In this document: one piece after another, positions 1 through 59,715 of the stretch
How positions within the stretch are numbered: the stretch's first letter is position 1
Layout of the letters: every line of letters starts with the position of its first letter
Virus record (IMG/VR): IMGVR_UViG_3300033067_002245
Location: 1-59,715 of that record
Reading direction: 5' to 3' (one strand)
Source: a virus
Lineage: Duplodnaviria; Caudoviricetes
Length of the DNA: 59,715 bases
Notes under the pieces: model-generated
What the model was told of the DNA's origin: nothing
Databases searched by the model: none
What the model saw: only the letters and a program-made list of their open reading frames with translations
Position numbers and translations under genes: made by a program

Positions 1-228
1 TGTGAACGTCGCGCCCTCTTGAACGTCAACGTAACCACTAACCTCAACTAACGCTGGTGCTGTGAACGTCGCGCCCTCTTGAACGTCAACGTAACCACTC
101 TTCGCTAACGCTGGTGCTGTGAACGTCGCGCCCTCTTGAACGTCAACGTAACCACTAACCTCAACTAACGCTGGTGCTGTGAACGTCGCGCCCTGCCGAA
201 CGTAAACGGAACCACTAACCTCAACTAA
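1..228. repeat. Coding tandem repeat, 57-60 nt units
   Basis: Units at 1-60, 61-117, 118-177 and a diverged partial unit at 178-228; unit lengths are multiples of 3. Confidence 0.95.
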
Positions 229-285
229 TTTTGAATAATCATGTTTGTCATCTTTTTCAATGACTAAGTTTCCTTGTATTTTCAT
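1..285 (-). CDS. Repeat (beta-solenoid-like) protein, 3' end truncated by window edge
   Basis: Not in ORF track. ATG at 285 reads MKIQGNLVIEKDDKHDYSKLVEVSGSVYVRQGATFTAPALVEVSGYVDVQEGATFTAPALAKSGYVDVQEGATFT..., open to base 1, starting 11 nt after the helicase stop. Confidence 0.8.
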   Translation of the reverse strand, partial: MKIQGNLVIEKDDKHDYSKLVEVSGSVYVRQGATFTAPALVEVSGYVDVQEGATFTAPALAKSGYVDVQEGATFTAPALVEVSGYVDVQEGATFT

Positions 286-296
286 GGGTTGATTTT

Positions 297-1925
297 TTAT
301 TTCAGATCTTTAAATGGAAATTTATTTTGTTGTTTAAGCCTTTCTGTATTTGCTTTTGCATCTCTTGCATGAATATCTTTTATGGCCTGTTGATATTCAT
401 TTTGTGTTACTCCTTTTGATACATCGTATCCAGCCGATGCTAATTGTTTTACTTTCCATGCAGGAACTAAAGAGTTGCCAATAATCTCAGCACACATAGC
501 TTTTGTGTAGTTAATATTTACTACATCATAATCCATTTGTTTAATCCAGTTTAATTGAGCCTCACTTGCAGGTTCCTGCATCCGGATAGAATCCGATATC
601 TTAACCTTTGGCAGCTTCAGTAAATCAACTTTAACATCTTTCTGCAATTGCTCAGCTTTAAAGGTCCGCTCATTCCTTGCTTGTATCAGCTTATCCTTTT
701 TCTCCTGAGTAACAAATACTCTGTCTTCGATTTCTTTTCCTTCATCAAGATTCCAAGTATTGATAAGCCTATGCTTTGATGTTACATCAATGAAATCCAA
801 AACCGTTACTTTTTGTCCGAACTTAGCAACATATTCTTCGTCTTTTAGTCTGGTGCCGCGACCGATTTGCTGTAAGAACTTAGTAAGTGATTTAGTAGGA
901 CAGCACATTAAAATTGCACCGGTGTTTGGGTGATCGAAACCGGCTGTTAAAATCATTACATTGCTGATACCGGTAATTTCTCTTTGTTTAAATCTTTGAA
1001 GTATTCCCCGTCTGTCAGTAGTTAATTCTTTATCTCCAACAACAAATTCAGTATCGACTCCTTTTGATTTAAAAACTTCTGTGAGATCCATTGCGTGTTG
1101 AACATCTACACAAAAAGCAATGAACTGTTTGCCGGGACAATATTGCAAATACTTCTCAACGATAAGATCATTACGCATTGGTGTGTTGATAACCTCTTCC
1201 AGTTGACCTTGATTAAGTTCTCCCCCTAATGTTTTAACTCCATCTAGTGAAGATTGTGTCTTAACTCTAATAGCATCTATTTCGCAAAGGAAACCATCTT
1301 TAATAGCTTTTTCAATAGGATATTCATAAACAATCTCGTCGAATATATCTCCCATTAACATCCCATCCATCCGATGTGGAGTAGCAGTAAGGCCAAGTCT
1401 TAACTTAGGAGTGAAGTGGTTTATAGATTTTAAAAACGTTTTGCTTCCAAATAGATGACATTCATCACACACAACAACATCGAAATAGTTAGATGGTATT
1501 TTATCAAGCCTATTCCATAACGTTTGCATAGAAGCAAAAACAATGGGTTTGTTGATAATAAATAGCTCTGCTTTTACTATGCCGACCGTATTAATAATTT
1601 CATCAAGCCACGGGTGAGAAAATAACCCTTGTGTTCTTGTTTTTAAGATACTTAACAAACCGCCTTGCTGACCAACAAAATCAGATAGCTCTTGTTTGTT
1701 GATGTTGGCTCTCTCGGCTACGTAATCAATCGCTGATTGCTCCAGCAAATCTTCTGTATGTGTGCCCCAGAGGACTCGACCTTTGTCCTTAATGATATCA
1801 ACAGATGTGGCTGTTTTACCGGTGCCGGTTGCCATTACTAATAGTTGATTCACTATACCTTTTTTTAACGCTTTCTCAACCGCTTCTTTCGCCTCTACCT
1901 GATAATACCTGAGTTGTCGTGCCAT
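297..1925 (-). CDS. Superfamily 2 DExH helicase
   Basis: Q-motif LRYYQ, Walker A ATGTGKT, DECH, motif III TAT, motif VI QQIGRGTR. Confidence 0.92.
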   Translation of the reverse strand: MARQLRYYQVEAKEAVEKALKKGIVNQLLVMATGTGKTATSVDIIKDKGRVLWGTHTEDLLEQSAIDYVAERANINKQELSDFVGQQGGLLSILKTRTQGLFSHPWLDEIINTVGIVKAELFIINKPIVFASMQTLWNRLDKIPSNYFDVVVCDECHLFGSKTFLKSINHFTPKLRLGLTATPHRMDGMLMGDIFDEIVYEYPIEKAIKDGFLCEIDAIRVKTQSSLDGVKTLGGELNQGQLEEVINTPMRNDLIVEKYLQYCPGKQFIAFCVDVQHAMDLTEVFKSKGVDTEFVVGDKELTTDRRGILQRFKQREITGISNVMILTAGFDHPNTGAILMCCPTKSLTKFLQQIGRGTRLKDEEYVAKFGQKVTVLDFIDVTSKHRLINTWNLDEGKEIEDRVFVTQEKKDKLIQARNERTFKAEQLQKDVKVDLLKLPKVKISDSIRMQEPASEAQLNWIKQMDYDVVNINYTKAMCAEIIGNSLVPAWKVKQLASAGYDVSKGVTQNEYQQAIKDIHARDAKANTERLKQQNKFPFKDLK

Positions 1926-2299
1926 TACTTAATAAGTGGTTGATGTAAATAATTATCTCGTTCTAATTGAGTGATCATGCCATTGTAAAAAGCCCTAAAA
2001 TCTCTGTCAGTATCATACAGGTTTTGAATTGCTCTTATAGCATGTAAAACGGTAGCGTGATCACGGTTAAACATATTCCCGATCTCTCCAAGCGTTAGCT
2101 TATAAAAGTTTAGTTTAAGAAGCCTCATTAACATTTGACGCGGGCGAACTATAGGAGTATAGCGTGTCTTAGATCCTAGCTCCTCCATTGTTACTTTATT
2201 AATCTTACAAAAGCTATCAGTAAGCCTGTAAGAGGTAAGTGTTGATTCATATATGCCTGGAGCTAACCATAGGCTAGGTGGTTGGTGATTCTTTATCAT
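1925..2299 (-). CDS. DnaA C-terminal-like HTH DNA-binding protein
   Basis: RPRQMLM...TLGEIGNMFNRDHATVLHAIRAI matches the DnaA domain IV signature (IG..F..RDHTTV.HA). Confidence 0.8.
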   Translation of the reverse strand: MIKNHQPPSLWLAPGIYESTLTSYRLTDSFCKINKVTMEELGSKTRYTPIVRPRQMLMRLLKLNFYKLTLGEIGNMFNRDHATVLHAIRAIQNLYDTDRDFRAFYNGMITQLERDNYLHQPLIK

Positions 2300-2513
2300 A
2301 TTTCTCCCTTTCTTCTAACATTGCATCAGCTATTTTGTAAGCTAATTTTGCTACATTGGCTGTTTCTTCCGCGCTTCGCCAGATAGAAATATCAAATCCG
2401 CTTAAAGCTTTTGCTGCGAAATAATCTCGTAGTGTCATGCCTGGATTATTTCCATAAGCCTTATAAGCAGACATAGGAAATGCTGGCGGATTATTTGGTT
2501 TCTTTTCTGACAT
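2274..2513 (-). CDS. Conserved phage hypothetical protein
   Basis: PAFP...GMTLRDYFAAKA...AYKIADAML, a recurrent small phage protein pattern. Confidence 0.75.
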   Translation of the reverse strand: MSEKKPNNPPAFPMSAYKAYGNNPGMTLRDYFAAKALSGFDISIWRSAEETANVAKLAYKIADAMLEEREKYDKESPTT

Positions 2514-2633
2514 GTTATTTTGTTTTGATTTTTACTTCTCTGATTTCCCTTACTTGCTTATTGATGTATATGAGCCAATCAATAAATGAAATATTTTCCG
2601 GCCTCTTAATTGTTTTTGTTATGCTTAGGACTT

Positions 2634-2822
2634 TCATTTTGCTTTTGTGTTAGCATTGTTAGTTTTAGCAGGAACAATCCAAATATTCCGGTTGAATGTT
2701 CCCTTGGAAATTAGTTCCTTTCTCTTGGTCACTGCAATGGCGTATGGCACATTCAGAGGCAACGTATGTTTTATACGTTTGCCTTCCCATACTTCTACAT
2801 TGTACAATTTAACTGCTTGCAT
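2634..2822 (-). CDS. Hypothetical protein
   Basis: ORF in tightly packed minus-strand run. Confidence 0.55.
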   Translation of the reverse strand: MQAVKLYNVEVWEGKRIKHTLPLNVPYAIAVTKRKELISKGTFNRNIWIVPAKTNNANTKAK

Positions 2823-2834
2823 GATTCTTGCTTA

Positions 2835-3092
2835 TTAGTTATCAAATCCCCAAAACTCATTCATCCTCTTTATCACATCGGGATTCGTTTGTCGGTTATA
2901 TCGCTCTGCAACCTTTTCCCATCCGTGACTATGATTAGGGGACCACGCACAATCACAAGCACTTCTATATGAAGCTTCACCATTACGTATTTCTGTACCT
3001 ACCGATACACCACAAAAAAAACAATCATGTGATGGCCAATATATAATTCCTTTTAATTCTGCTTGTTGTTTGAATTCTTCTGCTGTTCTCAT
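2835..3092 (-). CDS. Hypothetical protein, possible Zn-binding
   Basis: CFFC and CDC motifs; packed operon. Confidence 0.65.
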   Translation of the reverse strand: MRTAEEFKQQAELKGIIYWPSHDCFFCGVSVGTEIRNGEASYRSACDCAWSPNHSHGWEKVAERYNRQTNPDVIKRMNEFWGFDN

Positions 3093-3093
3093 T

Positions 3094-3294
3094 TTAATGA
3101 TGTATTAATTTATCTTCTGTTCTGAATTGTTTCTCATTTTCCATGTCATACTGATACTGCTGTAGCTCATCTATATCCATATCGTAAAACATATCAAATA
3201 AGTCATTGTAGTAATACTTTGAAGTAGGAGGGATGCCAATATCCCTCTTAATCTTAAAAATGTTTCTTATGTATTTTAAACGAGTTTTCAGCAT
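3094..3294 (-). CDS. Hypothetical protein
   Basis: Packed minus-strand ORF. Confidence 0.55.
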   Translation of the reverse strand: MLKTRLKYIRNIFKIKRDIGIPPTSKYYYNDLFDMFYDMDIDELQQYQYDMENEKQFRTEDKLIHH

Positions 3295-3311
3295 GATAAT
3301 AAGTTTAGTGG

Positions 3312-3575
3312 TTACACATCATATTCATCATCGTATTGTAAAGCATCGGAAGGTTTTTGGTCAAACCAAATAGGGGTCAAAGACCCGTTTATTATTTTTT
3401 CCGTGGTTCTGTGGGCTTTATTACCTTGCTGTATAGCTAAATAAGCCTGTTGTTGCCATATATGCTTTTGTTCAAACATCTCCGGCCAAGTATCCTTTGC
3501 CAGCTCTTCGAATTCTGGTATCAAATCGCATAGCTTAATTATAAGCTGCTGCTCACTTGTTGTTAGTGGTTTCAT
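3312..3575 (-). CDS. Hypothetical protein
   Basis: Packed minus-strand ORF. Confidence 0.6.
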   Translation of the reverse strand: MKPLTTSEQQLIIKLCDLIPEFEELAKDTWPEMFEQKHIWQQQAYLAIQQGNKAHRTTEKIINGSLTPIWFDQKPSDALQYDDEYDV

Positions 3576-3642
3576 AAAATTGGATTTTGATTTTTAATAT
3601 GAAAAGTCCCCGCTTATGGAGGAGAGCCGTTATCCCCATTGC

Positions 3643-4047
3643 TCATACGGTAGCCACACTTGGGCAGTGCATCGAAGCTATCTTCTGTATCTTTTTAGTT
3701 GAGGGAGCCGGATTCGAACCGACCAACAGATGCCTCCGTTGCCTAGCCAAAGAGTCCCCCATCCATCTATCTCTAAACAGATTCTTTAAAATAAGCGCCC
3801 AAATTGCTACGAGGTACTCAGTCCCAGGTTTGAGCCTTAATGGTAAGGTAAATCCAATCGTCCCCCAAGTCTTTCTGCTATAATCACATACTCCAGAACA
3901 TACTCCATAATATCTTTGTGATATCCCCATTAATTTAAATTGACCGTTAACTTCTTTATGATTTTCATTTATCCAATCAATCACTTTCCACTAGTTAGGA
4001 TCTCGTGTATCTTTTGCAATACACCATTCTTTTGGTAAATTTTTCAT
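3643..4047 (-). pseudogene. Probable pseudogene with in-frame amber
   Basis: ATG 4047 MKNLPKEWCIAKDTRDPN, TAG at 3993-3991, then same frame continues into ORF 3643..3984. Confidence 0.45.
3699..3761 (-). ncRNA. Truncated tRNA-like RNA (63 nt)
   Basis: 7-bp acceptor TGGGGGA/TCCCTCA, T-arm GTCGG-TTCGAAT-CCGGC, hairpin CAACGGA-GGCA-TCTGTTG; no proper D-arm or anticodon loop. Confidence 0.55.
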
Positions 4048-4180
4048 CTTTTAAAAATTAGTTGATTTTTTTAATAGTAACCGGGAGCAAACTCTAACCC
4101 CTAGAGGCTCCCGATATTTTGGCAGTGTGCATAGCCACTACCATATTTTCCATAATAAAGGCCTTCACCCGCATTCTTCC

Positions 4181-4426
4181 TTAGTTAGGTTCCGTTACCT
4201 CCTGGATAGTAATAATGTCCTTTAGATAAGCGTATTTATCACTACCATGATTATATAGCTGAATAGTATTGCAATTCTTATAAAAGGCTGTTGCGCTATC
4301 GCTTTGACCATTTTTATAATAGACAATGAATTTACAGGGTGGGGGAGTGGGTTCTTTCTGTTTAAAATAATTAAAGATAAACACCCCTGAAATGCTGCCA
4401 ATAAGGAATATAATATATTTTTTCAT
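4181..4426 (-). CDS. Small membrane-anchored hypothetical protein
   Basis: N-terminal hydrophobic segment. Confidence 0.6.
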   Translation of the reverse strand: MKKYIIFLIGSISGVFIFNYFKQKEPTPPPCKFIVYYKNGQSDSATAFYKNCNTIQLYNHGSDKYAYLKDIITIQEVTEPN

Positions 4427-4649
4427 GTGATTTTTTTTAGTTATTAATTAGCCCCTCGATTGCATCGAAAGCAGTTACACATACCAAATTGTTAGTTTTC
4501 GGACGCTATCCGAGCTATTCAAAATGCCCGTATGTTAAACTCGAGGGATTTACCAAGTCCAATCAATTCGAGATGAAGCTACTTGGTAATAAGAACCTAG
4601 TAAGGACTTACGCGTTTTTATTCGCTGCCTTCGCTTACTAGGGTGTAGG

Positions 4650-4852
4650 TTTGATAAGGGCAGGATTCGATACCTGCATCGGTTTGCATTTAGTTTTGAT
4701 GGATTTGGGCCAATCGCTTTAAAGCACGCCAAATAACTTTACCGAAAAGAGTACATTTGATTTTATAACCCATTTTAGAGTAACTTAATCGGGAGGTTTT
4801 GCACCTGATTTTTGCACACCCGATGCGTTGAGATTCCGCAACCCTTATCAAA
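4650..4852 (-). ncRNA. tRNA-shaped RNA with ~135-nt insertion
   Basis: 11-bp terminal stem TTTGATAAGGG/CCCTTATCAAA, D-like arm GTTG-CGGAATCT-CAAC, inner stem ATCGG/CCGAT, T-like arm GCAGG-TATCGAAT-CCTGC. Confidence 0.55.
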
Positions 4853-5143
4853 GTATTATAAATTAACCCAGAGGTTAACGTGTCTATTTTTTGCGATTTT
4901 TTATACATGTTTTTTAAACGTGTACACCAAATCGACATTTTCTATGTATATTCTCCCAACATGATAACAACCTTCCTAAAAACCGAGCGAAGCTTCAAAG
5001 TCTTTATTATTCGTTGTGTGTTGGTACAGGGTGCAGTCATCTCCCCGCCGTTTCCAGACCTTTATTGTTCAGCCTATCTCTGCATTGCAAACGTTGCTTA
5101 TAGCAACTATGTCAAATAACGTCCTTCAACTTCACTAATCTTG

Positions 5144-5168
5144 TGGAGGTTCCTGGAATCGAACCAGG
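5144..5168 (-). ncRNA. tRNA/tmRNA-like 3' fragment
   Basis: CCTGG-TTCGATT-CCAGG-AACCTCCA; no convincing 5' partner found. Confidence 0.35.
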
Positions 5169-5274
5169 CAAAACCGACCTTCTTAATCTTCGCCTATGCA
5201 CAGACTATAAGGACTACCGGCCACTACCATTTACTAACCACCGTTTGCCGATCTTTTTATTTGATTTTTTTAAT

Positions 5275-5436
5275 TTAAAGCACTTCCCAAAGAATATTTA
5301 CGCCATCATGCTCTATAATAATTTGCCCTATATCGTAGTTAACCAATTTGCGAGCTACCTCCAAGGTGAACCAGCTATCTTTGCCTGACCCTGCATTTAA
5401 AATAGTTCCATTGCTATTTAGTATTCTATACTTCAT
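5275..5436 (-). CDS. Small hypothetical protein (53 aa)
   Basis: Below ORF-track cutoff: MKYRILNSNGTILNAGSGKDSWFTLEVARKLVNYDIGQIIIEHDGVNILWEVL, A-rich leader. Confidence 0.6.
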   Translation of the reverse strand: MKYRILNSNGTILNAGSGKDSWFTLEVARKLVNYDIGQIIIEHDGVNILWEVL

Positions 5437-5467
5437 TTTATTGAGTGTTAAAATGTTAGTTTAATAA

Positions 5468-5530
5468 ACCAGCGCATCGGAAAATTGCTCAGATTAAACC
5501 TTTGCGCTGGTATTCGGAGGCAACCGAATG
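5468..5530. ncRNA. Intergenic double hairpin, candidate sRNA
   Basis: ACCAGCGCA/TGCGCTGGT stem plus ATTCGG-AGGCAA-CCGAAT hairpin containing GGAGGCAAC. Confidence 0.5.
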
Positions 5531-5569
5531 TTATTTAATTTTGTTTGAAAGCTTCTTTTATTAAATCGT

Positions 5570-5752
5570 CTAAAACTGGATCTGCTCTTCGGAATAAGCT
5601 TCAACAATAGTACATTCAATTCTCAATTTAATACCTTTAGATTTACATTGCTTTTTAATCTCATCAAAACAATTAGGATTCGAAGTATAACAATTGTATC
5701 TTATCCCATTAATTGTCCTGTACTGTAGTATAGATTGTTTTGGTTTTCTCAT
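5570..5752 (-). CDS. Hypothetical protein
   Basis: Early-region ORF. Confidence 0.5.
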   Translation of the reverse strand: MRKPKQSILQYRTINGIRYNCYTSNPNCFDEIKKQCKSKGIKLRIECTIVEAYSEEQIQF

Positions 5753-5792
5753 TTTATTTAAGACAATTAAAGCAAATTCAACTTTTGATATT

Positions 5793-6071
5793 TTATTGAG
5801 GTATTTTATTGCATTTTAATCGTTTCAATTTATTTCTGCCTATATCAGTTAATATATAGACCTCTTTAAAGTATCCATTATCAATTGGATGCTCCTTTTT
5901 TATCTTTTTAATATTGTAATTGTGCCCCTTTGCGAGGGTGTCAAATGTGCCAAAAACGAATAGTTTTAATTTTTCATCTTTGGCTTTATGTTTACATCTA
6001 ACGCTAGTGTATAAATAACCTGCCGCGGTCCTATTCGGGCGAGGTGGTAAACTGTTTATATTATATGCCAT
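5793..6071 (-). CDS. Hypothetical protein
   Basis: ATG at 6071 overlaps the upstream gene end. Confidence 0.55.
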   Translation of the reverse strand: MAYNINSLPPRPNRTAAGYLYTSVRCKHKAKDEKLKLFVFGTFDTLAKGHNYNIKKIKKEHPIDNGYFKEVYILTDIGRNKLKRLKCNKIPQ

Positions 6072-6357
6072 AATTAACAACTTCTTTTTTAAGGCATTTT
6101 ATTTGTATATTGCTACGTAATACAATGCCCTGTTTATATAGATCAAATGTGTGATCTGTGTTTATTAAACCTTTGTTTTTTAATAATTCTAGGGCTTTAT
6201 CTTTATAAGACTCACCATAACCATATTGAAAGGGTAATTTAAATTGTTTTTGGTTTTTAAGTCCAAAATTAAGTGTGATAATGGCTGAGAAATAAGAATT
6301 AGCATTTATTTTATCAAACCATTCCTTTGCTTGAATAGTAATTGTTTTAACTTTCAT
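6061..6357 (-). CDS. Hypothetical protein, paralog of 8596..8910
   Basis: Shared AxEWFDxINxNxYFS and PFQYG motifs. Confidence 0.8.
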   Translation of the reverse strand: MKVKTITIQAKEWFDKINANSYFSAIITLNFGLKNQKQFKLPFQYGYGESYKDKALELLKNKGLINTDHTFDLYKQGIVLRSNIQIKCLKKEVVNYGI

Positions 6358-6430
6358 AGTGTGATTGTTTTAAAGTTTTATAATGTAAATGATTCTGATT
6401 CAACGTATGGCACAAATAGATGTTTCATGG

Positions 6431-6913
6431 TTAGTTGGTTCTATAGATGTAGTAATTTGTTCCGTTAATGCTCTGCGTTTGTTCTGAGCCATCATAAGTA
6501 GCAAGTGAATGCGCACGGCCATCAATCTGGCAATCTCTTTTAAAAGCTTCATTATCAAAATAGTTTCTGTATTCCTTTGGGCTTTTACATAACACACAAT
6601 CATCAATATATTGTTCCAGGTAATTGTCCCATATTTCTTCCGCCTCTTCATCTGTAACAATTAGACGTTGCCTATTTCCTATTTCAAAATAATTGTCGTT
6701 TTCTGTGATTGAATCAAGGTCGTTGGGTGTTAATCCATCCTCTAAGCATAGAGCTAAAACCTTTTCAGGAGAAGAAAATAACTTATCTGATATGTATTGA
6801 ATAGCTTCATCTTCTGTAAATTCAATTTTTATGTCTTCATAATCAGAATTGATTAATTCTTCAAATGGCATATTTAATAGCTTTTTTGATAATTTGATTT
6901 GTGTCGTTTTCAT
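6431..6913 (-). CDS. Acidic hypothetical early protein
   Basis: AAGGAGGCAAC leader; ends DGRAHSLATYDGSEQ...YYIYRTN. Confidence 0.8.
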   Translation of the reverse strand: MKTTQIKLSKKLLNMPFEELINSDYEDIKIEFTEDEAIQYISDKLFSSPEKVLALCLEDGLTPNDLDSITENDNYFEIGNRQRLIVTDEEAEEIWDNYLEQYIDDCVLCKSPKEYRNYFDNEAFKRDCQIDGRAHSLATYDGSEQTQSINGTNYYIYRTN

Positions 6914-6994
6914 TTGTTGCCTCCTTATGATTTAGTTATTACTCAATTATCTGTATTATAGCTGCAATAAGAATAGTGCGATTCGTTGAGTGGG

Positions 6995-7525
6995 TTATTT
7001 GTTTACTTCATATGTTAGTACTTCATTTTGTATTGATCGGTATTGTATTGCCTCTGCAATATGCTCTAATTTAACTTCTTTGGCTTTATCTACTTTTGCT
7101 ATTGTTGTGGCTACGTCTAAAATGATTTGTATCTCATATGGGCACAAACCTAATCGGTCATATGCAACTTTGATTAAATTGTCAATTGAGTCATTAACGC
7201 CAATAACAGCAGGCGTAATTACAGGCGTGTTTTCTTTAAATGCCTTAATACGTTCATTTACCTGATCTATTGTCTCACCTTTGTAGCTACTTACTAGGGT
7301 ATTAAAATTAGGGCGTACAACTTCAATATAAATATCTACAGGCTTGTTTGGGTCAAAATAGCTATTAAAATAATTGCGTAATAAATTTAATTGTGATTTA
7401 TCAACCCCTCCATCTTCAATTTTATTTGTAAGTAATAACATGTTATGGTTTCCGCATTTAGCTATTTCATAAGCTCGCATTGCATTTTCATTTCCTGCGT
7501 ACAGGTTTAATTTAGTTGTTTTCAT
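6995..7525 (-). CDS. Truncated ComM/YifB (Mg-chelatase-like) homolog lacking ATPase core
   Basis: RAYEIAKCGNHNMLL resembles ComM RALEIAAAGGHNLL; ILDVATTIA...EHIAEAIQYR resembles the ComM C-terminus; no Walker A/B. Confidence 0.7.
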   Translation of the reverse strand: MKTTKLNLYAGNENAMRAYEIAKCGNHNMLLLTNKIEDGGVDKSQLNLLRNYFNSYFDPNKPVDIYIEVVRPNFNTLVSSYKGETIDQVNERIKAFKENTPVITPAVIGVNDSIDNLIKVAYDRLGLCPYEIQIILDVATTIAKVDKAKEVKLEHIAEAIQYRSIQNEVLTYEVNK

Positions 7526-7547
7526 TTGTTGCCTCCTTATAATTTAG

Positions 7548-8087
7548 TTATTGAATTTCAGTTAATTGTGCAATCTCTTCATCAGAAAATAACATACATA
7601 CGTTGTTATATTCATCTTTTACAGCATTATAAACCCTTTCTGCTTTTTTACTGTCTGAATCGTACCCGCATTCATTACAAAAGTCATCAAGTGTTCCGGG
7701 ATCATGTTTAGTCAAACATGCTAATATATCATAGGCAGTTGGGGCGGAATAATTAGGATTTTTTAGTATATCTTTTTTAATACCAGTTATCCACAGTAAT
7801 TTTTTATACTGCTCCTCATTAAGGCAAATTCTGCCGCCTGTAGTTCGTTCACACCACGATTTATTTTGCAAATGTTCTGCAACCTGATATTCACCGCTTC
7901 TTTTTAAAGATTGGCCAAAATCAAAGCTAAATTTACGATTACCACGTTTTAAAGTAATTTTATAAATATCCCGATCATGCGTATCGTCTTCAAAGTGTTT
8001 ACCATGTTTTAAAAATTCAAAAATAAATTCTGTATTGGTTTTATTTAAAAATTCAATAGCTTGTTGTTCGTAGTTTGTTGTTTCCAT
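7548..8087 (-). CDS. Hypothetical early protein
   Basis: Start reassigned to ATG 8087 (METTNYEQQA) directly after the shared leader; PTAYDILACLTKHDPG motif. Confidence 0.8.
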   Translation of the reverse strand: METTNYEQQAIEFLNKTNTEFIFEFLKHGKHFEDDTHDRDIYKITLKRGNRKFSFDFGQSLKRSGEYQVAEHLQNKSWCERTTGGRICLNEEQYKKLLWITGIKKDILKNPNYSAPTAYDILACLTKHDPGTLDDFCNECGYDSDSKKAERVYNAVKDEYNNVCMLFSDEEIAQLTEIQ

Positions 8088-8274
8088 TTGTTGCCTCCTT
8101 ATGATTAGTTTAGTGAATAATAAATTTTGCACATTGCCGTGCGTAATACTGTGCTTTTATATGCTATCTGTTCATATGGTGATAGTGTCTTATAATCCAT
8201 CTTCATTAAGAATTCACCGATAGCATTGTTTTGAATCTCACATAAAAACTCAAAGCCGTTTATTTGAACCTTTT

Positions 8275-8577
8275 TCATGATAGCTTAGATATTTCAGCGT
8301 TTTTGAATTCAGCCTGAACTTTTAATAAAATTTCTTGGCTCTCCTTTGGAGCAAATATTTTATCTTTCATTCCATACAAAGCAGTCAACACTTTTGAGTC
8401 ATTTTTTGCTTCGTTTACATCTTTATACTCAACACCTAATTTGTAATAGGTATATCCGTATTTTTCACCGTCTAAATATTGATCTTCCGTTACTACTAGA
8501 AACGGATTACCCCAAGATTCAACGTGTATCACTCCTATTCTGTGGGTGTATGCCCATCCTTTTAATGTTTCTTTCAT
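8275..8577 (-). CDS. Hypothetical early protein
   Basis: Shared leader. Confidence 0.75.
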   Translation of the reverse strand: MKETLKGWAYTHRIGVIHVESWGNPFLVVTEDQYLDGEKYGYTYYKLGVEYKDVNEAKNDSKVLTALYGMKDKIFAPKESQEILLKVQAEFKNAEISKLS

Positions 8578-8595
8578 AATGTTGCCTCCTTATTA

Positions 8596-8910
8596 TTAAT
8601 TGGTTGATAATGGATTAAATTTTACTTCTTTCTTTTTACATCCTTTTTGAATATTGGCACGAATTATTATTTTTTCCTTATTCTCCAATTCAAATATTCT
8701 TTCAGTAGGTATAAATTTCAACTCAAATAGAATTCTAATAGCTTTATATTTATATTGATCGTTGTTACCATACTGAAAAGGTATTACCCAAATTTTTTCT
8801 TTTTTCGTTCCGATGTCGGTCGTTACACTGCCGGAGAAATAGCGGTTACCATTAATTCTATCAAACCATTCACGAGCGTGTATATCTATTGTTTTAATTT
8901 TTGTTTTCAT
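8596..8910 (-). CDS. Hypothetical protein, paralog of 6061..6357
   Basis: Shared leader and motifs. Confidence 0.8.
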   Translation of the reverse strand: MKTKIKTIDIHAREWFDRINGNRYFSGSVTTDIGTKKEKIWVIPFQYGNNDQYKYKAIRILFELKFIPTERIFELENKEKIIIRANIQKGCKKKEVKFNPLSTN

Positions 8911-8937
8911 TTGTTGCCTCCTTTGTTTTAGTTGTTT

Positions 8938-9141
8938 TTATTTTAAAAATATTTTAGGTATTATAAAACTATTTGCTTGTTTTTTTGTTATTTCTCCATC
9001 TTTATATAAAGAACCAATATAGTTGTTGTATGCTTCAGCTCTAAGTGGTTTATCTGTAAAGCCGCCATGCTCTAATACTTTAATTAACGGGAGTATCTCC
9101 GTTTTAAAAAACTCATCGACTTGTTTTTTTGTTTTTTTCAT
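8938..9141 (-). CDS. Hypothetical early protein
   Basis: Shared leader. Confidence 0.75.
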   Translation of the reverse strand: MKKTKKQVDEFFKTEILPLIKVLEHGGFTDKPLRAEAYNNYIGSLYKDGEITKKQANSFIIPKIFLK

Positions 9142-9241
9142 AGTGTTGCCTCCTTTGTTTTAATTGTTATTTAACTTAGTAATATAGCCAGTATCAGACA
9201 AGCGATACACATTTCAATTGTGTAGTCCCGTTTCATGATAA

Positions 9242-9391
9242 TTAGCTCAGTGATATAAATGCGATTAGTAGAGCGGTAGCCATTACAATAAATACTACCT
9301 TGTTTGTGTCGAAATCAATTTGATCCTTAAAAGATCTTTTTTTCTTCGTTAAGCTAATAGCTTGTTGAAGTTGTAGAACAGTTTGTTTCAT
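9242..9391 (-). CDS. Small membrane peptide (49 aa)
   Basis: MKQTVLQ...VVFIVMATALLIAFISLS, C-terminal hydrophobic helix. Confidence 0.4.
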   Translation of the reverse strand: MKQTVLQLQQAISLTKKKRSFKDQIDFDTNKVVFIVMATALLIAFISLS

Positions 9392-9663
9392 CGGTCGATT
9401 TTTTTTAAGTTTTTGTTGACTTTGTTGTAATTATGATTTACTTTTACAGCTCGTTCTTTAAAAAGACTTTTTAAAAATCTCCCACTATCTAATTTAGATA
9501 ATATTAATTGAAATATTGGGAGGGAATCTTTAAAAAGAACTTGTTGTTATTTCTTTTACAATGATAGGGCAAAAAATAATCGTTCCGACATGATTTTTTA
9601 AAGCCTTGTAAAATTAATAGTTAACTGCTTGATAATGAGTAAATAAATTTTCATATCAGCAGC

Positions 9664-9686
9664 TAATTTAGAATCATTCTAAGGAA
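9664..9686. promoter_or_regulatory. Degenerate copy of Fur/PerR-like palindrome
   Basis: TAATTTAGAATCATTCTAAGGAA upstream of the early gene cluster. Confidence 0.55.
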
Positions 9687-10602
9687 AAAAAAGGCACTTT
9701 GTTACAAAAAAATAACGAATTACAGAGAGTTGGAAGTCGTTATTTGAAAATAACAAGTGAGTCATAACAACGGTTTCGCCGGTATCTCAATAATGCCGCG
9801 GGAAACAAGCCAAACAACAGCTTAATTTAATGTTGTTACAATATATTAGAGGTGATAAGATCACTAAATAAGACGGGATTTGTGGTAGGGGTTTGAATAG
9901 GATTCACCTGGTAGCACACAAACATTTGGTACGCGCATGATCTCTTTTGTATATTGAATAAAGGCTTTACCGCCTGCCTATAAAACCAGTGCAACTACGA
10001 TAGTAGTGTATGTATGGGATTACATCACACATGCGATTAAATCGCATCTCTTTAAATGTAGCAGGGTCTTTTCGGATTTGTTGCCCACTACAGCCATGAT
10101 AGCCCGATATACCAGCTGACGAATTACAGCCATTAAATCATTCTTTGGTAGAGATCACTCATTCTTCTTATCCCTTATGTAAATTATCGTTCTTTTCATT
10201 TGATTATACTTCTTACACATAAGGGGGTAAGGGGGATTTGTGACCTCTACCAATCCAACCCTCCAAAACCGCTTCGGAATTGTCAGACCTTCCCGAAGTA
10301 AAGAAGATCAATAAAATTAACCTCAATAACCTTATCCCCACCGAAATATCCATTATCCCCAGAAATCACAATCATCTGATTATATTATCACATATACATA
10401 GATAACAACCATTATCTATACATATTCATAAAATATACATAGATAACCCCTAAAAATAGGGTGGAACACCCTAAACTCACGCCCGGCCAAAACTTTTTTT
10501 TACATATTTGCTCAAGATACAAATATTTGACGTATATTTGTATCCACTTCAACGCCAATCCTTGGCCAAAGAGTTTTTAAAGAACAGAGCAAAAGATCAG
10601 GT

Positions 10603-10932
10603 TTATCCCTGGTCTTTTTGCTTTCTATACCTTATCTCATCCTCCTCAACCTTTCGCATTATCTCTGATAAATGAAATTGATTGTTCTTGTCCCTCTTTA
10701 AATTAGGAATATTCCTTTGTAATGAATAAAATAATTCCAACGCCGTTATATTAAATAATCCAGCTAATTTTACAATATCGCCCATTCTCATTAAATAAGG
10801 ATTATCAATATATTCCCTCATTGTTTTCGGAACACAATTTAAAGCCCTGCAAAGATCAATCATTGATAATTGGTTGTTTTTACTATGCGTTGCTATTGGA
10901 TGCCTCTGATCCATTATGTCAAGTTTCTTCAT
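10603..10932 (-). CDS. XRE/Cro-like HTH regulator
   Basis: LSMIDLCRALNCVPKTMREY...DIVKLAGLFNIT pattern. Confidence 0.6.
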   Translation of the reverse strand: MKKLDIMDQRHPIATHSKNNQLSMIDLCRALNCVPKTMREYIDNPYLMRMGDIVKLAGLFNITALELFYSLQRNIPNLKRDKNNQFHLSEIMRKVEEDEIRYRKQKDQG

Positions 10933-11493
10933 TATATTAAATTAAAGTAATATAAAATTAAACCATATTGGCCATATATACAAGAAATTCCAAGGGGAGC
11001 TGCTTATTTGGTTATTATTGGCCATTATTATACGATAAATGACATTTTATAGGCTGTTTTAGTGTTAAATATGTAATTTGCCATAGTGTCAGCGGACCTT
11101 TTCCCTTAGATAGACACAACAACCTCATTGTGTACATGATTTTAAGCCTCTGAAACACTTGCTATCGTTGAAATTAGTTGTTTTCCATCTTTCTATCCCA
11201 AAATTAGTTAATTCAAAATAAGTCAAAAAAAACTGTTTTCGAGGCCACCCGGTCCGCAAAAATCACTTTCCTTTTTCGAGCCTAGCCCCCCCGATCTATG
11301 GGGTAGCCTCTCTAAAAAATATACGCAATATTTTTTTTTAAATAAGTCTGTATAGGCTGTTTATGTTGTGGTATAGGTAATTATCTGGTAATTCCGGATA
11401 GTTGGGGTTATGGGGATCTGATTTTCTGTAAATTATTTTCTAACAATTGTTTGTTAATATGTAAGATATTGACTTATTTTCGGGAAAAATCAA

Positions 11494-11937
11494 ATGGATA
11501 TGATGAAATTAGATAGAATACAGGTACAGGCGTTAATAGAGTATCATAGGAAGGAGATACGGGATATAGAGGAGAAGATAAGGGCATTGGAGGGGTATAT
11601 GGGAGGTGTGAGTGTTGAGGAGGTGGCTGAGGTGCGGGTAAGTGTGAGGCCGGTAGAGGAGATGTTTAATCCGAGGCGGATGGTAATGGATATGTTGGAG
11701 AGGGAGTGGAGGTTTTTGAAGACGGTTGATTTTGTGAGGGAGGCTGAGGAGGGGTGGAAGCAGAGGAATACGGTGGAATTTAGGAGGCAGATGTCTAATA
11801 TGTTGGCGGGATTGAAGGTGGCTGGGAAGTTGGTAAATTATGAGGGGATAGATAGGCTGGAGAGGTATTGGGGGTTACCGGGTTGGTTTGATGCAGAAGA
11901 TAAACCTTTAGAAAAATATAAAATAATCGATTTTTAG
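11494..11937 (+). CDS. Hypothetical protein, extremely G-rich/C-poor gene
   Basis: 147-aa ORF with N-terminal coiled coil, followed by a terminator. Confidence 0.65.
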   Translation: MDMMKLDRIQVQALIEYHRKEIRDIEEKIRALEGYMGGVSVEEVAEVRVSVRPVEEMFNPRRMVMDMLEREWRFLKTVDFVREAEEGWKQRNTVEFRRQMSNMLAGLKVAGKLVNYEGIDRLERYWGLPGWFDAEDKPLEKYKIIDF

Positions 11938-11944
11938 AAATAAA

Positions 11945-11987
11945 AAAAACACATCTGTGTTGATTGGCGTCGAGCAGATGTGTTTTT
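11945..11987. terminator. Bidirectional intrinsic terminator
   Basis: AAAAACACATCTG...CAGATGTGTTTTT. Confidence 0.7.
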
Positions 11988-11998
11988 AACTTTATTAC

Positions 11999-12067
11999 GG
12001 GGAATCCGCTGGTGCGGTGAGTGGCCCTTGACAGTTCGCTCAAAGAGTTCGAGTCTCTTATTCTCCA
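11999..12067 (+). ncRNA. Non-canonical tRNA-like RNA with G3:U70
   Basis: Acceptor GGGGAAT/ATTCTCC, mini D-arm CCGC-TGGT-GCGG, long central arm with CTTGACA loop, T-arm AAGAG-TTCGAGT-CTCTT. Confidence 0.55.
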
Positions 12068-12071
12068 CAAA

Positions 12072-12135
12072 TACTTACCACAAAGGTAAGTAAATTTTTA
12101 ATATATACAAAATTTACCTACCTTTGTGGTAAGTA
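12072..12135. promoter_or_regulatory. 64-bp palindrome containing two outward-facing TACCTTTG elements
   Basis: 27-nt arms (26/27 match), 10-nt spacer; TACCTTTG on + at 12119-12126 and on - at 12088-12081. Confidence 0.75.
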
Positions 12136-12141
12136 ATAAAA

Positions 12142-12217
12142 TGGTACTCCTGATAGGAATCGAACCTATATCGCGCATTTCGACAAAAAGCTGCTTTATC
12201 CGTTAAGCTACAGGAGC
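12142..12217 (-). tRNA. tRNA, anticodon GTC (Asp) on an Arg-like body, CCA encoded
   Basis: 76-nt cloverleaf: GCTCCTG acceptor, GCTT-AACGGATA-AAGC D-arm, loop TTGTCGA with a U-U stem mismatch, ATAGG-TTCGATT-CCTAT, ACCA end. Confidence 0.75.
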
Positions 12218-12225
12218 GGTACTTC

Positions 12226-12269
12226 AAAACACATTTGATCCGGTGTCCAAACTAAATCAAATGTGTTTT
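12226..12269. terminator. Bidirectional intrinsic terminator
   Basis: AAAACACATTTGAT...ATCAAATGTGTTTT, similar to the 11945-11987 hairpin. Confidence 0.7.
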
Positions 12270-12291
12270 TTATTTCACTTTAAATTCTTCC

Positions 12292-12314
12292 TTACGTAGA
12301 ATGAATCTAAATAA
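12292..12314. promoter_or_regulatory. Degenerate copy of Fur/PerR-like palindrome
   Basis: Minus strand TTATTTAGATTCATTCTACGTAA. Confidence 0.45.
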
Positions 12315-12342
12315 AAACCCTTTAAAATCAATATTTACATAG

Positions 12343-12801
12343 CTAATAATATCTAATGTTCTGAGGGGATAAGTACCGAATATTAAGTTGTTTCATAAGT
12401 TTTTTTAGTTCGGAGATGTTTCGTATTGTTCCTTGAAAGAAAGTGTCTAAGGATTCATGGATACATCCGTTGTCTATTATAATCTCTTTTGAATCAGTAA
12501 AAAAATATAAAAACAAATCTGTTTTTTTTATTGTGAAATTTATTGAATTAGGGCTAGTTGATTGTTTGGTCCATCCGCAGCTTTCGATGTCTTCTCGGTC
12601 GAGGTATTTGACTCTGTAATTGTTTATTATATACTCAGGATCTTCGTCTTCGATAATATCACCAAGGAGATATTTATCAATTATTTCTTCTCCCCAAACT
12701 AATCTTTCTCCTTTATGAGTGGGATGATCATTGAAATATAGTTTTTCACACTTAAATCCAACATGAAACTCCTCAATTGCGGGGGTATAGTATTCTTTCA
12801 T
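12343..12801 (-). CDS. Hypothetical phage protein
   Basis: YYTPAIEEFHVGF...RVKYLDREDIESCGW...F.GTIRNISELKKLM. Confidence 0.75.
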   Translation of the reverse strand: MKEYYTPAIEEFHVGFKCEKLYFNDHPTHKGERLVWGEEIIDKYLLGDIIEDEDPEYIINNYRVKYLDREDIESCGWTKQSTSPNSINFTIKKTDLFLYFFTDSKEIIIDNGCIHESLDTFFQGTIRNISELKKLMKQLNIRYLSPQNIRYY

Positions 12802-13490
12802 TATGCTGCTTTGTATATAGGATTATTAATAATTTTTTTGATGGTAGAGGCGTAGAATTGTCCGCCTTCTTTTGCTTTGAATTGGTTATCGTTAAGGTAT
12901 TTTGCTATTTTGTTGGGAGCCCATCCATCATTAGATAGGGCGAATATTTTGTCAATAATTTCTTGTTCGGAGGGGTTTGGTACCATTTGTCCGTCTACTA
13001 TGTTAAATCCTAATATTCTTCTGGTATATGCTTTAAGGTTATCTTTTTTATGGTTCAGGACGGCTTTAATACGTTCTCCGGTGTTATCTCTTTCAAATTG
13101 GGCAATGGATATCAGTTGAGTAAATATAAGCTTTCCTATGGCTGTTTTGGTGGTAAATGATGCTCCTCCCATGTCGATGATGTGTAGATCGACGTTTTGT
13201 TCATTCCAGGCGGCAACGGTTATGAGGCCGTCAACGGTGTTACGGAAGAGGCGGTCAGGTTTGATGGCTATGATTGTTTTGGCTTCAGTATTTGCCAGTA
13301 GGTGATTAGCTTTTTTCCCACCGGGGCGTTTATCGAATTCGGTGAATCCGGAAACATCTTCATCGATGATTATTTCAGTGAGGATGATATTTTGGAATTT
13401 GCAATAGCTGTTGATGCGTTCGGTTTGAACGGCTATGGAGTTGGATTGGTCGTCTGTGGAGACGCGGATGTATCCGATTGCTTGTATCAT
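12801..13490 (-). CDS. Serine recombinase (resolvase catalytic domain plus short recombinase DNA-binding domain)
   Basis: YIRVST catalytic Ser, RPG, DRLFR, AQFER, C-terminal IAKYLN...F..STIKKIINNPIY. Confidence 0.9.
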   Translation of the reverse strand: MIQAIGYIRVSTDDQSNSIAVQTERINSYCKFQNIILTEIIIDEDVSGFTEFDKRPGGKKANHLLANTEAKTIIAIKPDRLFRNTVDGLITVAAWNEQNVDLHIIDMGGASFTTKTAIGKLIFTQLISIAQFERDNTGERIKAVLNHKKDNLKAYTRRILGFNIVDGQMVPNPSEQEIIDKIFALSNDGWAPNKIAKYLNDNQFKAKEGGQFYASTIKKIINNPIYKAA

Positions 13491-13807
13491 TTCTTACTGA
13501 TTTTAATTTCGTTAAACGGTGTTTTGATAACAGGAGCCAGGTAAAGAACGCCACCGGTTTTTACCAGGAGTTTCATCTTGTATAGCTTATGCAGGGTCGC
13601 TCTGTACACTTCATGGCTAATTCCTAGTTTTTTGGTGACGTATTTGGATAAAGGCTCTACGTTGGTAATTTGGGCATTTTCTGAGAGGGATATGATCTCT
13701 GAAAGAACTCTTGCCATAGTAGAGGGCTTTGATTTAATCCCAATAGCTATTATAGCCATCAGGATATTAATGTTCTTGGTTTCTATTGTTTTTGATAATG
13801 ACTTCAT
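13487..13807 (-). CDS. Winged-HTH DNA-binding protein
   Basis: KKLGISHEVYRATLHKLYKMKLLVK..GVLYLAP. Confidence 0.55.
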   Translation of the reverse strand: MKSLSKTIETKNINILMAIIAIGIKSKPSTMARVLSEIISLSENAQITNVEPLSKYVTKKLGISHEVYRATLHKLYKMKLLVKTGGVLYLAPVIKTPFNEIKISKK

Positions 13808-13820
13808 AAATGTTATTTAA

Positions 13821-13856
13821 TTATAACGACAAATGTATAACAAATATTCGTTATAA
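13821..13856 (-). promoter_or_regulatory. TACATTTG promoter bracketed by inverted repeat TTATAACGA/TCGTTATAA
   Basis: -7 element at 13837-13830 upstream of wHTH and recombinase genes. Confidence 0.55.
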
Positions 13857-13867
13857 AAAAATAACGC

Positions 13868-14599
13868 TTATAAATTATTTGCTAATTTATATTTAAGCAT
13901 AGCTTCCACTTCGTACTTCATGTATGGGACAGGGATGGCGTAATGGCCTAATAAGTTGTCGGGCGGGAAGAAACGGATGTGTAGGTTGCCTATGGGCCTT
14001 CCTGATAGCTGTTGGTACATATAGGCATATATGCTAAGCTGCAGGGAATAATGATTGTAATTGCAGTTCTGTAAATGCGATAGGGGACCGGTCATATATT
14101 TACCGTATGGGCATTTAAACTGGATACCTTTTGATTTGTTTGTTTTGTAGTCACTAAGGTCCACTACGGATGTCCGGTGAGATGTTGTCTCGGAAAGGCG
14201 ATCTGTGGTACCGGCAATCATGAAGGTTTCACTCCAAAGAACTTTCTCCAGGTGGTTTTTGTGATAGTGGGAGTATTCCTTGGCTACGGATACGATCATA
14301 GGGCGTAAGTGCTCATCTTCGGGTAGAATGATGGTTGACTTCTCGTAGCGCTCTAATGCGTTGTGTATTTTGTTCCCGTGACGTATGCTATCGTCTTTGG
14401 TCTCTTCCCATTCGTCAAGCACTTCTTGTTGGGATATGCCGCGTTTACGAGCGGTAGCCATGGAGATATTTTCCCGATCGAATGGCGGCTTAAACATCTC
14501 CAGGAATCTACTCACCGATAAGTACTCACGACCTTTTTTGTCGAAGTACTTATGGGATATAGGCTCTAATTCAACAAAGTCTAATAGTTCCTGTTTCAT
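13868..14599 (-). CDS. PD-(D/E)XK exonuclease
   Basis: SVS...GNKIHNALE...E...AGTTD...DYKT...YSLQLSIYAY. Confidence 0.8.
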   Translation of the reverse strand: MKQELLDFVELEPISHKYFDKKGREYLSVSRFLEMFKPPFDRENISMATARKRGISQQEVLDEWEETKDDSIRHGNKIHNALERYEKSTIILPEDEHLRPMIVSVAKEYSHYHKNHLEKVLWSETFMIAGTTDRLSETTSHRTSVVDLSDYKTNKSKGIQFKCPYGKYMTGPLSHLQNCNYNHYSLQLSIYAYMYQQLSGRPIGNLHIRFFPPDNLLGHYAIPVPYMKYEVEAMLKYKLANNL

Positions 14600-15499
14600 T
14601 TATTTTCCTTTTGAAAGTAATGGAGCTAATGAGAAGTCATCATCTTTTTCAACGATGGTTACTTTTTCTTTCTTTGCTTTTGGAGCTTTAACTTTTTCCG
14701 GAAGCTTAGCAAGCTCAGAAAGATCTGTTTCGTGAACTTCGGCCGCTTCTAATGATACTTCATCGAATAAAGACTCTTCGTCTACTTCTTCAGCTATTTC
14801 CATTTTGGAAACAACTGCTGGTATTGCTATTGGCCTTGCAATTTCTTTCCCTGTAAATAGTGGTTGAGCTACTTCATTTTCTTCTTCTTCTTCAGAAGTA
14901 TCCTCTTCCACTTCATCATTATGAATAACGATGGATCCCATCTCTTCCAAAATACGTGTTGCTTCTGCTTTTTTCTCAGAAGGGCTCATGTGTTTTACTG
15001 AATCGAAATCGAACTCTTCATTTTTCTTATTGAATTTTAAGATCAATTGTTCATCGGTCATCACTTTGTTTCCGCCCATGTAGGCTTTTGTTTCTGTATA
15101 TATGCCATTCATAATCTTGCATACGGCGCTGAACTCTTTGTATTCTTCTTCAGAAGTAATTAAAGGTGTTACCAGGTTAATTGATTTTGTGCGATCCAGT
15201 ACGGACAATTTACCTGTGATTACAAATCCTTTTTCACCATAGGCAACGCCGGTAACTTCCGTGTAGGTTTTGATTGTTTGAAGGTCCACCGCTTCGGTGT
15301 ATCCGCAAATATCAAGTAGGTGATCTTTTAACCAGGAAAAGCAGTCTTCAAGTTCTTTGTGGATAGGAGCTCTTTTCTTTTTTTGAGTAGGCTCCATGAA
15401 AGCACGGTTCTGATTGATATCCGTTTCGATGTATTTGATAAGTAATCCTTTGGTCCCGCCTTCCAACAATTTTACGGATTCAATGTCAATGTTTTTCAT
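14600..15499 (-). CDS. Hypothetical protein with acidic C-terminal tail
   Basis: 299-aa ORF abutting the nuclease gene. Confidence 0.75.
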   Translation of the reverse strand: MKNIDIESVKLLEGGTKGLLIKYIETDINQNRAFMEPTQKKKRAPIHKELEDCFSWLKDHLLDICGYTEAVDLQTIKTYTEVTGVAYGEKGFVITGKLSVLDRTKSINLVTPLITSEEEYKEFSAVCKIMNGIYTETKAYMGGNKVMTDEQLILKFNKKNEEFDFDSVKHMSPSEKKAEATRILEEMGSIVIHNDEVEEDTSEEEEENEVAQPLFTGKEIARPIAIPAVVSKMEIAEEVDEESLFDEVSLEAAEVHETDLSELAKLPEKVKAPKAKKEKVTIVEKDDDFSLAPLLSKGK

Positions 15500-15765
15500 A
15501 TTCTTTTGTCTTTGTTAGTATCGATTAATTTTCCTAGTTTAATTATGTATGATCGTTTTAAAATTATTTCTCTGATTGCGATATCCATGTAATCTTCGCT
15601 ATTGTCTTTTTTGATTCGGATGAATTCGTTGTTTCTGTGTACGCGTTGTGTTGCTCCGGAATTATACTTAATCCTAACTTCGAGTATTTTGCCATTTAAA
15701 ATCTGATTAAACCTCTTTCTGTCTACAGTTAGTAGTAAGTACACTACCTTCTCAATTCCGTACAT
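15496..15765 (-). CDS. Hypothetical protein, possibly ASCH-like
   Basis: F..I.NGK..EVR pattern. Confidence 0.45.
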   Translation of the reverse strand: MYGIEKVVYLLLTVDRKRFNQILNGKILEVRIKYNSGATQRVHRNNEFIRIKKDNSEDYMDIAIREIILKRSYIIKLGKLIDTNKDKRI

Positions 15766-15961
15766 GTTTCTTGCGTTTTAGTTTATACATAGCGGGCTTA
15801 TTTATAACGAATCCATATTGATCAAGTATTCTGTTAATGGATTTTTGAGATAAAGTGCCCTTTTTATATCGACTTTTATACACATTCATATTAGCTGAAA
15901 GTTGATCTCCTTTAAGGGAGAAAATCTCTTGCAAAGCCTCGTCTTCAGTGTACTTTTTCAT
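15752..15961 (-). CDS. Hypothetical protein
   Basis: Preceded by TACCTTTG on minus strand at 15974-15967. Confidence 0.6.
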   Translation of the reverse strand: MKKYTEDEALQEIFSLKGDQLSANMNVYKSRYKKGTLSQKSINRILDQYGFVINKPAMYKLKRKKHVRN

Positions 15962-16044
15962 AATTTCAAAGGTATGGAATTATTGCAAATCTGTTATTAC
16001 AAAGTTGTTATCTGTTATTAACAAGATATTGTCTGAATGATAAT

Positions 16045-16350
16045 ATGAATTATCTTTGTTCTATGGATAGAGTGCCGGCAAGTAAAATCAGGAAGTTGCA
16101 GTGGGGGATTATTCCTCAGCTGCCTACTCGGATTATTTCGGTGGGGTCTAAGGGTCCAAGTACCGGATATATTGTATGTGAAATACAGGAGGATAAAAAT
16201 ACTTACTATGACCTGGGGTACATTGAATACCTGGTGTATATTAAGAAAGAAAAGGCTGCAGACGATACAAAAATATTGTGGCAACGTTTTGCTAAGATTC
16301 CTGATTCGGTGGAGTATGACCTTGATGGCTCAGAAGAAGTAAATGTGTAG
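16045..16350 (+). CDS. Hypothetical protein, first gene of plus-strand block
   Basis: Start may be ATG 16066, downstream of TATCTTTG at 16051-16058. Confidence 0.65.
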   Translation: MNYLCSMDRVPASKIRKLQWGIIPQLPTRIISVGSKGPSTGYIVCEIQEDKNTYYDLGYIEYLVYIKKEKAADDTKILWQRFAKIPDSVEYDLDGSEEVNV

Positions 16351-16388
16351 TTCGACTACGATTGTAATTTAATATAATGTAATTCATA

Positions 16389-17213
16389 ATGAAAGTAGCT
16401 AAGGATACGTTTTTGATCCATGTTAAGAGCGCAAATAAGTCTACTGGTGTAGTTGGTATTTCTGGCAGCAATCTGGTTGTCGATACTGATTACAATAAGT
16501 TCAAACATTCAACTATGGTTGGGAAGATATACGCCCAATCCATCCAGGTAACATCTCAATATTTATACGACACGCCTTTAAATGTAGGTGATGATGTGGT
16601 ATTTCACCATTTCGTTTGTCAGCCTGATCATAAGATACAGGCGTTTGAGAATGTGTACCGCGCGGAATATTTCCACATATATGCTAAGATTGTTAATGAG
16701 ATGCTAGAGCCTTTAGAGGACGCTATATTTGTTGAGCCTATAAAGGAGAAGGAAGAGGATTTGTTTTGTGGTCTCATTAAGAAAAAGACTCAGGCGGGTT
16801 TGGTTCAACAAAAAGGGATTGTATTTGCCGCTTCGAAGAAAGCCAGAGCCTGGGGAATTCTTCCTGGGGATAAAGTTCACTTTACACGCAATGCTGAGTA
16901 TGAGATAAAGTTCCTTGAAAAGGATTTGTATCGTATGCGTATCAGAAATATATTGTGTGTGGAACGCAATGGTGAGCTGATTTGTTTACAAAACAAGATA
17001 TTGGTAAAGGCTATGGATTATGTTCCGGAGCCCGGTCAATTTAAAGATTCGCCCCTTCAGTTGCAGGGTGAAGTTGTTTGCGTGGGTAAGGAGGTCGCTT
17101 GCGTGGATGTAGGTGATACGATTAATTACTTTACCTCCATTGCTGGAGGAGTTGATATAAATGGAAGCAAATATTATTTTTTAGAACCAAGACACATAAA
17201 TTACATCGTATGA
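16389..17213 (+). CDS. Tandem (three-domain) GroES-like protein
   Basis: Three GroES-like units: MVGKIYA...VGDDVVFHH; PLEDAIFVEP...GIV...PGDKVHF; NKILVK...GEVVCVG...VGDTI. Confidence 0.7.
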   Translation: MKVAKDTFLIHVKSANKSTGVVGISGSNLVVDTDYNKFKHSTMVGKIYAQSIQVTSQYLYDTPLNVGDDVVFHHFVCQPDHKIQAFENVYRAEYFHIYAKIVNEMLEPLEDAIFVEPIKEKEEDLFCGLIKKKTQAGLVQQKGIVFAASKKARAWGILPGDKVHFTRNAEYEIKFLEKDLYRMRIRNILCVERNGELICLQNKILVKAMDYVPEPGQFKDSPLQLQGEVVCVGKEVACVDVGDTINYFTSIAGGVDINGSKYYFLEPRHINYIV

Positions 17214-17611
17214 AAAAATTAATGAATTTATTTACCAGGCTGGTAGAGGCGTTGGAGAAACAAAATACTATTGCTCAGCAAATAAGACACTCTGTTGAGT
17301 TAAATAGAGAGGGCCAGATTACTTTGGGTCAGATTCGATATTTGCTTGATCAGCATGCTTATGCTTTAGCTGTTTCTGTTGGTCAAGCAGAGTATACAGC
17401 TTTTCAAAAAAGAATAGAGTTCTTACAAGAAAAAAAACGATTAGGGCATAAATTAACAAATGCTGAAATTGGGGATATTGAAACGTTTTCAAGCATTTTA
17501 CAGAGAAAATATGCTAATGCTGATCGTCAAAAAGAAGATAAAAAAAAGGAAAGTGGAGAACAAGAAGCATTAAGAAAAGCTTTTAATAAAGAAAGGGGTG
17601 ATGCATGTTAA
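17210..17611 (+). CDS. Hypothetical protein
   Basis: Overlaps both neighbours. Confidence 0.65.
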   Translation: MKKLMNLFTRLVEALEKQNTIAQQIRHSVELNREGQITLGQIRYLLDQHAYALAVSVGQAEYTAFQKRIEFLQEKKRLGHKLTNAEIGDIETFSSILQRKYANADRQKEDKKKESGEQEALRKAFNKERGDAC

Positions 17612-17889
17612 AAGTAAGACCAATTTTAGATCGTGTGATCATTAAGCAGGATGAGGCTGCAACGAATGTAGGAGCTTTTGTTATTCCGGATTCTGCCAGG
17701 GAGAAACCAAGACAGGGAGAGGTAGTTGCTGTCGGTCCAGGGGCTATGAAGTTTGATGGTGGACGTATTCCAATGATGACTAAGGTGGGGGATAAAGTTA
17801 TTTATGCTGAGTTTGCCGGTGCTGAGGTTGTTATTGAAGGAGAGAGATACATTGTTATTGAAGAAAATAAAATTTTACTTATACTATAA
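17605..17889 (+). CDS. groES: Co-chaperonin GroES
   Basis: RPILDRVII...IPDSAREKPRQGEVVAVGPG...KVGDKVIY..FAG.EV. Confidence 0.95.
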   Translation: MLKVRPILDRVIIKQDEAATNVGAFVIPDSAREKPRQGEVVAVGPGAMKFDGGRIPMMTKVGDKVIYAEFAGAEVVIEGERYIVIEENKILLIL

Positions 17890-17900
17890 TCAAATTTAAT

Positions 17901-19496
17901 ATGGCAAAAGAAATATTTTTTAATGATGAAGCGAAGCAATTGTTGCAAGCTGGGATGAATGAAGTGGCGGATGCTGTAGGTAGTACTATGGGCGCATGTG
18001 GTAAAACCGTTATTATAAGCAACCATTATAACTTAGAGCCTATCGCTACTAAGGATGGGGTTACGGTAGCATCGTGCATTATTTTGAAGGATCCGATTAA
18101 AAATATTGGTGCTAGGTTGATCCGGAATGCATCAGAAGCTACTTATAAAGCAGCAGGTGATGGGACCACTCAGACGGCGGTACTCGCTCAGTCCTTAATT
18201 AATAATGGCTTGGCAGCGGTAAAGGCCGGTAAAAGTCCTCAGCAGATAAAAGCCGGTATGGATAAAGCCGTTGATTGTGTGATTTCTTCTTTAAAAGAGA
18301 TTTCTAAACCGGTAAATGATAATGAAACAATAAAGAACATTGCTACTATCTCCGCAAACAATGATGAGAAGATAGGTAGTTTGATTGCTGAGGCTTACAG
18401 TAAAATTGGGCATCAAGGATTAATGTTGATAGAGGCGAATAATACTGTTGAAACTGTAATCGAAGTTGTTGCAGGAGTTGAAATTCCAAGAGGATTTATT
18501 TCTCCTGAGTTTGTAAATGATCAAGCAAAACAGCGTGTGGTATATGAGAATCCGTTGTTTCTTATAGCGGACTATAATATTGCTCGTATGGATGAGATGC
18601 TGCCTTTGCTTAATGAGTTAAGTGACAGCGGTAAATTAAAGGACCATCCGTTAGTTGTAATTGCTTCTGATTTCGAGGGTGAAGCTTTTAGCTCAATGCT
18701 ACAAAATCATAGATTGGGCCACATAAAAACCTGTCTTGTAAAGGCTCCTTCAACTTATAGAAGAGAATCGTTAGATGATATGTGCGTTGTTACGGGCGCT
18801 ACTATGGTTTGTGATGAAAATGGCTTGAAAGTTCAAAATGCAACGTTCGCTCATCTGGGGACTTGTGAAAAAGTGATTATTACTGAAAACTCTACTACGT
18901 TTATTGGCGGATCTGGAGATAAAGATAAGCTTGAGAAGCATAAGAATGCGATTAAAGTGCAGCATGACGACATGAAAGATGAGGATCTTAAGAAGGTTTG
19001 GGATATCCGTTTAGCTCGTATCTCTGGAAGTATATGCATTATTAAAGTTGGCGGTTCTACGGATGTAGAAGTAAAGGAGAGAAAAGATCGTGTAGATGAT
19101 GCCTGTCGCGCGGTGAAGTCTTCTATTGAAGAGGGCGTTGTAATTGGTGGCGGAATAGCTTTATTGATGTGTGAACAAAATTTACATAGCTTAAAGATGG
19201 AAGGTGATGAACAGGTCGGAGTTGGATTAGTTATATCGGCTTTGCAAGCGCCTATAATAAAGATGTTATCGAATGCCGGGCTCAATCACAGTGATGTTTT
19301 AAATAATTTGTATACTTTGTTTAAAACAGTTAAATCTCCTGTTGGATATAATGTTAAAACGAATAAAATTGAAGACTTGTTTCAATCTGGTGTAATTGAT
19401 CCAACAAAGGTTGTTCGTTGTGCTATTCAGAACGCTGCCAGCGTAGCTACTTATGCTATCACCACTGACTGCTTGGTAGTTGAAATGCCAGCTTAG
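17901..19496 (+). CDS. groEL: Chaperonin GroEL
   Basis: AKEIFF, TKDGVTVA, AGDGTT, ATISANND, EEGVVIGGG, GVIDPTKVVR.AIQNAASVA. Confidence 0.96.
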   Translation: MAKEIFFNDEAKQLLQAGMNEVADAVGSTMGACGKTVIISNHYNLEPIATKDGVTVASCIILKDPIKNIGARLIRNASEATYKAAGDGTTQTAVLAQSLINNGLAAVKAGKSPQQIKAGMDKAVDCVISSLKEISKPVNDNETIKNIATISANNDEKIGSLIAEAYSKIGHQGLMLIEANNTVETVIEVVAGVEIPRGFISPEFVNDQAKQRVVYENPLFLIADYNIARMDEMLPLLNELSDSGKLKDHPLVVIASDFEGEAFSSMLQNHRLGHIKTCLVKAPSTYRRESLDDMCVVTGATMVCDENGLKVQNATFAHLGTCEKVIITENSTTFIGGSGDKDKLEKHKNAIKVQHDDMKDEDLKKVWDIRLARISGSICIIKVGGSTDVEVKERKDRVDDACRAVKSSIEEGVVIGGGIALLMCEQNLHSLKMEGDEQVGVGLVISALQAPIIKMLSNAGLNHSDVLNNLYTLFKTVKSPVGYNVKTNKIEDLFQSGVIDPTKVVRCAIQNAASVATYAITTDCLVVEMPA

Positions 19497-19512
19497 AAAT
19501 TAAAATACGTGC

Positions 19513-19548
19513 TTATTTAGAATCATTCCAAATAAGCACGTATATTTG
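19513..19548 (+). promoter_or_regulatory. Operator plus -7 promoter, copy 1
   Basis: TTATTTAGAATCATTCCAAATAA-GCACG-TATATTTG; palindrome extends 19505-19543. Confidence 0.85.
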
Positions 19549-19577
19549 TATAAGATAATCCTAAAATCTTATACAAA

Positions 19578-20171
19578 ATGGCAGTAACACGCGCATCTAA
19601 ACTTATTTCGTTAACGGACGATGCTACGGCTTCGGCGTTTGCGGTATCCCTAAGAAAAATAATTCAGGTAGTACCTTCTTCCAGTAAATCAATTGTGACT
19701 TATATTGACCAAGACGGGTCGAAAAAAGTGCGCCTATGCTCTGAAGCGGCTACTGCTATTGCAACAGCTTCTTTAAGTAATGATGTTGCTACTCTTCAAT
19801 TGATTACATTGATGGATGGAAGTACAGTATATGTTAACAATGACCGTGTTGTCTTTGTTGATACTACTGCCTCTAGCACTGCTCTTCTTCGTCTAGATAT
19901 GGGAGACAGAACGACTAAGCGTTATGAGTTTTCTCTTCCGACTGCAGCGAATTTCAAAACTGCTACCGACAATCTTATTGGGGTTACAACTATTGCTACT
20001 GAAAGCCGCCCAGCGGTTCTTCGATATATCAACAATTATTACATTGATCAAGCTGCTACTATTAGTGGTGGATGTGAAGTGTTGTACGATACAAATCGTA
20101 CTTCTGAGTTTCATAAGCTGAATATCAATATTTCGCTTGCTGCGCTAAAAACGCTTGTAAACGCTTTATAA
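19578..20171 (+). CDS. Hypothetical, probably virion-associated protein
   Basis: Ala/Thr-rich 197 aa behind a late-type promoter. Confidence 0.65.
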   Translation: MAVTRASKLISLTDDATASAFAVSLRKIIQVVPSSSKSIVTYIDQDGSKKVRLCSEAATAIATASLSNDVATLQLITLMDGSTVYVNNDRVVFVDTTASSTALLRLDMGDRTTKRYEFSLPTAANFKTATDNLIGVTTIATESRPAVLRYINNYYIDQAATISGGCEVLYDTNRTSEFHKLNINISLAALKTLVNAL

Positions 20172-20249
20172 GCTGCTGTGCTTTGTTTTGAGGTGATGGT
20201 GTAAAAGCTGTCACCTTTATTTTAATACAATATAATTTAATATAATTTC

Positions 20250-20612
20250 ATGGAAAGACCTGTCATTAAAGATAAGAACGCGCTCGCGTATGTGGAATAT
20301 CTTGAGTCACAATTGGCAGATATTAAATCCTCCCCTTATGTAGATAGCTATGAAGCACTTAAAAAGGTTGTAGATAGCTGGAACAAAAAAATAAAAGACC
20401 TTACTGAAATTGATACTGATTCTGCTGATGCGAAGGCGATCATAAAATATTTATCAGTACAGAAAACTTATTTAGAGCAGCTTGAATATTTTAAAAGCAA
20501 AATGTCCCCGGATGACCGGAAGGCTATAGAGAAGAAAATGCGTGAATCTGCTGGAATTGCTGAGAGGATGGCTTTAGAAGAGAGAGATGGCAAAGATAGA
20601 GGAACTGTTTGA
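20250..20612 (+). CDS. Putative terminase small subunit
   Basis: Helical protein overlapping the terminase large subunit start; positional inference. Confidence 0.5.
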   Translation: MERPVIKDKNALAYVEYLESQLADIKSSPYVDSYEALKKVVDSWNKKIKDLTEIDTDSADAKAIIKYLSVQKTYLEQLEYFKSKMSPDDRKAIEKKMRESAGIAERMALEERDGKDRGTV

Positions 20613-22665
20613 GGGTTTAGTATTCACTATCCCGGACCCTCCAAAGAAAAATTCGGAAATTTTATACTCTAACCTTTCAAAAAAAGATCAGAGATGGAAG
20701 CGTTCGCCTCTGCCGGATAACTTTATTTCATGGTCAAAGGAGAAACAGGATGCATTTGCTTTTGAAGAAAACCGTAAATGCAAGGAGGGTATATTTTTTT
20801 ACAATTACGGTGAAGTAGTTTATATTACAGGCGATCATTATTTTTATTTACAATGGTTTAAAATTGATGGCGGCTATCCGGATTACCGAGATAGGGATAG
20901 GCGCTGGTATTACCATTGGTTTCTGTGTGATAATGATATTGATTGCCTTGGGCAGGATTATGGAAAATTGCGCCGGGATGGATATTCCTTCCGTGTCGAT
21001 GCTATTATTTTAAATCGGGCAAGGAAAACATTTGACTCTAATTATGGTATTGTTTCTAAGACAGGAGATGATGCAAAGGAGATGTTTCAGAAACTTGTTC
21101 ATGGGTTTGTCTCCTTACCTTACTTCTTTAAACCTCAAGTTGAATCAGGCGAACAGCCAAAGAAAGAACTTATTTTTAGGACTCCTCAAAAGAGAATTAC
21201 TCATAAAAATAGATTTATTGCGGAGGAGCTTTCCTTAAATACAAAAACTTCGTGGACGGCTACAACTGAAAATGCGTTTGATGGTACTAAGCAGAAAATT
21301 ATAGCTGCTGATGAAGCCGGTAAATGGACCGATGTAAACGTAGAGAAGTGGTTCAATATCGCTAAGACCTGCGTTATGCTTGGTGGTAAAATCATTGGGA
21401 AGATTCTTTTTGGTTCTACTGTGAATGAATCAACAAAAGGTGGGGATAAGTTTAAATCTATTTGGGATAAGTCGTGTGTAAATGAAAAAACTGCAAACGG
21501 AAGGACGTTAAGCGGGCTATGGCGATATTTTGTCCCGGCATATGATGGACTTGAAGGGTTTATTGATGAGTATGGTCGGTCTGTAATTGACACACCGGAA
21601 TCTCCTATAATGGGGATTGATGGTCATTGGATTAAAATAGGAGCTAAGCCGTATTTGGAAGCTGAAAGAGCTGCTAAATATGATTCAGGAGATATCGTTG
21701 GTTATTACGAAGAGATTCGTCAGCGTCCATTTACAGTGGATGAGATGTTTAGGGATCCTGCCAACGAACAAACTCAATTCGATCTTGATAAAATATATCA
21801 GCAAATTAATCACAATGATTCTGTAAGTGAAAATCCATTGCGTAGAGGCAATTTTGTTTGGAAAAATGCGGTACCAGATAGCGAAGTCGTTTTCCAGGAA
21901 GATAATAATGGTAAGTGGCTTGTTTCCTGGTTTCCTAAAGTAGAAGACAGGAATAAACATGTGGTGAAGTTTGGAAAGAAAGCCCCGGCCAATACGCATG
22001 ATGGTCTTTTCTCAGTCGATCCCTTTGATCATAGATATGTGAGTGGTGGGAAACAGTCAAAAGCGGCTTCCCACGGAATTCATAAATATTCTTTTAACGA
22101 CCCTAACGTCTCAAATACGTTTATTTCTCAGTATTGGGGCCGTCCTAAAGATCCAGCGGTGTTTTATGAAGATATGTTGATGCAGTGCGTGTTTTATGGG
22201 TGGGAGATATTGGGAGAGTCCAATAAGCCTGGTTGTATTAATCATTTCCGGAATAGAGGATACGACAATTATTTAATGCGTAGGCCCGCATTTACTCACA
22301 ATGAACATTCAGAGAAAAAACAAGAAGAAGTTTGGATTCCTAATACAGGAACAATTGATAAAGGCATCCGGAGAATGCTTGTGGAGCATATGCAGTCGTA
22401 CGTGTACCAATACATAGGTAATAATTCTGTTACTGGCATAATGGGTAATTGCAAGTTTAATGATACCCTGCATGATCTGGTTAAGTTTGACATAGAAAAG
22501 TGGACCGATTACGATTTAACTGTATCTGCCATGTATGCAGTGTTGGGATTAAACACATATCAGCCTAAAAAGCTTGCGCGTAAGACAATTAAATTATTTG
22601 AGATTTATGATACTACTGGAGTACGAAGTGTTCTCATAGTTCCTAAAAAGAAGCCATTATCTTAA
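20587..22665 (+). CDS. Terminase large subunit
   Basis: YITGDHYFYLQ, variant Walker A KLRRDGYS, Walker B IIAADEAGK, nuclease SVDPFD and ESNK. Confidence 0.88.
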   Translation: MAKIEELFEGLVFTIPDPPKKNSEILYSNLSKKDQRWKRSPLPDNFISWSKEKQDAFAFEENRKCKEGIFFYNYGEVVYITGDHYFYLQWFKIDGGYPDYRDRDRRWYYHWFLCDNDIDCLGQDYGKLRRDGYSFRVDAIILNRARKTFDSNYGIVSKTGDDAKEMFQKLVHGFVSLPYFFKPQVESGEQPKKELIFRTPQKRITHKNRFIAEELSLNTKTSWTATTENAFDGTKQKIIAADEAGKWTDVNVEKWFNIAKTCVMLGGKIIGKILFGSTVNESTKGGDKFKSIWDKSCVNEKTANGRTLSGLWRYFVPAYDGLEGFIDEYGRSVIDTPESPIMGIDGHWIKIGAKPYLEAERAAKYDSGDIVGYYEEIRQRPFTVDEMFRDPANEQTQFDLDKIYQQINHNDSVSENPLRRGNFVWKNAVPDSEVVFQEDNNGKWLVSWFPKVEDRNKHVVKFGKKAPANTHDGLFSVDPFDHRYVSGGKQSKAASHGIHKYSFNDPNVSNTFISQYWGRPKDPAVFYEDMLMQCVFYGWEILGESNKPGCINHFRNRGYDNYLMRRPAFTHNEHSEKKQEEVWIPNTGTIDKGIRRMLVEHMQSYVYQYIGNNSVTGIMGNCKFNDTLHDLVKFDIEKWTDYDLTVSAMYAVLGLNTYQPKKLARKTIKLFEIYDTTGVRSVLIVPKKKPLS

Positions 22666-22676
22666 TTATTTGTTCC

Positions 22677-22712
22677 TTATTTAGAATCATTCTAAATAAT
22701 TAGCTATTTTTG
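22677..22712 (+). promoter_or_regulatory. Operator plus -7 promoter, copy 2
   Basis: TTATTTAGAATCATTCTAAATAA-TTAGC-TATTTTTG. Confidence 0.88.
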
Positions 22713-22729
22713 TGTAAACAAACATTAAC

Positions 22730-25153
22730 ATGGCTGAAAATACGTCAAGTGCTCCATTCCCAGACATTTTAGCGCCGAAAGAAAAAAAAGCAACTAAAGA
22801 GTATGGATTAGCCTATGCAAGGGCTATTTGGAATGAACGTATTTTAAATCAAGATACCTACAACGAAACCCGAAGAGTTTTCTTAAAGAATAGAGAGTAT
22901 GCAGAAGGTATGCTGTCTATTCAGAATGTGAAGGATCGTAAAGGTATCACAGATACATCCTATCTTAATTTAGATTTTCGCCCTGTTAATATAATTGCTA
23001 CCACTATAGATAATATTGTTGGTAAGCTGTGTAAGCTTGACTATAAAGCCGTTTGTACTCCACTTGATGCCGAATCAAAGAATGAGCGAGATGAATACCG
23101 GAATAAACTTCGGGCGGCACGTTTCCTTAAAAAGTTTTCTGATCAGATAGAACCTCTTACCGGTATGCCATTGGTTGAAAAAGGAATGAAGATTCCGGAA
23201 ACCGATGAGGAGGAAGAGATTTTTATGCAGATGAATTTCAAGTTTGCTTCTGCAGTGGCTATGGAGGCCGCTTTTAGTTTTGTTCACACAAGCAATTTAT
23301 TCCCAGTTGTAAAGGAAAGGATATTAAGAGATTTACTTGAGAATAAAGTCGCTGCATTGCGGACATATTATGATGAAGATTATAATATTAAGTATGAGCG
23401 TGTGGATTTCCTCGATTTAATTATCCCTTATTCAAATAAAGAAGATTTTAGTGATATTAATCAGTTTGGTCAAATTAAATATCTGACCATCGGAGATATT
23501 GCAAATATGGGCAAGTTTACTGATGATGAGCTTTTTCATATTGCAAAGTTAAATGCTGGGCGTAATAACAACACGAAGGATTGGCAGTGGGGAAATAATT
23601 ATGGTGACTCTACCTATTTCAAACCTAACGTTATGCCAGGGTATTATAGTTTTAAAATCACTGTAATGGATTTTGAATTTCTTGGTTTAGATAGGGAAGT
23701 TCGTGAATTTAAGATCGTAAAAAACAAGAGGAAGTATATAAATAACATTCCTGAATCCAAGATTGGTTCGGTGACTGGGGAGGTTATTTCTAAGCAGTGG
23801 CAAAATAGGTATGAGGGAAGTTGGATTGTTGGTACTGATTATCTGATCAAGTATGAGAAGACAAAGAACATGCCTCGTGAACGGATCCAAGGGTCCTATT
23901 CCCCAAAAACAACATTGTCATTAAACATCATTTCTCCGAATATATTCAACATGAAGAATAAGTCTCATGTGGAGAGAATGATTCCGCATGAAGATCAAAT
24001 CAATTTGGCTCATTTAGCATTTCAGACGTTTTTAATAAAAGCAAAACCTCCGGGTGTTGCTGTGGATATACAAGGCTTATTAGATGCTGCTAAGGGTCTT
24101 GGTGAGACTATGAAGCCGTTAGATGTTCTGAAGATATATGAAGCTACTGGTAACTTGGTTTACAGTAGTATTGGTGAGGATGGAACAGTAATTAACAGTA
24201 AGGTTATTACAGAGCTTCGTGGTGGCGTTGGTGATGCTATAAAGGAATTTATTGGTGTTTATCAATTTGAAAGAAATTTAATAAATGAAGTAATTGGCTA
24301 CAATAGCGTAGTGGATGGTAGTTCACCTCAGCCTGATGTTGGCCTTGGTCAGCAAAAGAATGCGATAGAAGCGACTAACAATTCATTGTCTCCAATATTT
24401 AATGCCCACTTACGGCTTGTGAATAATGCAAACAAGCGGACAGCCTTGATGATACAGGATTGTATTGAGCATAACAATGAGTCTTTCATGACTGCTATTG
24501 GTCAGCATTCTACCGAAGTCCTTGAAATGGGGATGAAGCTGGCATATGTTCAGATGGGGATTGATATTGAGTTATTGCCGACAGATGAAGATAAGTTATT
24601 AATAAATCAACAGATTCAATTAGGACAACAATCTAATCCTCCTTTATTGACTCCTTCCGATGTGATCCGAATTAACCAGGTTATGAAAACAAATACAAAG
24701 CTTGCCGGTCAGCTGCTTGTGTATTTGGAAGAAAAGAATCGGAAAACTCGTGCGGAAGAATCTGCAGCTCTTCAAAAACAAAACGGAGATATTCAGGTGC
24801 AATCTGCTCAAGCAGCTACACAAGGTCAAATCCAGGCTGATGCTGAAATGACTAAAAATAAAGCAAGTCTTATTCAATTAGAAGGTCAACTTAAATCTCA
24901 GTTATCTGCTCAGGAATTCGAGCAAGAGAAGCAACTTCTGGGCTTACAAGGGCAGATAAATAATGCGGCAGTAATGGCTAATAATCAGACTAAGGTTGTT
25001 GTTCAGAGTTTAGCGAATGAAGGTAAATTAAAAGAGCAAGAGTCAGCTCAGGAGCATGAGCGCGAAATCGCAGAAAAAGAGCATGATCAAGCTATTGAGC
25101 AAGAGGCTTTCAAGGCTTTGGTTACTCCTAAAAAAGAACCATCCAAAAAATAA
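22730..25153 (+). CDS. Portal protein
   Basis: 807 aa after terminase; FPD....EK..KEYGL.YARAI, YLNLDF.PV.II, Gln-rich coiled-coil C-terminus typical of podoviral portals. Confidence 0.85.
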   Translation: MAENTSSAPFPDILAPKEKKATKEYGLAYARAIWNERILNQDTYNETRRVFLKNREYAEGMLSIQNVKDRKGITDTSYLNLDFRPVNIIATTIDNIVGKLCKLDYKAVCTPLDAESKNERDEYRNKLRAARFLKKFSDQIEPLTGMPLVEKGMKIPETDEEEEIFMQMNFKFASAVAMEAAFSFVHTSNLFPVVKERILRDLLENKVAALRTYYDEDYNIKYERVDFLDLIIPYSNKEDFSDINQFGQIKYLTIGDIANMGKFTDDELFHIAKLNAGRNNNTKDWQWGNNYGDSTYFKPNVMPGYYSFKITVMDFEFLGLDREVREFKIVKNKRKYINNIPESKIGSVTGEVISKQWQNRYEGSWIVGTDYLIKYEKTKNMPRERIQGSYSPKTTLSLNIISPNIFNMKNKSHVERMIPHEDQINLAHLAFQTFLIKAKPPGVAVDIQGLLDAAKGLGETMKPLDVLKIYEATGNLVYSSIGEDGTVINSKVITELRGGVGDAIKEFIGVYQFERNLINEVIGYNSVVDGSSPQPDVGLGQQKNAIEATNNSLSPIFNAHLRLVNNANKRTALMIQDCIEHNNESFMTAIGQHSTEVLEMGMKLAYVQMGIDIELLPTDEDKLLINQQIQLGQQSNPPLLTPSDVIRINQVMKTNTKLAGQLLVYLEEKNRKTRAEESAALQKQNGDIQVQSAQAATQGQIQADAEMTKNKASLIQLEGQLKSQLSAQEFEQEKQLLGLQGQINNAAVMANNQTKVVVQSLANEGKLKEQESAQEHEREIAEKEHDQAIEQEAFKALVTPKKEPSKK

Positions 25154-25161
25154 TTTAATGC

Positions 25162-25197
25162 TTATTTAGAATCATTCTAAATAACGTTGTACATTTG
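25162..25197 (+). promoter_or_regulatory. Operator plus -7 promoter, copy 3
   Basis: TTATTTAGAATCATTCTAAATAA-CGTTG-TACATTTG. Confidence 0.88.
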
Positions 25198-25222
25198 TAA
25201 TAATTAAATATAATATAATCTA

Positions 25223-26356
25223 ATGGAACCAGGACAACAGATATCAGCGGATGAGATGGCAGCTATGCGACAAGCGGCAGCAAATCCTCCAGCACAAGTC
25301 GTAGAAGAACCGGTGGTAACACCAGAGCCTGTAGCAGCCGAGCCAGTTGTGCCAGCTGTAGCAGATGATAATAATGCAACGCCGCCTGTGGCTCCAGTAG
25401 TTCCAGCGGCAGCTCCGGAACAGGTTGCAGAGAAGCCAAAGTCTTTTGAAGAACTATTGGCAGAACGGACAAAAGGAAAATTTAATAAATGGGAAGATGT
25501 TGAGCCCATTATTAATGCACCAAAAGATGAATTCGTAGATGATGAAGTACGTCACTGGAATGAATTGAAGAAGAAAGGTGTTAAGCTCGACAAGCAGTTC
25601 TTTGAATTACAGAATTTAGATGTTGAAGGATTGAAAGATCCTAAAGCAATATTGATACAGACAATGAAGCTGAAGGGGGAGAATCTTTCTGACAGAGCAT
25701 TGAATGTTCAACTTGAAAAAAAATATGGTATCAGTGCATGGATAGATAAGGAAGATCATGAACTAACTGATGAAGATGCAGCCAATAAAGAGATTTTTGT
25801 TCGTGATGCGAAGAATGATCTAGAATGGTTACGCAGTTTCAAAAAGGAAAGAACATTTGTTCCTGAGCAGGATCCTGAAGCAGTAATTGCAGCCAAAGCT
25901 AAACAAGACGCTTGGCAGGCAAACTGGGAGAAATTCGTTGATGGCGAACTGGCTCCAAAGGCGACTAGTTTATCTGTGATAGTTGATCCAGAAACGAAAG
26001 ATTCATTTGAATACAAAGTTTCCGAAGCCGATCGCAAGGAAGTGAGTGACATAATGAAGCTTTTACCTCGTGATATAAATGCAATATTCAGCCGGTTTAT
26101 TGAACCTGGCGAGAATGGAACACCGCAAATTAATCATGCGAAAGTACAAAGAATGCTTTTGAGAGATAGAGCATTTGACCAGGCGGTAGCGAATGCCAAA
26201 AAGGATGGAATAGCTGAAGGCGCGAAAAAAGAAATTGAAACTTTAAAAAACACAAATTTTACGCCAGCGAGTAGTGTGGTAGTAGCGGCAGCAGAACCTG
26301 AAAGTGAGGAAGAAGCAAGAGCTGCAGCTTTAAGAAAGCAGGGTAGGGTTTACTAA
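25223..26356 (+). CDS. Putative capsid scaffolding protein
   Basis: Acidic, Pro/Ala-rich N-terminus; lies between portal and capsid genes. Confidence 0.65.
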   Translation: MEPGQQISADEMAAMRQAAANPPAQVVEEPVVTPEPVAAEPVVPAVADDNNATPPVAPVVPAAAPEQVAEKPKSFEELLAERTKGKFNKWEDVEPIINAPKDEFVDDEVRHWNELKKKGVKLDKQFFELQNLDVEGLKDPKAILIQTMKLKGENLSDRALNVQLEKKYGISAWIDKEDHELTDEDAANKEIFVRDAKNDLEWLRSFKKERTFVPEQDPEAVIAAKAKQDAWQANWEKFVDGELAPKATSLSVIVDPETKDSFEYKVSEADRKEVSDIMKLLPRDINAIFSRFIEPGENGTPQINHAKVQRMLLRDRAFDQAVANAKKDGIAEGAKKEIETLKNTNFTPASSVVVAAAEPESEEEARAAALRKQGRVY

Positions 26357-26391
26357 CATCTTTCGGTATAGAGGTCAACCGAGTATAAAAC

Positions 26392-27807
26392 ATGTCATTT
26401 AACAAACCGTCAGCAGTACAAGTAGCTACTGCAACAAACTGGATTACATCCGGATCTTTATACAATATGTTGAAACCTGAGAATGATCCTACCGAAGCAA
26501 AGGTTTGGGGAACTCAAGATTTAACTGGCCTTATCGAAATGATGGGCGGAGTAAATTATGTATCAAATCCTGCTTATCGTCACTTTGAAGAGGATCGTAT
26601 CCATCAAATTGTGATTGCGACAGGCACAGGAACAGGTGTTGTAGGTGCTACAATCACTTATACTGAGGATTCAACCAATTATATTGCGAGTTTCCCATCA
26701 GCAGCGGCAGAGCCGTATGTTGCTACAGGAACTCAAGTTAACTTGTTATCAGTTCGTCTGAATGACATTTTGATTTTCCCAGGAACAGGAGCACAAGGTC
26801 TTGTAACTGCAGTTAACGTTGGAGCTCATACTTTTGATGTTACAAGCACAAATGGTATTGCATTGCCAACAACTACATCCACTAGCGAAATCATTAACGT
26901 TGGTCCAACAGTGGGTGAGGGTAAAGATCAACCAACCTCTTTCAACTTCCGTGAAAACATCTATTACAACACGACTGAAACTGTAAATGATTCTCATGAA
27001 TCTACAGGTCGTTCAATGGGTGAAAAAACATGGGTGACTTACCCTTACAAAGGACAAGAGAAAGCTGCTTGGTATTTCAAAGGTCAATCTGGAACATTTA
27101 AACGTTTCCGTAATCACCGTGAAATGAAAATGATCGCTGGTAACCGTATCGTGAGTGCAACCGGTATTAATGCTTATGATGCAACTGTAACAAGAACTGA
27201 AGGTTTAATTCCATTCTGTACTTCTTACAATGCTCAAACAACATTTACCATCACCTCTGGTCTTACTTTGGATGACTGGCAAGCAATTTACACTGATGTT
27301 CTTGACAAAAATGCTGGAGCGTCAGAGTATTCTGTGTTAACAGCTATTCAAAACAGACGCGCGATTGATTCATTCATCCGTGATGAAATGAAACAGGGTG
27401 GTGTTCAGTATGGTGCATTTACTGGTGGACAAAAACAAGCTGTAAACTTCGGTTTCGATTCGTTCCAAACACTTGGTTATACAAGCCATTTAAAAACATA
27501 CCAACCATTTAATGATCCAACTATGTTGGGTGCAAATGGTCACCAATACAGAAACTTAACTCTGTTCATTCCAATGAGCAAAGATATGTTTGCTATCGGT
27601 GAAGAGAAAAGAAAAGTAGAAGTTCCTTCTATGCGTATTAACTACTTGGCAAACGAAGGCTATAGCCGTGAGTGGGAAGAGTGGTTAACAGGTGGTACTA
27701 ATGGTGTTTATACAAACACTGTTGATACTTTGAAACTTAACTTCCGTAGTGAATTTGGTTTTGAAGGATTTGGTGCAAACCGTTTCACTTCTTTAAAAGG
27801 AGTATAG
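26392..27807 (+). CDS. Major capsid protein
   Basis: 471 aa, strong codon bias, TEGL and NFGFDSF motifs, ends GANRF, followed by a terminator. Confidence 0.8.
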   Translation: MSFNKPSAVQVATATNWITSGSLYNMLKPENDPTEAKVWGTQDLTGLIEMMGGVNYVSNPAYRHFEEDRIHQIVIATGTGTGVVGATITYTEDSTNYIASFPSAAAEPYVATGTQVNLLSVRLNDILIFPGTGAQGLVTAVNVGAHTFDVTSTNGIALPTTTSTSEIINVGPTVGEGKDQPTSFNFRENIYYNTTETVNDSHESTGRSMGEKTWVTYPYKGQEKAAWYFKGQSGTFKRFRNHREMKMIAGNRIVSATGINAYDATVTRTEGLIPFCTSYNAQTTFTITSGLTLDDWQAIYTDVLDKNAGASEYSVLTAIQNRRAIDSFIRDEMKQGGVQYGAFTGGQKQAVNFGFDSFQTLGYTSHLKTYQPFNDPTMLGANGHQYRNLTLFIPMSKDMFAIGEEKRKVEVPSMRINYLANEGYSREWEEWLTGGTNGVYTNTVDTLKLNFRSEFGFEGFGANRFTSLKGV

Positions 27808-27816
27808 TGGATTGAA

Positions 27817-27844
27817 AGGAGCAAGCCTAAAAACTTGCTCCTTT
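27817..27844 (+). terminator. Intrinsic terminator
   Basis: AAGGAGCAAG-loop-CTTGCTCCTT followed by T-rich tract. Confidence 0.75.
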
Positions 27845-27880
27845 ATTTTAACAATATAATTTAATTTAATAAAATAAAAT

Positions 27881-29038
27881 ATGAGTTTACAACTGCAAAA
27901 GGGGTCTTTCGAAGACTTCAAAAAGGGAGGCGACCTCTCCGGAATGGTGTTCACCTTCCGTATATTAAATTCCAATTTAAGTCCAACAATGCATTCGAGT
28001 GATGGCCAGCCGTTAAAAAGCAGGGCACTTGATCGTATTGAAGCATTCGATATCATTCGTGAGAAACTGAAGGATGGAAGAACTGTTGTTCGTACTATTC
28101 GTTACATAGAGGGCGAACCAAGCATTTACAAGGATGAGCAATCTCCGGATAAAGATATTCCAAAGAAAAAACATTATTTGACATTCCCAAAAGGCGTTAA
28201 AATTGTTTCTGGTGCTGATAGTCAGCTTTTACAATTTATGATGTTGACTAACTACAATGCGAGCAATCCTGATCGTATTGTTAACGACACCACACCGGCA
28301 CTATTTGAGCTTGTTGATACAAGAAAGATTATCGCTCAAAATATGGCAAAAGATGAGCTTATAGAAGATGCTAGGTACTTCTGTAGAAAAGGGGACTGGG
28401 CTGAGGTAAAGGCTTATGCTCGTGTCCTTAATGTTCCTCTTCATGCGGATCCTGCAGAAATTCGTTGGCATCTTAGAAGTATTGCTGAGAAGGATCCTGG
28501 AAAGTTTATGGCAGGATTAAAAGATCCTTTGATGCGTAAAAAGCATTATGTTCTTGAAGGAATTGATGAAGGATATTTGATTTTAAATAAGCAAAATAAT
28601 TCAATTGCTTGGGCTAATAATCCGTATGAACCGCTTGATGTAGCTGGAATGGATAAAGATGTAGTCGATTCTCTTGTTCGTAAATTCACTACTGAAACCG
28701 GTCGCTTACATTATGAAGCGCTTCTTGATTTATTGAAGCCTGTAGATAACAAAAACTTTAATTTACCTCCTCCAACATCTGAAGATTTAGCTGAAATTAA
28801 AGCTACTGCTAAGCCAGTGCCCGGTATATGGGCTGCAGAAGAATCTGATGAAGAGCTAACTGCTTTTGTGGATGAGGCTGTTTTGAGGAACATTGTGGTA
28901 TTTAAAAAGCCTATGTGGTATGTTTATCAAGGGGAGAATTATCAGAAGAAAGAAGGGCTTGTTACAGCGCTAAAAAGTGAAGAACAATTACTTGGGTCTT
29001 TGAAGAAAGATTTACTGAAAAGCAGAGAAGCACAATAG
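27881..29038 (+). CDS. Conserved hypothetical protein downstream of capsid gene
   Basis: RTIRY..GEPSIY.DEQ motif; position. Confidence 0.7.
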   Translation: MSLQLQKGSFEDFKKGGDLSGMVFTFRILNSNLSPTMHSSDGQPLKSRALDRIEAFDIIREKLKDGRTVVRTIRYIEGEPSIYKDEQSPDKDIPKKKHYLTFPKGVKIVSGADSQLLQFMMLTNYNASNPDRIVNDTTPALFELVDTRKIIAQNMAKDELIEDARYFCRKGDWAEVKAYARVLNVPLHADPAEIRWHLRSIAEKDPGKFMAGLKDPLMRKKHYVLEGIDEGYLILNKQNNSIAWANNPYEPLDVAGMDKDVVDSLVRKFTTETGRLHYEALLDLLKPVDNKNFNLPPPTSEDLAEIKATAKPVPGIWAAEESDEELTAFVDEAVLRNIVVFKKPMWYVYQGENYQKKEGLVTALKSEEQLLGSLKKDLLKSREAQ

Positions 29039-29043
29039 TTTGG

Positions 29044-29073
29044 AAGCCCCATCAATAAAAGGTGGGGCTTTTT
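29044..29073 (+). terminator. Intrinsic terminator
   Basis: AAGCCCCA...TGGGGCTT-TTT. Confidence 0.8.
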
Positions 29074-29082
29074 ATTTATTCC

Positions 29083-29118
29083 TTATTTAGAATCATTCTA
29101 AATAATTGCGTATTTTTG
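29083..29118 (+). promoter_or_regulatory. Operator plus -7 promoter, copy 4
   Basis: TTATTTAGAATCATTCTAAATAA-TTGCG-TATTTTTG. Confidence 0.88.
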
Positions 29119-29134
29119 ATAAAAATATACTTCT

Positions 29135-30055
29135 ATGCCATCAATCACAGGACTTAACGTAGGGTTTTATATCAATTATGGTGGCGTGTCTGCCCCATGT
29201 ATAATTCTTCAAGATACAACCGATTATTCGACTCAAGGTATTGCTGATAGAAATACTTTAAATGGAAATTTGAAAATAACGGCTCCAAGTGGTGTTGTTA
29301 TTCATGAAAATACAGACTTTTCTGATGGTGGTTGTGATATGCCTGGAGCTAATTTCCCACCGGTATCAGATCTGTTTCTTCCACTAACAAGTAGTGGTTT
29401 GGTTCAGCCTGGTGTTTATGTTATTGATTACAAGGTTTTCAATAAAATTACTTCTGATTATTATACTTTCCAACGGTCTATTAGTTTTACTTATATAAAG
29501 CCAACTCTTGATGTTGATGTGACTGTTGATTATGATTTGGATCTTTTTACTTCAGATGATAAAACGGTATATGTTGTTGATGGGATAACTCCGGTGATTT
29601 CATCTTACGCGCATAATCTTTATTATCCGCATGGTTCTGCGGGAGATGGTAGTCCTATTTTGACTGGCGATTTAATTATAAAGACTTCTACATTTTATCC
29701 TGGTACACAATCAACTACAGTAAGAGCTACATGTGTTTGGACTTATGATAGTACTGCTGGGAATACTTTTGATGTGCTTGACACTGTTAGCGGAACTATT
29801 GATACAGTTGTTAGTACTAACGATTTATGCTCATATTACTGCTGCCTAAGAAAGTTAAATACAAAGATTGAAAATGCTCGTTGTCACAATCATAAAAGCT
29901 TACAAAGCCTTCTTGATCAGGCGGCTCAAGTATCTCTTTTAATTAATCTTATAAGTGTTGCTAAAACGTGTGGGTATACTAATGATATACCTGAGTATTT
30001 AAGTCAGATTAAGTCTGTATTAGGCTGTTCTGATGGTTGTGACGATTGTAATTAA
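29135..30055 (+). CDS. Putative structural protein, Cys-rich C-terminus
   Basis: Beta-rich body; ends GCSDGCDDCN. Confidence 0.65.
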   Translation: MPSITGLNVGFYINYGGVSAPCIILQDTTDYSTQGIADRNTLNGNLKITAPSGVVIHENTDFSDGGCDMPGANFPPVSDLFLPLTSSGLVQPGVYVIDYKVFNKITSDYYTFQRSISFTYIKPTLDVDVTVDYDLDLFTSDDKTVYVVDGITPVISSYAHNLYYPHGSAGDGSPILTGDLIIKTSTFYPGTQSTTVRATCVWTYDSTAGNTFDVLDTVSGTIDTVVSTNDLCSYYCCLRKLNTKIENARCHNHKSLQSLLDQAAQVSLLINLISVAKTCGYTNDIPEYLSQIKSVLGCSDGCDDCN

Positions 30056-30065
30056 AACTTAGATC

Positions 30066-30731
30066 ATGCCTGTTAATATAAACACTTTTAAATTGTTTGT
30101 TGATTTCGTAGCAAATAAAGCTCAGGTAGGAGGGATGGTGCAACCGTCTCAATTTAATGACTTGGCTAATCGAGCTCAAATGCAGTTGTATGAAAAAGAT
30201 TTTGAAACGTTTTTGCAGTCAGAGCAGATTAGTAATTTCCTTCGAACATTTTTAAAGAATAAGATCGCCTCTGTTCCTACTGATGGTGTATATGAAACCC
30301 CTGCCGATGAACAGCATATAAGTTCGATTCGTCATTATTATGTAAGAGAGACAGGCAAAGGGTTTAATGTTGAAGTAAAGAAAATGAAGAATGTTGCTTG
30401 GACAGATGTTCAGTCTCCGGGGTTACATGAAGCTACTTTACGCTTCCCAAAATATGAAGAGTTTGGGACCGTCCTAAAATTTATGCCTCGTAATATTGGA
30501 TTAATTGAGATTGATTATTTCCGTTTGCCTGTAAAGCCAGTTTGGAATTTTATTACAATCAGTGGAAGACCGGTTTATAATGCTCCAACAAGTACAGACT
30601 TTGAGTGGAATGAATTTTCTATGAATAGTGTAGCTGCTAATTATCTGGCTTTAATTGGTGTGAATTTAAAGGATCGTGAGCTTACTCAGTTTGCGGAGAT
30701 GTATAAACAACAAACTAATTCTGTGTTGTAA
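30066..30731 (+). CDS. Putative head-tail ring/adaptor protein
   Basis: ANK.Q.GG...P.QFN.LA..AQ...Y.R.P..P.W; position. Confidence 0.65.
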   Translation: MPVNINTFKLFVDFVANKAQVGGMVQPSQFNDLANRAQMQLYEKDFETFLQSEQISNFLRTFLKNKIASVPTDGVYETPADEQHISSIRHYYVRETGKGFNVEVKKMKNVAWTDVQSPGLHEATLRFPKYEEFGTVLKFMPRNIGLIEIDYFRLPVKPVWNFITISGRPVYNAPTSTDFEWNEFSMNSVAANYLALIGVNLKDRELTQFAEMYKQQTNSVL

Positions 30732-31327
30732 TGGAGATGACGTTGTTTAAAATAGCAGAGAAGTGTAAGTATCGCCTGGCTAGTGGAGATGTTCAATCTC
30801 TCTTGGCTTCGGTGATCGATGTATATGCTACTGTTGTAAAAAATGAATGGTATGAAAACCGTGCAGATGGAATTAATGAAGTTGATGGTGTTTTCATTTA
30901 TTCGTTTGGTAAAGATCCAAAATTAACTGCCACAAAAGATTCTGATTTGAATATGTACTATGTTACGATTCCAAGTTCTTATTTGCGTTTACCGCATGAG
31001 ATGGGAATCAACTTGGTTTGTTGCTTAGGATATCCTGACGCTCCATTTGTTCGTGTTGGAGGCGGAAGTCTTGGGATGTGGCTTGGGTTAAAATCTGCGG
31101 TGTTAGGTGGATCACAAACGTACTACGTGGAAAATAATAAGATGTTTTTCCCGAAAATGAAAGAGGCTCATAATATTTATTTGAAGCTTGCTATTGCTTT
31201 TGATTACGAAGGAATAGACATAGATGAAACATTAAACATCCCTCCAAATGTTGTTGATAAAATTGTTGATTTAGTAGTTGCTAAATATCAACCAAAACCT
31301 CCGGTGGATACTAAAATTCTTGTGTAA
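30731..31327 (+). CDS. Putative ring/adaptor protein
   Basis: Translationally coupled; size and position. Confidence 0.55.
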   Translation: MEMTLFKIAEKCKYRLASGDVQSLLASVIDVYATVVKNEWYENRADGINEVDGVFIYSFGKDPKLTATKDSDLNMYYVTIPSSYLRLPHEMGINLVCCLGYPDAPFVRVGGGSLGMWLGLKSAVLGGSQTYYVENNKMFFPKMKEAHNIYLKLAIAFDYEGIDIDETLNIPPNVVDKIVDLVVAKYQPKPPVDTKILV

Positions 31328-32088
31328 TGGGATATACTCTGACGCAAATAGTAAATGAGCTAATGATAGAGATGGGGGAAGGTCAAACAAATAAGTTTGC
31401 CAGATTCTACCAACTTGGCGTTGCAGCTCTTCGTGAATTTAATTTAGACACAACTGGGGTTCCCAAACCAATTGTATTGGATATCAATGATGACGATACA
31501 GCGGATCTTCCTTTGGATTATTTGCAGTATATCCGGATAGGTATCTGTGTTAATGGCGAAATTATTTGTTTAGGGCGTAATGATGCATTATGCATTAATA
31601 AGTTATATGACAACTGTAATGATTCAGTTGCTCATCCTACCGTTACGCAATTTGGATATCCTAATGGTTATTTGAGTGGTTATCCATACGGAAGACCTAA
31701 TTATAGAAATGGAGAGTTCCAGGGTGGATTGTTTGGTATCGGTGCTGACAATAATTGCTTGGGTTATTACCGAATAAATAAAGAAACAAATCAAATTGTT
31801 TTTTCTCAGCTAACGTGTAGGCGTGAGGCTATAATTATGGAATACATGTCTGATATTGATTCTATAAATGAGGATTTTGAAGTTCATCCTTTTTGCATAG
31901 CTGCTTTGAAGGATTATATTTTTTGGAAAGTAAAACAAAGAAGTTCTAAGCCACTAGGTGAACAGCAAATGGCTAATAGAGATTATATTAATTCAAGCAG
32001 ATTGATGAGGATGCGGTTTGCATCAGCAACTAAAGAGGAATGGATTAGTGCGTTCCGGTCTGGAATAAAAGCTTCACCTAAGTTATAG
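31327..32088 (+). CDS. Putative ring/tail tubular protein
   Basis: LPLDY..YIRI...IIMEY.SD...VHP...AL..YI. Confidence 0.6.
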   Translation: MGYTLTQIVNELMIEMGEGQTNKFARFYQLGVAALREFNLDTTGVPKPIVLDINDDDTADLPLDYLQYIRIGICVNGEIICLGRNDALCINKLYDNCNDSVAHPTVTQFGYPNGYLSGYPYGRPNYRNGEFQGGLFGIGADNNCLGYYRINKETNQIVFSQLTCRREAIIMEYMSDIDSINEDFEVHPFCIAALKDYIFWKVKQRSSKPLGEQQMANRDYINSSRLMRMRFASATKEEWISAFRSGIKASPKL

Positions 32089-32091
32089 ACT

Positions 32092-35000
32092 ATGCAGCAG
32101 AAACACAACTTTTTTGATGGAATGGACTCGGATTCTGTTTCTGAACTCATGCCGGAAGGTAGAGATCGTTATAGGTTGAATGTTCGCGCATTTTCTGCAA
32201 CTACTGGTAATGTAGGGGCCATTGAAACTATCAATGGAAATACATTGGTTTCTTTTACACTTCCTGCAGGTGGTAACTTTGTAATTGGGGCAAAGGAGTA
32301 TACAATCCAAAAAAAACTTTATTATTTCGTTTATAACACTTTAGGCGATCATTCCATCTTGGAGTTTGATTCTGCATTTAATACTATTGCTTATGTTTTA
32401 TCCGGCTCCTTTTTAAATTTTAGCCTTGAATTTCTTATTACCGGCATAAACATTATTGAACTTGATGTTGATAATCATTTATTGTATTGGACCGATAACA
32501 ATGAAGAGCCTAAGAAAGTTAATGTCGAGAAGGGCAAATATTTTATGCTTGGTGACTTCGTTAGGGGTTACGCTTCTCCTTTTAATCCTGAGAATATTTT
32601 TAGAATAAAACAGCCTCATTTGTTATCTCCTATTGCGGAGTATGGGGATGATCCTGATGTGCTTATAAATAGGCTTACTGAAAAACTTTTTCAGTTTAAG
32701 GTTCAGTATGTATACGACGACAAAGAAGTTTCTTCTTGGAGCCCATATAGTGCAACTGCATATCCTTTGTCGTCTGATACAGATGGGAAGAACAATAAAA
32801 TATCTATTACTCTTAAAACAGGAATTGATATTGTTGATCGGATTCGTATCGCTGCGAAAGTAAGTACATCCTCTACCTTTTTCTTAATTGCTGATTTAAA
32901 TAAAAAGGATTTAAACATTCTAAGCAATTCAGATTATGTATATGATTTTTATAATGATGGTAACTATTCAAACCTTGAGGTTAATGAGAGCATAAAGCTA
33001 TATGATAATGTTCCTATTAAATCTCAGTCACAAGAGATTATAAAGGGGAACAGGGTTACTGATGGAGATATAACCGAAGGGTTTGATTTGACGCCAATTG
33101 ATTTGGAATTGAATTACACTTTGAATCAATCTGCTTCTACTGGATTTTATGTGGATAGCATAAGAATAAATCATAACGGTCTTTATGACTTTACTTTTTT
33201 TAGAGTTCCAACTGTAACTATCGTAGGTGATGGTACCGGGGCAACTGCTGAGGTTACTGGAATGGTTGTGGGTAACTTTAAAATTAAGGATGAGGGATTT
33301 GGTCATATTGGAAGTACTCAGCTCACTTTTTCTAATGCAGGACAAGACTCCTCTGCTGCAGCTCATGTTGATTTTGATGTATATGGCCGTGCGGATTCTG
33401 TTGTTTTAGATAATGGTGGTCACGGATATAAATATGGGCCAATAGTATCAATGCAAGGATCAAGTCTTTCTGAGGCTTCTATTGTTGCATTGATGGCGAT
33501 AACAGAAATAACGGTTACTAATCCTGGATCTGGATATACACATGCAAGTGTGGTTATTACAAATTACAATAGCCAAGAAGAGGCTATAGAAACTTCGGTA
33601 AAGCTTTCTGGAGAAAAAATAACGCCGGTAAATTCTTATAAAAGAGGAGGGGCCTGGACTGAAGGGATTGTTTATTATGATCATGGGAATAGAAGCAGTG
33701 TTGCCAATATAAATCAGGGAGATTTTAATAAGATTCAGGCAAATGGAAGATATGGTTCTCATTTGTTTATTCCATTTTATACAGAGCCAAATCCTTTGGG
33801 GGCAGCACAGCTTTCATTTGATATGAAGGTTGATGGGGTTAATATTGTAAATGCAGGGTCTGGTTATACTGGGGCAACGACATTTACATTTTCTGGAGGG
33901 ACCCCCTCAGTTCCTGCTACTGCAACGCCTATTATTGGTGCCGGCAAAGTTACGGAATTGATTCAGGCAAATATTGGTGCTGGATATACTCCTGATGGAT
34001 TATATACTGTGAATTTAAGCGGTGGTACCGGCTCTGGAGCAACGGCTAAAATAGTAATTACTTCAGGCGCTGTTGATTCTTTTTATATTATAAATCAAGG
34101 AACAGGATATTTGGAAACGGATATCCTCACTGTGAGTACGGTTGGCGCATCTCCTGCTTTGGGTGGGCCTACCACTCCAGCTACTTTTACTTTAAAAACA
34201 GATTATCAAAAAATAATAGGGGCAACTATAACTGATCAGGGAAGCGGATACGATTCAGCTCCTACGATAACTGTATTTGATTCAGGTGGAGGTTCCGGGG
34301 CGATAATTAAACCAACATTTAAAGTTGATACAGTTACAATTGTGTATGGTAGTAGCGATTATGTTTCTCCACCTACGGCATCTTTTGTGGGAGGCAATCC
34401 TGCAGTGGCGGCTACGTTAATAACAACTATTAGTAGTGGTGTTGTTACATCGACAACTATAACCGGTGCGGGAGTAGGCTATAATAGTTTTCCTGAGTTG
34501 CGGGTTGAAGGTCGTGTTTATGGTGGAAGTTATCCGACAGTTGATTGGGCTATTTATAATGAGCCGCCATCATGGGCTACTCATTATCAAATTGTAAGAA
34601 CGCAAAATACTGTAAGCAGCAGATATCTTCAGTTTGCTATTGATTCTATTGAGTATCTGGATAGAAATGGAAACGTAAGGGTGTATGGTGATAGTGAGAT
34701 TAATCAAATGAGAATTAGTTTAGCGAACTTGCCATTTTTTCAGACAGAAAATCCTGGAACAATTATTAAATATGATTTTGTAAAAGGTGATAGGGTTCGA
34801 TTTAAGTGTGGCGTAAATCAAAAGGTGTATGATAGTTATTATGATTGGGAGATAGGATATTACACTACAGCGGATCAAAGAATAGGAGTTAAATTTCCTC
34901 CAGGTGTGTATCCGAATATTCCGGATTTTGAAGCAGGTGCAATAATTGAAATTTATGCTCCTAAATTAAATGTTGCCGAAACGGAAACTTTAATATATGA

Positions 35001-36546
35001 AATAGCTTGCGGTAATGATGTGTTGTTTGACGCTGTAAGTGGTAAGTATTATCATAAAGGAGATATTGAAGATCAGAGTTATTGGTCATTTACTTCGTCT
35101 TCTGATTCGGGAGGTTTTGTTCGATTAAGTTCTGGTGCGACACACGGATTAAGTGCCGGTGATAAGATCAGAGTTCAGCAGGATACGGGTTTTACGAATG
35201 CGGATTATAATACCTATGCTACTGTAACCACTGTTGTAAATGCAACAACAATAGATACGACCCTTGTGTTTGGCTCGCCGGTTCCTGCGCAAACGGGTGT
35301 TGTAACGGCTCCTGCAGCAGGAATCTTCCAAGGTGGTGATACGTTTTATAAGAACAGAGCAATGGTGTATGACTCTGGAACTAATTATGAAACTGTTCTT
35401 ATTGAGGATGCTAATTACTCTGATTTGTATTCCAGCACAAGCTATGATTATGGAAGAGCGAATGTTGTTGATCCATATGCGAGACAAGTAAATCGTCCAA
35501 GTACTGTTACTTATAGTGAACAATTTATTCCGGAAACAAATATTAATGGGATGAGTACGGTTTATCCTGATTCATTCCAGACGTATGAATTGAAGTATGG
35601 TAGCATTCAAAAGTTGTATGCTGAGGATCAGAAATTAAATGTTTTTCAGGAGTTAAAGATTGGAGCAATTCCAATTGAACAAAATATATTCTCAGGTACA
35701 CAAGGTGGGACCGTAGTGGGTACTTCTACCAATGTTTTGAGCCCTACGATGCAGTATTATATTGGCGAATGGGGTATTGGACGGAATCCCGAAAGTTTTG
35801 CTGTAAATGGCACCGCTAAGTATGGGGTCGATGTAAATAGAGGTGTAGCCTGGAGATTATCTATTGATGGATTAACTCCCATCAGCGATATTTATTTTAT
35901 GAAGAGTTACTTCAATAGTAAATGCAAGTCGTTCTTAGGTATACCTGGTGGTCAGTTTAATATTGTTGGGGTTTATAATATTTCAGACAATGAGTATGTT
36001 GTTTCTTTCTATGTTATAGATGGTCTTAATATTCAGGGAGAGACGCTTGCATTTAATGAGCGTCACAACCGGTGGTCATCTTTTTATTCTTATATCCCGG
36101 AACACTTTTGTCAAAATGGAGTTGGAATCGTTTCTTTTAGGCTTGGATCATTGTATACTCATGGTACGAATCCTGTGCAGAACAATTTCTATGGTGTTCA
36201 ATATCCGTCTAAAGTAGAGTTTTATTTGAATGTTGGTCCTAGTGATGTAAAAATACTTGAGGCTATTGGAGAGGAATCTACTTCTATTTGGGAGCTTGAT
36301 TTTGTAACAAATGCTGAGGGGCAGCAAAGCAATCTTATAGAGGCTGATTTTGTGCAAAAGGAGGGTATTTACTATGCTCCTATGTGGAGAGATGAACTGA
36401 CCCCTAATGTGGCGAACCCTTTATTTGAGGGTGATGTTATGCGGTCCAGGGTGTTTTATCTGCAATTCAGATATGCTGGAACATCTTACAATAAGACTTT
36501 CGCAATCAATATGAATTATATCATCTCTAATTTACATAATAGGTAA
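32092..36546 (+). CDS. Tail stabilization/nozzle protein with inserted Gly-rich repeat domains
   Basis: GMDSD...LNVR...GAIETINGN start, LYWTDN.EEPKKVN, YGSIQKL, GIGRNPESFA, W.SFYSY.PE. Confidence 0.75.
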   Translation: MQQKHNFFDGMDSDSVSELMPEGRDRYRLNVRAFSATTGNVGAIETINGNTLVSFTLPAGGNFVIGAKEYTIQKKLYYFVYNTLGDHSILEFDSAFNTIAYVLSGSFLNFSLEFLITGINIIELDVDNHLLYWTDNNEEPKKVNVEKGKYFMLGDFVRGYASPFNPENIFRIKQPHLLSPIAEYGDDPDVLINRLTEKLFQFKVQYVYDDKEVSSWSPYSATAYPLSSDTDGKNNKISITLKTGIDIVDRIRIAAKVSTSSTFFLIADLNKKDLNILSNSDYVYDFYNDGNYSNLEVNESIKLYDNVPIKSQSQEIIKGNRVTDGDITEGFDLTPIDLELNYTLNQSASTGFYVDSIRINHNGLYDFTFFRVPTVTIVGDGTGATAEVTGMVVGNFKIKDEGFGHIGSTQLTFSNAGQDSSAAAHVDFDVYGRADSVVLDNGGHGYKYGPIVSMQGSSLSEASIVALMAITEITVTNPGSGYTHASVVITNYNSQEEAIETSVKLSGEKITPVNSYKRGGAWTEGIVYYDHGNRSSVANINQGDFNKIQANGRYGSHLFIPFYTEPNPLGAAQLSFDMKVDGVNIVNAGSGYTGATTFTFSGGTPSVPATATPIIGAGKVTELIQANIGAGYTPDGLYTVNLSGGTGSGATAKIVITSGAVDSFYIINQGTGYLETDILTVSTVGASPALGGPTTPATFTLKTDYQKIIGATITDQGSGYDSAPTITVFDSGGGSGAIIKPTFKVDTVTIVYGSSDYVSPPTASFVGGNPAVAATLITTISSGVVTSTTITGAGVGYNSFPELRVEGRVYGGSYPTVDWAIYNEPPSWATHYQIVRTQNTVSSRYLQFAIDSIEYLDRNGNVRVYGDSEINQMRISLANLPFFQTENPGTIIKYDFVKGDRVRFKCGVNQKVYDSYYDWEIGYYTTADQRIGVKFPPGVYPNIPDFEAGAIIEIYAPKLNVAETETLIYEIACGNDVLFDAVSGKYYHKGDIEDQSYWSFTSSSDSGGFVRLSSGATHGLSAGDKIRVQQDTGFTNADYNTYATVTTVVNATTIDTTLVFGSPVPAQTGVVTAPAAGIFQGGDTFYKNRAMVYDSGTNYETVLIEDANYSDLYSSTSYDYGRANVVDPYARQVNRPSTVTYSEQFIPETNINGMSTVYPDSFQTYELKYGSIQKLYAEDQKLNVFQELKIGAIPIEQNIFSGTQGGTVVGTSTNVLSPTMQYYIGEWGIGRNPESFAVNGTAKYGVDVNRGVAWRLSIDGLTPISDIYFMKSYFNSKCKSFLGIPGGQFNIVGVYNISDNEYVVSFYVIDGLNIQGETLAFNERHNRWSSFYSYIPEHFCQNGVGIVSFRLGSLYTHGTNPVQNNFYGVQYPSKVEFYLNVGPSDVKILEAIGEESTSIWELDFVTNAEGQQSNLIEADFVQKEGIYYAPMWRDELTPNVANPLFEGDVMRSRVFYLQFRYAGTSYNKTFAINMNYIISNLHNR

Positions 36547-36567
36547 TATTGGATTATCTTTGTATAT

Positions 36568-37080
36568 ATGAACTTACAGATATTAGAAGATCATTTGGAG
36601 TTAAAGAGGAAGAGAGAGCTTCGCGATAGTATCTTAGGTTTTGAAGATCAACTGAAGCAAGATAAGGACGTAAAGATTGGAGACAATCTTCTTTGCCCTT
36701 TGAAGCACAGCTTTTCTGACGGTATTTATGTTCGGGAAATATTTATCCCAGCTGGGACAATGTTGACCGGTAAAATTCATAAACATGCACATCCTAATTT
36801 TTTGATGTCAGGGAAGGTGGAAGTGATTACTGAAGGTGGTGGATATGAGACTTTGCAAGGTCCTGTTTCAATGATATCAAAGGCCGGGACTAAGAGAGCA
36901 ATTAATGTACTTGAAGATTGTGTATGGATAACGGTTCATCATAACCCTACAAATACGCATGATTTAAAAGAACTTGAGAAGATAGTAATTGCTGATTCTT
37001 ATGAGGAGTATGAGAAGTTTTCTCAAAAGAAGGTAGGGTTATTTAAGAAAGTATTGAAATTTTTAAAATTAACAACATGA
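36568..37080 (+). CDS. Cupin-fold protein
   Basis: HSFSDGIYVREIFIPAG..LTGKIHKHAH...GTKR...WITVH; TATCTTTG promoter directly upstream. Confidence 0.75.
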   Translation: MNLQILEDHLELKRKRELRDSILGFEDQLKQDKDVKIGDNLLCPLKHSFSDGIYVREIFIPAGTMLTGKIHKHAHPNFLMSGKVEVITEGGGYETLQGPVSMISKAGTKRAINVLEDCVWITVHHNPTNTHDLKELEKIVIADSYEEYEKFSQKKVGLFKKVLKFLKLTT

Positions 37081-37769
37081 CTTGGGTAGCAGCGGCGGTA
37101 GCAAGTGCAGGAGCCACAGTAGGGGCGGTGCAATACTTTAAGGGTAAAGCGGATCAGAAAAGGAACAAACGTCCTACGTATGAGATTCCTGATGAAGTGA
37201 AGCAGAATTTGTCTTTGTCTCAGCAAATGGCTTTACAGGGTATTCCGGAAGAACAACGACAAAATTATATTGACAATATCCAGCGGACCTCAGCTACATC
37301 ACTTCGTAATTTAGGTTCTCGTAATGCTGGGCTTGCCGGTGTTGCTCAAGTGCAGCAAAATCAAAATAACGCATATCAAAATTTGTTTACAATGGATGCC
37401 CAAGCTCGCCAGGCTAATCAAAAAGGGGTACTTGATCAGAATCAAAATCTGGCTAACTATAGGGATCAAGCTTTCCAGGTAAATCGTATTAATCCTTATT
37501 ATGAGAATACAGCTAAGAATGAAGCTTTAATGGGAGCTGGACTTCAGAGCATAAGTAAAGGTATGCAAATGGGCGCTTCTACTATGGGTAAGTACGGAAG
37601 TAATGGAGGAGGATATCCGGCTCAAGGAAATCCTTATACGTTTAATCGTAATCAGTACAATCAACAGAATCCAGGTTTTCAAAATTATGATCCATATGGT
37701 GTTCAGTTTAACCCATATAACGGCGCTTATAACAACGACAATCAAGATTTATATAACGATATCGGCTAA
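37077..37769 (+). CDS. Putative ejection (internal virion) protein
   Basis: Hydrophobic Ala/Gly N-terminus, Gln/Asn-rich. Confidence 0.6.
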   Translation: MTWVAAAVASAGATVGAVQYFKGKADQKRNKRPTYEIPDEVKQNLSLSQQMALQGIPEEQRQNYIDNIQRTSATSLRNLGSRNAGLAGVAQVQQNQNNAYQNLFTMDAQARQANQKGVLDQNQNLANYRDQAFQVNRINPYYENTAKNEALMGAGLQSISKGMQMGASTMGKYGSNGGGYPAQGNPYTFNRNQYNQQNPGFQNYDPYGVQFNPYNGAYNNDNQDLYNDIG

Positions 37770-39070
37770 TGTATAAAATTAATCCAGGTGAAGCGAGGAC
37801 CGATTTGTACGGTATAAATAAGGGGGAGGCTCAGGTATTTGATACTTCTCAGACTGAACGTGCAGCATTATTTGCTCAAAAGCAAAAGGCTGATGCTGAA
37901 AAAGCAAAGCAGAAGAGAGAGGCTGACCGGTTAGATGATATCAATACTCAGCTTGGTGCAATGAGTAGTGTTGCCTATATGCCTCGCGATCGTGAATTAA
38001 TTGCCGGGAAAACTCAAGGAGTAAAGGATTATGTTTTAAAAAATGTCGATAAATTGATGAAGGGTGATCCTGCTTCAATGATTGAGTTTCAAAATATGTA
38101 TGGAGATTTGAAGTCGACTGCAGAACAATCTAAAAATGCGCGTGAATTTTGGGAACAAGAAGGGAATAAAATAGCTGCAAATCCAGGGTTGTATCGTCCT
38201 GAAGCAATTGATTATCATATGGCGTTTGCTGGCAAAGAGCACATGGGCAATTCCGCATACGATGTAACTCGACTAAAACATAATGTTGATTATGGTAAAC
38301 ATGTATTGGATAATCTTTTACCTGCCGCTCAAAAAATGGCAAGGCAAAATGGATACAATACTGACTTTACTCCAGAGCAGGCAAAACAGTTAATTGCTGA
38401 TGATTTAGATAGTTCAGATGTAAAATTTGAGCAAGTGGCTTATGACTTTAATAAAGCTAATCCGGAAGAGCTTGCAAGGTTAGGAAACCCTAAAAACGCA
38501 AAAGAATATGCTCAGGCTAAGTATGCGCCTCAGTTAGTAGTAAGAGATCGTAAGCCAATCCCTATGAGTGAGCGAAATGGTGGAGATAATCGTAAACTTC
38601 CAAAGGTTGCTGGTACGTATACTGATCAAGGTAATGGCAAAGGAGAGTTTCAGTTTGAATATACTAATACAGCTGATAATCCTTATTTGACTATTCAGCT
38701 GCCTGGGACTAAGCAGGCAATTGAGATAAAGCCGCAAAAGGTGATTTTTGATGGCAAAAATACTCGTCTTCAAGCTTTGACTAAGCCAGGCAAAAATGAT
38801 TTGGGTGAAGACGTTCCTGGAAAAGAGATTGAGTTGCCATATAACTATGTCTCAGATATAATGGCAAATAAGTTTGGCATAAAGAACGTGTATGATATTC
38901 AGAATGGAGATGTGCCTGAGCATGTTACCGTAAAAAGATATTCAGCTCCGTCCGGCCAAGAGAAAAAATATTCAGTAAAAGGAAAAGAGTATTCTCATTC
39001 AGCAGTTGAAAAAGCTGCAAAGGCTAGTGGAATGAGTGTTGAAGAGTATTTAAAAGCAGTTGGTAAATAA
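37769..39070 (+). CDS. Putative ejection protein
   Basis: Position in ascending-size trio. Confidence 0.55.
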   Translation: MYKINPGEARTDLYGINKGEAQVFDTSQTERAALFAQKQKADAEKAKQKREADRLDDINTQLGAMSSVAYMPRDRELIAGKTQGVKDYVLKNVDKLMKGDPASMIEFQNMYGDLKSTAEQSKNAREFWEQEGNKIAANPGLYRPEAIDYHMAFAGKEHMGNSAYDVTRLKHNVDYGKHVLDNLLPAAQKMARQNGYNTDFTPEQAKQLIADDLDSSDVKFEQVAYDFNKANPEELARLGNPKNAKEYAQAKYAPQLVVRDRKPIPMSERNGGDNRKLPKVAGTYTDQGNGKGEFQFEYTNTADNPYLTIQLPGTKQAIEIKPQKVIFDGKNTRLQALTKPGKNDLGEDVPGKEIELPYNYVSDIMANKFGIKNVYDIQNGDVPEHVTVKRYSAPSGQEKKYSVKGKEYSHSAVEKAAKASGMSVEEYLKAVGK

Positions 39071-42000
39071 TGGAAGAAAATCAAACAGAAGATGGTTTGC
39101 CTATCCTAAAAAAAGGATCTGATGAAACAGAGGCTCTTGATGAGTCTCAAAAAAAAAATCCTTTTCAATCGAGTTCGGAGCCTGGTCCATTAGAATCCGG
39201 ATCAACGGAAAGTCCATCGGATTCCGGAATCCCTTCTATCTCAAAGCCGACTAAGGAAGATAATATCTCCACTGTAAAAGCTGGTCAGATTGATGCATTA
39301 AAAGAAAAGACGTATAATCAATTCCTGAAGAATCCTGTATTTGCTGACAGCAATCCGAACGCTCAGCGGAATCGTGATATATATTTCAACACTTTAAGGA
39401 GTAAAGGTTATTCAAATGCCCAGATAAACGATCTGAAGTTATCTGGCGATAAAGCTATTAAAGCTATTCAGGGTAAACGCCTGGTAGAGGAGAATGCTCC
39501 AAAATTAAATCCTTCATTTGAGCAATATCCTGGTGCAGGCCCTTACAACAAAGGTAAGCCTTTTGACATAGATGCCGCTTATAAGACCGCTGTTGGATTA
39601 ACTGGTATGGGCAAGTATGATCAGGCCATTAATCTGTTTAATGCTACATTAGGTCATTTGACTCCAGATAAACAGGATATGGGTAATAGCGCTCAGCAAG
39701 ATGCTATGGCTGGTAATATAATTACTCAAAAATCAGCTGCGACAAATCCAAGCAATTCATTATATGGTATTGGCTACGCATTGTCTTCTAAAAAGGATTA
39801 TGAGGGCTCTATTGATTATTATAACCAGGCGTTGCAAGCTGATCCAACAAATGTAAATGCTCAGAAAGGGCTTGCTTATTCAAAGGCTCAATTGGGTTTA
39901 AAGGATGAAGCCAAGGCTCACCTAAGCGAAGCTCGTAAAATGGAGCAGGGTAATCGTGCGAATGAAGCGCTTGTTGGTCAGGTGGGGGAGCAAGCTGCTG
40001 ATGAAGCAGAAAAGCAAAGGCAGTCGGATCAAATGAAAACTACTGCTGATGCATTGGAGGCTTTTGTTTTGGGTGACCCTGAAGGGAAGCTTGGTAAGTT
40101 TGGATACTTAAATCCTATTGGCAAGTGGTATTCTGGTATCGTTAAAGGTGAGCGTACCGTTGGGGAAGGGGTAAAAGAAATTGCAAAAGGAGAAATTGTT
40201 TCTGGGGGGCTTACTACGACATTAGGTTTAGCTGAAACAGCGTTTGCGGCCATTCCTGAAGTAAATGCATTTAACGAAGTTGTTGTGGGTATTAAATCGG
40301 CAGCTGAAGTGTTGCCGGAAGAAGAAAAAGAGGTTGTAAATAAGGCGTTGGATTTTCCTTTTCAGGCTGTCTCTGTAGTTGGTAAAGCTATGGGTATTGA
40401 TCCAGAAGAGGGAAGTAATAGCAAAAAAATAATGGAGATCCTTGATATTGTTGCTTCGTTTGGTACCATGAAGTTGATTCATAGCGGTGCTGAAAAAGTT
40501 TCGGGAAAGGTTTCTGATGTGGTTTCAGCAAAGTCTTCTATTCGTGAACTGCAAGATCTGTCTCAAAAGGTTGCTGAAGGGAAAGCTACTCCTCAAGAGA
40601 TAAGTAGTTTGAAGGAGGCTACTTCAGCTATGGAGAATGTCACGCTTGAAAGCATAAAAGAGGAAGCTGCCAAGCGCGACACACCTGAATCGAAGGAAAT
40701 TGTTGAAAAAATTGATGATGTTAAAAAGGAAAATGCTGTATCTCCTAAAATGGATAAGCTTCACCAGGAATTAGCTGACCTGGAAGCTGAGGTGGAGAAG
40801 CCAATGTCTCCTGAAGCGAAAGATATTTTAAATCAAAAGATTGCTGATAAGAAAGGGGAGATTGCTGCTCAGGCTCACGATGAAGTAAATAGTCATATTG
40901 ATGATTCAATGAGCCGGGTGAGTGAGGCTGAAAACGAAGATAGAATTGGTGAACTTGATACTCGCATGGCAGTTCTTAAGGTTGACTTAGAAGCGTCTGA
41001 GAGTGAAGTGGTAAAGTTATCATTAAGCGAACGAATAAAGGATTTGGAGAAACAGAAGGATGTGTATCTTGAGTCGTTCAAATCGGATGAAGGGGATTAT
41101 GGAGATTATCTTGCTGAAAAAAATAAAACTACTGGAGAATATGTATATAAGACCTCTAATGGGCAGTATACAATAAAAAAAGGAACTTATGGATTACAGA
41201 TATTTGATAAGGATGGGAAGGAGCCTTCATATAACACAAAGCTTAAAATTATAAAAGATTACGAGCAAAAGTTTAATTATAATGAAGGCAAAAGGGCTTT
41301 GGATAATATTGAAGGTATATCTGAAGCTGAAGTGGACAAGTGGGTTGCGGATAAGTCAGAGAATCCAGGGGAGATCATTGATGCATATTCCAGGGTTAAA
41401 TCGAACCAGCCTTATATTGAAACTGATCATAAAACTGAAAAGATAGCGGAATCAATTGGTAAGATTAAGAGCCGTGGTTATATAGACATAAGGGGTAGAG
41501 AGCATGTTACTAACAGTAAGGCTCGTTCTTATTTTAATGAAAGGAAAGGTGTTCCTATTGATATATTGGCTCAGGAGATTTCGGGAAAGGCTGGTATGGA
41601 AGTCACCCCAGAAGACATTGCTGATTTTATTGATGAGTTTCCTAATGGGGTAGGTGATTATGAAAAAAGTATACGTAATCCATTATTAATTGATCTAAAA
41701 AATAGGTTTAAACAAATTACTGGTTTAGATTTGAATTCAAGAGTAATTGATTCATATTTGAAGTTTGATGAAAAAGCTAAAGAGTATATTGACAAAAATT
41801 TTGAAAGCTATGAAGAAGCAAGACAAGCCTATATCGACGCAATCGAGCGAGGAGATATCGAATTCCAAGAGCCCTGGAATTCCGAAGGAACTGAAAATGT
41901 TGGCAATGAAGTCAGCAATGGAGGAGGTCAAAAAGAGACGATTGAACAAAGAGCAGTAAAATCTGTAGAGTCATCTGTACCTGGGAAAAAGAGAGATAAA

Positions 42001-45000
42001 TCTTTTATTAATCGTATGGTTAAGGAGTCTTCGGCTCCGGAAGGTGTTAAAGCTGAAATAGAGAAGAATGGACTTGAGTGTTCCGTGTTTAGCAATGAAG
42101 TAGCTCAAAAGATTGCTGATACTATTGTAGAGGATTTTAAGAAGGAGAAAGGTGATCAGTGGCATGATGCTGCTATTAATTTTGCTTCAAGGAAAATAGA
42201 TGGGGTTCCTTTATCTATAAATGCTGGTATTCTGGGGCGTGTAATTGGTGACTTTATTGAAAGAGAAAAAGCTACTAATGTTCCTGAGCAAAAGAAGCTT
42301 TTTGCGAGTCAGGCAGCTGAAGTTGCAATGATAATGGATGAGAATGCTAGGGATTTTGGTCGTTTTGGAAGTATGCTTGCAAAGGTGTATGAAATGACTC
42401 CATTAGGGATAGAGGCTCGTATAAAGAAGCAGATTGAGAGGGCTAATGATAAGAAGTTGGATGAATCGTTTAAGGGAGGAAAAACTAGACGTCAAAAAAT
42501 TAAAGAGGCTTATAGTGAATTTAATAAAGATTCTGATATAGAAAAGGCTATTGCGGAAGGTGTAGAATCGCGCATAGAAGAGATTTATAAAAAACTTCCT
42601 ACAGAAAGGCGTAAAAAGGCGGATAAGGCCATTGCTGCTTTGTCGAATATTCAAAAAAAGATAAAGGCTAATTCATATAGTTCTATCATTCCTCCTGATG
42701 TTATTACTGCCGGTATTGAGGTTATTAAACAATCTATTAAGGCCGGTGTTGAGGTAGCTGATGCGGTGGAGTCTGGCATCAATTATATAAAGAAAAAATA
42801 TCAAGATTGGGATAAGGAGCATTTATTCCGGAAGGATATGCTTGAAGGGTTTAAAGAAGAGGGGGTAGAGGTTGGTGAAAAGTCTAAGGGCGTTGATGCT
42901 CAATTGAAGGTTTTAGATAAAATATTTCCTAAAAAACGTATTGAGAATCCAGCAAAACGCAAGAAATTACATGAGAAGATCGTAGAGGCTTATAATGCTG
43001 GTGCGTTAGACTATGAGAAATTTGAGAAGTTGTTTTATGATAAATTTGGTTTGGCAGATGTTGATAATGGCGTTGTAAAGGAGTTTCTTCAGAAACAGGC
43101 TGAACGTATCCATAATGCTGCCGATGGTGGCTTAAAGGAGCGGGAATATACTGCTATGTTAAATTTCCTGGAAAATCATAAGAAGCAGAATAAGATGGAG
43201 TGGGTTACAACACCATTCTACGCGAATATCTTATCCGGATATGAAACGCATTTAAATAATGCTCAGTTTAACATTTGGTCCACGGTGGCACAAACAGCTT
43301 TGCTTGCTGTTAAGAATCCCATACACGCTCGTTATTTAGCAAATCAAATGTTAAATGCTATTCCTCAAGGATTAAAAGAAGGTGGTAATATTTTAAAGAC
43401 CGGGCTTAAGTTTGGCGAACCAGCAAAGGCAGAGTCTCTTGCAGAGCGGCGCGCGGATAAAGGGGTTGGAATTTCACATTATTATAAATTGCCAGTGCGG
43501 TTACTTCGTGCAGGTGACGCTATTTTTAATACTCCTATTCGGGCTATGAAACGCGCGGAGTTATTGCTTGAGATAGCAAATAACTACAACGAAAGCCTTC
43601 CAAAAGAACAGCGTAAAAGTAAAGCTGAAATACAGGCTGATATCAACGATATTGTATTTAATACTACAGAGCGCAAAGCAGAGGCTTACGACCAGGCAGT
43701 AAAGGATATTCAGAAGCTCGAAGGAAAAGATGTTGATTTAAATGATCCTAAAATTCAAAGGGATATTAAGCTTCGCCAGTTTGAGATTATGGAGAATAGC
43801 CGTCCTGCCGATAAGTATGCTGATTTGAATATTGATAAAGATGCTGTAAACGAAGAGGCAAAAGACTTTGCTAATAGATCATTGTTGCTGGGTAAGCCAG
43901 TTGGTTCGTTGGGAGCTCTTTCCACCGTGTTTCATAACCTATCTGAGGCTTGGCCTATCAGTAAATTTGCTGTCACTACATTCGTGGACGTTCCACTTAA
44001 CTTAGCAAATATGATGATAGATAAGAGCCCATTAGGTTTAGCTCGCATGGCATTGTATGAAGCTCGTGGTAGAAGAGGGGTATTTACTTCTCGTGAGTTT
44101 GCAGATAAGAACAATATTAAACTTGATTTAACTCCTGACCAACGTAAAGAAGCGTGGCTGAGAGCGGCAAATTATACAGCAGCTTTGGTTGGCGTTGCTG
44201 GGTTAGCATATACTACTTATACCGATAAAAATGGAAAGAAGCGTCCAATATTGGATGTTACTGCTGATGGTACTGGAGATTATCGTAAGAATAGAGCTTT
44301 AGAGCAGGCTAATGGTTATAAGGAGTATACAGCTGATTTTATGGGTTATAAATTTAATTATAAGTACAACTCTATTTTGGCATCAATATTAACTCCAATC
44401 GGAGCTGTTAAGGATTACGAAAATTACATTGATAAGAATCCTGCTACAGAAAAAGAGCTTGTTGATAAAGTGGCTTATGGTCTTGTGATGCATATGGCGT
44501 TTACTGGTAATCAAGCCAATTTACAGGGGTGGAGAGATATGTTTGGTACAGCGCCAGGTAAAGCTATTGATGAGGATAATTGGAGTGAAAAGGTAAAGGA
44601 TTGGGGTGCAAAATCTGGGGGGAAAATTCTTCGCAATATGGTTGTCCCTAACTTTGCTATTCAAGCGAATAAAGATGTGAAGGGTTTATTGGATATGGCA
44701 GATAAGAAGCCAACCGAAGCAATGGATTATTTATTAAAGGATGTTCCTTTCGTGGAATCTATGCTTACTAATAAAATTGATCATTTAGGGCGTGATGTTA
44801 AAAGTCAGTTTTATTTACCGGTTGCTTTGGTTCCGGATAAATTAAACATGAGTGGCAACGATCCTATGTATAAGATGTTTGTTGATAAGAAGTATTATCC
44901 TCGGTTTGCTACAGATAAAACAGTTTTTGATGGAAATGATGAGATAACTCTTTCTGATAAGCAAATGAATGAGGTAAATAAAATGAGAGGTAAATATGTG

Positions 45001-45258
45001 CTTGATAAGCTTGAGTCAAAAGATGAGATAAAAGGAAAGACCTACAGGGAGTTATTAGAGTCTCTTAGTGATGAAAAATTTAAAGAGGAAATGAATAGTC
45101 TTTTTAAAGAAGGGGAATTGAAAGCTAAGTCTAAGATTGTTGGGTTGGATGTAGAAAAAAAAATAAAAACTGATTCTAAAGAGAAACAGCATGAGCGCAA
45201 ATTAAAAGGAACGCAGCGGTTAATTGAAATGTTTGAACTTCATAGAAAGAAAGGTTAA
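39070..45258 (+). CDS. Large internal virion/ejection protein with TPR-like segment
   Basis: 2062 aa helical; TPR-like LYGIGYAL....DYEGSIDYYNQALQADPTNVNAQKGLAY. Confidence 0.65.
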   Translation: MEENQTEDGLPILKKGSDETEALDESQKKNPFQSSSEPGPLESGSTESPSDSGIPSISKPTKEDNISTVKAGQIDALKEKTYNQFLKNPVFADSNPNAQRNRDIYFNTLRSKGYSNAQINDLKLSGDKAIKAIQGKRLVEENAPKLNPSFEQYPGAGPYNKGKPFDIDAAYKTAVGLTGMGKYDQAINLFNATLGHLTPDKQDMGNSAQQDAMAGNIITQKSAATNPSNSLYGIGYALSSKKDYEGSIDYYNQALQADPTNVNAQKGLAYSKAQLGLKDEAKAHLSEARKMEQGNRANEALVGQVGEQAADEAEKQRQSDQMKTTADALEAFVLGDPEGKLGKFGYLNPIGKWYSGIVKGERTVGEGVKEIAKGEIVSGGLTTTLGLAETAFAAIPEVNAFNEVVVGIKSAAEVLPEEEKEVVNKALDFPFQAVSVVGKAMGIDPEEGSNSKKIMEILDIVASFGTMKLIHSGAEKVSGKVSDVVSAKSSIRELQDLSQKVAEGKATPQEISSLKEATSAMENVTLESIKEEAAKRDTPESKEIVEKIDDVKKENAVSPKMDKLHQELADLEAEVEKPMSPEAKDILNQKIADKKGEIAAQAHDEVNSHIDDSMSRVSEAENEDRIGELDTRMAVLKVDLEASESEVVKLSLSERIKDLEKQKDVYLESFKSDEGDYGDYLAEKNKTTGEYVYKTSNGQYTIKKGTYGLQIFDKDGKEPSYNTKLKIIKDYEQKFNYNEGKRALDNIEGISEAEVDKWVADKSENPGEIIDAYSRVKSNQPYIETDHKTEKIAESIGKIKSRGYIDIRGREHVTNSKARSYFNERKGVPIDILAQEISGKAGMEVTPEDIADFIDEFPNGVGDYEKSIRNPLLIDLKNRFKQITGLDLNSRVIDSYLKFDEKAKEYIDKNFESYEEARQAYIDAIERGDIEFQEPWNSEGTENVGNEVSNGGGQKETIEQRAVKSVESSVPGKKRDKSFINRMVKESSAPEGVKAEIEKNGLECSVFSNEVAQKIADTIVEDFKKEKGDQWHDAAINFASRKIDGVPLSINAGILGRVIGDFIEREKATNVPEQKKLFASQAAEVAMIMDENARDFGRFGSMLAKVYEMTPLGIEARIKKQIERANDKKLDESFKGGKTRRQKIKEAYSEFNKDSDIEKAIAEGVESRIEEIYKKLPTERRKKADKAIAALSNIQKKIKANSYSSIIPPDVITAGIEVIKQSIKAGVEVADAVESGINYIKKKYQDWDKEHLFRKDMLEGFKEEGVEVGEKSKGVDAQLKVLDKIFPKKRIENPAKRKKLHEKIVEAYNAGALDYEKFEKLFYDKFGLADVDNGVVKEFLQKQAERIHNAADGGLKEREYTAMLNFLENHKKQNKMEWVTTPFYANILSGYETHLNNAQFNIWSTVAQTALLAVKNPIHARYLANQMLNAIPQGLKEGGNILKTGLKFGEPAKAESLAERRADKGVGISHYYKLPVRLLRAGDAIFNTPIRAMKRAELLLEIANNYNESLPKEQRKSKAEIQADINDIVFNTTERKAEAYDQAVKDIQKLEGKDVDLNDPKIQRDIKLRQFEIMENSRPADKYADLNIDKDAVNEEAKDFANRSLLLGKPVGSLGALSTVFHNLSEAWPISKFAVTTFVDVPLNLANMMIDKSPLGLARMALYEARGRRGVFTSREFADKNNIKLDLTPDQRKEAWLRAANYTAALVGVAGLAYTTYTDKNGKKRPILDVTADGTGDYRKNRALEQANGYKEYTADFMGYKFNYKYNSILASILTPIGAVKDYENYIDKNPATEKELVDKVAYGLVMHMAFTGNQANLQGWRDMFGTAPGKAIDEDNWSEKVKDWGAKSGGKILRNMVVPNFAIQANKDVKGLLDMADKKPTEAMDYLLKDVPFVESMLTNKIDHLGRDVKSQFYLPVALVPDKLNMSGNDPMYKMFVDKKYYPRFATDKTVFDGNDEITLSDKQMNEVNKMRGKYVLDKLESKDEIKGKTYRELLESLSDEKFKEEMNSLFKEGELKAKSKIVGLDVEKKIKTDSKEKQHERKLKGTQRLIEMFELHRKKG

Positions 45259-45394
45259 TTATTTAGGAGCTTTGTCTGTATCTATTTGTACATAGATGCA
45301 TGATGTAATAAAAAACCCAATAAATATGGACTCTTCCAGACTATAAAAATGTTTGTGCCCAACTGTTTATAATCATTTCAAATAAATTTTACTC

Positions 45395-45430
45395 TTATTT
45401 AGAATCGTTCTAAATAACATCTTATATTTG
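45395..45430 (+). promoter_or_regulatory. Operator plus -7 promoter, copy 5
   Basis: TTATTTAGAATCGTTCTAAATAA-CATCT-TATATTTG; extra degenerate copy at 45363-45385. Confidence 0.85.
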
Positions 45431-45443
45431 TGTAAATATAAAT

Positions 45444-45923
45444 GTGATGGCAACAAATTATACGAATAACATCTATACCGTCATTTCCGACAAACGATCT
45501 ATCCCTTTTAATAAGCCTTTAACCGGTACAATTAGCACTGTAGGCAATGTTGTCATAGGTGTTGGGACAAAGTTTAGATCCGAGTTGCCAGTGGGATCTT
45601 GGGTTGTTGACTTACCTAACTGGGAGCTAAGAAAGGTTATAACTGTACATGATGATCTTAGAGTTGATTTGGATCATCCATTTACGTCTGATATAGCTGC
45701 ATTGACTGTTGGTCAAGCTATTCATGATGATGAGGCTAAGGTTGTTGAGATTTCTATTGAGGTTACGGCCTCGAATCCTCCAGCCTTAGTAAACAATGTT
45801 TCTTTTACAGGTATTACAACAATGACTAAAACATCTATATCCCGTAGTGGGCAAGGGGATCGTGTTGATCCTATTATTGTAGATGCTTCTGGAACAGAGA
45901 TGAGAGTATTCACTTTACGCTAA
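45444..45923 (+). CDS. Putative tail structural protein
   Basis: TGTIS....VIGVGTKF...L..G motif common in tail proteins. Confidence 0.6.
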   Translation: MMATNYTNNIYTVISDKRSIPFNKPLTGTISTVGNVVIGVGTKFRSELPVGSWVVDLPNWELRKVITVHDDLRVDLDHPFTSDIAALTVGQAIHDDEAKVVEISIEVTASNPPALVNNVSFTGITTMTKTSISRSGQGDRVDPIIVDASGTEMRVFTLR

Positions 45924-45931
45924 TTTAAGAG

Positions 45932-48900
45932 ATGGGATTTGAAGCGAATGGAGTACCTAACAGTGGAATACCCGGTGGAGGCGATTTAGTAGGAACGTTG
46001 GTTGCTGGTCGTATTCCTGTCGCTAATGGGATTAAGAGCTTAACAAGCTCTGATTCTACATATGTTGCTGGGGTGCTCACAATGAGAGCCGCAAGCGGTA
46101 TAGCTAAGCTTACTATTGATGGTTCTGATGTTACTTCTCTTGATGGTGCTACAGTTAATGTACGTACAAGCGCTGGGCACATAAATATCCTTTCGAGTCA
46201 AAGTATATTCTTTTCATCTACGAATATTACAAATAACAGAGTTCCTTTTATTGGGACCTCTGGTCGTTTTGAAACTGGTACAACAACATCAACAGAATTA
46301 GGTTATCTTACTGGTGTAACAAGTCCTATTCAAACACAATTAAACAATAAGGCAACCGGATCTTTTACTGTTGATTATTTCCCAATAGCTACTGGAGCAA
46401 ATACATTGGGTGATTCTGATGCTATATATAAATCGGGAACAAATATTTTTGTTTCAAGGGTTAATTCTCGTTTGCAGGTAGGAGATGCTCTTACTGAGCT
46501 TCGTACTGGTTTTGGCGGTGCTGTTTCTAGTATTGGCACAACGTCTACTACTGCCGTTATGAGCTACACAAGTAGTTTAGGTGCGTTAAGTTTAATTCAA
46601 CTTTCCAGTGGTGCTGTTCTTTTAAACAGTAATGGCATCATAAATATAGATGCTCCAAATACATATCTGCCTCAGTTGACTGCAAGTCGTGCTTTGGTAT
46701 TAGACTCATCTAAACAGATTGTATCGAGTGTTACAACTTCTACTGAGCTTAGTTATGTGAATGGTGTAACAAGTCCTATTCAGGCACAGATAAATGCTAA
46801 GATGGGTGGTTCGTTAACCGCTGGATATATGCCATATGCATCTGCGGCAACTACACTAAGTAATACTGGCTTATTTTATAATGGATCAAATCGTTGGGGA
46901 TTCTTAACAGCTACTCCTGATACCACTGTTCATATTGTTGGGTCATTAAAATTTGTTGATGGAAATCAAGGAACTAACAAAGTCCTTACTTCTGATGCAG
47001 CAGGTGTTGCTACTTGGCAAAATGGATTTATAAACCCAATGACAACATTGGGAGATATTATTTATGGTGGTGCATCCGGAACTCCAACAAGATTGCCTAT
47101 TGGAACCAACGCATATGTTCTTACTGTTAATTCAGGTATTCCTTCATGGCAACCTGCTTCAGGTGGATTTACAAATCCGATGAGCGCTAAGGGAGATGTT
47201 ATTCAGGGTGATACCGGTGGGACTGCGGTTCGTTTAGCTGGTGCAGCTACTGGTAATGCTTTAATATCTGGAGGGGTAGGTTCTTTTAATTCATGGGGTA
47301 AAATAGGATTAACAACTCACATAAGCGGTACACTTGCCGTTGGTAATGGTGGTACTGGCTTAACCAGTGTAGGTACTGGTGAAATATTAGTTGGGTCTTC
47401 CGGAAACTTAGTTGTTTTGCCGGTTGGTTCTAATGGTCAGGTATTAACTCTTTCTGGTGGAACTCCGGTTTGGTCAACACCTTCTTCTGGGTTTGCGAAC
47501 CCAATGACTACTACTGGTGATATTATTCAGTCTACTTCCGGAAGTACTCCAGGCAGATTAGCTGCAGTGGCTACCGGAAATGTATTGATATCTGGTGGTG
47601 TTGCTACGGTAAATTCGTGGGGTAAGGTTGGTTTAACTACCCACGTTTCTGGGATTCTTCCACAAGCTAATGGTGGTACTGGCTCGTCTACGGTTGCAAC
47701 ACAGGGAGCTATTCCTTATCAAGGAGGATCTTCTGCGTATGTGTATGATGATACAAACTTTAATTATGATGCATCGATAAAGACTTTAAATGTCTTTGCT
47801 CAATATATAACTCCTGGACCTGGTATTATAGGTCAAAGGATATTTACAACTACTTCTTATGGTCAACAGATCGTTTCTGGAGGTGGAGGTATTGATATTG
47901 TAAATACGGCTGGATTAACCCCGGCTATTAACATAAATTCATCAACATATAAAGGGATTGTTATACAGTCTGGTGATATGTCGATTGATGCTACATCAGC
48001 TTTACAGGCCGGTGTATTTGCTCAGGTAGGTAATTTACTTACTGGTACAACAACAACTGCCAACGCTTTATCTGTTTATAGAAATTACACTTTAAATGGA
48101 ACTGCAGTAGCAAGTGGGGCTCTGCTAGAATTAAATGACTCTTCTGCAGCTACAGGCAATTTCTTAACAGTTGTTAAGCAAAATGTAACCAAATTGGTTA
48201 TTAAGAGCACTGGTGTATTGCAATATATTGATGGAAATCAAGGAGCAAGCAAAGTTCTTACCTCTGATGGGTCAGGAAATGTAAGCTGGGCTACTGCGAG
48301 TGGTACTACTTACACATTCTCAACTGGTTTAACAAATACTTCCAGTACAATTACCAATAATTTATCTACCGGTGTTTCCGGCGGACAATCGGTAATTGGC
48401 GGTACAGCAGCAAATAATGCTTTAACATTAAGTTCAACAACAAATGCATCCAAAGGTAAAATCTTCTTAGGGACAGCATCTGTTTATAATGAATTTAATG
48501 ATCGTCTAGGAATAGGAACTACAACTCCTGGTTCAAAGGCGGAGATATGGGTTACTAATGGAGGTAGCTGCTTAAGAATTGTAAACTCTGACGCTACTAC
48601 AGCGGCTGGTGGAACAATAGTAGGATGGAGCTGGACTCCTATTACAAATGGTTCCAATACAAATCTTGGGATGTATGAGAATGATGCATCTGCTGGATTT
48701 ACGGGGCGTGTTATTTATCACTCAGGAGGTAATGTTACAATCGGTGCAGGTTCTGGTAATGGTGATGCTAAGCTTCATGTTATTGGAACAATTAAGATAC
48801 AAGATGGATCTCAGGGTAACGGAAAGATTCTTACATCTGATGCTAATGGATTAGCTACATGGTCAACATCTTCTGGTTTTTCTAATCCAATGACTACTAT

Positions 48901-49675
48901 AGGAGATATTATTCAGGCAAATACTGGTGGTACTCCTCAGCGTTTAGCGGGATCTTCTACAGCTGGAACGTTTTTGAGATCTGGTGGGTCATCATCATTA
49001 AATGATTGGTCTACGTTGGTTCTTCCGAATACAGCAGCTACAAACAATATATTGTATGCTACCGGAACAAATGTAATTGGGTCATCTTCTAATTTTACTT
49101 ATTCTCCTTCTGCAGGTTATGTGGCTATGACAAGTGCAGTAAATGATGCTGTGTATTTAAGTGTTCTTAATACTACATCTGGAACATTTGCTGGAGCTAA
49201 ATTATCTGCTTCAAATTCTAGTGGAGCAGCTTTTCAAGTTACAGCTTATAGCTCATCAACAACAGGAAAGTCGAATTCAATAGAGATTGTTGGAACAACT
49301 CCATCGGGTGGGGCTTTTGATATAATAAGTAATAGTTCTTCTCCTTTGAGAATTTTTATGAGTGCTACTGAAGCATTCAGGATTACTTCTACTGGCGTTT
49401 CTCAGACAGGATCAAATCCTTCTTCTGCTCATGATTTGAAGGCAGGGACTTCAAGTATTGCTCCATTAAAGTTTGCTTCAGGAACAAATAAAACAACAGC
49501 AGCCGCGGGAGAGATGGAATATGATGGAACAAATTTATTTTTTACAAGATCCGGTACTACAAGAGAGAATGTATTGACTGGTGTTATTTCTACAGGATCA
49601 TATACGCCAAGCACAACTACGGCAGTGAGAGTGAATATTAATGGAACAAATTATAACCTAGTAACAGCACCATAA
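45932..49675 (+). CDS. Long tail fibre
   Basis: Gly/Ser/Thr-rich with repeats GFxNPMTTxGDII, NGGTG, KVLTSD..G...W, TELxYxxGVTSPIQxQ. Confidence 0.8.
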   Translation: MGFEANGVPNSGIPGGGDLVGTLVAGRIPVANGIKSLTSSDSTYVAGVLTMRAASGIAKLTIDGSDVTSLDGATVNVRTSAGHINILSSQSIFFSSTNITNNRVPFIGTSGRFETGTTTSTELGYLTGVTSPIQTQLNNKATGSFTVDYFPIATGANTLGDSDAIYKSGTNIFVSRVNSRLQVGDALTELRTGFGGAVSSIGTTSTTAVMSYTSSLGALSLIQLSSGAVLLNSNGIINIDAPNTYLPQLTASRALVLDSSKQIVSSVTTSTELSYVNGVTSPIQAQINAKMGGSLTAGYMPYASAATTLSNTGLFYNGSNRWGFLTATPDTTVHIVGSLKFVDGNQGTNKVLTSDAAGVATWQNGFINPMTTLGDIIYGGASGTPTRLPIGTNAYVLTVNSGIPSWQPASGGFTNPMSAKGDVIQGDTGGTAVRLAGAATGNALISGGVGSFNSWGKIGLTTHISGTLAVGNGGTGLTSVGTGEILVGSSGNLVVLPVGSNGQVLTLSGGTPVWSTPSSGFANPMTTTGDIIQSTSGSTPGRLAAVATGNVLISGGVATVNSWGKVGLTTHVSGILPQANGGTGSSTVATQGAIPYQGGSSAYVYDDTNFNYDASIKTLNVFAQYITPGPGIIGQRIFTTTSYGQQIVSGGGGIDIVNTAGLTPAININSSTYKGIVIQSGDMSIDATSALQAGVFAQVGNLLTGTTTTANALSVYRNYTLNGTAVASGALLELNDSSAATGNFLTVVKQNVTKLVIKSTGVLQYIDGNQGASKVLTSDGSGNVSWATASGTTYTFSTGLTNTSSTITNNLSTGVSGGQSVIGGTAANNALTLSSTTNASKGKIFLGTASVYNEFNDRLGIGTTTPGSKAEIWVTNGGSCLRIVNSDATTAAGGTIVGWSWTPITNGSNTNLGMYENDASAGFTGRVIYHSGGNVTIGAGSGNGDAKLHVIGTIKIQDGSQGNGKILTSDANGLATWSTSSGFSNPMTTIGDIIQANTGGTPQRLAGSSTAGTFLRSGGSSSLNDWSTLVLPNTAATNNILYATGTNVIGSSSNFTYSPSAGYVAMTSAVNDAVYLSVLNTTSGTFAGAKLSASNSSGAAFQVTAYSSSTTGKSNSIEIVGTTPSGGAFDIISNSSSPLRIFMSATEAFRITSTGVSQTGSNPSSAHDLKAGTSSIAPLKFASGTNKTTAAAGEMEYDGTNLFFTRSGTTRENVLTGVISTGSYTPSTTTAVRVNINGTNYNLVTAP

Positions 49676-49677
49676 AA

Positions 49678-50943
49678 ATGGCAACAATAACACCTACATA
49701 TCCGGGATCAGGCAATGATTGTTATTCAGTGCTTAACACAGCGTTCGGTAGTGCAGTGGATGGGGATGTAGTCGATATCTCTGCATGGTCAGGAACTGTT
49801 ATTATGACTCAGTTTATTGATATTCCAAACTTTGTATCATTTAAAGGTCCCGGATTAAGCAATTTGACAATTAAGAGATCTGAGGCTTCTTCTGATGCGA
49901 ATTTATCTTCATGGTCATACATGTTTCGTTGGAGTAAAGTCAGTGACAAAAAAAGTAATATCAAGGTTTCTGGAATAACTTTTAAAAGCAGAATCCCTTC
50001 TGCCAACAACGGGGCTGATGGATTTTCTATAGCTCCAGATAAAGGCTGTGTATTTCTATATCAAGTTGGATTTAGAGTTACAGGCTGCCGATTTGAAAAC
50101 TTTGGTAACGGTGGTGTAGAGGTAAGGCATCGCGATTATTTGGCTCAAGGCCTTATTGATCATAATGAATTTTATCATAATGCAAAGGGATCTACTGGTC
50201 TTGGGTTAGGATACGGAATTACTGTTTATGGAGAGGCTAACTACTGGGTATCAAATCCAAACTACGGTTCTCCAAACTTCATTTTTATTGAAGATAACAC
50301 ATTCGACTATCACAGACATTCTGTTGCATCTGCGGGGTGTGCTTTATATGTATTAAGATACAACACAATAAGATTTAACATTATTGCTCCTCCTTATTCT
50401 CATGCTGTTGATACGCATGAGTCAAGAGGTGTAGGTAATGGTGTGAATACATTTGGAACTCGTGCTGTTGAGATATACAACAATTCTATTATTAATTCAA
50501 CCAGGATTGATGGAACAACGCCTATGGCCAATGGTTGCCCTGATAATCAGCTTGAGGAAAGAGCTATCGGTATAACTGCCGGTGATGCGCTTGTTTATAG
50601 TAATACTATTTCAGGGTTTAGGTTTGCAATAGGTCTTATCTCATCTGAAGCTACAGCTTCGGGATCACCATATCCATATATACAGCAACCGGGATGGTTG
50701 TCTGGTTTAAGGAATAGCGGTAGTACAGGGACAGATAATTTTAATGGCAACGGAGATTTATGGTACTGGAACAACAACTTTACAACATTCACTTTAACTG
50801 GTGGTGGTACATGTGTGTTGTTTTACAACTACGATGCTAGCGGCGGTACAACCGGAACCTATTTCACAATCAACAGAGATTACCATGCAATAGCAAAGCC
50901 AGGATATGTAGGATATGTATATCCACATCCTGATAACGTGTAA
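49678..50943 (+). CDS. Right-handed beta-helix (pectin-lyase-like) protein, possible tailspike/depolymerase
   Basis: Repeating IDHNEF, IEDNTF, LRYNTI, IYNNSI, VYSNTI strands. Confidence 0.65.
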   Translation: MATITPTYPGSGNDCYSVLNTAFGSAVDGDVVDISAWSGTVIMTQFIDIPNFVSFKGPGLSNLTIKRSEASSDANLSSWSYMFRWSKVSDKKSNIKVSGITFKSRIPSANNGADGFSIAPDKGCVFLYQVGFRVTGCRFENFGNGGVEVRHRDYLAQGLIDHNEFYHNAKGSTGLGLGYGITVYGEANYWVSNPNYGSPNFIFIEDNTFDYHRHSVASAGCALYVLRYNTIRFNIIAPPYSHAVDTHESRGVGNGVNTFGTRAVEIYNNSIINSTRIDGTTPMANGCPDNQLEERAIGITAGDALVYSNTISGFRFAIGLISSEATASGSPYPYIQQPGWLSGLRNSGSTGTDNFNGNGDLWYWNNNFTTFTLTGGGTCVLFYNYDASGGTTGTYFTINRDYHAIAKPGYVGYVYPHPDNV

Positions 50944-50968
50944 GTATTAACCAATAAAATATAATAAA

Positions 50969-51472
50969 ATGTCTAAAATGAAAGAAGTAAAAGAAGCTAA
51001 AAAGCTAAGCTATTATGAAGCGGGTATTGCAAGATGGGAATTAATGAATTTGGATTTATCCTATGTGAAAAAAGAATTTTCATTAAGAGAGCTTCGCTTG
51101 ATTGTGCAGGAAAATATTGTTGGGTTAGGTGATGCATTACGTGCTATTGAAGTTCAGCAAAAAGAACTTGAAGCAATTCTTGCTGATTACAATCAGGAAT
51201 TGAATGACCTCAATAGAAAATATAGTATTGGAGCAAAAGATATCACTCTTACAAAAGAGGAACGGTTTGAATATGAAGGATTGGCTGAGGATTTAAAGTC
51301 TAAATACAAAGATGCTCATATCAAGTTCAAAGCAGAAGATAAAGAGTTTACAAAAATGATTGCGGATAAAGAGTGTCCTTTTTCATTAAAGAAGGATATC
51401 AAAAAAGAAATGATTCCAGCCAATATAAACGGTCGCGACATGAATATTCTTTCAAGATTAATGGAGTGGTAA
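50969..51472 (+). CDS. Hypothetical coiled-coil protein
   Basis: Follows fibre genes. Confidence 0.6.
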   Translation: MSKMKEVKEAKKLSYYEAGIARWELMNLDLSYVKKEFSLRELRLIVQENIVGLGDALRAIEVQQKELEAILADYNQELNDLNRKYSIGAKDITLTKEERFEYEGLAEDLKSKYKDAHIKFKAEDKEFTKMIADKECPFSLKKDIKKEMIPANINGRDMNILSRLMEW

Positions 51473-51483
51473 AATAAAAGAAA

Positions 51484-51669
51484 ATGGGATTTAAAACAAA
51501 TAGTTCTGGGGGCGGTGGTGTAGGCGGGAGCGTAACCATTGTTGATCAAATAACAAGTGCAACGATAGCTACTGTGGCGGCTCCCGGAACGTATCCTGTT
51601 TTACAGTTTTCAGGGATTAGCGGAGGTGCCGCAAATACAGTATTTACAAATAGCATTATACCAGCATGA
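51484..51669 (+). CDS. Small Gly-rich structural protein
   Basis: Coupled to next ORF. Confidence 0.5.
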   Translation: MGFKTNSSGGGGVGGSVTIVDQITSATIATVAAPGTYPVLQFSGISGGAANTVFTNSIIPA

Positions 51670-52265
51670 CAGTATTAGTAGGAACAATACAAGAGAGAAA
51701 GGATACATCTGCCAATTGGACAAGTGCTAATCCTGTATTATTAAGTGGAGAATATGGCCTTGAGACAGATACAAAAAAAAGAAAGCTTGGAGATGGGGCT
51801 ACTGCTTGGAATTCACTTGCTTATTACTCTGATCCTTTGGTTGAATTAGCTGCCAATAAATCTACTGATGTAAATGCAGATCAAGCAAGCAATATAAAGT
51901 TTCCTTCAGTAAAGGCTGTTTATGATTGGGTCGTTGGATTATTTGTTCAGAAAAATGCATCCATTACTGGTGCTACGAAAACAAAAGTAACATACGACTC
52001 AAAAGGGTTGGTGATAGCTGGTGCTGATGCTACTACTGCAGATATAGCAGATTCTTCGAATAAGAGATATGTTACCGATGCACAATTGGTTGTTATTGGA
52101 AATACTTCTGGAACTAACACAGGAGATGTGGCAAAAGCTACAGCAGCTGATATAAATATAGGAACTGATAATGTTAAATATATAACATCTTCAGCATTAG
52201 ATGGCTCAGAAATAAGAGATATAATGGAAGCAAATTATCAATTAATTAACTCAGGTAACTTTTAA
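51666..52265 (+). CDS. Tail fibre protein with hyaluronidase/Mtd-type N-terminal anchor
   Basis: RKDTSANWTSANPVLLSGEYGLETDT...KLGDGATAWNSLAY; KVTYDSKGLV. Confidence 0.75.
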   Translation: MTVLVGTIQERKDTSANWTSANPVLLSGEYGLETDTKKRKLGDGATAWNSLAYYSDPLVELAANKSTDVNADQASNIKFPSVKAVYDWVVGLFVQKNASITGATKTKVTYDSKGLVIAGADATTADIADSSNKRYVTDAQLVVIGNTSGTNTGDVAKATAADINIGTDNVKYITSSALDGSEIRDIMEANYQLINSGNF

Positions 52266-52276
52266 ACAAATAAATA

Positions 52277-52726
52277 ATGTCATTATTAGAATCACAAAAA
52301 GCAACTTATGCATCAAAACCTTTAAGTGGAGTTGGTGTTTTAACAGGAACATCTATTGGAACATTAGGTTCTGATACAAATGGAGTAACTATTTTTACAG
52401 CAGATACAAAAGGAGGGAGAGTAACTTCTTTACTTGGGTCTACTGATGATACAGTAACAGTGAATGTATTTCTATACATTTTAAAAAGTTCTACAGTAAT
52501 TCCATTAGGATTAGTAAATATTCCTTTATCATCTGGTAATACAGCAGCAGCTGCAACGATGGTTGATATGCTTGCAACTATTCCAGGGTTACCATTAGAT
52601 AATCAAGGAAAAAGGTATATATCATTAGGACCAAATGATGTGTTAAAATGTACATCACTTGCAAATTTATCTTCAACAAAAAAAGCTTATATATCAGCAC
52701 AAGGATTTAACGTAGACCCTGCATAA
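52277..52726 (+). CDS. Putative tail-associated protein
   Basis: Beta-rich, in tail module. Confidence 0.55.
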   Translation: MSLLESQKATYASKPLSGVGVLTGTSIGTLGSDTNGVTIFTADTKGGRVTSLLGSTDDTVTVNVFLYILKSSTVIPLGLVNIPLSSGNTAAAATMVDMLATIPGLPLDNQGKRYISLGPNDVLKCTSLANLSSTKKAYISAQGFNVDPA

Positions 52727-52732
52727 TATAAT

Positions 52733-54214
52733 ATGGATTCAGTACTAAATGGTTCAAATACAGGTAGAGGAGGTAGGAGATATAGTAAGGAAGCTACAGC
52801 TTATTTTGCTCTTATTCCTGATATGCCTGAATTTTTCAAAGAGGCATGGGATAAAAGAGTTAAAGCTTTAAAAAAAAATGGAACTTGGAATGAAATTAAA
52901 CAACTCTTAGTGTTTCCATATACTCTTAGTATGTTTAATGGATTTATTGATGCTAAAACATTAAGAAATACAATTTCATTAGTAAATGTAGCTCAAGCAC
53001 CTCTTGTTGATCCTTATAGTACACCTGCTGTTTATGTTGGTAATCAAGGGTGTAATTTTTATAAAGGGAGCCTGCAAACTAATTTTATTCCTGCAAATAA
53101 TTTAGTATTAAATAATACTTGTTTTGCAGCTGGATTTCCAGCTAAAAGTAATGCTATTTCAGGACAACCAATTTTAGCAAATCAAGGCTCTACTCAAATT
53201 ATACAAATTAATCCTAATGATGCATTTAATAAATCAATATTTGATTCATATGGATCTGGAACCGGAGGAAGGATATCTGAAACAAGTACTGATGGTGCTT
53301 TAGGAGTTTACATAGCAAACAGAAGGACAATTAGTGAATTTAAAGGATGGAAGAACGGGGTCGTTGTTGCATCAACTACAAGTAACTCTGGAACTCTTCC
53401 TACTACACAAATTGTTTTCAATGTAAGTAGTAGAAATGAACCAATAGCTTTTTGGTGTGCTTATGGAACAGGTTTAACAAATGAACAAGTTTTGCAGGAG
53501 AGTAGAGACTGGTCAACTTTTTTATCTGAAATCAAAAGAAATATTGAACCTACAAAAGTTTTTTTAACGGATGGTAATTCTCATTCAACATATTGGCTTG
53601 CTGTGTTTGGTAGAACAATAGAGTGGAATTATATGAATGCTGGTGATTTTAATTGGAAGTATTGGCATGTTGGAGTTGCAGGTCAAACAATTCAAAATAT
53701 GAATTCTGATTATTTAACTGAGGTTTCTCCGCTTCTGTCTCCAGCAACAACAACTTATACTAAAAAGATTGTTTGTGTTTTTGGAGAGCCAACAAATGCT
53801 ATTGAGGCTGGTACAGCTATGGCAACAATTCAGACTGACTATGCAGCATATTGTAGCTCTGCAAGAGCCTCTGGCGCAAAAGTAATTGTACACCCATTAT
53901 TTGTAAGAAATTATAGTTCTGTTCAAAAATGTTTAGATGCAGATACATGGAATACCTGGATAGAAGCAAACTGGTCAACATTTGCAGATGCTTATGTGCC
54001 TCATCCTACATATTATGATGATATATCTGGAACTTTTAAAACAAATTATTGGCTTCCTAGAAGTGCTTCTACAAGTGATGCTCAATATAAGACAGATTTA
54101 ATAAATTTTGCACAAGCCAGGACAAATTATTACCACCAAGGGACTTTACATTTGACAGAATTTGGTTATCAAGAGTGGGCTAATGATTTTTATAAAGCAT
54201 CATTAACAGTATAA
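52733..54214 (+). CDS. Lectin-like plus SGNH hydrolase-like protein
   Basis: TDGNSHS (block I), GVAGQT (II), GEPTNA (III), LHLTEFGY (V). Confidence 0.6.
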   Translation: MDSVLNGSNTGRGGRRYSKEATAYFALIPDMPEFFKEAWDKRVKALKKNGTWNEIKQLLVFPYTLSMFNGFIDAKTLRNTISLVNVAQAPLVDPYSTPAVYVGNQGCNFYKGSLQTNFIPANNLVLNNTCFAAGFPAKSNAISGQPILANQGSTQIIQINPNDAFNKSIFDSYGSGTGGRISETSTDGALGVYIANRRTISEFKGWKNGVVVASTTSNSGTLPTTQIVFNVSSRNEPIAFWCAYGTGLTNEQVLQESRDWSTFLSEIKRNIEPTKVFLTDGNSHSTYWLAVFGRTIEWNYMNAGDFNWKYWHVGVAGQTIQNMNSDYLTEVSPLLSPATTTYTKKIVCVFGEPTNAIEAGTAMATIQTDYAAYCSSARASGAKVIVHPLFVRNYSSVQKCLDADTWNTWIEANWSTFADAYVPHPTYYDDISGTFKTNYWLPRSASTSDAQYKTDLINFAQARTNYYHQGTLHLTEFGYQEWANDFYKASLTV

Positions 54215-54224
54215 TTTTAACAGC

Positions 54225-54452
54225 ATGACTAGAGACGAGAAGTTTAATAAGATGTATGATATGGTTGTTGAAATAAAAACAACTGTAGCTGAAGATCGTG
54301 TGAAGTCTAAACAACTTCGTAAGGAGATGGATGCAGCTAATGAAAAGATTGAGGAACATGAGAAAACTCAAACAAAAGCATATGTAATATTTGCTTCTGT
54401 GGGATCTGTTTTCATTTTTTTAGCTGAATGGTTATTTAAACGTTGGGACTAA
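54225..54452 (+). CDS. Holin/hemolysin-like small membrane protein
   Basis: Coiled coil plus C-terminal TM helix, before endolysin. Confidence 0.55.
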   Translation: MTRDEKFNKMYDMVVEIKTTVAEDRVKSKQLRKEMDAANEKIEEHEKTQTKAYVIFASVGSVFIFLAEWLFKRWD

Positions 54453-54967
54453 TGATAGATAAGGTTAGTTTAGACCGGATTGATACATTACATCCGGCTA
54501 TCAAAGAAAGAGTTAAAGAGGCTTACTTGGAAGCTTGTGAGAGATTAAAGGGTAGAGCTATGCTAAGAATAGCTTATACATTGCGTTCTTTTGCTGAGCA
54601 AGATTCTTTATATGCACAAGGCAGAACGAAGCCAGGAAGTGTTGTAACATGGGCAAAAGGAGGAGAGTCTTATCATAATTATGGGTTAGCTTGGGATATT
54701 ATTCTTTTGGTTGATAAAGATGGTAATGGCTCTTATGAAACTGCATCCTGGGAAACAAATGTTGATTTTGATGGAGATGGTCAATCAGATTGGAGAGAAG
54801 TGGTTGAGGTATTCACTCGAATAGGGGCTGAATGGGGAGGCAATTGGAATAAGCCTAAAACAGATATGCCTCATTTTCAAATTACTTTTGGTCAATCTAT
54901 TCATTCATTACAGCAATTGTATAATATGAAAAGGTTTATTGTAAATACTAATTATTTAGCGATATGA
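54443..54967 (+). CDS. Endolysin, M15 peptidase (CwlK-like)
   Basis: RSFAEQDSLYAQGRT, SYHNYGLAWD, WGGNW...DMPHFQ. Confidence 0.88.
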   Translation: MGLMIDKVSLDRIDTLHPAIKERVKEAYLEACERLKGRAMLRIAYTLRSFAEQDSLYAQGRTKPGSVVTWAKGGESYHNYGLAWDIILLVDKDGNGSYETASWETNVDFDGDGQSDWREVVEVFTRIGAEWGGNWNKPKTDMPHFQITFGQSIHSLQQLYNMKRFIVNTNYLAI

Positions 54968-55173
54968 AGAAGTTTTTAACAAAGGGTCGCATAGCGACTT
55001 TGTTAGGTTTGCTGATGGCTGTGTTGGTAGCTATTTCATCTGGATTTAGTTTCACAGATTTTGATGTAAAGAATCTTGATCATTGGATTAAGCTGGCTAC
55101 TATAGTTGGCCCGGCGGTGATAGGTTATTTTTCAACAATGAAAGGGAGGAAGCCGAAAGATGGACAGCAATAA
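54964..55173 (+). CDS. Putative holin
   Basis: Two TM helices, basic C-terminus. Confidence 0.6.
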   Translation: MKKFLTKGRIATLLGLLMAVLVAISSGFSFTDFDVKNLDHWIKLATIVGPAVIGYFSTMKGRKPKDGQQ

Positions 55174-55540
55174 ATCAAATGGAATTAAAGAGGTTTTATT
55201 GGTTGTTCTGGTAGGGCTTGTTATTTATTTATTTGTAAAGCAAGGTCAGGATAGAAGGACTATAAAGGAATTAGAGGATAGTGCTTTAATAATGGCGGAG
55301 GGGAGACTTGCTGAATTAAAGGTAGAAAGGGAGATTGCTGAGATAAGGATTAAAGATATTCAGGTTGTTGTGGACTCTTTGAAGAAAGCTGATTCTATAG
55401 AAGATATTAAATTTAAGAAAACAAGTTTGTATTATGAAAGAAAAATTAAAGAGCTTAAAAGTATTAATACTGTTATTGGTATTGATCATATCCGGGACAG
55501 CATCTTACGGGCAAACGGCCTCAGAGAGGATAAAAGATAG
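55160..55540 (+). CDS. Putative inner spanin
   Basis: N-terminal TM plus coiled coil. Confidence 0.55.
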   Translation: MDSNKSNGIKEVLLVVLVGLVIYLFVKQGQDRRTIKELEDSALIMAEGRLAELKVEREIAEIRIKDIQVVVDSLKKADSIEDIKFKKTSLYYERKIKELKSINTVIGIDHIRDSILRANGLREDKR

Positions 55541-55862
55541 TCTTATCTGTAATACTAAGGAAGAGCAATCATTCTTTAATGAAAGTGTTCTTTTGAAGGA
55601 GAGGTGTCAGGCTGAGAATTCTTATTTAAGAAAGACTAATTTAAGGCTTTGGGAGGTAATTCGTAAGAAAGATGAGCAGTTGACTCAAAAGAATACAATC
55701 ATTTCTATAATGGGCAAGGAAAGTAAAATTGCATCTCAGCAAGCTGATGTTGTTAAGATGCAATTAAAGTCTCAGAAGAAACATTCGAATAGAGTAGAAG
55801 GAGGCTTAATTGGTGTTATTGTTATTCTTTTGGGCGGTCTTGGTTATTCTTTAGCCCACTGA
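55434..55862 (+). CDS. Spanin-like partner
   Basis: Overlaps previous ORF out of frame; signal peptide and C-terminal TM. Confidence 0.5.
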   Translation: MKEKLKSLKVLILLLVLIISGTASYGQTASERIKDSLICNTKEEQSFFNESVLLKERCQAENSYLRKTNLRLWEVIRKKDEQLTQKNTIISIMGKESKIASQQADVVKMQLKSQKKHSNRVEGGLIGVIVILLGGLGYSLAH

Positions 55863-56031
55863 TACCATTTATAAGAATATCGTCTGTATTCATCTGAAAT
55901 AAAATAAAAGTGGTTTACCTACTGTTTCGATTTTGTTGTGTTGAACCATACTTTGTTCCATAGGTGCATTTATGGGCTGCACGGACCTTAATATAGTTCT
56001 TGAAAGATAATGCATGGATCTTCTCGCCCTT

Positions 56032-56346
56032 TCAGGAGATGTGCTGAAAAGAGGCTTTAATTTGGTTCGGGGTTTCATTTTCTTGGATTTTGTTTGTTAG
56101 AAATTTCTTTGTGCGTTCGGATTGTCTTTTGTATCGGTCAAATTCTGCCCGAAGATCATTAAGCATTGTTCTAAGCCTTTGTGTTTCTATACTGTCTTTT
56201 ACAACAACCTGTATTTCTTCTTTTGAACTGTCCGTAATTTCCGGACGGTTGGCCCAAAAAAGGAAGAATACAACCAGAGCAATCATTAAAATGGCCACCA
56301 CTATTGATAGCCATTTGTAGTACTTTGTTTCTTTTTCGTCTGTCAT
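56032..56346 (-). CDS. Membrane-anchored hypothetical protein
   Basis: N-terminal TM, coiled coil. Confidence 0.6.
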   Translation of the reverse strand: MTDEKETKYYKWLSIVVAILMIALVVFFLFWANRPEITDSSKEEIQVVVKDSIETQRLRTMLNDLRAEFDRYKRQSERTKKFLTNKIQENETPNQIKASFQHIS

Positions 56347-56630
56347 TTGTATTTAAGATTAAATGTGAAAATGTTATCTTTTTGGTCAAATTCTGTATAT
56401 GCTGGATAAACGGTTAGTATCAGTTTGCCGTTTTCGCTGCCATCATCATAATAATAAAGCTCATCCCCATTTCGTTGCGTTTCACATACTACACCTTTAA
56501 AACGGTTATTGTTGAATTTATACAAGGCCGATTCGCCGCCTATATCAAAAACGCGTTCTTTTAAAATTTTCTGTTTTTCGTGATTTATTCTTTCCGCGTG
56601 AAGCTTAATAATTTCGTCAATTCTGCTGTT
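56343..56630 (-). pseudogene. Body of gene whose ATG (58551-58549) is separated by the cassette array
   Basis: Frame open from AAC at 56630 (NSRIDEIIKLHAER...) into ORF 56343..56525; joining at GTT gives a 96-aa ORF starting MNSRID. Confidence 0.8.
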
Positions 56631-56642
56631 ATAAGCAAGCTG

Positions 56643-57464
56643 CTACGTTCCTGCTTCGTTTGACAATTCCGTTTGAAAAGAATTAAAAAAAAGCCCACCG
56701 CACATTTTAAGACGTTGTTCAGCAATTTGACAATATTCTTCTGAAATTTCACTGCCAATGTATTTTCGTTTGTTGTTAATTGATGCAATAGCAGTTGTTC
56801 CACTACCCATAAAACAATCATAAACCAAATCATTTTCATTGCTCCAACTTATTATTTGGTCGGTTGCAAGTTGTTCAGGAAAAACAGCACCTTGTATAAA
56901 ATCCTTTTTGCCTCCGTATAGTGAATATTCAAAAATGTTCTGTTTTATTTTTTGCTCTTTTATAGGTTTATTCTTATGTCCTTTACTTGTTTTACTTTCA
57001 TCTGTTTGGTAAAATGTTCTATTCTTAACTATGTCTTTCCCAGCAAATACACAATCTTCCATAATAGGGTTAAATGTTTTCGGTTTCCCCTTGCTAAAAA
57101 CAAACATATATTCAAAACTTTGCTCATATCTATTATGGTTTAGTGGTATCGGATTTTTCTTTTTGTAAATCATAGTATCGTGCAAATTAAAACCAACAAT
57201 GTTTTTAAAATGAAGTGCCTGTATAAAAGATGTACAACTTTCAGTTCCATTTTTTACACTATCTGCAACAACCCAAACCAAAATTCCACCATCTTTTATA
57301 ATCCTGTATAACTCACTTGCTATTTTTTCAAACTCAAAAGTGTATCCGTTATATCTTCTAATATTGTCATACGGTGGAGATGTTACCACCAAGTCCACAA
57401 ATTTATCAGGCATTTTAGCCATTGTATCAAGGCAATTTTCGTTGTATATTTTATTTATTTCCAT
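56643..57464 (-). CDS. N4-cytosine/N6-adenine DNA methyltransferase, beta class
   Basis: VDLVVTSPPY precedes VYDCFMGSGTT. Confidence 0.92.
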   Translation of the reverse strand: MEINKIYNENCLDTMAKMPDKFVDLVVTSPPYDNIRRYNGYTFEFEKIASELYRIIKDGGILVWVVADSVKNGTESCTSFIQALHFKNIVGFNLHDTMIYKKKNPIPLNHNRYEQSFEYMFVFSKGKPKTFNPIMEDCVFAGKDIVKNRTFYQTDESKTSKGHKNKPIKEQKIKQNIFEYSLYGGKKDFIQGAVFPEQLATDQIISWSNENDLVYDCFMGSGTTAIASINNKRKYIGSEISEEYCQIAEQRLKMCGGLFFNSFQTELSNEAGT

Positions 57465-57533
57465 CCCTTCCTTTTTTTAATTCTTTTTTTAGTGCTTCGT
57501 ATTTAGCTTTTCGTTTAATTAACCGCAGCCAGC

Positions 57534-57664
57534 TTATAACACGTGTTTTGTGCAATAGGGACTGATGTTGTTGATTGAGCTTTACTGCTACTATTTAGCT
57601 TCGGTGGTAGGTTGAAAGTTCTGTTTCCAAAATCCCTACTGCACAAAGCACCTTAACGTTACCA
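57534..57664 (+). repeat. attC-like site 1
   Basis: TTATAAC-A-CGTGTTTTGTGCAATAGGGA...TCCCTACTGCACAAAGCACC-TTAAC-GTTACCA. Confidence 0.75.
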
Positions 57665-57701
57665 GCAATGCTACGTTCACGTTCCATATTTAACTTTCGG
57701 T

Positions 57702-58388
57702 TCAAATGTTTTTAAAAATGCCCCCACCGCACAAATAATATTCACCAATGTATTTTGTATAAGCTGGCGGTATCGCTTCTTTCAGCCCCTTGAAATCCAT
57801 CCAGTCAATTCCGTAAGCAAGCGGGGCGTTCTTTACGGTCTTTGGTTGCATCCCAAGTTTAAAGCGCTTTTCTCTGCTTGCCTTACTCGCTGTTGTTACA
57901 AGTAACGGCAGTTCTGTATGGTCGCATTTGCAAGGCGCAACCAAAGGGAATGATGTTTCAAAGAACCTGTGCCTTTGTGTTCGCAAATTGAACATTGAAC
58001 CGCAAAGCATTGTTGGATTTTTAAGTTCATTTTTTGCCCCTGCCACATTCTCTATGCAATACGGCTTTCCTATTTCATTCAGCAATTCACGCAACACATC
58101 TATCAACTTTTCATATTTACCCTTATGTTCCTTTGGCGTTAAATTGCTATATCCTTGACAGGGCGGTGATGCGTGAATGAAATCGTATTCCTTGCCGTGT
58201 TCTTTCAGGTAAATAATTGCATCGCTCAAAATGAACTTAAAAGGATATTTCGGTTGCGGTTCAATGTCAATTCCCGTTACATCAAATCCCGCTTGCTTAT
58301 AGCCCATTCCTGCACCGCCAGCGCAACAAAATAAATCTAATAATTTCCCCTCGCTTCGCATTTTTAAAAACATTTGTTTCGTTTCCAT
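57702..58388 (-). CDS. C5-cytosine DNA methyltransferase
   Basis: LLDLFCCAGG (I), ASPPCQ (IV), IENV (VI), QRHR (VIII), EAIPP (X); start uncertain (ATG 58388 or a later ATG). Confidence 0.88.
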   Translation of the reverse strand: METKQMFLKMRSEGKLLDLFCCAGGAGMGYKQAGFDVTGIDIEPQPKYPFKFILSDAIIYLKEHGKEYDFIHASPPCQGYSNLTPKEHKGKYEKLIDVLRELLNEIGKPYCIENVAGAKNELKNPTMLCGSMFNLRTQRHRFFETSFPLVAPCKCDHTELPLLVTTASKASREKRFKLGMQPKTVKNAPLAYGIDWMDFKGLKEAIPPAYTKYIGEYYLCGGGIFKNI

Positions 58389-58419
58389 ATTGAACTTTTC
58401 ACTTAATAATCCGCACTGC

Positions 58420-58548
58420 TGGTAACAGCGGTTTTGCAATAGTGGGGTTTTAGTGGTTTATTAATCATTTGTACTTCTATTTAAGTTTAGTGGTGGGCTG
58501 AAAATTTAGGCTTCGATTTTCCCCACCATCGCAAAGCCGCAAAACGTT
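58420..58548 (+). repeat. attC-like site 2
   Basis: TGGTAAC-A-GCGGTTTTGCAATAGTGGGG...CCCCACCATCGCAAAGCCGC-AAAAC-GTT. Confidence 0.75.
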
Positions 58549-58553
58549 CATTT

Positions 58554-58961
58554 TTAATTAAGTGTTAAGTAAATAGCTGTTAACCATAAAGCGATTCCGA
58601 TAATAAATAAAACTAGCCTCCATTCGTACGGAATCTCAATTTTTGCTGTGGATGTAGTCGAGTTGCTTGTAAATCCTTTCGGGTATGTTCCGGGCCTTAA
58701 TTTCTCCCTTCTTATGTAGTAAAAACCATCGTGAATAAATGGAAACGTAAAGGCTAAACCAAGCAGCATAAGTGGCGAAAAACCGAGCAGTAAAACAATT
58801 ATCGCTACAGTTGATCTTTGAATTAAAAACAGGCCATGCAGGTTTTTCTTCTTTTCAGAAATTTTACTTTCATAATGGTAGTGGTACCCTTCTCTATCAC
58901 CTTCTAATCCTGAATACAACCAAAGAAGGAGTGAAACTAAAATAAAAATAAATAGTGTCAT
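58554..58961 (-). CDS. Membrane protein
   Basis: Several hydrophobic helices; FIHDGFYY. Confidence 0.7.
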   Translation of the reverse strand: MTLFIFILVSLLLWLYSGLEGDREGYHYHYESKISEKKKNLHGLFLIQRSTVAIIVLLLGFSPLMLLGLAFTFPFIHDGFYYIRREKLRPGTYPKGFTSNSTTSTAKIEIPYEWRLVLFIIGIALWLTAIYLTLN

Positions 58962-59170
58962 TTCTTACCTCCCTTCCACTTTTTAATAGCGTACAAAATA
59001 CAGAGTGTAACCCCTATATTTGACATTGTTATTACAAAGGTCGGAAGCAACCAGCCGGCCGAAAATAAGTCTTTGTTGTAAAAAGCAATGAATAAATGGA
59101 ATAAACCACACATTGCGAATACCGGAATAACCGTTTTATCCTGAAACAGGAATTTTAATTTTTCTTTCAT
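58958..59170 (-). CDS. Small membrane protein
   Basis: Two TM helices. Confidence 0.6.
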   Translation of the reverse strand: MKEKLKFLFQDKTVIPVFAMCGLFHLFIAFYNKDLFSAGWLLPTFVITMSNIGVTLCILYAIKKWKGGKK

Positions 59171-59171
59171 G

Positions 59172-59438
59172 TTATTTATTTTGAATAAAAATTTTAAGCG
59201 TTTTGTTATTATCCTGTAAAGAGAATTTCAATACCTCGTTATCTGCTAGGTATTTTACAACTACCCTTCCTTTTTCCAGACTATTTGAACTGTGATCAAC
59301 AATCTCTATTCGCGTGACATTATCAATGTCCGGTACTTTGTTTTCTTCCATTAGTTTAATTGTTGAATCGCATGATATATCATTGCATTCAGGGCAAGAT
59401 TTTAAATTGCCTCCGTGTTTACAGCTTCCGTATTTCAT
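59172..59438 (-). CDS. Hypothetical protein
   Basis: VTRIEIVDH...GR...SLQDNNKTLKIF. Confidence 0.65.
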   Translation of the reverse strand: MKYGSCKHGGNLKSCPECNDISCDSTIKLMEENKVPDIDNVTRIEIVDHSSNSLEKGRVVVKYLADNEVLKFSLQDNNKTLKIFIQNK

Positions 59439-59474
59439 TTTGTTTTAGGTTTAGATGTAGGTTGATTAAAGGTT

Positions 59475-59645
59475 TTAGATTGTAATTTCTAAATACCCTT
59501 CGTTTATGTTTATAGCTACCTCCTTTTCATGGGTATAGCTTACTGATAATAATCCACCGTCAGGGCCGTTTACACGGATTCTTTTAACCCCAACAATTAT
59601 TATATCATCATGTTTTGCATCATCGGACACTTTTATGTTTTCCAT
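59475..59645 (-). CDS. Small hypothetical protein (56 aa)
   Basis: MENIKVSDDAKHDDIIIVGVKRIRV..., below track cutoff. Confidence 0.45.
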   Translation of the reverse strand: MENIKVSDDAKHDDIIIVGVKRIRVNGPDGGLLSVSYTHEKEVAININEGYLEITI

Positions 59646-59715
59646 CTTGTTTTGTAGTTAGGGGTTAAAGACTTAGGTTGTCACTCAGATTCACTCTGGT
59701 GTTTTTTTCTATTAG

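Follow-up and report, generated by a model that had tools for sequence, protein, structure and literature searches.

Masking of a ribosome binding site by the loop of an RNA hairpin is a known mechanism. The c4 RNA of the phages P1 and P7 is cut from the same transcript as its target and is located upstream of it. The loops of c4 RNA have been described to pair around the ribosome binding site of a phage mRNA and to block its translation (PMC12197685, citing Citron and Schuster 1990). The C-rich loops H7, H13 and H14 of S. aureus RNAIII and the loop of E. coli CyaR are reported to pair with the Shine-Dalgarno (SD) sequences of several mRNAs (PMC2837412). Two proteins of phage T4 also target start regions: RegB, which cleaves early ones at GGAG, and RegA, which binds to about 30 of them (PMC3014915). 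In Bacteroidia mRNAs have been reported to be without SD and to use an A at position -3, and TAnnTTTG is given as the -7 element of Bacteroidetes promoters (PMC6847099). The ribosomes of Bacteroidia are described as 'blind' to the SD, the tail of the 16S rRNA being held by bS21, bS18 and bS6, and rpsU is the only gene of F. johnsoniae for which a strong SD is reported, together with a better translation by bS21-free ribosomes (PMC9976891, PMC13000453, PMC7797042).

The locus compared here with these systems is part of a virus record from IMG/VR of 59,715 nt (completeness 89%, GC content 37%), which was analyzed as a whole and is referred to as the window. The first-pass annotation had proposed that a hairpin in this record is a trans-acting sRNA, which shuts off a set of early genes by occluding their ribosome binding sites.

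Six consecutive genes with a common leader

Genes are located on the minus strand from position 1 to about 15,500 and on the plus strand from about 16,000 to 55,900. The large terminase subunit matches 87 phage records at 36–38% identity, 86 of which are phages of Flavobacteriia (hosts: Flavobacterium 68, Cellulophaga 15, Tenacibaculum 2, Maribacter 1). By these matches the phage is placed as a distant relative of Flavobacteriia podoviruses. Comparison of the whole DNA with the phage collection gave no match, and a search with the helicase found a single locus with 54% identity, which does not have the leader described below.

We determined how the start regions of the record pair with a 9-nt anti-SD probe. 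Pairing of -10 kcal/mol or better was found at 8 of 61 ORF starts, and six of these eight are the tagged leaders. The other starts are A/T-rich upstream; position -3 is an A in 62% of them, and A is also enriched at positions -10 to -13 (55–64%). In Elemovirus NC_055852, which is related by its terminase and also encodes GroEL and GroES, 78 of the 79 listed start regions are without an SD-like box, the exception being the gene start at 11853. In addition, a TAnnTTTG box precedes five late genes of the record (starts 19578, 22730, 25223, 29135 and 45447). Judging from these sequence features, the host type is very probably SD-blind and Bacteroidia-like.

The motif GGAGGCAAC occurs seven times in the window compared to an expected number of 0.23, and none of 100 shuffled sequences reached seven copies. 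Six copies are located on the minus strand in front of the ATGs of consecutive genes at 6913, 7525, 8087, 8577, 8910 and 9141 (Table 1), in agreement with the six leader-bearing upstream genes given by the first-pass annotation. The end of the leader is 2 nt away from the ATG in four genes and 3 nt in two, and the core common to all six leaders is AAGGAGGCAAC. AAGGAGG within the leaders ends 6–7 nt before the ATG and pairs with the 9-nt anti-SD probe at -10.8 to -10.9 kcal/mol; pairing and spacing are those of an SD (anti-SD core, 5–10 nt from the start codon). The seventh copy is located on the plus strand at 5516–5524 within hairpin 1 and is the sole inverted copy, therefore RNA made from the minus strand carries the exact complement of the leader.

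Since the other genes are SD-less and the host type probably ignores the SD, six SD-like leaders are an oddity. In an SD-blind host type the leaders would not be ordinary ribosome binding sites, and the occlusion of such sites needs rethinking. Among loci encoding homologues of the 179-aa protein an SD-like upstream region was found in 17 of 80, and in 2 of 20 among the closest listed; the leader as such was absent from the 80 loci. From this low frequency we conclude that the tag was added in this lineage, and its addition to six neighboring genes points to a reader common to them. Within the record, the tag is matched in sequence by the hairpin alone.

The six tagged genes look like an early takeover or anti-defence block. 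The 160-aa protein reaches 28.7 bits against the ArdA antirestriction family (cut-off 27) and the 176-aa protein contains a segment similar to the C-terminus of Mg-chelatase. The 179-, 104- and 67-aa proteins were assigned to PHROG families whose function is unknown. For the model of the 179-aa protein (pLDDT 91) no PDB match was obtained at E ≤ 0.001, the sole hint being a weak dsRBD-like N-terminus with an E of 0.06. One database source gives the name 'Hfq' to a homologue of this protein; as the name had no Pfam support, it was rejected.

Table 1. Positions of the features of the locus within the window
Feature	Position	Strand	Description
Hairpin 1	5512..5529	-	6-bp stem, 6-nt loop; -5.8 to -6.6 kcal/mol
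Anti-leader (candidate)	5516..5530	-	5516-5524 complements GGAGGCAAC; 5527-5530 complements (A)AUG of six start sites
Hairpin 2	5469..5510	-	8-9-bp GC-rich stem, 24-26-nt loop; -16.1 kcal/mol
60-aa ORF	5570..5752	-	Directly upstream of the hairpins
Conserved 53-aa gene	5275..5436	-	Directly downstream of the hairpins; both hairpins accompany the gene in a related contig
Leader copy 1	9145..9153	-	Gene 8938-9141, 67 aa, phrog_336
Leader copy 2	8913..8921	-	Gene 8596-8910, 104 aa, phrog_6246
Leader copy 3	8581..8589	-	Gene 8275-8577, 100 aa
Leader copy 4	8090..8098	-	Gene 7548-8087, 179 aa, phrog_4273; pairs with the hairpin in the MFE fold of a 3.76-kb RNA
Leader copy 5	7528..7536	-	Gene 6995-7525, 176 aa
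Leader copy 6	6916..6924	-	Gene 6431-6913, 160 aa, ArdA-like antirestriction protein
tRNA-like element	3698..3776	-	T-arm, 7-bp acceptor stem with G3.U70

Intergenic hairpins and their predicted pairing with the leaders

The gap between the minus-strand ORFs of 60 and 53 aa comprises 133 nt and contains two stem-loops. Hairpin 1, read on the minus strand from 5529 to 5512, is ATTCGGTTGCCTCCGAAT. Its stem is perfect with predicted pair probabilities of 0.84–1.0, which confirms the minus-strand hairpin claimed before. The claim of a 9-nt complement of the leader with its seed in the loop proved exact as well: hairpin 1 exposes GTTGCCTCC, which is the complement of GGAGGCAAC, and six of the nine complementary bases are located in the loop of the predicted fold. 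No Rfam family was assigned to the hairpin. Its score for CyaR_RyeE (RF00112) was 14.3 bits with an E of 3.3, which is below the gathering threshold of 47. Hairpin 2 is directly followed by TTTATT (5468–5463) on its 3' side on the minus strand, and is possibly a terminator or a 3' stabiliser.

The two stem-loops could be structural hairpins at the boundary of a transcription unit, with hairpin 2 and its U-rich tail as the main element, hairpin 1 as a helper and the match to the leader as a coincidence. We consider this explanation possible, although rather unlikely. It is favored by the strength of hairpin 2 and its tail, and by the fold of the gap, which is better than that of shuffled sequences (z = -3.07, 2 of 200 shuffles equally good). 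Homologues of the 53-aa gene in three loci (L114, L115 and L117) have canonical terminator hairpins upstream. CCTCC is found 14 times in the minus-strand RNA of region 1–15500. A 6-bp hairpin by itself is ordinary: the window contains 30 perfect hairpins of 6 bp with three or more GC pairs, compared to 16–36 in 10 shuffles. However, a U-tract is absent 3' of hairpin 1 on the minus strand, and the loop of hairpin 2 is of atypical size. In a terminator scan hairpin 1 scored on the plus strand only, where it has a T-rich tail and where no gene is read.

A coincidental match also needs three chance events. Inverted copies of the 9-mer are expected at about 0.11 per window (half of 0.23). When random flanks were placed around the 9-mer, 538 of 60,000 trials (0.9%) yielded a 6-bp hairpin that was perfect and whose loop fell within the motif. 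That the start codon also has its complement at a suitable distance is a modest coincidence, which by rough estimate arises by chance in a few per cent of cases. The product of these coincidences is small, yet the arithmetic alone is insufficient against chance. The feature was picked post hoc and very many windows were screened, and in such a number of windows a coincidence with a frequency of about 1 in 1,000 or less per window is bound to turn up.

The complementarity between hairpin and leaders is longer than 9 bp. It is composed of the 9 bp, an internal loop of 1x2 or 3x3 and 3–4 bp over the AUG, and this extension into the start codon is new relative to the first-pass annotation. With each of the six leaders the hairpin region forms 12–13 bp, with duplex energies of -20.0 to -20.8 kcal/mol compared to -15.6 kcal/mol for the 9-mer duplex alone. 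The net gain of co-folding after unfolding of both partners ranges between -12.5 and -15.6 kcal/mol for the six leaders. For 55 other start regions it ranges between -0.7 and -13.3 kcal/mol; 52 of them show -0.7 to -10 kcal/mol and just three reach -11 or lower. In the MFE fold of a 3,761-nt RNA from 9200 to 5440 the hairpin is opened and paired with the leader and the AUG of gene 8087. The specificity by energy is modest: among the 17 best duplex sites six are the leaders and nine are located inside late genes. For the proposed shut-off by a trans-acting sRNA this means that the complementarity is exact and even longer than claimed, whereas the part assigned to a ribosome binding site is doubtful in a host type that is probably SD-blind.

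The first-pass annotation had also assigned the sense motif to a tRNA-like RNA, possibly acting as a sponge. This element indeed carries AGGCAACGGAGGCA at 3745–3732 on the minus strand, which corresponds to two overlapping 7-mers of the leader. The full 9-mer is absent, the nearest sequence being GGAGGCATC with 1 mismatch. The duplex energy of the element is -20.5, and similar energies are reached at the nine sites inside late genes. With two 7-mers only and an energy matched by these sites the sponge idea is weak. No tRNA was called in the element by ARAGORN at default settings or by Rfam. ARAGORN calls it only at a threshold of 85% and with mismatches, and Rfam gave sub-threshold scores for tmRNA and tRNA-Sec (tRNA-Sec 15.5 bits compared to 47). 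In 401 Bacteroidota genomes the region found nothing beyond one 31-nt match (E 7.5e-4), and its T-arm had no match in IMG/VR.

Transcription context and relatives of the locus

We mapped promoter boxes of the Bacteroidota type on the minus strand. In non-coding DNA they are present only at 13837, 12088 and 11206. Between 10400 and 5400 none was found in non-coding DNA of this strand, all four matches being located inside ORFs. Since there is no such box between the leaders and the hairpin, the six genes and the hairpin may share one transcript. The hairpin is located downstream on the same strand with no recognisable promoter in between, therefore co-transcription (with the hairpin acting in cis or once processed) and an sRNA gene of its own are equally likely. 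A contig from the RNA library (metatranscriptome) X18 covers 281 nt at 5507–5787 with 0 differences and a depth of 2.8, and could be DNA carry-over or read-through. Stretches without contig cover and contig ends at low depth were not counted as evidence.

Contigs from two DNA runs include the hairpin region. The contig from X5 corresponds to 5296–5532 with 0 differences, and the contig from X11 to 5257–5537 with 5 differences and unlike sequence on both sides. Given the divergence on both flanks of the latter, the two hairpins and the 53-aa gene move as one module. Other related contigs diverge or end at leaders (7538, 8577, 8580 and 8910), and one contig from X11 fuses 6992 directly to 8910. 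The related phages are mosaic with joints at gene starts.

Breaks at the leaders fit a role of the leaders as recombination joints, and one contig breaks at 5537 right beside the hairpin. The seventh copy of the motif could accordingly be an inverted leader: a remnant of linker recombination or of a plus-strand gene that was lost, or the live start of a 6-codon ORF at 5528–5548. On the plus strand the site reads GGAGGCAAC, 3 nt and ATG, with the same spacing as two of the six leaders, and the hairpin with its T-rich tail is terminator-like in this direction. However, beyond the core of 9-mer and ATG the plus-strand flanks of the hairpin do not align with the leaders, while even decay would be expected of a neutral relic. 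The ORF on the plus strand comprises just 6 codons in a region (1–15500) that is entirely coded on the minus strand, no box of the Bacteroidota type was seen by eye upstream on the plus strand, and the perfect stem would still need to arise by chance (the 0.9% of trials mentioned above). We regard an inverted leader as quite unlikely.

The inheritance of the hairpins alongside the 53-aa gene also bears on a protein that reads the leaders as well as the hairpin. The site could be an RNA decoy or operator for a nuclease or a translational repressor in the style of RegB and RegA, or a DNA palindrome, perhaps for the 53-aa protein; the candidate palindrome for a dimeric regulator is ATTCGG, 6 nt, CCGAAT. 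A tag shared by six genes would suit a protein operator, and the T4 proteins are a described case of action on early start regions (PMC3014915). Several observations speak against it. Six-frame searches of the 89%-complete record for RegB (PF10715) and RegA (PF01818) gave 0 matches each at E ≤ 1, and the transcribed strand of the hairpin presents the complement in place of the leader. A second copy of the palindrome is missing, as 20 matches with up to 3 mismatches were found compared to 19.5 expected, and the model of the 53-aa protein (pLDDT 83) did not match any DNA-binding fold (best E 2.6). A protein site is in our view very unlikely.

The 53-aa protein is found in 37 clusters with 57–98% identity. 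Its gene is present in 11 IMG/VR loci with 31–70% identity, all of them in SD-poor phages with GGAG or GAGG upstream in 0–3 of 7–24 plus-strand ORFs per locus. In all 11 loci the leader is missing upstream of the genes, and the pair of hairpins is absent as well. One homologue with 69% identity (L060) is located on a contig that begins 4 nt before the gene. In 16 other loci with repeated SD-type leaders an inverted leader copy was not found, save one partial copy in L002. In IMG/VR the exact 18-mer of the hairpin had no match, and a query of both hairpin stems with a free loop had none either. No relatives were obtained for the 160-aa gene, nor for the 53-aa gene when used as a single-sequence query. 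A 38-nt leader query gave matches at chance level only (E 0.1 or higher), and its match in a Bacteroides phage is inside a CDS. Seven IMG/VR loci with the same 21-nt leader-plus-start were rejected as coincidence, since their genes are unrelated and they have their own, different repeated leader. As far as these searches reach, the combination of leader and anti-leader appears to be confined to this phage and its near-identical kin, which would be compatible with a young paired system.

A possible anti-leader RNA and its relation to known systems

The explanation that we rank first, although tentatively, is an anti-leader RNA, transcribed together with the six genes, by which their leaders and AUGs would be masked. 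We favor it on account of the exact core, the extension to the AUG, the display in the loop, the restriction of the similarity to the core and the presence of a shared tag in an SD-less phage. Hairpin 1 would probably have originated by inverted duplication of one leader, which is the simplest route. It would be transcribed from the minus strand, most likely within one long early transcript, 0.9–3.6 kb downstream of the leaders, and a 3' fragment ending at hairpin 2 and the U-rich tail may persist. The loop would then nucleate pairing with the GGAGGCAAC box, from where the helix would extend along the 5' half of the stem until it reaches the AUG. At every start site a duplex of 12–13 bp would then cover positions -14 to +3, by which initiation would be blocked and a double-strand RNase perhaps attracted. 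As the anti-leader would be made after the six genes, this amounts to a built-in delayed shut-off of the set including the ArdA-like gene. Transcription, processing, pairing in vivo and repression are steps that we infer.

Several points count against an anti-leader RNA. One anti-leader faces six leaders, a ratio that is unfavorable if the fragment does not accumulate. The hairpins and the 53-aa gene are inherited jointly, and the site may be a mere boundary of a transcription unit. All relatives bearing the hairpin (X5, X11) are near-identical, and the 16 other loci with repeated leaders do without an inverted copy apart from the partial one. The modest specificity by energy, with nine of the 17 best duplex sites inside late genes, the commonness of 6-bp hairpins and the large number of screened windows weigh in the same direction. 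In a further explanation, which we consider unlikely, the tag would route the six genes to ribosomes with an exposed anti-SD (e.g. without bS21) and the hairpin would close this route as a mimic of the anti-SD, which in addition covers the AUG. No bS21 gene was found in the 89%-complete record. If true, this would be a self-contained RNA timer that exploits the heterogeneity of ribosomes, for which it would be the first example in a phage. The remaining probability is reserved for explanations that we have not thought of.

To our knowledge, RNA-based regulation and the timing of phage genes are little explored in Bacteroidota. Among the matches listed in our literature search, which consisted of titles and the openings of abstracts, neither feature was described for phages of Bacteroidota. 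Should the pairing be functional, the locus would represent a phage anti-leader RNA controlling an early-gene block via one shared tag in Bacteroidota. Irrespective of the role of the hairpin, one would not expect six identical SD-type leaders in an otherwise SD-less phage of the Flavobacteriia type. According to current work such ribosomes disregard the SD, the bS21 mRNA excepted. The leaders offer a natural system to test at which time, and in which way, infection makes use of the hidden anti-SD.

Like RNAIII and CyaR, as described in the source cited above, the candidate would direct a hairpin loop of anti-SD type against SD regions, from where the duplex spreads and blocks initiation. RNAIII and CyaR are host sRNAs with their own promoters in SD-using bacteria, whereas the candidate is phage-encoded, located downstream of its putative targets on the same strand and found in a phage whose host type probably ignores the SD. 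Unlike the targets of these sRNAs, those of the candidate carry an identical 11-nt tag. The c4 RNA acts on one operon (antirepressor, immunity) of a temperate enterobacterial phage; the candidate would have six targets, is located downstream of them and has no sequence relation to c4. As with RegB and RegA of T4, an early gene set is proposed to be switched off via a motif in the start region. The effectors in T4 are proteins, of which no homologue was found in the record, while the candidate effector here is an RNA. The leaders resemble rpsU of Flavobacteriales, an mRNA which according to the cited reports is singled out for special handling by its strong SD in an otherwise SD-less system (PMC9976891, PMC13000453). 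In F. johnsoniae rpsU is the single reported host gene, with a pairing near -20 kcal/mol, whereas here six phage genes carry an SD of 7–8 bp plus a CAAC extension that departs from the anti-SD. In summary, it is plausible by analogy that the candidate works like the RNAs with anti-SD loops, from which it differs in origin, position, host and target set.

Genes of the tagged block and leaders in unrelated phages

The minus-strand genes at 6061-6357 and 8596-8910 are small paralogues of the phrog_6246 type (98 and 104 aa), only one of which is preceded by the Shine-Dalgarno (SD)-like leader. In a related phage (a contig of sequencing run X11), in the region corresponding to 6992-8910 of the window, only one base stands between the 176-aa gene and the start codon (ATG) of the 104-aa gene that comes directly after it. 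The intervening genes are missing there, as is the leader of the 104-aa gene. Another contig from the same run shows 41 other nucleotides in place of 8911-9177. The SD-led 179-aa protein (7548-8087, minus strand) belongs to a large family with 286 database proteins at E<=0.001. Its AlphaFold model is confident (pLDDT 91) and found no match among solved structures; the modelled N-terminus, a helix plus three strands, gave only weak dsRBD-like matches (E 0.06-0.4).

Extended leaders of the CTGAGGAGGTC type are present in 4-11 copies per locus in five IMG/VR loci from unrelated phages (L001, L003, L004, L006 and L007), while L002, also from an unrelated phage, has its own extended leader, GAGGAGGCA, in 5 copies. 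No full inverted copy of the leader was found in any of these loci; L002 contains a partial one. Identical extended leaders, strongly repeated within a locus, are thus a recurring habit of phages.

tRNA-like elements and an A-rich repeat

The minus strand of 3690-5245 contains few good ORFs over 1.5 kb and at least three tRNA-like elements, in each of which the middle part is degenerate or oversized. ARAGORN at default settings and Rfam called none of them, the only Rfam matches being sub-threshold ones to tmRNA and tRNA-Sec. The 163-nt insert of one element is absent from related contigs in 3 runs. Within the stretch compared with contigs, depth peaks at this region in all 4 runs, and the contigs show numerous skip joints, with loose ends at 5143-5149 that resemble other T-arms. 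Homologues of the region were recovered neither from the phage collection by DNA, nor from 401 Bacteroidota genomes, apart from a single 31-nt match (E 7.5e-4), nor from IMG/VR with a T-arm query.

The A-rich motif TTAAAAAAATCA and its variants recur 10-25 nt upstream of several small ORFs on the minus strand, and at the same distance before one tRNA-like element. Allowing 1 mismatch, 8 matches were found vs 3.3 expected.

Repeated elements of the window
Feature	Position	Strand	Description
TTAAAAAAATCA-type motif	5262-5273, 4428-4439, 4063-4074, 3586-3606	minus	repeated A-rich sequence
tRNA-like element	5243-5143	minus	T-arm and 7-bp acceptor stem
tRNA-like element	4849-4650	minus	T-arm and 7-bp acceptor stem; 163-nt insert at 4842-4680
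tRNA-like element	3867 or 3776 to 3698	minus	T-arm and 7-bp acceptor stem; G3.U70
Palindrome promoters	19505-19548, 22669-22712, 25154-25197, 29075-29118, 45387-45430	plus

Late promoters and other genes

A 23-bp palindrome, TTATTTAGAATCATTCTAAATAA, recurs with minor variation in five late promoters, and 5 nt after it comes a TAnnTTTG box of the Bacteroidota type. The promoters are located 24-37 nt upstream of ATGs, and the portal gene is among the genes served. The palindrome occupies the expected place of the -33 element and is therefore a probable site for a late regulator of the phage.

On the minus strand of 12343-13490 a 229-aa ORF with a resolvase domain and the beginning of a recombinase domain is abutted at 12801 by a 152-aa ORF; together they may represent a large serine recombinase that has been split or has undergone a frameshift. 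GroES-like (274 aa) and GroEL-like (531 aa) proteins are encoded at 16389-19496 on the plus strand, a pair of genes that the window has in common with Flavobacterium Elemovirus.

Follow-up and report, generated by a model that had tools for sequence, protein, structure and literature searches.

A two-cassette attC-like array carrying DNA methyltransferase genes interrupts codon 2 of a phage gene

How do two DNA methyltransferase genes come to lie inside the second codon of a phage gene, and what might have placed them there? The locus that raises this question lies in a 59,715-nt stretch of DNA from a virus of the Caudoviricetes (positions 1 to 59,715 of IMG/VR record IMGVR_UViG_3300033067_002245), referred to here as the window. 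An earlier note, made from the letters alone, had described the locus as an attC-like array of two cassettes, sitting at a GTT in codon 2 and beheading a 96-aa gene. Direct reading of the locus and a covariance model of the hairpin family to which its sites belong (R1) both confirm this description.

The array and the gene it interrupts

The interrupted gene lies on the minus strand and is split in two: an orphan ATG (58549..58551, read as CAT on the plus strand), located 2 nt past the TAA (58554-58556) of an upstream 135-aa membrane-protein ORF, and a gene body that runs from the AAC of codon 2 through the stop (56343..56630). On the plus strand, a GTT is present at both junctions, at 56628..56630 on the left and at 58546..58548 on the right, and the crossover position is somewhere inside the left triplet. 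As the note had anticipated, deleting 56631-58548 in silico (1918 nt) restored a 96-aa ORF, which starts MNSRIDEIIKLHAER. This rebuilt ORF is identical at 95 of 96 residues to the database proteins P0003 and P0004, and the empty site is thus known from relatives. P0002 and P0009, which share 72% identity with it, are likewise 96 aa long, and all four proteins start MNSRIDEI, contrary to the possibility that homologues begin at the TTG at 56525, where the gene caller puts the start of the gene body (60 aa, P0005). The remaining gene body has no usable in-frame ATG in the window. Searches with the interrupted protein, in sets from which near-identical records may have been left out, gave 16 pattern matches among viral contigs and 253 among metagenome contigs, none of which was confirmed as a relative.

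The insert consists of two tandem cassettes at the GTT of codon 2 (Asn-2), both built in the same order on the plus strand, the 'top' strand of the sites: GTTA and a cassette-specific left end, a reversed ORF, and the complement of the left end, ending in TAAC; then 1-2 nt, an imperfect stem of ~20 bp with a ~70-nt loop, 5-6 nt to an AAC, and the next GTT. Cassette A (56628..57657, plus strand) comprises a left end at 56628-56643, an R''-like right end at 57525-57540, hairpin S2 and a final CTTAAC. It carries DNA methyltransferase 1 (273 aa; 56643..57464, minus strand), which matches Pfam N6_N4_Mtase with an E-value of 2.9e-40. Cassette B (57658..58545, plus strand) has its left end at 57658-57666 and its right end at 58418-58426, followed by hairpin S1 and AAAAC. 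Its cargo, the C5-type DNA methyltransferase 2 (57702..58388, minus strand), gave a partial match to Pfam DNA_methylase (E 5.2e-7) and holds PCQ and ENV motifs; its likely start is the ATG at 58388-58386, the longest ORF being 245 aa from a TTG at 58439. The Pfam matches agree with the note's reading of the cargo as two DNA methyltransferases.

Both attC-like sites lie on the plus strand and have a predicted single-stranded DNA fold. S2 (57531..57667) has arms at 57543-57561 and 57633-57651 around a 71-nt loop and scored 100.4 bits against R1 (E 6.9e-19), and S1 (58417..58555), with arms at 58428-58447 and 58521-58540 and a 73-nt loop, scored 114.4 bits (E 6.5e-22). They are the sole matches to the model in the 59.7-kb window. 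The AACGTT hexamer itself is not enriched there (17 seen, 19.8 expected). In line with the note's claim that each left core is complementary to its own right core, the ends pair at 14 of 16 nt in cassette A (56628-56643 with 57525-57540) and at 9 of 9 nt in cassette B (57658-57666 with 58418-58426). A circular intermediate cut at G|TT would leave such a signature, the inverse core matching the start of its own cassette and not that of its neighbour. Each cassette also contains an inner perfect inverted repeat, of 16 nt in cassette A (56676..56691, partner 57472-57487) and of 19 nt in cassette B (57703..57721, partner 58358-58376).

The TAG stop of methyltransferase 1 is in frame with the interrupted gene. 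Recoding of this stop codon was considered and dropped, since the only tRNA in the window is a tRNA-Asp and the intact homologues begin at ATG.

The same codon holds other occupants in related sequences. The 90% cluster of the interrupted protein has seven members, one of which, P0001, corresponds to the window minus cassette A: the left-end segment 57658..57687 of cassette B (minus strand) contributes an outward-facing ATG (57687-57685), joined directly and in frame to the gene body (MERERSIAG followed by NSRIDE). This ATG may thereby serve as a start codon for the split gene. In P0006 and P0007/P0008, two further N-termini of foreign origin are attached at the Asn codon. Near-identical variants thus bear different cassette ends fused at one codon, which makes codon 2 a hot spot of polymorphic insertion. 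The note had further proposed that excision could act as a switch restoring the gene; we found filled, empty and otherwise-filled states coexisting in related genomes, and saw no reversibility within a lineage. With these states and the half-filled one, the locus amounts to a natural experiment.

Contigs of other sequencing runs, examined for four of the 20 runs listed, have breakpoints precisely at 56628, 57657/57658 and 58548, diverging just before the left-junction GTT and just after the right one, and depth over the cassette ends reaches 1312, versus about 25-90 on the flanks. Three joints (56651>57521, 56699>57461 and 57674>58411) keep the ends and swap the cargo. A 1055-nt contig from run X1 holds exactly 57657-58548 in a different context, and another X1 contig has 205 other letters in place of the whole 96-aa gene and its insert. 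The empty-site joint is absent among the joints listed (15 of 20, four runs), which come from contigs only and are uninformative on absence. Breakage of short-read contigs at the cassette ends in all four runs is also what one would expect had the insert been mis-joined to the phage contig at a repeat. We consider such an assembly chimera extremely unlikely: run X15 contains 92% of the stretch's sampled words, contigs read through both junctions, passing out of the gene body into cassette A at 56628 in records 9 and 27 and across 58548 in record 12, and foreign N-termini fused at codon 2 recur in gene calls from several independent contigs.

Cassettes of this anatomy also occur in cultured phages. 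Two Muminvirus phages share 1655 nt at 100% identity as far as the junction, where one of them has an extra 412-nt cassette built as those of the window. Stems and cassette ends of the window and of Muminvirus are 88-91% identical over 43-61 nt, despite unrelated cargo. When the hairpins were compared, flanks included, with cultured phages by blastn, S1 had no match and S2 had matches of 61 nt in 37 Flavobacterium phage records only.

A hairpin family common to phages and Bacteroidota

The complementarity of each right end to its own left end holds far beyond the window. It was observed in 103 of 111 viral elements, versus 5 when the ends were scrambled, and in 77 of 119 bacterial elements, versus 2, and is in excess of chance. 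In an alignment of 75 elements, the AAC and GTT columns are invariant (75/75) and the stems covary: 80% of cells are paired, versus 59% in shuffles and 35-50% in slid controls; 18 of the 20 stem pairs vary on both sides; and the covariation score of 0.456 (0.135 in shuffles) was reached by none of 500 shuffles. The family is tight, with hairpins of 125-138 nt, ungapped 20-bp stems and asymmetric spacers (1-2 nt vs 5-6 nt), and it conserves two non-Watson-Crick positions, an A.C mismatch (74/75) and a T.G wobble (70/75). An Rfam search at E <= 1 returned no family.

Hairpins near the ends of mobile units bring to mind non-autonomous transposons of the IS200/IS605 type, or MITEs, moved by a single-strand transposase. 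Such elements would account for the subterminal hairpins, for the lack of any target duplication beyond the shared triplet and for the short fixed motif beside the insertion. They would fit poorly with units that have one hairpin each, confined to one end, with the ends being cassette-specific inverted repeats anchored on GTT/AAC, with the tandem head-to-tail arrangement, with the lack of an Rfam match and with the linked gene being a tyrosine recombinase (see below). The IS200/IS605 pattern of hairpins at both ends with a TnpA/HUH link was not found, and we judge this explanation very improbable.

A second possibility is that the hairpins are regulatory or RNA-processing structures lying between early genes and that homologous recombination across these conserved repeats shuffles the modules, in the manner of the promoter stem-loop cassettes of T4-type phages, with no dedicated site-specific recombinase. 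Predicted single-stranded folding was only modestly better than in shuffles (z -2.2 to -2.5), and a strand preference, sought by the same folding, was not found; the two strands fold about equally, as would be expected of such structures. Some loops carry A/T-rich motifs right before ORF starts, and some ORFs begin within the loop. Conserved stems and ends around unrelated cargo (the Muminvirus matches above), depth spikes that mark the cassette ends as multi-copy repeats, and joints that retain the ends and swap the cargo all point the same way. Shuffling would, however, leave unexplained why the two ends of one and the same cassette complement each other, how an insertion came about in a coding GTT with no flanking homology, and why the arrays are linked to a tyrosine recombinase. 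As a full account it is therefore quite unlikely; homologous exchange and site-specific insertion may both be at work.

The distribution of the family was scanned with a strict pattern specifying 25 bases, which matched at least 120 genome stretches, nearly all of them from Bacteroidota, as well as 119 or more stretches of viral contigs. R1 matches 69 of 151 sampled Bacteroidota genomes. Polarity differs between the two sets, the ORF being forward in 73 of 77 bacterial cassettes and reversed in 94 of 103 viral ones, as are both ORFs of the window; viral cargo is also methyltransferase-rich, unlike host cargo. The S1 stem is near-identical to the stems of a Chryseobacterium array. Of the note's suggestion that the phage had captured host-type cassettes, the hairpin type, common to host arrays, stands, whereas polarity and cargo do not agree with it. 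Given these differences in polarity and cargo, a phage cassette pool is the more likely source of the window cassettes.

A tyrosine recombinase beside the arrays

As the note had stated, the window has no integrase; we found no tyrosine recombinase of any type in it, and none in the three cultured phage records checked. Bacterial hairpin arrays do adjoin one, of a XerA/IntI-like kind. In Chryseobacterium sp. FH1, a series of 11 R1 matches, all on one strand, stops about 0.7 kb short of a 371-aa tyrosine recombinase in divergent orientation, and in four of five genomes examined the best integron-integrase-like match of the genome lies within 3.5 kb of the elements. A homologue is present in 12 of 120 genome loci (8 kb each), and 13 further genomes have recombinase and elements on one contig within about 11 kb. 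Among the 151 genomes, 38 have both, 11 the recombinase only, 31 the elements only and 71 neither (odds ratio 7.9, p 8e-8, uncorrected for kinship); thus 31 of the 69 element-bearing genomes have no homologue at E <= 1e-50. In viruses, 7 of 119 loci hold a homologue, in all seven cases divergent from the adjacent array. For one genome (G004) the linkage rests on three weaker R1 matches of about 40 bits. An apparent adjacency of locus L035 to the G004 recombinase was dropped, as only a ~1-kb sequence repeated at both ends of L035 matches there.

The recombinase combines PF00589 with the N-terminal SAM-like domain PF13495, and the bacterial versions are longer at the N-terminus by some 100-300 residues. 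Its best family matches are XerA/integron integrase and integron integrase, and its best solved relatives are XerA, then VchIntIA (PDB 2a3v, 4a8e and 5hxy as references). Scores were 181-209 bits against TIGR02249 (curated cut-off 265) and 198-208 bits against NF040815 (curated cut-off 220). Where TIGR02249 has positions 181-241 (about 60 residues), which we take to be the IntI-specific domain, the recombinase has about 18 residues, and thus, judging by this alignment, it appears to lack the IntI-specific insertion. The integron integrase invoked in the earlier note is therefore replaced here by a XerA/IntI-like enzyme that falls below both cut-offs.

These features bear on whether the units could simply be integron cassettes of the usual kind, with attC sites proper and a canonical host IntI to move them, the phage GTT being a secondary site of the attG type. 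The outline of the sites (AAC/GTT boxes, own-end complementarity, imperfect stem, variable loop, about 125-138 nt) does match that of attC. Moreover, Qi et al. (2023; PMC9892861) report an attC cluster with two methyltransferases in the Flavobacteriaceae phage P12002L of Polaribacter, one site of which was recombined by IntI1, and IntI1 is reported to put cassettes into G-W-T sites genome-wide (bioRxiv 10.1101/2022.09.11.507474). The P12002L cassettes, judging by their sequence, are built in the same way and have a short hairpin; R1 gave no match to the sites of this phage, and for this reason the recombination result is not directly transferable. Against a canonical IntI stand the physically linked recombinase without the IntI insertion and the five element-bearing genomes tested, none of which has a TIGR02249 match above the cut-off. 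Integrons are seen mostly as devices of Proteobacteria. For Bacteroidetes, the IntegronFinder 2.0 paper reports hardly any, with a single complete integron in Bacteroidetes proper, that of Salinibacter, to be set against elements in 69 of 151 genomes here. Overall, we hold the canonical account to be unlikely.

We think it likely, instead, that the 1918-nt insert is an integron-type array of two cassettes, placed by hairpin-directed insertion at GTT with a recombinase acting in trans. Its anatomy is what a circular cassette would leave on recombining at G|TT by way of a hairpin site folded from a single strand, the course taken in integrons when attC reacts with attI or with attG. The target would be the GTT encoding Asn-2 of the 96-aa early phage gene. 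The enzyme would be encoded outside this phage; the best candidate is the XerA/IntI-like family linked to the arrays, with the host, a resident prophage or a second, co-infecting phage as its possible source. The cargo, one methyltransferase of the N6/N4 type and one of the C5 type, may shield phage DNA from host restriction, at the cost, in the present arrangement, of the interrupted gene's start codon.

More tentatively, and as a real possibility on which we do not insist, the window could be one instance of an undescribed, phylum-wide integron-like system of Bacteroidota with two cassette pools of opposite polarity. Such a system would combine a uniform hairpin site of ~125 nt with a XerA/IntI-like recombinase devoid of the IntI insertion, which some phages encode themselves. 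Its chromosomal pool would hold forward, diverse accessory cassettes, versus reversed, methyltransferase-rich cassettes in phages; ordinary phage genes would receive insertions repeatedly, and a split gene would gain a new start codon from some of the cassette ends. Methyltransferase-bearing cassette clusters in a Flavobacteriaceae phage are already published (Qi 2023, PMC9892861). We found no description of the long-hairpin family, its recombinase or the polarity split in the literature searched, which included few subscription journals and no supplements; 'Flavobacterium' has no occurrence in the main text of PMC9892861, whose supplementary tables may list such phages.

Turnover of anti-restriction methyltransferases has been linked to host range in Baltic Flavobacterium phages (PMC7077304), and the proposed exchange would give phage biology a concrete mechanism for such turnover to be fast. 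If the arrays function as their structure suggests, close to half of the sampled Bacteroidota genomes (69/151) and many phages share cassette exchange, through a system that standard tools may miss, and the reading of accessory-gene flow in Bacteroidota would change.

Comparison with known systems

The promoter stem-loop cassettes of T4-type phages and the pdif modules of Acinetobacter plasmids are likewise small modules between conserved structured or Xer-type sites, and shuffle accessory genes in hyperplastic regions. The pdif sites, 28 bp long, are double-stranded Xer sites whose orientation alternates, and neither own-end complementarity nor a single hairpin per unit is known from either system.

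In classical attC sites, it is the bottom strand that folds, and bulged extrahelical bases and the unpaired central spacer set the strand choice. The stems described here, in contrast, pair without bulged extrahelical bases, and their spacers measure 1-2 nt vs 5-6 nt. Both window sites are imperfect inverted repeats bracketed by AAC and GTT, and in the window as in the family the inverse core is complementary to the cassette's own start. The order of a top-strand ORF followed by attC is found in most bacterial cassettes, but neither in the window nor in most viral ones. An intI with the IntI-specific insertion, as a complete integron has beside its array, was found neither in the window nor among the recombinases linked to the bacterial arrays. 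If the sites are counted as attC, then S1 and S2, 0.9 kb apart in 59.7 kb without an integrase, would qualify as a CALIN, which calls for two or more sites without one nearby.

With integron cassettes and CALINs as described in PMC9892861, the window shares tandem, promoter-poor units, an imperfect hairpin bounded by AAC and GTT, the G|TT junction, a 5' end complementary to its own inverse core and a length within the attC range. It differs in the tight length, ungapped stems, asymmetric spacers and conserved A.C and T.G positions of its family, in ORFs lying on the opposite strand, and in its insertion inside a coding sequence whose empty site is known. The linked recombinase resembles IntI and archaeal XerA (TIGR02249, NF040815) in domains and differs in scoring below both curated cut-offs.

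The attG sites, where IntI inserts cassettes outside att sites (bioRxiv 10.1101/2022.09.11.507474), are similar in that a cassette enters an ordinary gene at a short G-W-T, from which excision is possible. The target here has the G-W-T only, the extended IntI1 hotspot motif (C-R-G-M at +6 to +9) being absent, and it differs also in being reused by different cassettes, in which respect it is more attI-like. The enzyme acting at this site is probably one other than IntI1-3.

A phage gene split at its second codon

The minus-strand early-gene block at the right end of the window, which is an entire IMG/VR record (59,715 nt; completeness estimate 89%), is interrupted. The upstream 135-aa ORF (58554-58961, minus strand) ends in TAA, and 2 bases after it lies an orphaned ATG (58551-58549, minus strand) that opens a 23-codon frame only, running into a structured non-coding stretch. 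The gene body, 1.9 kb from this ATG, reads AAC AGC AGA ATT from 56630 downwards to a stop at 56343, with no in-frame ATG. The earlier note had held that removing 56631-58548 restores a 96-aa ORF, with GTT at both junctions. A scripted deletion of these 1918 nt indeed rebuilt the ORF, and GTT is found at both insert junctions, so the crossover may lie anywhere within the triplet.

When the decapitated product was searched against 5.8 billion proteins, 2 proteins among 12 candidates reached E <= 0.01, representing two clusters with 9 members in all. Two of these (P0003 and P0004, 96 aa) are identical to the rebuilt ORF at 95/96 positions, and another two (P0002 and P0009, 96 aa) at 69/96, likewise with the N-terminus MNSRIDEI. 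Relatives with an empty site, as predicted, are thus on record, and their proteins are full 96-aa homologues rather than products starting at the TTG at 56525. P0005 is the 60-aa gene call of the window itself.

The remaining members join foreign leaders to the same Asn codon. P0001 reads MERERSIAG followed by NSRIDE; its nine leader codons correspond to 57687-57661 on the minus strand, which is the left end of cassette B, and its source genome therefore has cassette B directly against the gene, i.e., the window arrangement minus cassette A. In P0006 a leader ending in KQIAY, and in P0007/P0008 the leader MECSITA, are joined to NSRIDE. The empty, window, P0001, P0006 and P0007/P0008 forms hence represent five states of one site, in genomes whose versions of this protein share at least 90% identity. 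Separately, a 1219-nt contig of one sequencing run (X1) joins 56348 to 58554 via 205 other letters, its source being a relative with something else in place of the entire 96-aa gene and insert (window 56348-58554).

Cassette anatomy and the hairpin family

The insert consists of two directly adjoining cassettes, described here on the plus strand. Cassette A begins with GTTATAAGCAAGCTGC (56628-56643), followed by methyltransferase 1 in reverse (56643-57464), and closes with GCAGCCAGCTTATAAC (57525-57540), AC, the stem arms (57543-57561 and 57633-57651) and CTTAAC. Cassette B begins with GTTACCAGC (57658-57666), followed by methyltransferase 2 in reverse (57702-58388), and closes with GCTGGTAAC (58418-58426), A, the stem arms (58428-58447 and 58521-58540) and AAAAC, followed by GTTCAT, the point at which the phage gene picks up again. 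Each unit starts with GTTA and ends in AAC beside the next GTT, and the stretch immediately ahead of its hairpin is complementary to its own start; the proposal that each left core complements its own right core was borne out in both cassettes. In integron cassettes, the inverse core matches the first bases of its own unit, a consequence of passage through a circular form cut at G|TT. The cassette junction has been stated as G|TTRRRY (PMC9892861). The unit layout is that of integron cassettes.

Methyltransferase 1 has a clear Pfam N6_N4_Mtase match (E 2.9e-40), and methyltransferase 2 a partial C5 DNA_methylase match (E 5.2e-7). Inside the cassette ends, each methyltransferase ORF is flanked by a perfect inverted repeat (16 nt, 56676-56691 with 57472-57487, in cassette A; 19 nt, 57703-57721 with 58358-58376, in cassette B). 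Such inner repeats, 12 nt or longer, are present in 10/55 viral cassettes, versus 0/55 mismatched-partner controls and 0/76 bacterial cassettes; they could mark ORF inversion, or the swapping of cargo within a conserved chassis. Elsewhere, the phage encodes a second anti-restriction function, an ArdA-like protein (6431-6913, minus strand; PF07275, E 2.3e-6), as well as a 229-aa serine recombinase with Resolvase and Recombinase domains, with a 152-aa ORF and a tRNA-Asp gene immediately after it (12343-13490, minus strand, and 12142-12217). This may be a large serine integrase that is split or in two parts, together with its attachment region; if so, it would point to a temperate phage.

A hairpin pattern of 25 specified bases, for which roughly 0.03 chance matches are expected in genome contigs, matched at least 120 stretches in genome contigs and at least 119 in IMG/VR; among the 80 genome stretches listed, almost all were from Flavobacteriales, Sphingobacteriales, Chitinophagales, Cytophagales and other Bacteroidota. 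We aligned 75 elements (19 from the window and cultured phages, 28 bacterial and 28 viral). The AAC and GTT columns are invariant, and 80% of cells in the 20-bp stem are paired, versus 59% in shuffles and 35-50% in slid controls. Changes on both sides occur in 18/20 stem pairs, and an A.C mismatch (74/75) and a T.G wobble (70/75) are conserved. No Rfam family matched the hairpin. A covariance model of the family, R1, finds exactly the two cassette sites in the window and matches 69/151 evenly sampled Bacteroidota genomes, often with at least ~20 copies.

Eighteen listed runs, drawn from 9 studies of waste water, fresh water, rivers and activated sludge, contain part of the stretch, and contigs of four runs were mapped onto it. 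Summed depths of 439, 43, 1312 and 402 at 56572-56705, and of 233, 75, 711 and 411 at 57376-57509, against flanks of ~10-90, indicate that the cassette ends are multi-copy in these communities. Loose contig ends fall exactly before 56628 and after 58548; the foreign sequence at these points resembles either the last part of a different hairpin (…CCAAGCCCCCAAAC, ahead of 56628) or the beginning of a different cassette. A 1055-nt contig has 57657-58548 alone in a different context. Further contig joints (56651>57521, 56699>57461 and 57674>58411) keep the ends with the cargo replaced.

In cultured phages, the cassette A ends recur around a different methyltransferase in 37 Flavobacterium phage records (Muminvirus and relatives); in one Muminvirus locus, L002, the ends (1648-1690 and 2301-2359) are 88-91% identical to window 56628-56675 and 57488-57540, and the enclosed methyltransferases differ. 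The flanks of filifjonk9-1 and mumin6-1 are 100% identical over 1655 nt, and filifjonk9-1 differs by a single additional 412-nt cassette with this same layout, at the GTT. Six cultured phage loci and the window together gave 34 distinct AAC|GTT contexts; in 24 of these, ...TAAC precedes a strong stem. Some phage cassettes have their ORF start within the hairpin loop (phage locus L001, 4295-4434 and 3647-4366), and the methyltransferase N-terminus then includes the translation of one stem arm and of the inverse core.

Two cassette pools and an array-linked recombinase

With cassettes delimited by the complementarity of their own ends, the longest ORF lies on the top strand in 73/77 bacterial cassettes and on the bottom strand in 94/103 viral ones (96/99 with a minimum ORF length of 50 aa and starts in the loop allowed). 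Viral cargo (98 distinct proteins) comprises 28 N6_N4_Mtase, 2 C5 DNA_methylase, 2 MT-A70 and 1 D12 methylase matches, the remainder being mostly small proteins without a family name. Bacterial cargo (77 proteins) includes 2 N6_N4_Mtase matches, the others being distributed across 75 families, among them AraC regulators, dehydrogenases, acetyltransferases, a catalase and restriction enzymes. In polarity and cargo the window cassettes are typical viral ones; a host array is thus not their simplest source, in contrast to the capture of host-type cassettes proposed in the earlier note.

That note's statement that the window lacks an integrase held: neither a homologue of the array-linked recombinase nor a PF00589 match was found in the window, nor in the three cultured phage records tested. 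This recombinase is exemplified by Chryseobacterium sp. FH1, where contig 3 has 11 R1 matches on one strand (6.6-16.0 kb), with stems almost the same as that of the window's cassette B and intervening cassettes with matching own ends (GTTAGCCGTA/TACGGCTAAC and GTTATCTGTA/TACAGATAAC), and a gene for a 371-aa tyrosine recombinase starting at 16723 on the opposite strand. The protein has PF00589 and PF13495 domains; its best NCBIfam matches (XerA/integron integrase and integron integrase) are both below cut-off, and among solved structures it is closest to XerA (4a8e, 5hxy), followed by VchIntIA. In four genomes the TIGR02249 match skips model positions 181-241, with 17-18 residues there instead, and the bacterial versions have an added N-terminal extension.

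The best integron-integrase-like match lay <=3.5 kb from elements in 4/5 genomes examined, and a recombinase homologue was present in 12/120 8-kb loci. Across the phylum sample, at a threshold of E <= 1e-50 (68/201 genomes; this may include Xer paralogues), 38 genomes had both recombinase and elements, 11 the recombinase only, 31 elements only and 71 neither (odds ratio 7.9, Fisher p 8e-8, uncorrected for relatedness). In 13 more genomes the two share a contig, <=~11 kb apart, co-oriented in 11 and divergent in 2 by coordinate comparison. Of the bacterial cases seen (among them G128:C1 120542-147606, G017:C12 and G082:C56), 13/17 have the recombinase co-oriented with and upstream of the array; it is divergent in 4/17 bacterial versus 7/7 viral cases. 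Both ends of Cyclobacteriaceae locus L035 (1-900 and 6500-8000) carry a copy of a ~1-kb sequence that recurs near the recombinase region of genome G004; it is probably an insertion sequence flanking an element-bearing segment.

A homologue of the catalytic core occurs in 7/119 viral loci, and in all seven the array starts 0.6-1.7 kb from the recombinase 5' end, on the opposite strand. A divergent integrase and array is the classical integron layout. With as many as 6 hairpin sites per array, these contigs (L224 1357-6426, L164 7675-11398, L146, L151, L185, L195 and L200) are complete integron-like platforms on putative phages.

A possible route and its precedents

Our data establish discrete integron-type units, a precise empty site, one GTT used repeatedly, family-wide covariation and linkage to a tyrosine recombinase. 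We propose that a circular cassette, folded at its own hairpin, would be recombined with GTT by the array-linked recombinase, supplied in trans; further cassettes would enter at the gene-body side or be lost again, giving the observed site states. The interrupted gene would be silent in the window arrangement and re-capped when cassette B is adjacent, whose outward ATG is preceded by GAAAGTTAAAT, resembling what precedes the start of methyltransferase 2 itself. The methyltransferases would protect the phage against restriction. In Baltic Flavobacterium phages, differences in methyltransferase content correlate with plating efficiency (PMC7077304); that paper contains neither 'cassette' nor 'hairpin'.

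In the main text of open-access papers, we found no description of the long-hairpin family and its Bacteroidota spread, of a non-IntI recombinase beside long-hairpin arrays, of the host/phage polarity split, or of cassette insertion inside a phage gene with a documented empty site. Cassette insertion at G-W-T sites has been published (bioRxiv 10.1101/2022.09.11.507474), as have phage cassette clusters, including that of Polaribacter phage P12002L, with two methyltransferases and one site active with IntI1 (PMC9892861). The P12002L sites give no R1 match; the locus shares the cassette anatomy of the window, but its hairpin is of ~35 nt.

Follow-up and report, generated by a model that had tools for sequence, protein, structure and literature searches.

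Nested inverted repeats and a direct boundary motif frame methyltransferase cargo in integron-like cassettes of Flavobacteriaceae-type phages

Results

The window analyzed here, a phage contig taken at its full length of 59.7 kb, carries two integron-like cassettes at 56628-58548, each with a DNA methyltransferase gene on the minus strand. The gene of cassette 1 (56643-57464, 273 aa) encodes an N6/N4 DNA methyltransferase (PF01555 N6_N4_Mtase, E 2.9e-40) and that of cassette 2 (57702-58361) a C-5 cytosine DNA methyltransferase (PF00145 C-5 methylase, E 5.2e-07); these profile matches bear out the claim of the initial annotation that the two genes are unrelated. The start of the C-5 methyltransferase is uncertain, with in-frame ATG codons at 58361, 58373, and 58388 and a TTG-initiated ORF reaching to 58439. 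Integron-like gene cassettes of the Flavobacteriaceae phage type carry both enzymes as cargo, and the surrounding DNA is translated into their C-termini: the last ~20 codons of methyltransferase 1 (56643-56702) are read-through of a motif, a stem arm, and a spacer, and the CGGGIFKNI tail of the C-5 methyltransferase is read-through of motif and arm.

On the plus strand each cassette runs from a GTTA-box through the minus-strand cargo to a box-TAAC and a variable hairpin, followed by the next G|TT. The R' box of cassette 1 (GTTATAAGCAAGCTGC, 56628-56643, beginning at G|TT) pairs with its R'' box (GCAGCCAGCTTATAAC, 57525-57540), and that of cassette 2 (GTTACCAGCAATGC, 57658-57671) with GCACTGCTGGTAAC at 58413-58426, assignments that follow from cassette comparison and from the outer inverted repeats in the sequence (56627-56643/57525-57541 and 57658-57671/58413-58426). 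Variable hairpin 1 (57541-57657, attC-like, L''-loop-L') ends in an unpaired ...TTAAC before G|TT; variable hairpin 2 with its GTT occupies 58427-58548, the GTT at 58546-58548 connecting the array to the phage backbone. Sites of attC type, called by a script rather than by a curated attC model, follow both cassettes (57540-57658 and 58426-58546), and calls of the same kind give arrays of up to 12 such sites per 10-kb locus among related loci. A scan of the whole window at Rfam gathering thresholds returned only a tRNA (12145-12217) and no known structured RNA family at the cassettes.

A small phage ORF appears to have been split by the array within its second codon, at a GTT: the body of this ORF lies at 56343-56627 on the minus strand, and its ATG AAC (58551-58546) is found beyond the other end of the array. 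A search for relatives of the split ORF, sought as an empty site, gave 103 pattern matches and no true relative. One contig from the public run X3 links 56348 to 58554 with neither the small ORF nor the array, and loose ends of X1 and X3 contigs begin directly after 58548. The 24 public runs to which X1 and X3 belong consist of assembled contigs, in which transcript ends, circles, and rare joints are invisible and in which uncovered parts of the window count as evidence neither way.

Within each pair of end boxes lies a second stem. The perfect inverted repeats first reported for these genes were confirmed, with arms of 16 nt in cassette 1 (56676-56691/57472-57487) and 19 nt in cassette 2 (57703-57721/58358-58376); the left arm of cassette 1 is the 3' arm on the coding strand. 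When the minus strand of either cassette was folded as single-stranded DNA, the minimum free energy and centroid structures both included all three elements, namely hairpin, end-box stem, and inner stem. The fold of cassette 2 has a z-score of -5.19, with none of 20 shuffles as stable.

This nested-stem layout recurs in many related phages. Among 79 cassettes from related phage contigs, selected for perfect 8-mer complementarity of their end boxes, 38 have an exact inner stem of 13-22 nt at fixed offsets. As a control, left and right flanks taken from different cassettes were compared in 556 mismatched pairs; exact inverted matches there extended to 12 nt at most, in two cases, and none reached 13. 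The other 41 cassettes have no stem of at least 13 nt, so such a stem is not required for a cassette; by cassette length, stems of this size are found mostly in long, methyltransferase-bearing cassettes. Some 13-nt matches in short cassettes (e.g., L014:5523 and L030:7092) appear fortuitous. Two arrangements recur, one (class A) with the inner stem ~45-57 nt inside both ends and a repeated box B in both spacers, the other (class B) with the stem immediately next to the end boxes. The arms, AT-rich and of low complexity, differ in sequence between cassette types at homologous positions, with at least 13 distinct arm sequences that have the boundary motif on both sides. The expectation that stems in many other cassette types would vary in sequence yet stay paired therefore held. 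All inner stems are strictly Watson-Crick with sharp ends and no G.U pair, and the arms occur in either polarity, neither side being consistently A-rich or U-rich. Mismatch types at the stem ends show no asymmetry and hence no signal for which strand is folded.

In one methyltransferase family (L003:3565) both arms fall within codons, encoding ALKRF and KRFK/N, yet keep the same offsets from the cassette ends; the inner stem therefore tracks cassette termini rather than ORF ends. At least 12 nt of the stem are kept at 33 of the 38 loci of this family that have cassette ends; GCT..AAAG and GCA..AATG co-vary, and L019 adds two synonymous compensatory swaps. These counts of co-variation take no account of sequence relatedness. 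The compensatory changes argue for selection on pairing. The proposal of a conserved structure holding about one ORF thus stands as regards the conserved architecture and the co-varying stems, but the stem follows the cassette ends and over half of the cassettes lack it.

The end boxes themselves form a complementary pair of 15 bp (GTTA...GCAA / ...TAAC), co-varying between cassettes. Paired positions vary along this 15-bp stem, whereas position 11 is a conserved A.C in 47 of 57, equivalent to a G.T when the coding strand is read.

A G-rich boundary motif, G[CG]GN[TAG]GG, is found immediately internal to each arm, in direct orientation. On the minus strand, motif alignment places its 3' copies at 56693-56703 (coding strand GTGCGGTGGGC, read in frame as the CGG tail of methyltransferase 1) and 57722-57732 (GTGCGGTGGGG), and its 5' copies at 57462-57471 (GGAAGGGATG, with the start codon inside the motif) and 58347-58357 (GAAGCGAGGGG). 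The shared junction CCCACCGCAC indeed has exactly two plus-strand occurrences, at 56694 and 57723, as does the shared opening TGCTACGTTC, at 56641 and 57669, 43-44 nt before CCCACCGCAC in both cassettes. AGGG and TGTGCGGTGGG, previously taken as the two borders of the cargo, are both present, but they are two copies of one motif rather than separate junctions. The motif falls within 14 nt of the arm on the 5' side in 16 of 23 stem classes and on the 3' side in 15 of 23, against a background of 72 in 11914 cargo windows; some stems in coding sequence have no motif. Its 5' copy often supplies the ATG, and its 3' copy follows or overlaps the stop and is read through, which accounts for the CGG tails. 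The 5' and 3' copies are no more alike within one cassette than between cassettes. A role for the motif as a Shine-Dalgarno site was rejected, its spacing to the ATG being 0-1 nt or >25 nt. By eye, the motif resembles the distal 3' strand of the hairpins (CCCnACC..GCA).

Short direct repeats occupy the spacers between arms and end boxes. The TTCCATATTTAACTTT/TTCCATATTGAACTTT pair noted earlier is present in cassette 2 as box B (57682-57697 and 58383-58398), and cassette 1 has an analogous pair in its left (56652-56675) and right (57493-57517) spacers, an element that also occurs in other cassette types. All box B repeats are oriented in the coding direction. The -7 element of Bacteroidota promoters is TAnnTTTG; box B matched a Bacteroidota promoter only partially by eye, and this assignment was dropped.

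The same frame holds other genes. Across the cassettes, the scaffold was found around at least four unrelated methyltransferase families, an HTH protein, and unknown proteins, and several unrelated cargos start with the scaffold's own ATGGCAAAA. That the CGG tail belongs to the scaffold, as first suggested, is supported by the best 120 homologue clusters of methyltransferase 1, of which 73 carry CGG and a read-through scaffold, 41 have no CGG tail at all, and 6 read through a different scaffold into KKA(L/W)EEKRKEK tails. In a third stem class (L027) the same framing reads GTGCGGTGGG in another frame, so the framing is a conserved nucleic-acid architecture and not a protein feature.

Cargo exchange is documented, and it breaks at the motif. 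Among 22 evaluable W1-type scaffolds, a single one, L022, has a different gene, and the other 21 share one methyltransferase family, two of them with a middle part that differs; the exchange in L022 is one-sided, at the motif, and leaves the stem broken. The stem is interrupted in 6 of the 22. In an X3 contig the sequence from 56699 to 57461 is replaced by 662 other letters, and loose ends of X1 contigs diverge at 56699 and 57472, so that recombinant cargo breaks at the motif in these contigs as in L022. Inverted cargo was found in none of 27 W1-type copies. Empty scaffolds were likewise absent, both as stem-motif-stem hairpins in ~300 kb of fetched loci and in viral_contigs for W1-type boxes 80-110 nt apart, the spacing scanned.

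The cassettes are mobile. In 27 viral contigs whose upstream sequences are unrelated, the W1-type cassette begins at an identical G|TT, and an X3 contig carries cassette 2 (57657-58548) unchanged in another context. The hairpin is not co-inherited with the cassette, 13 different hairpins standing behind 19 copies of the W1-type cassette. A 31-nt stretch of the W2 cassette had no match in viral_contigs. In bacterial genomes the W1-type box pattern (20 fixed bases) gave 14 matches. Five or six of these, from MAG contigs of Bacteroidota or Flavobacteriales, are of W1-type length; the remaining 8, at other spacings, are about the number expected by chance. Relative to the R''-to-R' direction, as set by the array ends, every cargo ORF is encoded on the opposite strand, placing each hairpin upstream of its own gene; the integron arrangement of a promoterless ORF with a downstream attC on the same strand was not found in these cassettes.

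The initial annotation had also proposed a search for co-occurring recombinase or reverse transcriptase genes. The former was found, but not the latter: a tyrosine recombinase of 277-298 aa is encoded in three of the five related records searched (three larger phage genomes), whereas reverse transcriptase (PF00078) was absent from all five. In two of the three genomes, a gap of 20-50 nt separates the start of the recombinase gene from the first cassette. Against TIGR02249 the three proteins score 154.8, 141.4, and 96.4 bits, in two separate stretches, where the cut-off is 265; their best family is XerA-like, also below its cut-off, and an adjacent IntI-type integrase with the integron-specific extra domain, the mark of a complete integron, was not found. 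The window has no PF00589 match, and mumin9-1 has no tyrosine recombinase.

Discussion

The position, co-variation, and predicted folds of the inner stem are best explained, we suggest, by a clamp on the cassette's own ends in single-stranded DNA that extends the attC-type fold, a reading to which we assign a probability of about one half. The single-stranded cassette would fold as a two-tier panhandle closing off the cargo, with the inner stem acting at the DNA level to stabilize pairing of the ends. In an excised circle, the inner stem would lengthen the attC-type rod and insulate it from the cargo, and the fold may favor recombination by an Xer-like tyrosine recombinase such as those beside related arrays; the motif could then serve as a preferred crossover point for cargo swaps between homologous scaffolds. 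For single-stranded intermediates, circles, and recombinase action, the proposal draws on sequence and predicted folds.

Several observations sit less comfortably with a clamp of this kind. The strand with the conserved end-box G.T is the coding strand, and an RNA-level role fits this equally well. The model leaves the role of the motif unexplained, and the shuffling of hairpins (13 among 19 copies) is not predicted by the canonical integron mechanism. The window and mumin9-1 lack a tyrosine recombinase, 41 of 79 cassettes fall short of a 13-nt stem, and 6 of 22 W1-type stems are interrupted.

It is conceivable, though we consider it unlikely, that the arms pair in the mRNA instead, joining the 5' leader to the 3' end. 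Such a panhandle would resemble the processing stalks of ribosomal RNA, or else form a protective or closed-loop structure, and each self-expressed cassette would owe its transcript ends, its stability, or its translation to it. Besides the coding-strand G.T, the class A and B arms lie just upstream of the start and just past the stop, and a hairpin upstream of its own ORF with box B in the coding direction suits self-contained expression units. However, the methyltransferase family with both arms inside the coding sequence would be odd for a structure of mRNA ends, and the strict Watson-Crick pairing with sharp ends and no G.U speaks against RNA, as does the lack of a consistent A-rich or U-rich arm. 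The RNA data are assembled contigs, in which transcript ends are not visible.

The motif invites a different reading, close to the cassette-building or second-tier recombination system first proposed: it could mark, where the stem opens, a specific site of recombination or nicking by which pre-existing attC scaffolds take up single ORFs or trade them with one another. The presence of the motif at either end of the cargo, as direct copies tightly tied to the arms, is consistent with such a system, as are the four unrelated methyltransferase families and other genes held in one frame, the several unrelated cargos that begin with the scaffold's ATGGCAAAA, the same scaffold with different cargo (L022, the X3 contig, the X1 loose ends), and the same methyltransferase family in a different scaffold (6 of the 120 homologue clusters). 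But no empty scaffold, no reverse transcriptase in the five records, and no second recombinase was identified; the motif copies are no more alike within a cassette, which argues against a target-site duplication; swaps are rare, with 21 of 22 W1-type scaffolds holding the same family; the exchange in L022 is one-sided and breaks the stem, as ordinary recombination would; and some stems in coding sequence have no motif. We regard a dedicated system as a quite improbable possibility. Equally doubtful, by our estimate, is the related proposal that the phage cassettes are built and re-loaded by ORF exchange at the motif, with either a host enzyme or the Xer-like recombinase beside the array as the catalyst; the partners in such an exchange may be an attC-bearing scaffold (arm-spacer-box-hairpin-box-spacer-arm) and a cargo segment.

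That the arms are instead the ends of some other element, or have no function—as transposon repeats, an invertible segment, terminator halves, or chance matches in AT-rich DNA—seems very improbable. The AT-rich, low-complexity arms and the fortuitous-looking 13-nt matches in short cassettes lend themselves to this reading, but chance is excluded by the mismatched-flank control, and the compensatory changes argue for selection on pairing rather than for absence of function. The arm sequences of a small transposon, being transposase-bound ends, would not differ between cassette types as these do, and in a transposon or MITE direct repeats would lie outside the arms, whereas here they lie inside. 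An inverton would be found in both orientations, yet none of the 27 W1-type copies is inverted. Terminator A/U tracts were rejected because both polarities occur.

To our knowledge, there is no settled account of the origin of integron cassettes, that is, of how a recombination site becomes attached to about one ORF. Sedentary chromosomal integrons, with the Vibrio cholerae repeats as the familiar case, place near-identical attC scaffolds on unrelated cargo, and homogeneous attC repeats are taken as a hint of local cassette formation. The phage cassettes likewise place near-identical non-coding scaffolds on unrelated cargo; however, in those integrons the hairpin is conserved, whereas here the hairpin is variable and exchangeable, and conservation is found in the sequence to either side of the cargo. 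Xer recombinases move gene modules bounded by inverted sites in the dif modules of Acinetobacter plasmids, and at CTX phage attP they act on a site formed by folded single-stranded DNA. Both of these systems have conserved 11-6-11 binding arms, unlike the present arms, which are conserved in pairing and position only. The PeSL cassettes of T4-type phages are repeated promoter-stem-loop modules that flank accessory ORFs and support modular shuffling in hyperplastic regions. They resemble the phage cassettes as small repeated stem-loop modules around accessory ORFs, but are local promoter hairpins with neither long-range, cassette-specific stems nor G|TT boundaries.

The closest likeness is to integron cassettes and CALINs (Qi et al. 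2023, PMC9892861), which share single-gene units, imperfect hairpins, ...AAC / GTT... ends, a G|TT crossover, a cassette start complementary to its own inverse core, and methyltransferase cargo in virulent phages. The phage family described here differs in its 15-bp end boxes, second cassette-specific stem, and boundary motif, in ORFs on the opposite strand and hairpins shuffled between cassettes, and in the adjacent recombinase of its relatives, which is Xer-like and below the integron-integrase cut-off. No mention of inner stems was found in the literature searched or in the passages of PMC9892861 consulted. The Xer-like recombinase, the genes inverted relative to the site, and the exchangeable hairpins are thus departures from the integron paradigm.

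Their cargo is mostly DNA methyltransferases of several families, which probably protect phage DNA from host restriction; in that case, the likely role of the arrays is to provide an anti-restriction repertoire that can be shuffled. What this phage-borne family offers more generally is a set of cargo boundaries marked by a conserved motif, bracketed by stems that appear to be under selection for pairing, at which recombinants break. Such boundaries offer defined targets for mutagenesis and specific junctions for which to search, and, were exchange at the motif to prove the correct reading, that exchange would constitute a natural cassette-forming mechanism that is directly testable. Experiments are feasible, as the same architecture occurs in two cultured phages, Flavobacterium phage mumin9-1 and Polaribacter phage P12002L; according to Qi et al. 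(2023, PMC9892861), the P12002L cluster is a CALIN, one attC site of which recombined with IntI1.

An array of mobile cassettes in a phage genome

The window comprises the entire IMG/VR virus record (59,715 bp; completeness estimate 89%), and its cassette region lies 1.2–3 kb off the right end, with tail, lysis, and other phage genes upstream. The array (56628–58545) holds two cassettes, at 56628–57540 and 57658–58426, each followed by a hairpin, and is located in a GTT, the second codon of a small minus-strand ORF. The ATG AAC of this ORF occupies 58551–58546; its frame resumes at 56627, reading SRIDEIIKLH... beyond the array, and its body spans 56343–56627. From this arrangement of the sequence, we infer that a two-cassette array was inserted into the small phage ORF after codon 2. 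A 135-aa ORF upstream of the split ORF has its stop 2 nt ahead of that ATG. A contig assembled from public sequencing run X3 joins window position 56348 to 58554, without the array and without the small split ORF, which indicates that the whole interval is variable among relatives. The window also carries a tRNA gene on the minus strand (12145–12217; Rfam RF00005, 55 bits).

A search for relatives of cassette 1 with the pattern TGCTACGTTC-N(30-60)-CCCACCGCAC matched 28 viral contigs besides the window. Near-identity to cassette 1 begins exactly at GTTATAAGC in 27 of the 28 while the preceding DNA is different, and the cassette 1 unit is therefore mobile, G|TT marking its left boundary. The general unit reads GTTAxxxxx, cargo, xxxxxTAAC, then a hairpin of 40–120 nt, then AAAC|GTT. 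Across 79 cassettes, the start is the reverse complement of the cassette's own end; the stem formed by these end boxes extends to 15 bp, with variable positions kept paired and an A.C at position 11 (G.T on the coding strand) conserved in 47 of 57. Such outer inverted repeats occur in the window at 56627–56643/57525–57541 and 57658–57671/58413–58426. These reverse-complementary ends, hairpins, and G|TT boundaries are hallmarks of integron cassettes. The hairpin finder recovered up to 12 units per 10-kb locus, and one array, in a 170-kb phage contig, has at least 20 hairpins across ~16 kb. Like arrays are present in cultured Flavobacterium phages (37 records; three methyltransferases) and in Polaribacter phage P12002L, whose cluster is classed by Qi et al. 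(2023, PMC9892861) as a CALIN (cluster of attC sites lacking integrase) with methyltransferase cassettes; IntI1 is reported there to recombine one P12002L attC site.

A second stem nested within the cassette ends

The initial annotation described two unrelated methyltransferase genes, each framed by a perfect inverted repeat. Both repeats (16 nt at 56676–56691/57472–57487; 19 nt at 57703–57721/58358–58376) are present, as are the direct repeats flanking the stems and two exact copies each of CCCACCGCAC and TGCTACGTTC; the genes are indeed unrelated, one encoding an N6/N4 and the other a C-5 DNA methyltransferase. The nested stem proved to be general across cassettes. When the opening and closing 120 nt of each cassette were compared for their longest exact inverted match, end boxes left out, 38 of 79 cassettes showed an inner stem of 13–22 nt, against a maximum of 12 nt when the left flank of one cassette was paired with the right flank of another (556 pairings). 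Its arms lie 45–57 nt from the cassette start and 47–58 nt from the end in class A, and 12–13 nt from each end in class B. From one cassette type to another, arm sequences are wholly different (there are at least 13 distinct arms with the junction motif at both sides, and locus L027 adds one more), and inner stems are more frequent in long than in short cassettes. Among relatives of cassette 1 (W1-type copies), a perfect 17–20-nt stem is found in 16 of 22 evaluable loci and an interrupted one in 6, five further loci being too short for evaluation. Minus-strand ssDNA folds of both window cassettes contain hairpin, end-box stem, and inner stem in the MFE and centroid structures alike, with a z-score of −5.19 for cassette 2. 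The cassette anatomy is thus a two-tier panhandle closing off the cargo. P12002L, in the regions 29241–32278 and 38087–38933, has cassettes of this design from both class A (16-nt arm, offsets 53/53) and class B (17-nt arm, offsets 12/13); its gp36 unit has mismatched end boxes and is possibly a fusion of two cassettes.

One methyltransferase family, that of the cassette at L003:3565, has an ORF that takes up the whole cassette, with arms falling within the codons for ALKRF (close to the N terminus) and KRFK/N (close to the C terminus), at the same offsets from the cassette ends as in other cassettes. Among homologous loci, 33 of the 38 that have cassette ends keep a stem of at least 12 nt; 35 of the remaining 42 lack one, a contrast confounded by relatedness, as these are largely another subfamily. 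GCT..AAAG and GCA..AATG co-vary, with 13 + 13 matched combinations versus 5 mismatched by our reading, and two additional swaps between L019 and L014 are synonymous on both sides. Codon-embedded, co-varying arms at constant offsets link the stem to the ends of the cassette and to base pairing of the nucleic acid, rather than to ORF ends or protein, and point to selection for that pairing.

Junction motif and cargo

On the coding strand, G[CG]GN[TAG]GG stands just after the 5′ arm in 16 of 23 classes and just before the 3′ arm in 15 of 23, compared with a background of 0.6% of cargo windows. The copies are in direct orientation and no more alike within than between cassettes. The 5′ copy frequently contains ATG (GCG-ATG-GC), and the stop codon lies just ahead of or past the 3′ copy, so that the CGG tails are read-through. 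For methyltransferase 1, the best 120 homologue clusters divide into 73 with CGG plus scaffold, 6 that read through another scaffold's motif and arm, and 41 with other tails without CGG. In L027, the motif is read in a different frame. Cargo framed in this way includes, besides an HTH protein and unknowns, methyltransferases of the N6_N4, MT-A70, D12, and C-5 kinds. Cargo exchange breaks at the motif: L022 combines a W1-type left flank with a different gene and a non-matching right arm, an X3 contig with W1-type flanks has, between 56699 and 57461, 662 letters of different sequence, and contigs from run X1 diverge from the window at 56699 and 57472.

Possible roles of the architecture

We favor a role for the inner stem at the DNA level, because the stem follows the cassette ends even within coding sequence, is strictly Watson–Crick with sharp ends, is enriched in long cassettes, and adjoins a recombination site. 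It would stabilize pairing of the cassette's own two ends in single-stranded DNA, and would lengthen the attC-type rod in an excised circle. Action in RNA is a less likely alternative, suggested by the coding strand being the one that probably folds.

It is possible that single ORFs are loaded into the scaffold by a cassette-building or second-tier recombination system, as the initial annotation proposed. The junction-motif data agree with this proposal; however, no empty scaffolds were found among the fetched loci or in viral contigs at W1-type spacing, no dedicated enzyme was found, and cargo swaps are rare among W1-type copies.

Hairpins and recombinase

Unlike in integrons, all cargo ORFs here are opposite in strand to the attC direction (set by the array ends), and cassette and hairpin are not inherited together: behind 19 W1-type copies stand 13 different hairpins. 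Conversely, one hairpin type is found behind several cassette types among loci L003–L031 (e.g., L020:4951–5037, L021:2498–2584, L023:2698–2784, and L031:2340–2425). Such exchangeable hairpins suggest crossovers at both flanks of the hairpin. Long hairpin loops (window 57560–57637 and 58442–58526; L009, L011, L014, L020) consist of 2–4 direct copies of a ~19-nt unit akin to box B, the direct repeat in the cassette spacers, and public-run contigs contain the same hairpins without the repeated middle part.

No tyrosine recombinase was found in the window, and no reverse transcriptase in the five records searched. Three larger related phage genomes encode a tyrosine recombinase of 277–298 aa, starting 20–50 nt from the first cassette of a long array in two and within a few hundred nt in the third (L035, G001:C1:108000–116000; L036, G003; L037, G002). 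The recombinase gene shares its strand with the cassette ORFs, and in the two closest cases its transcription runs away from the array. In contrast to integron integrases, it is Xer-like, scoring under the integron-integrase cut-off and matching in two stretches. Systems available for comparison include Vibrio repeats, dif modules, CTX phage, PeSL units, and rRNA processing stalks. In full-text literature searches and the consulted sections of PMC9892861, we found no description of inner stems or the boundary motif, of inverted gene orientation or hairpin shuffling, or of an Xer-like recombinase beside such arrays. One homologue cluster, P0063, is a 309-aa ORF in which the methyltransferase, with its scaffold read-through, continues into the catalytic motif from the C terminus of a tyrosine recombinase (PF00589 + PF01555), which points to a cassette directly abutting a putative recombinase gene.
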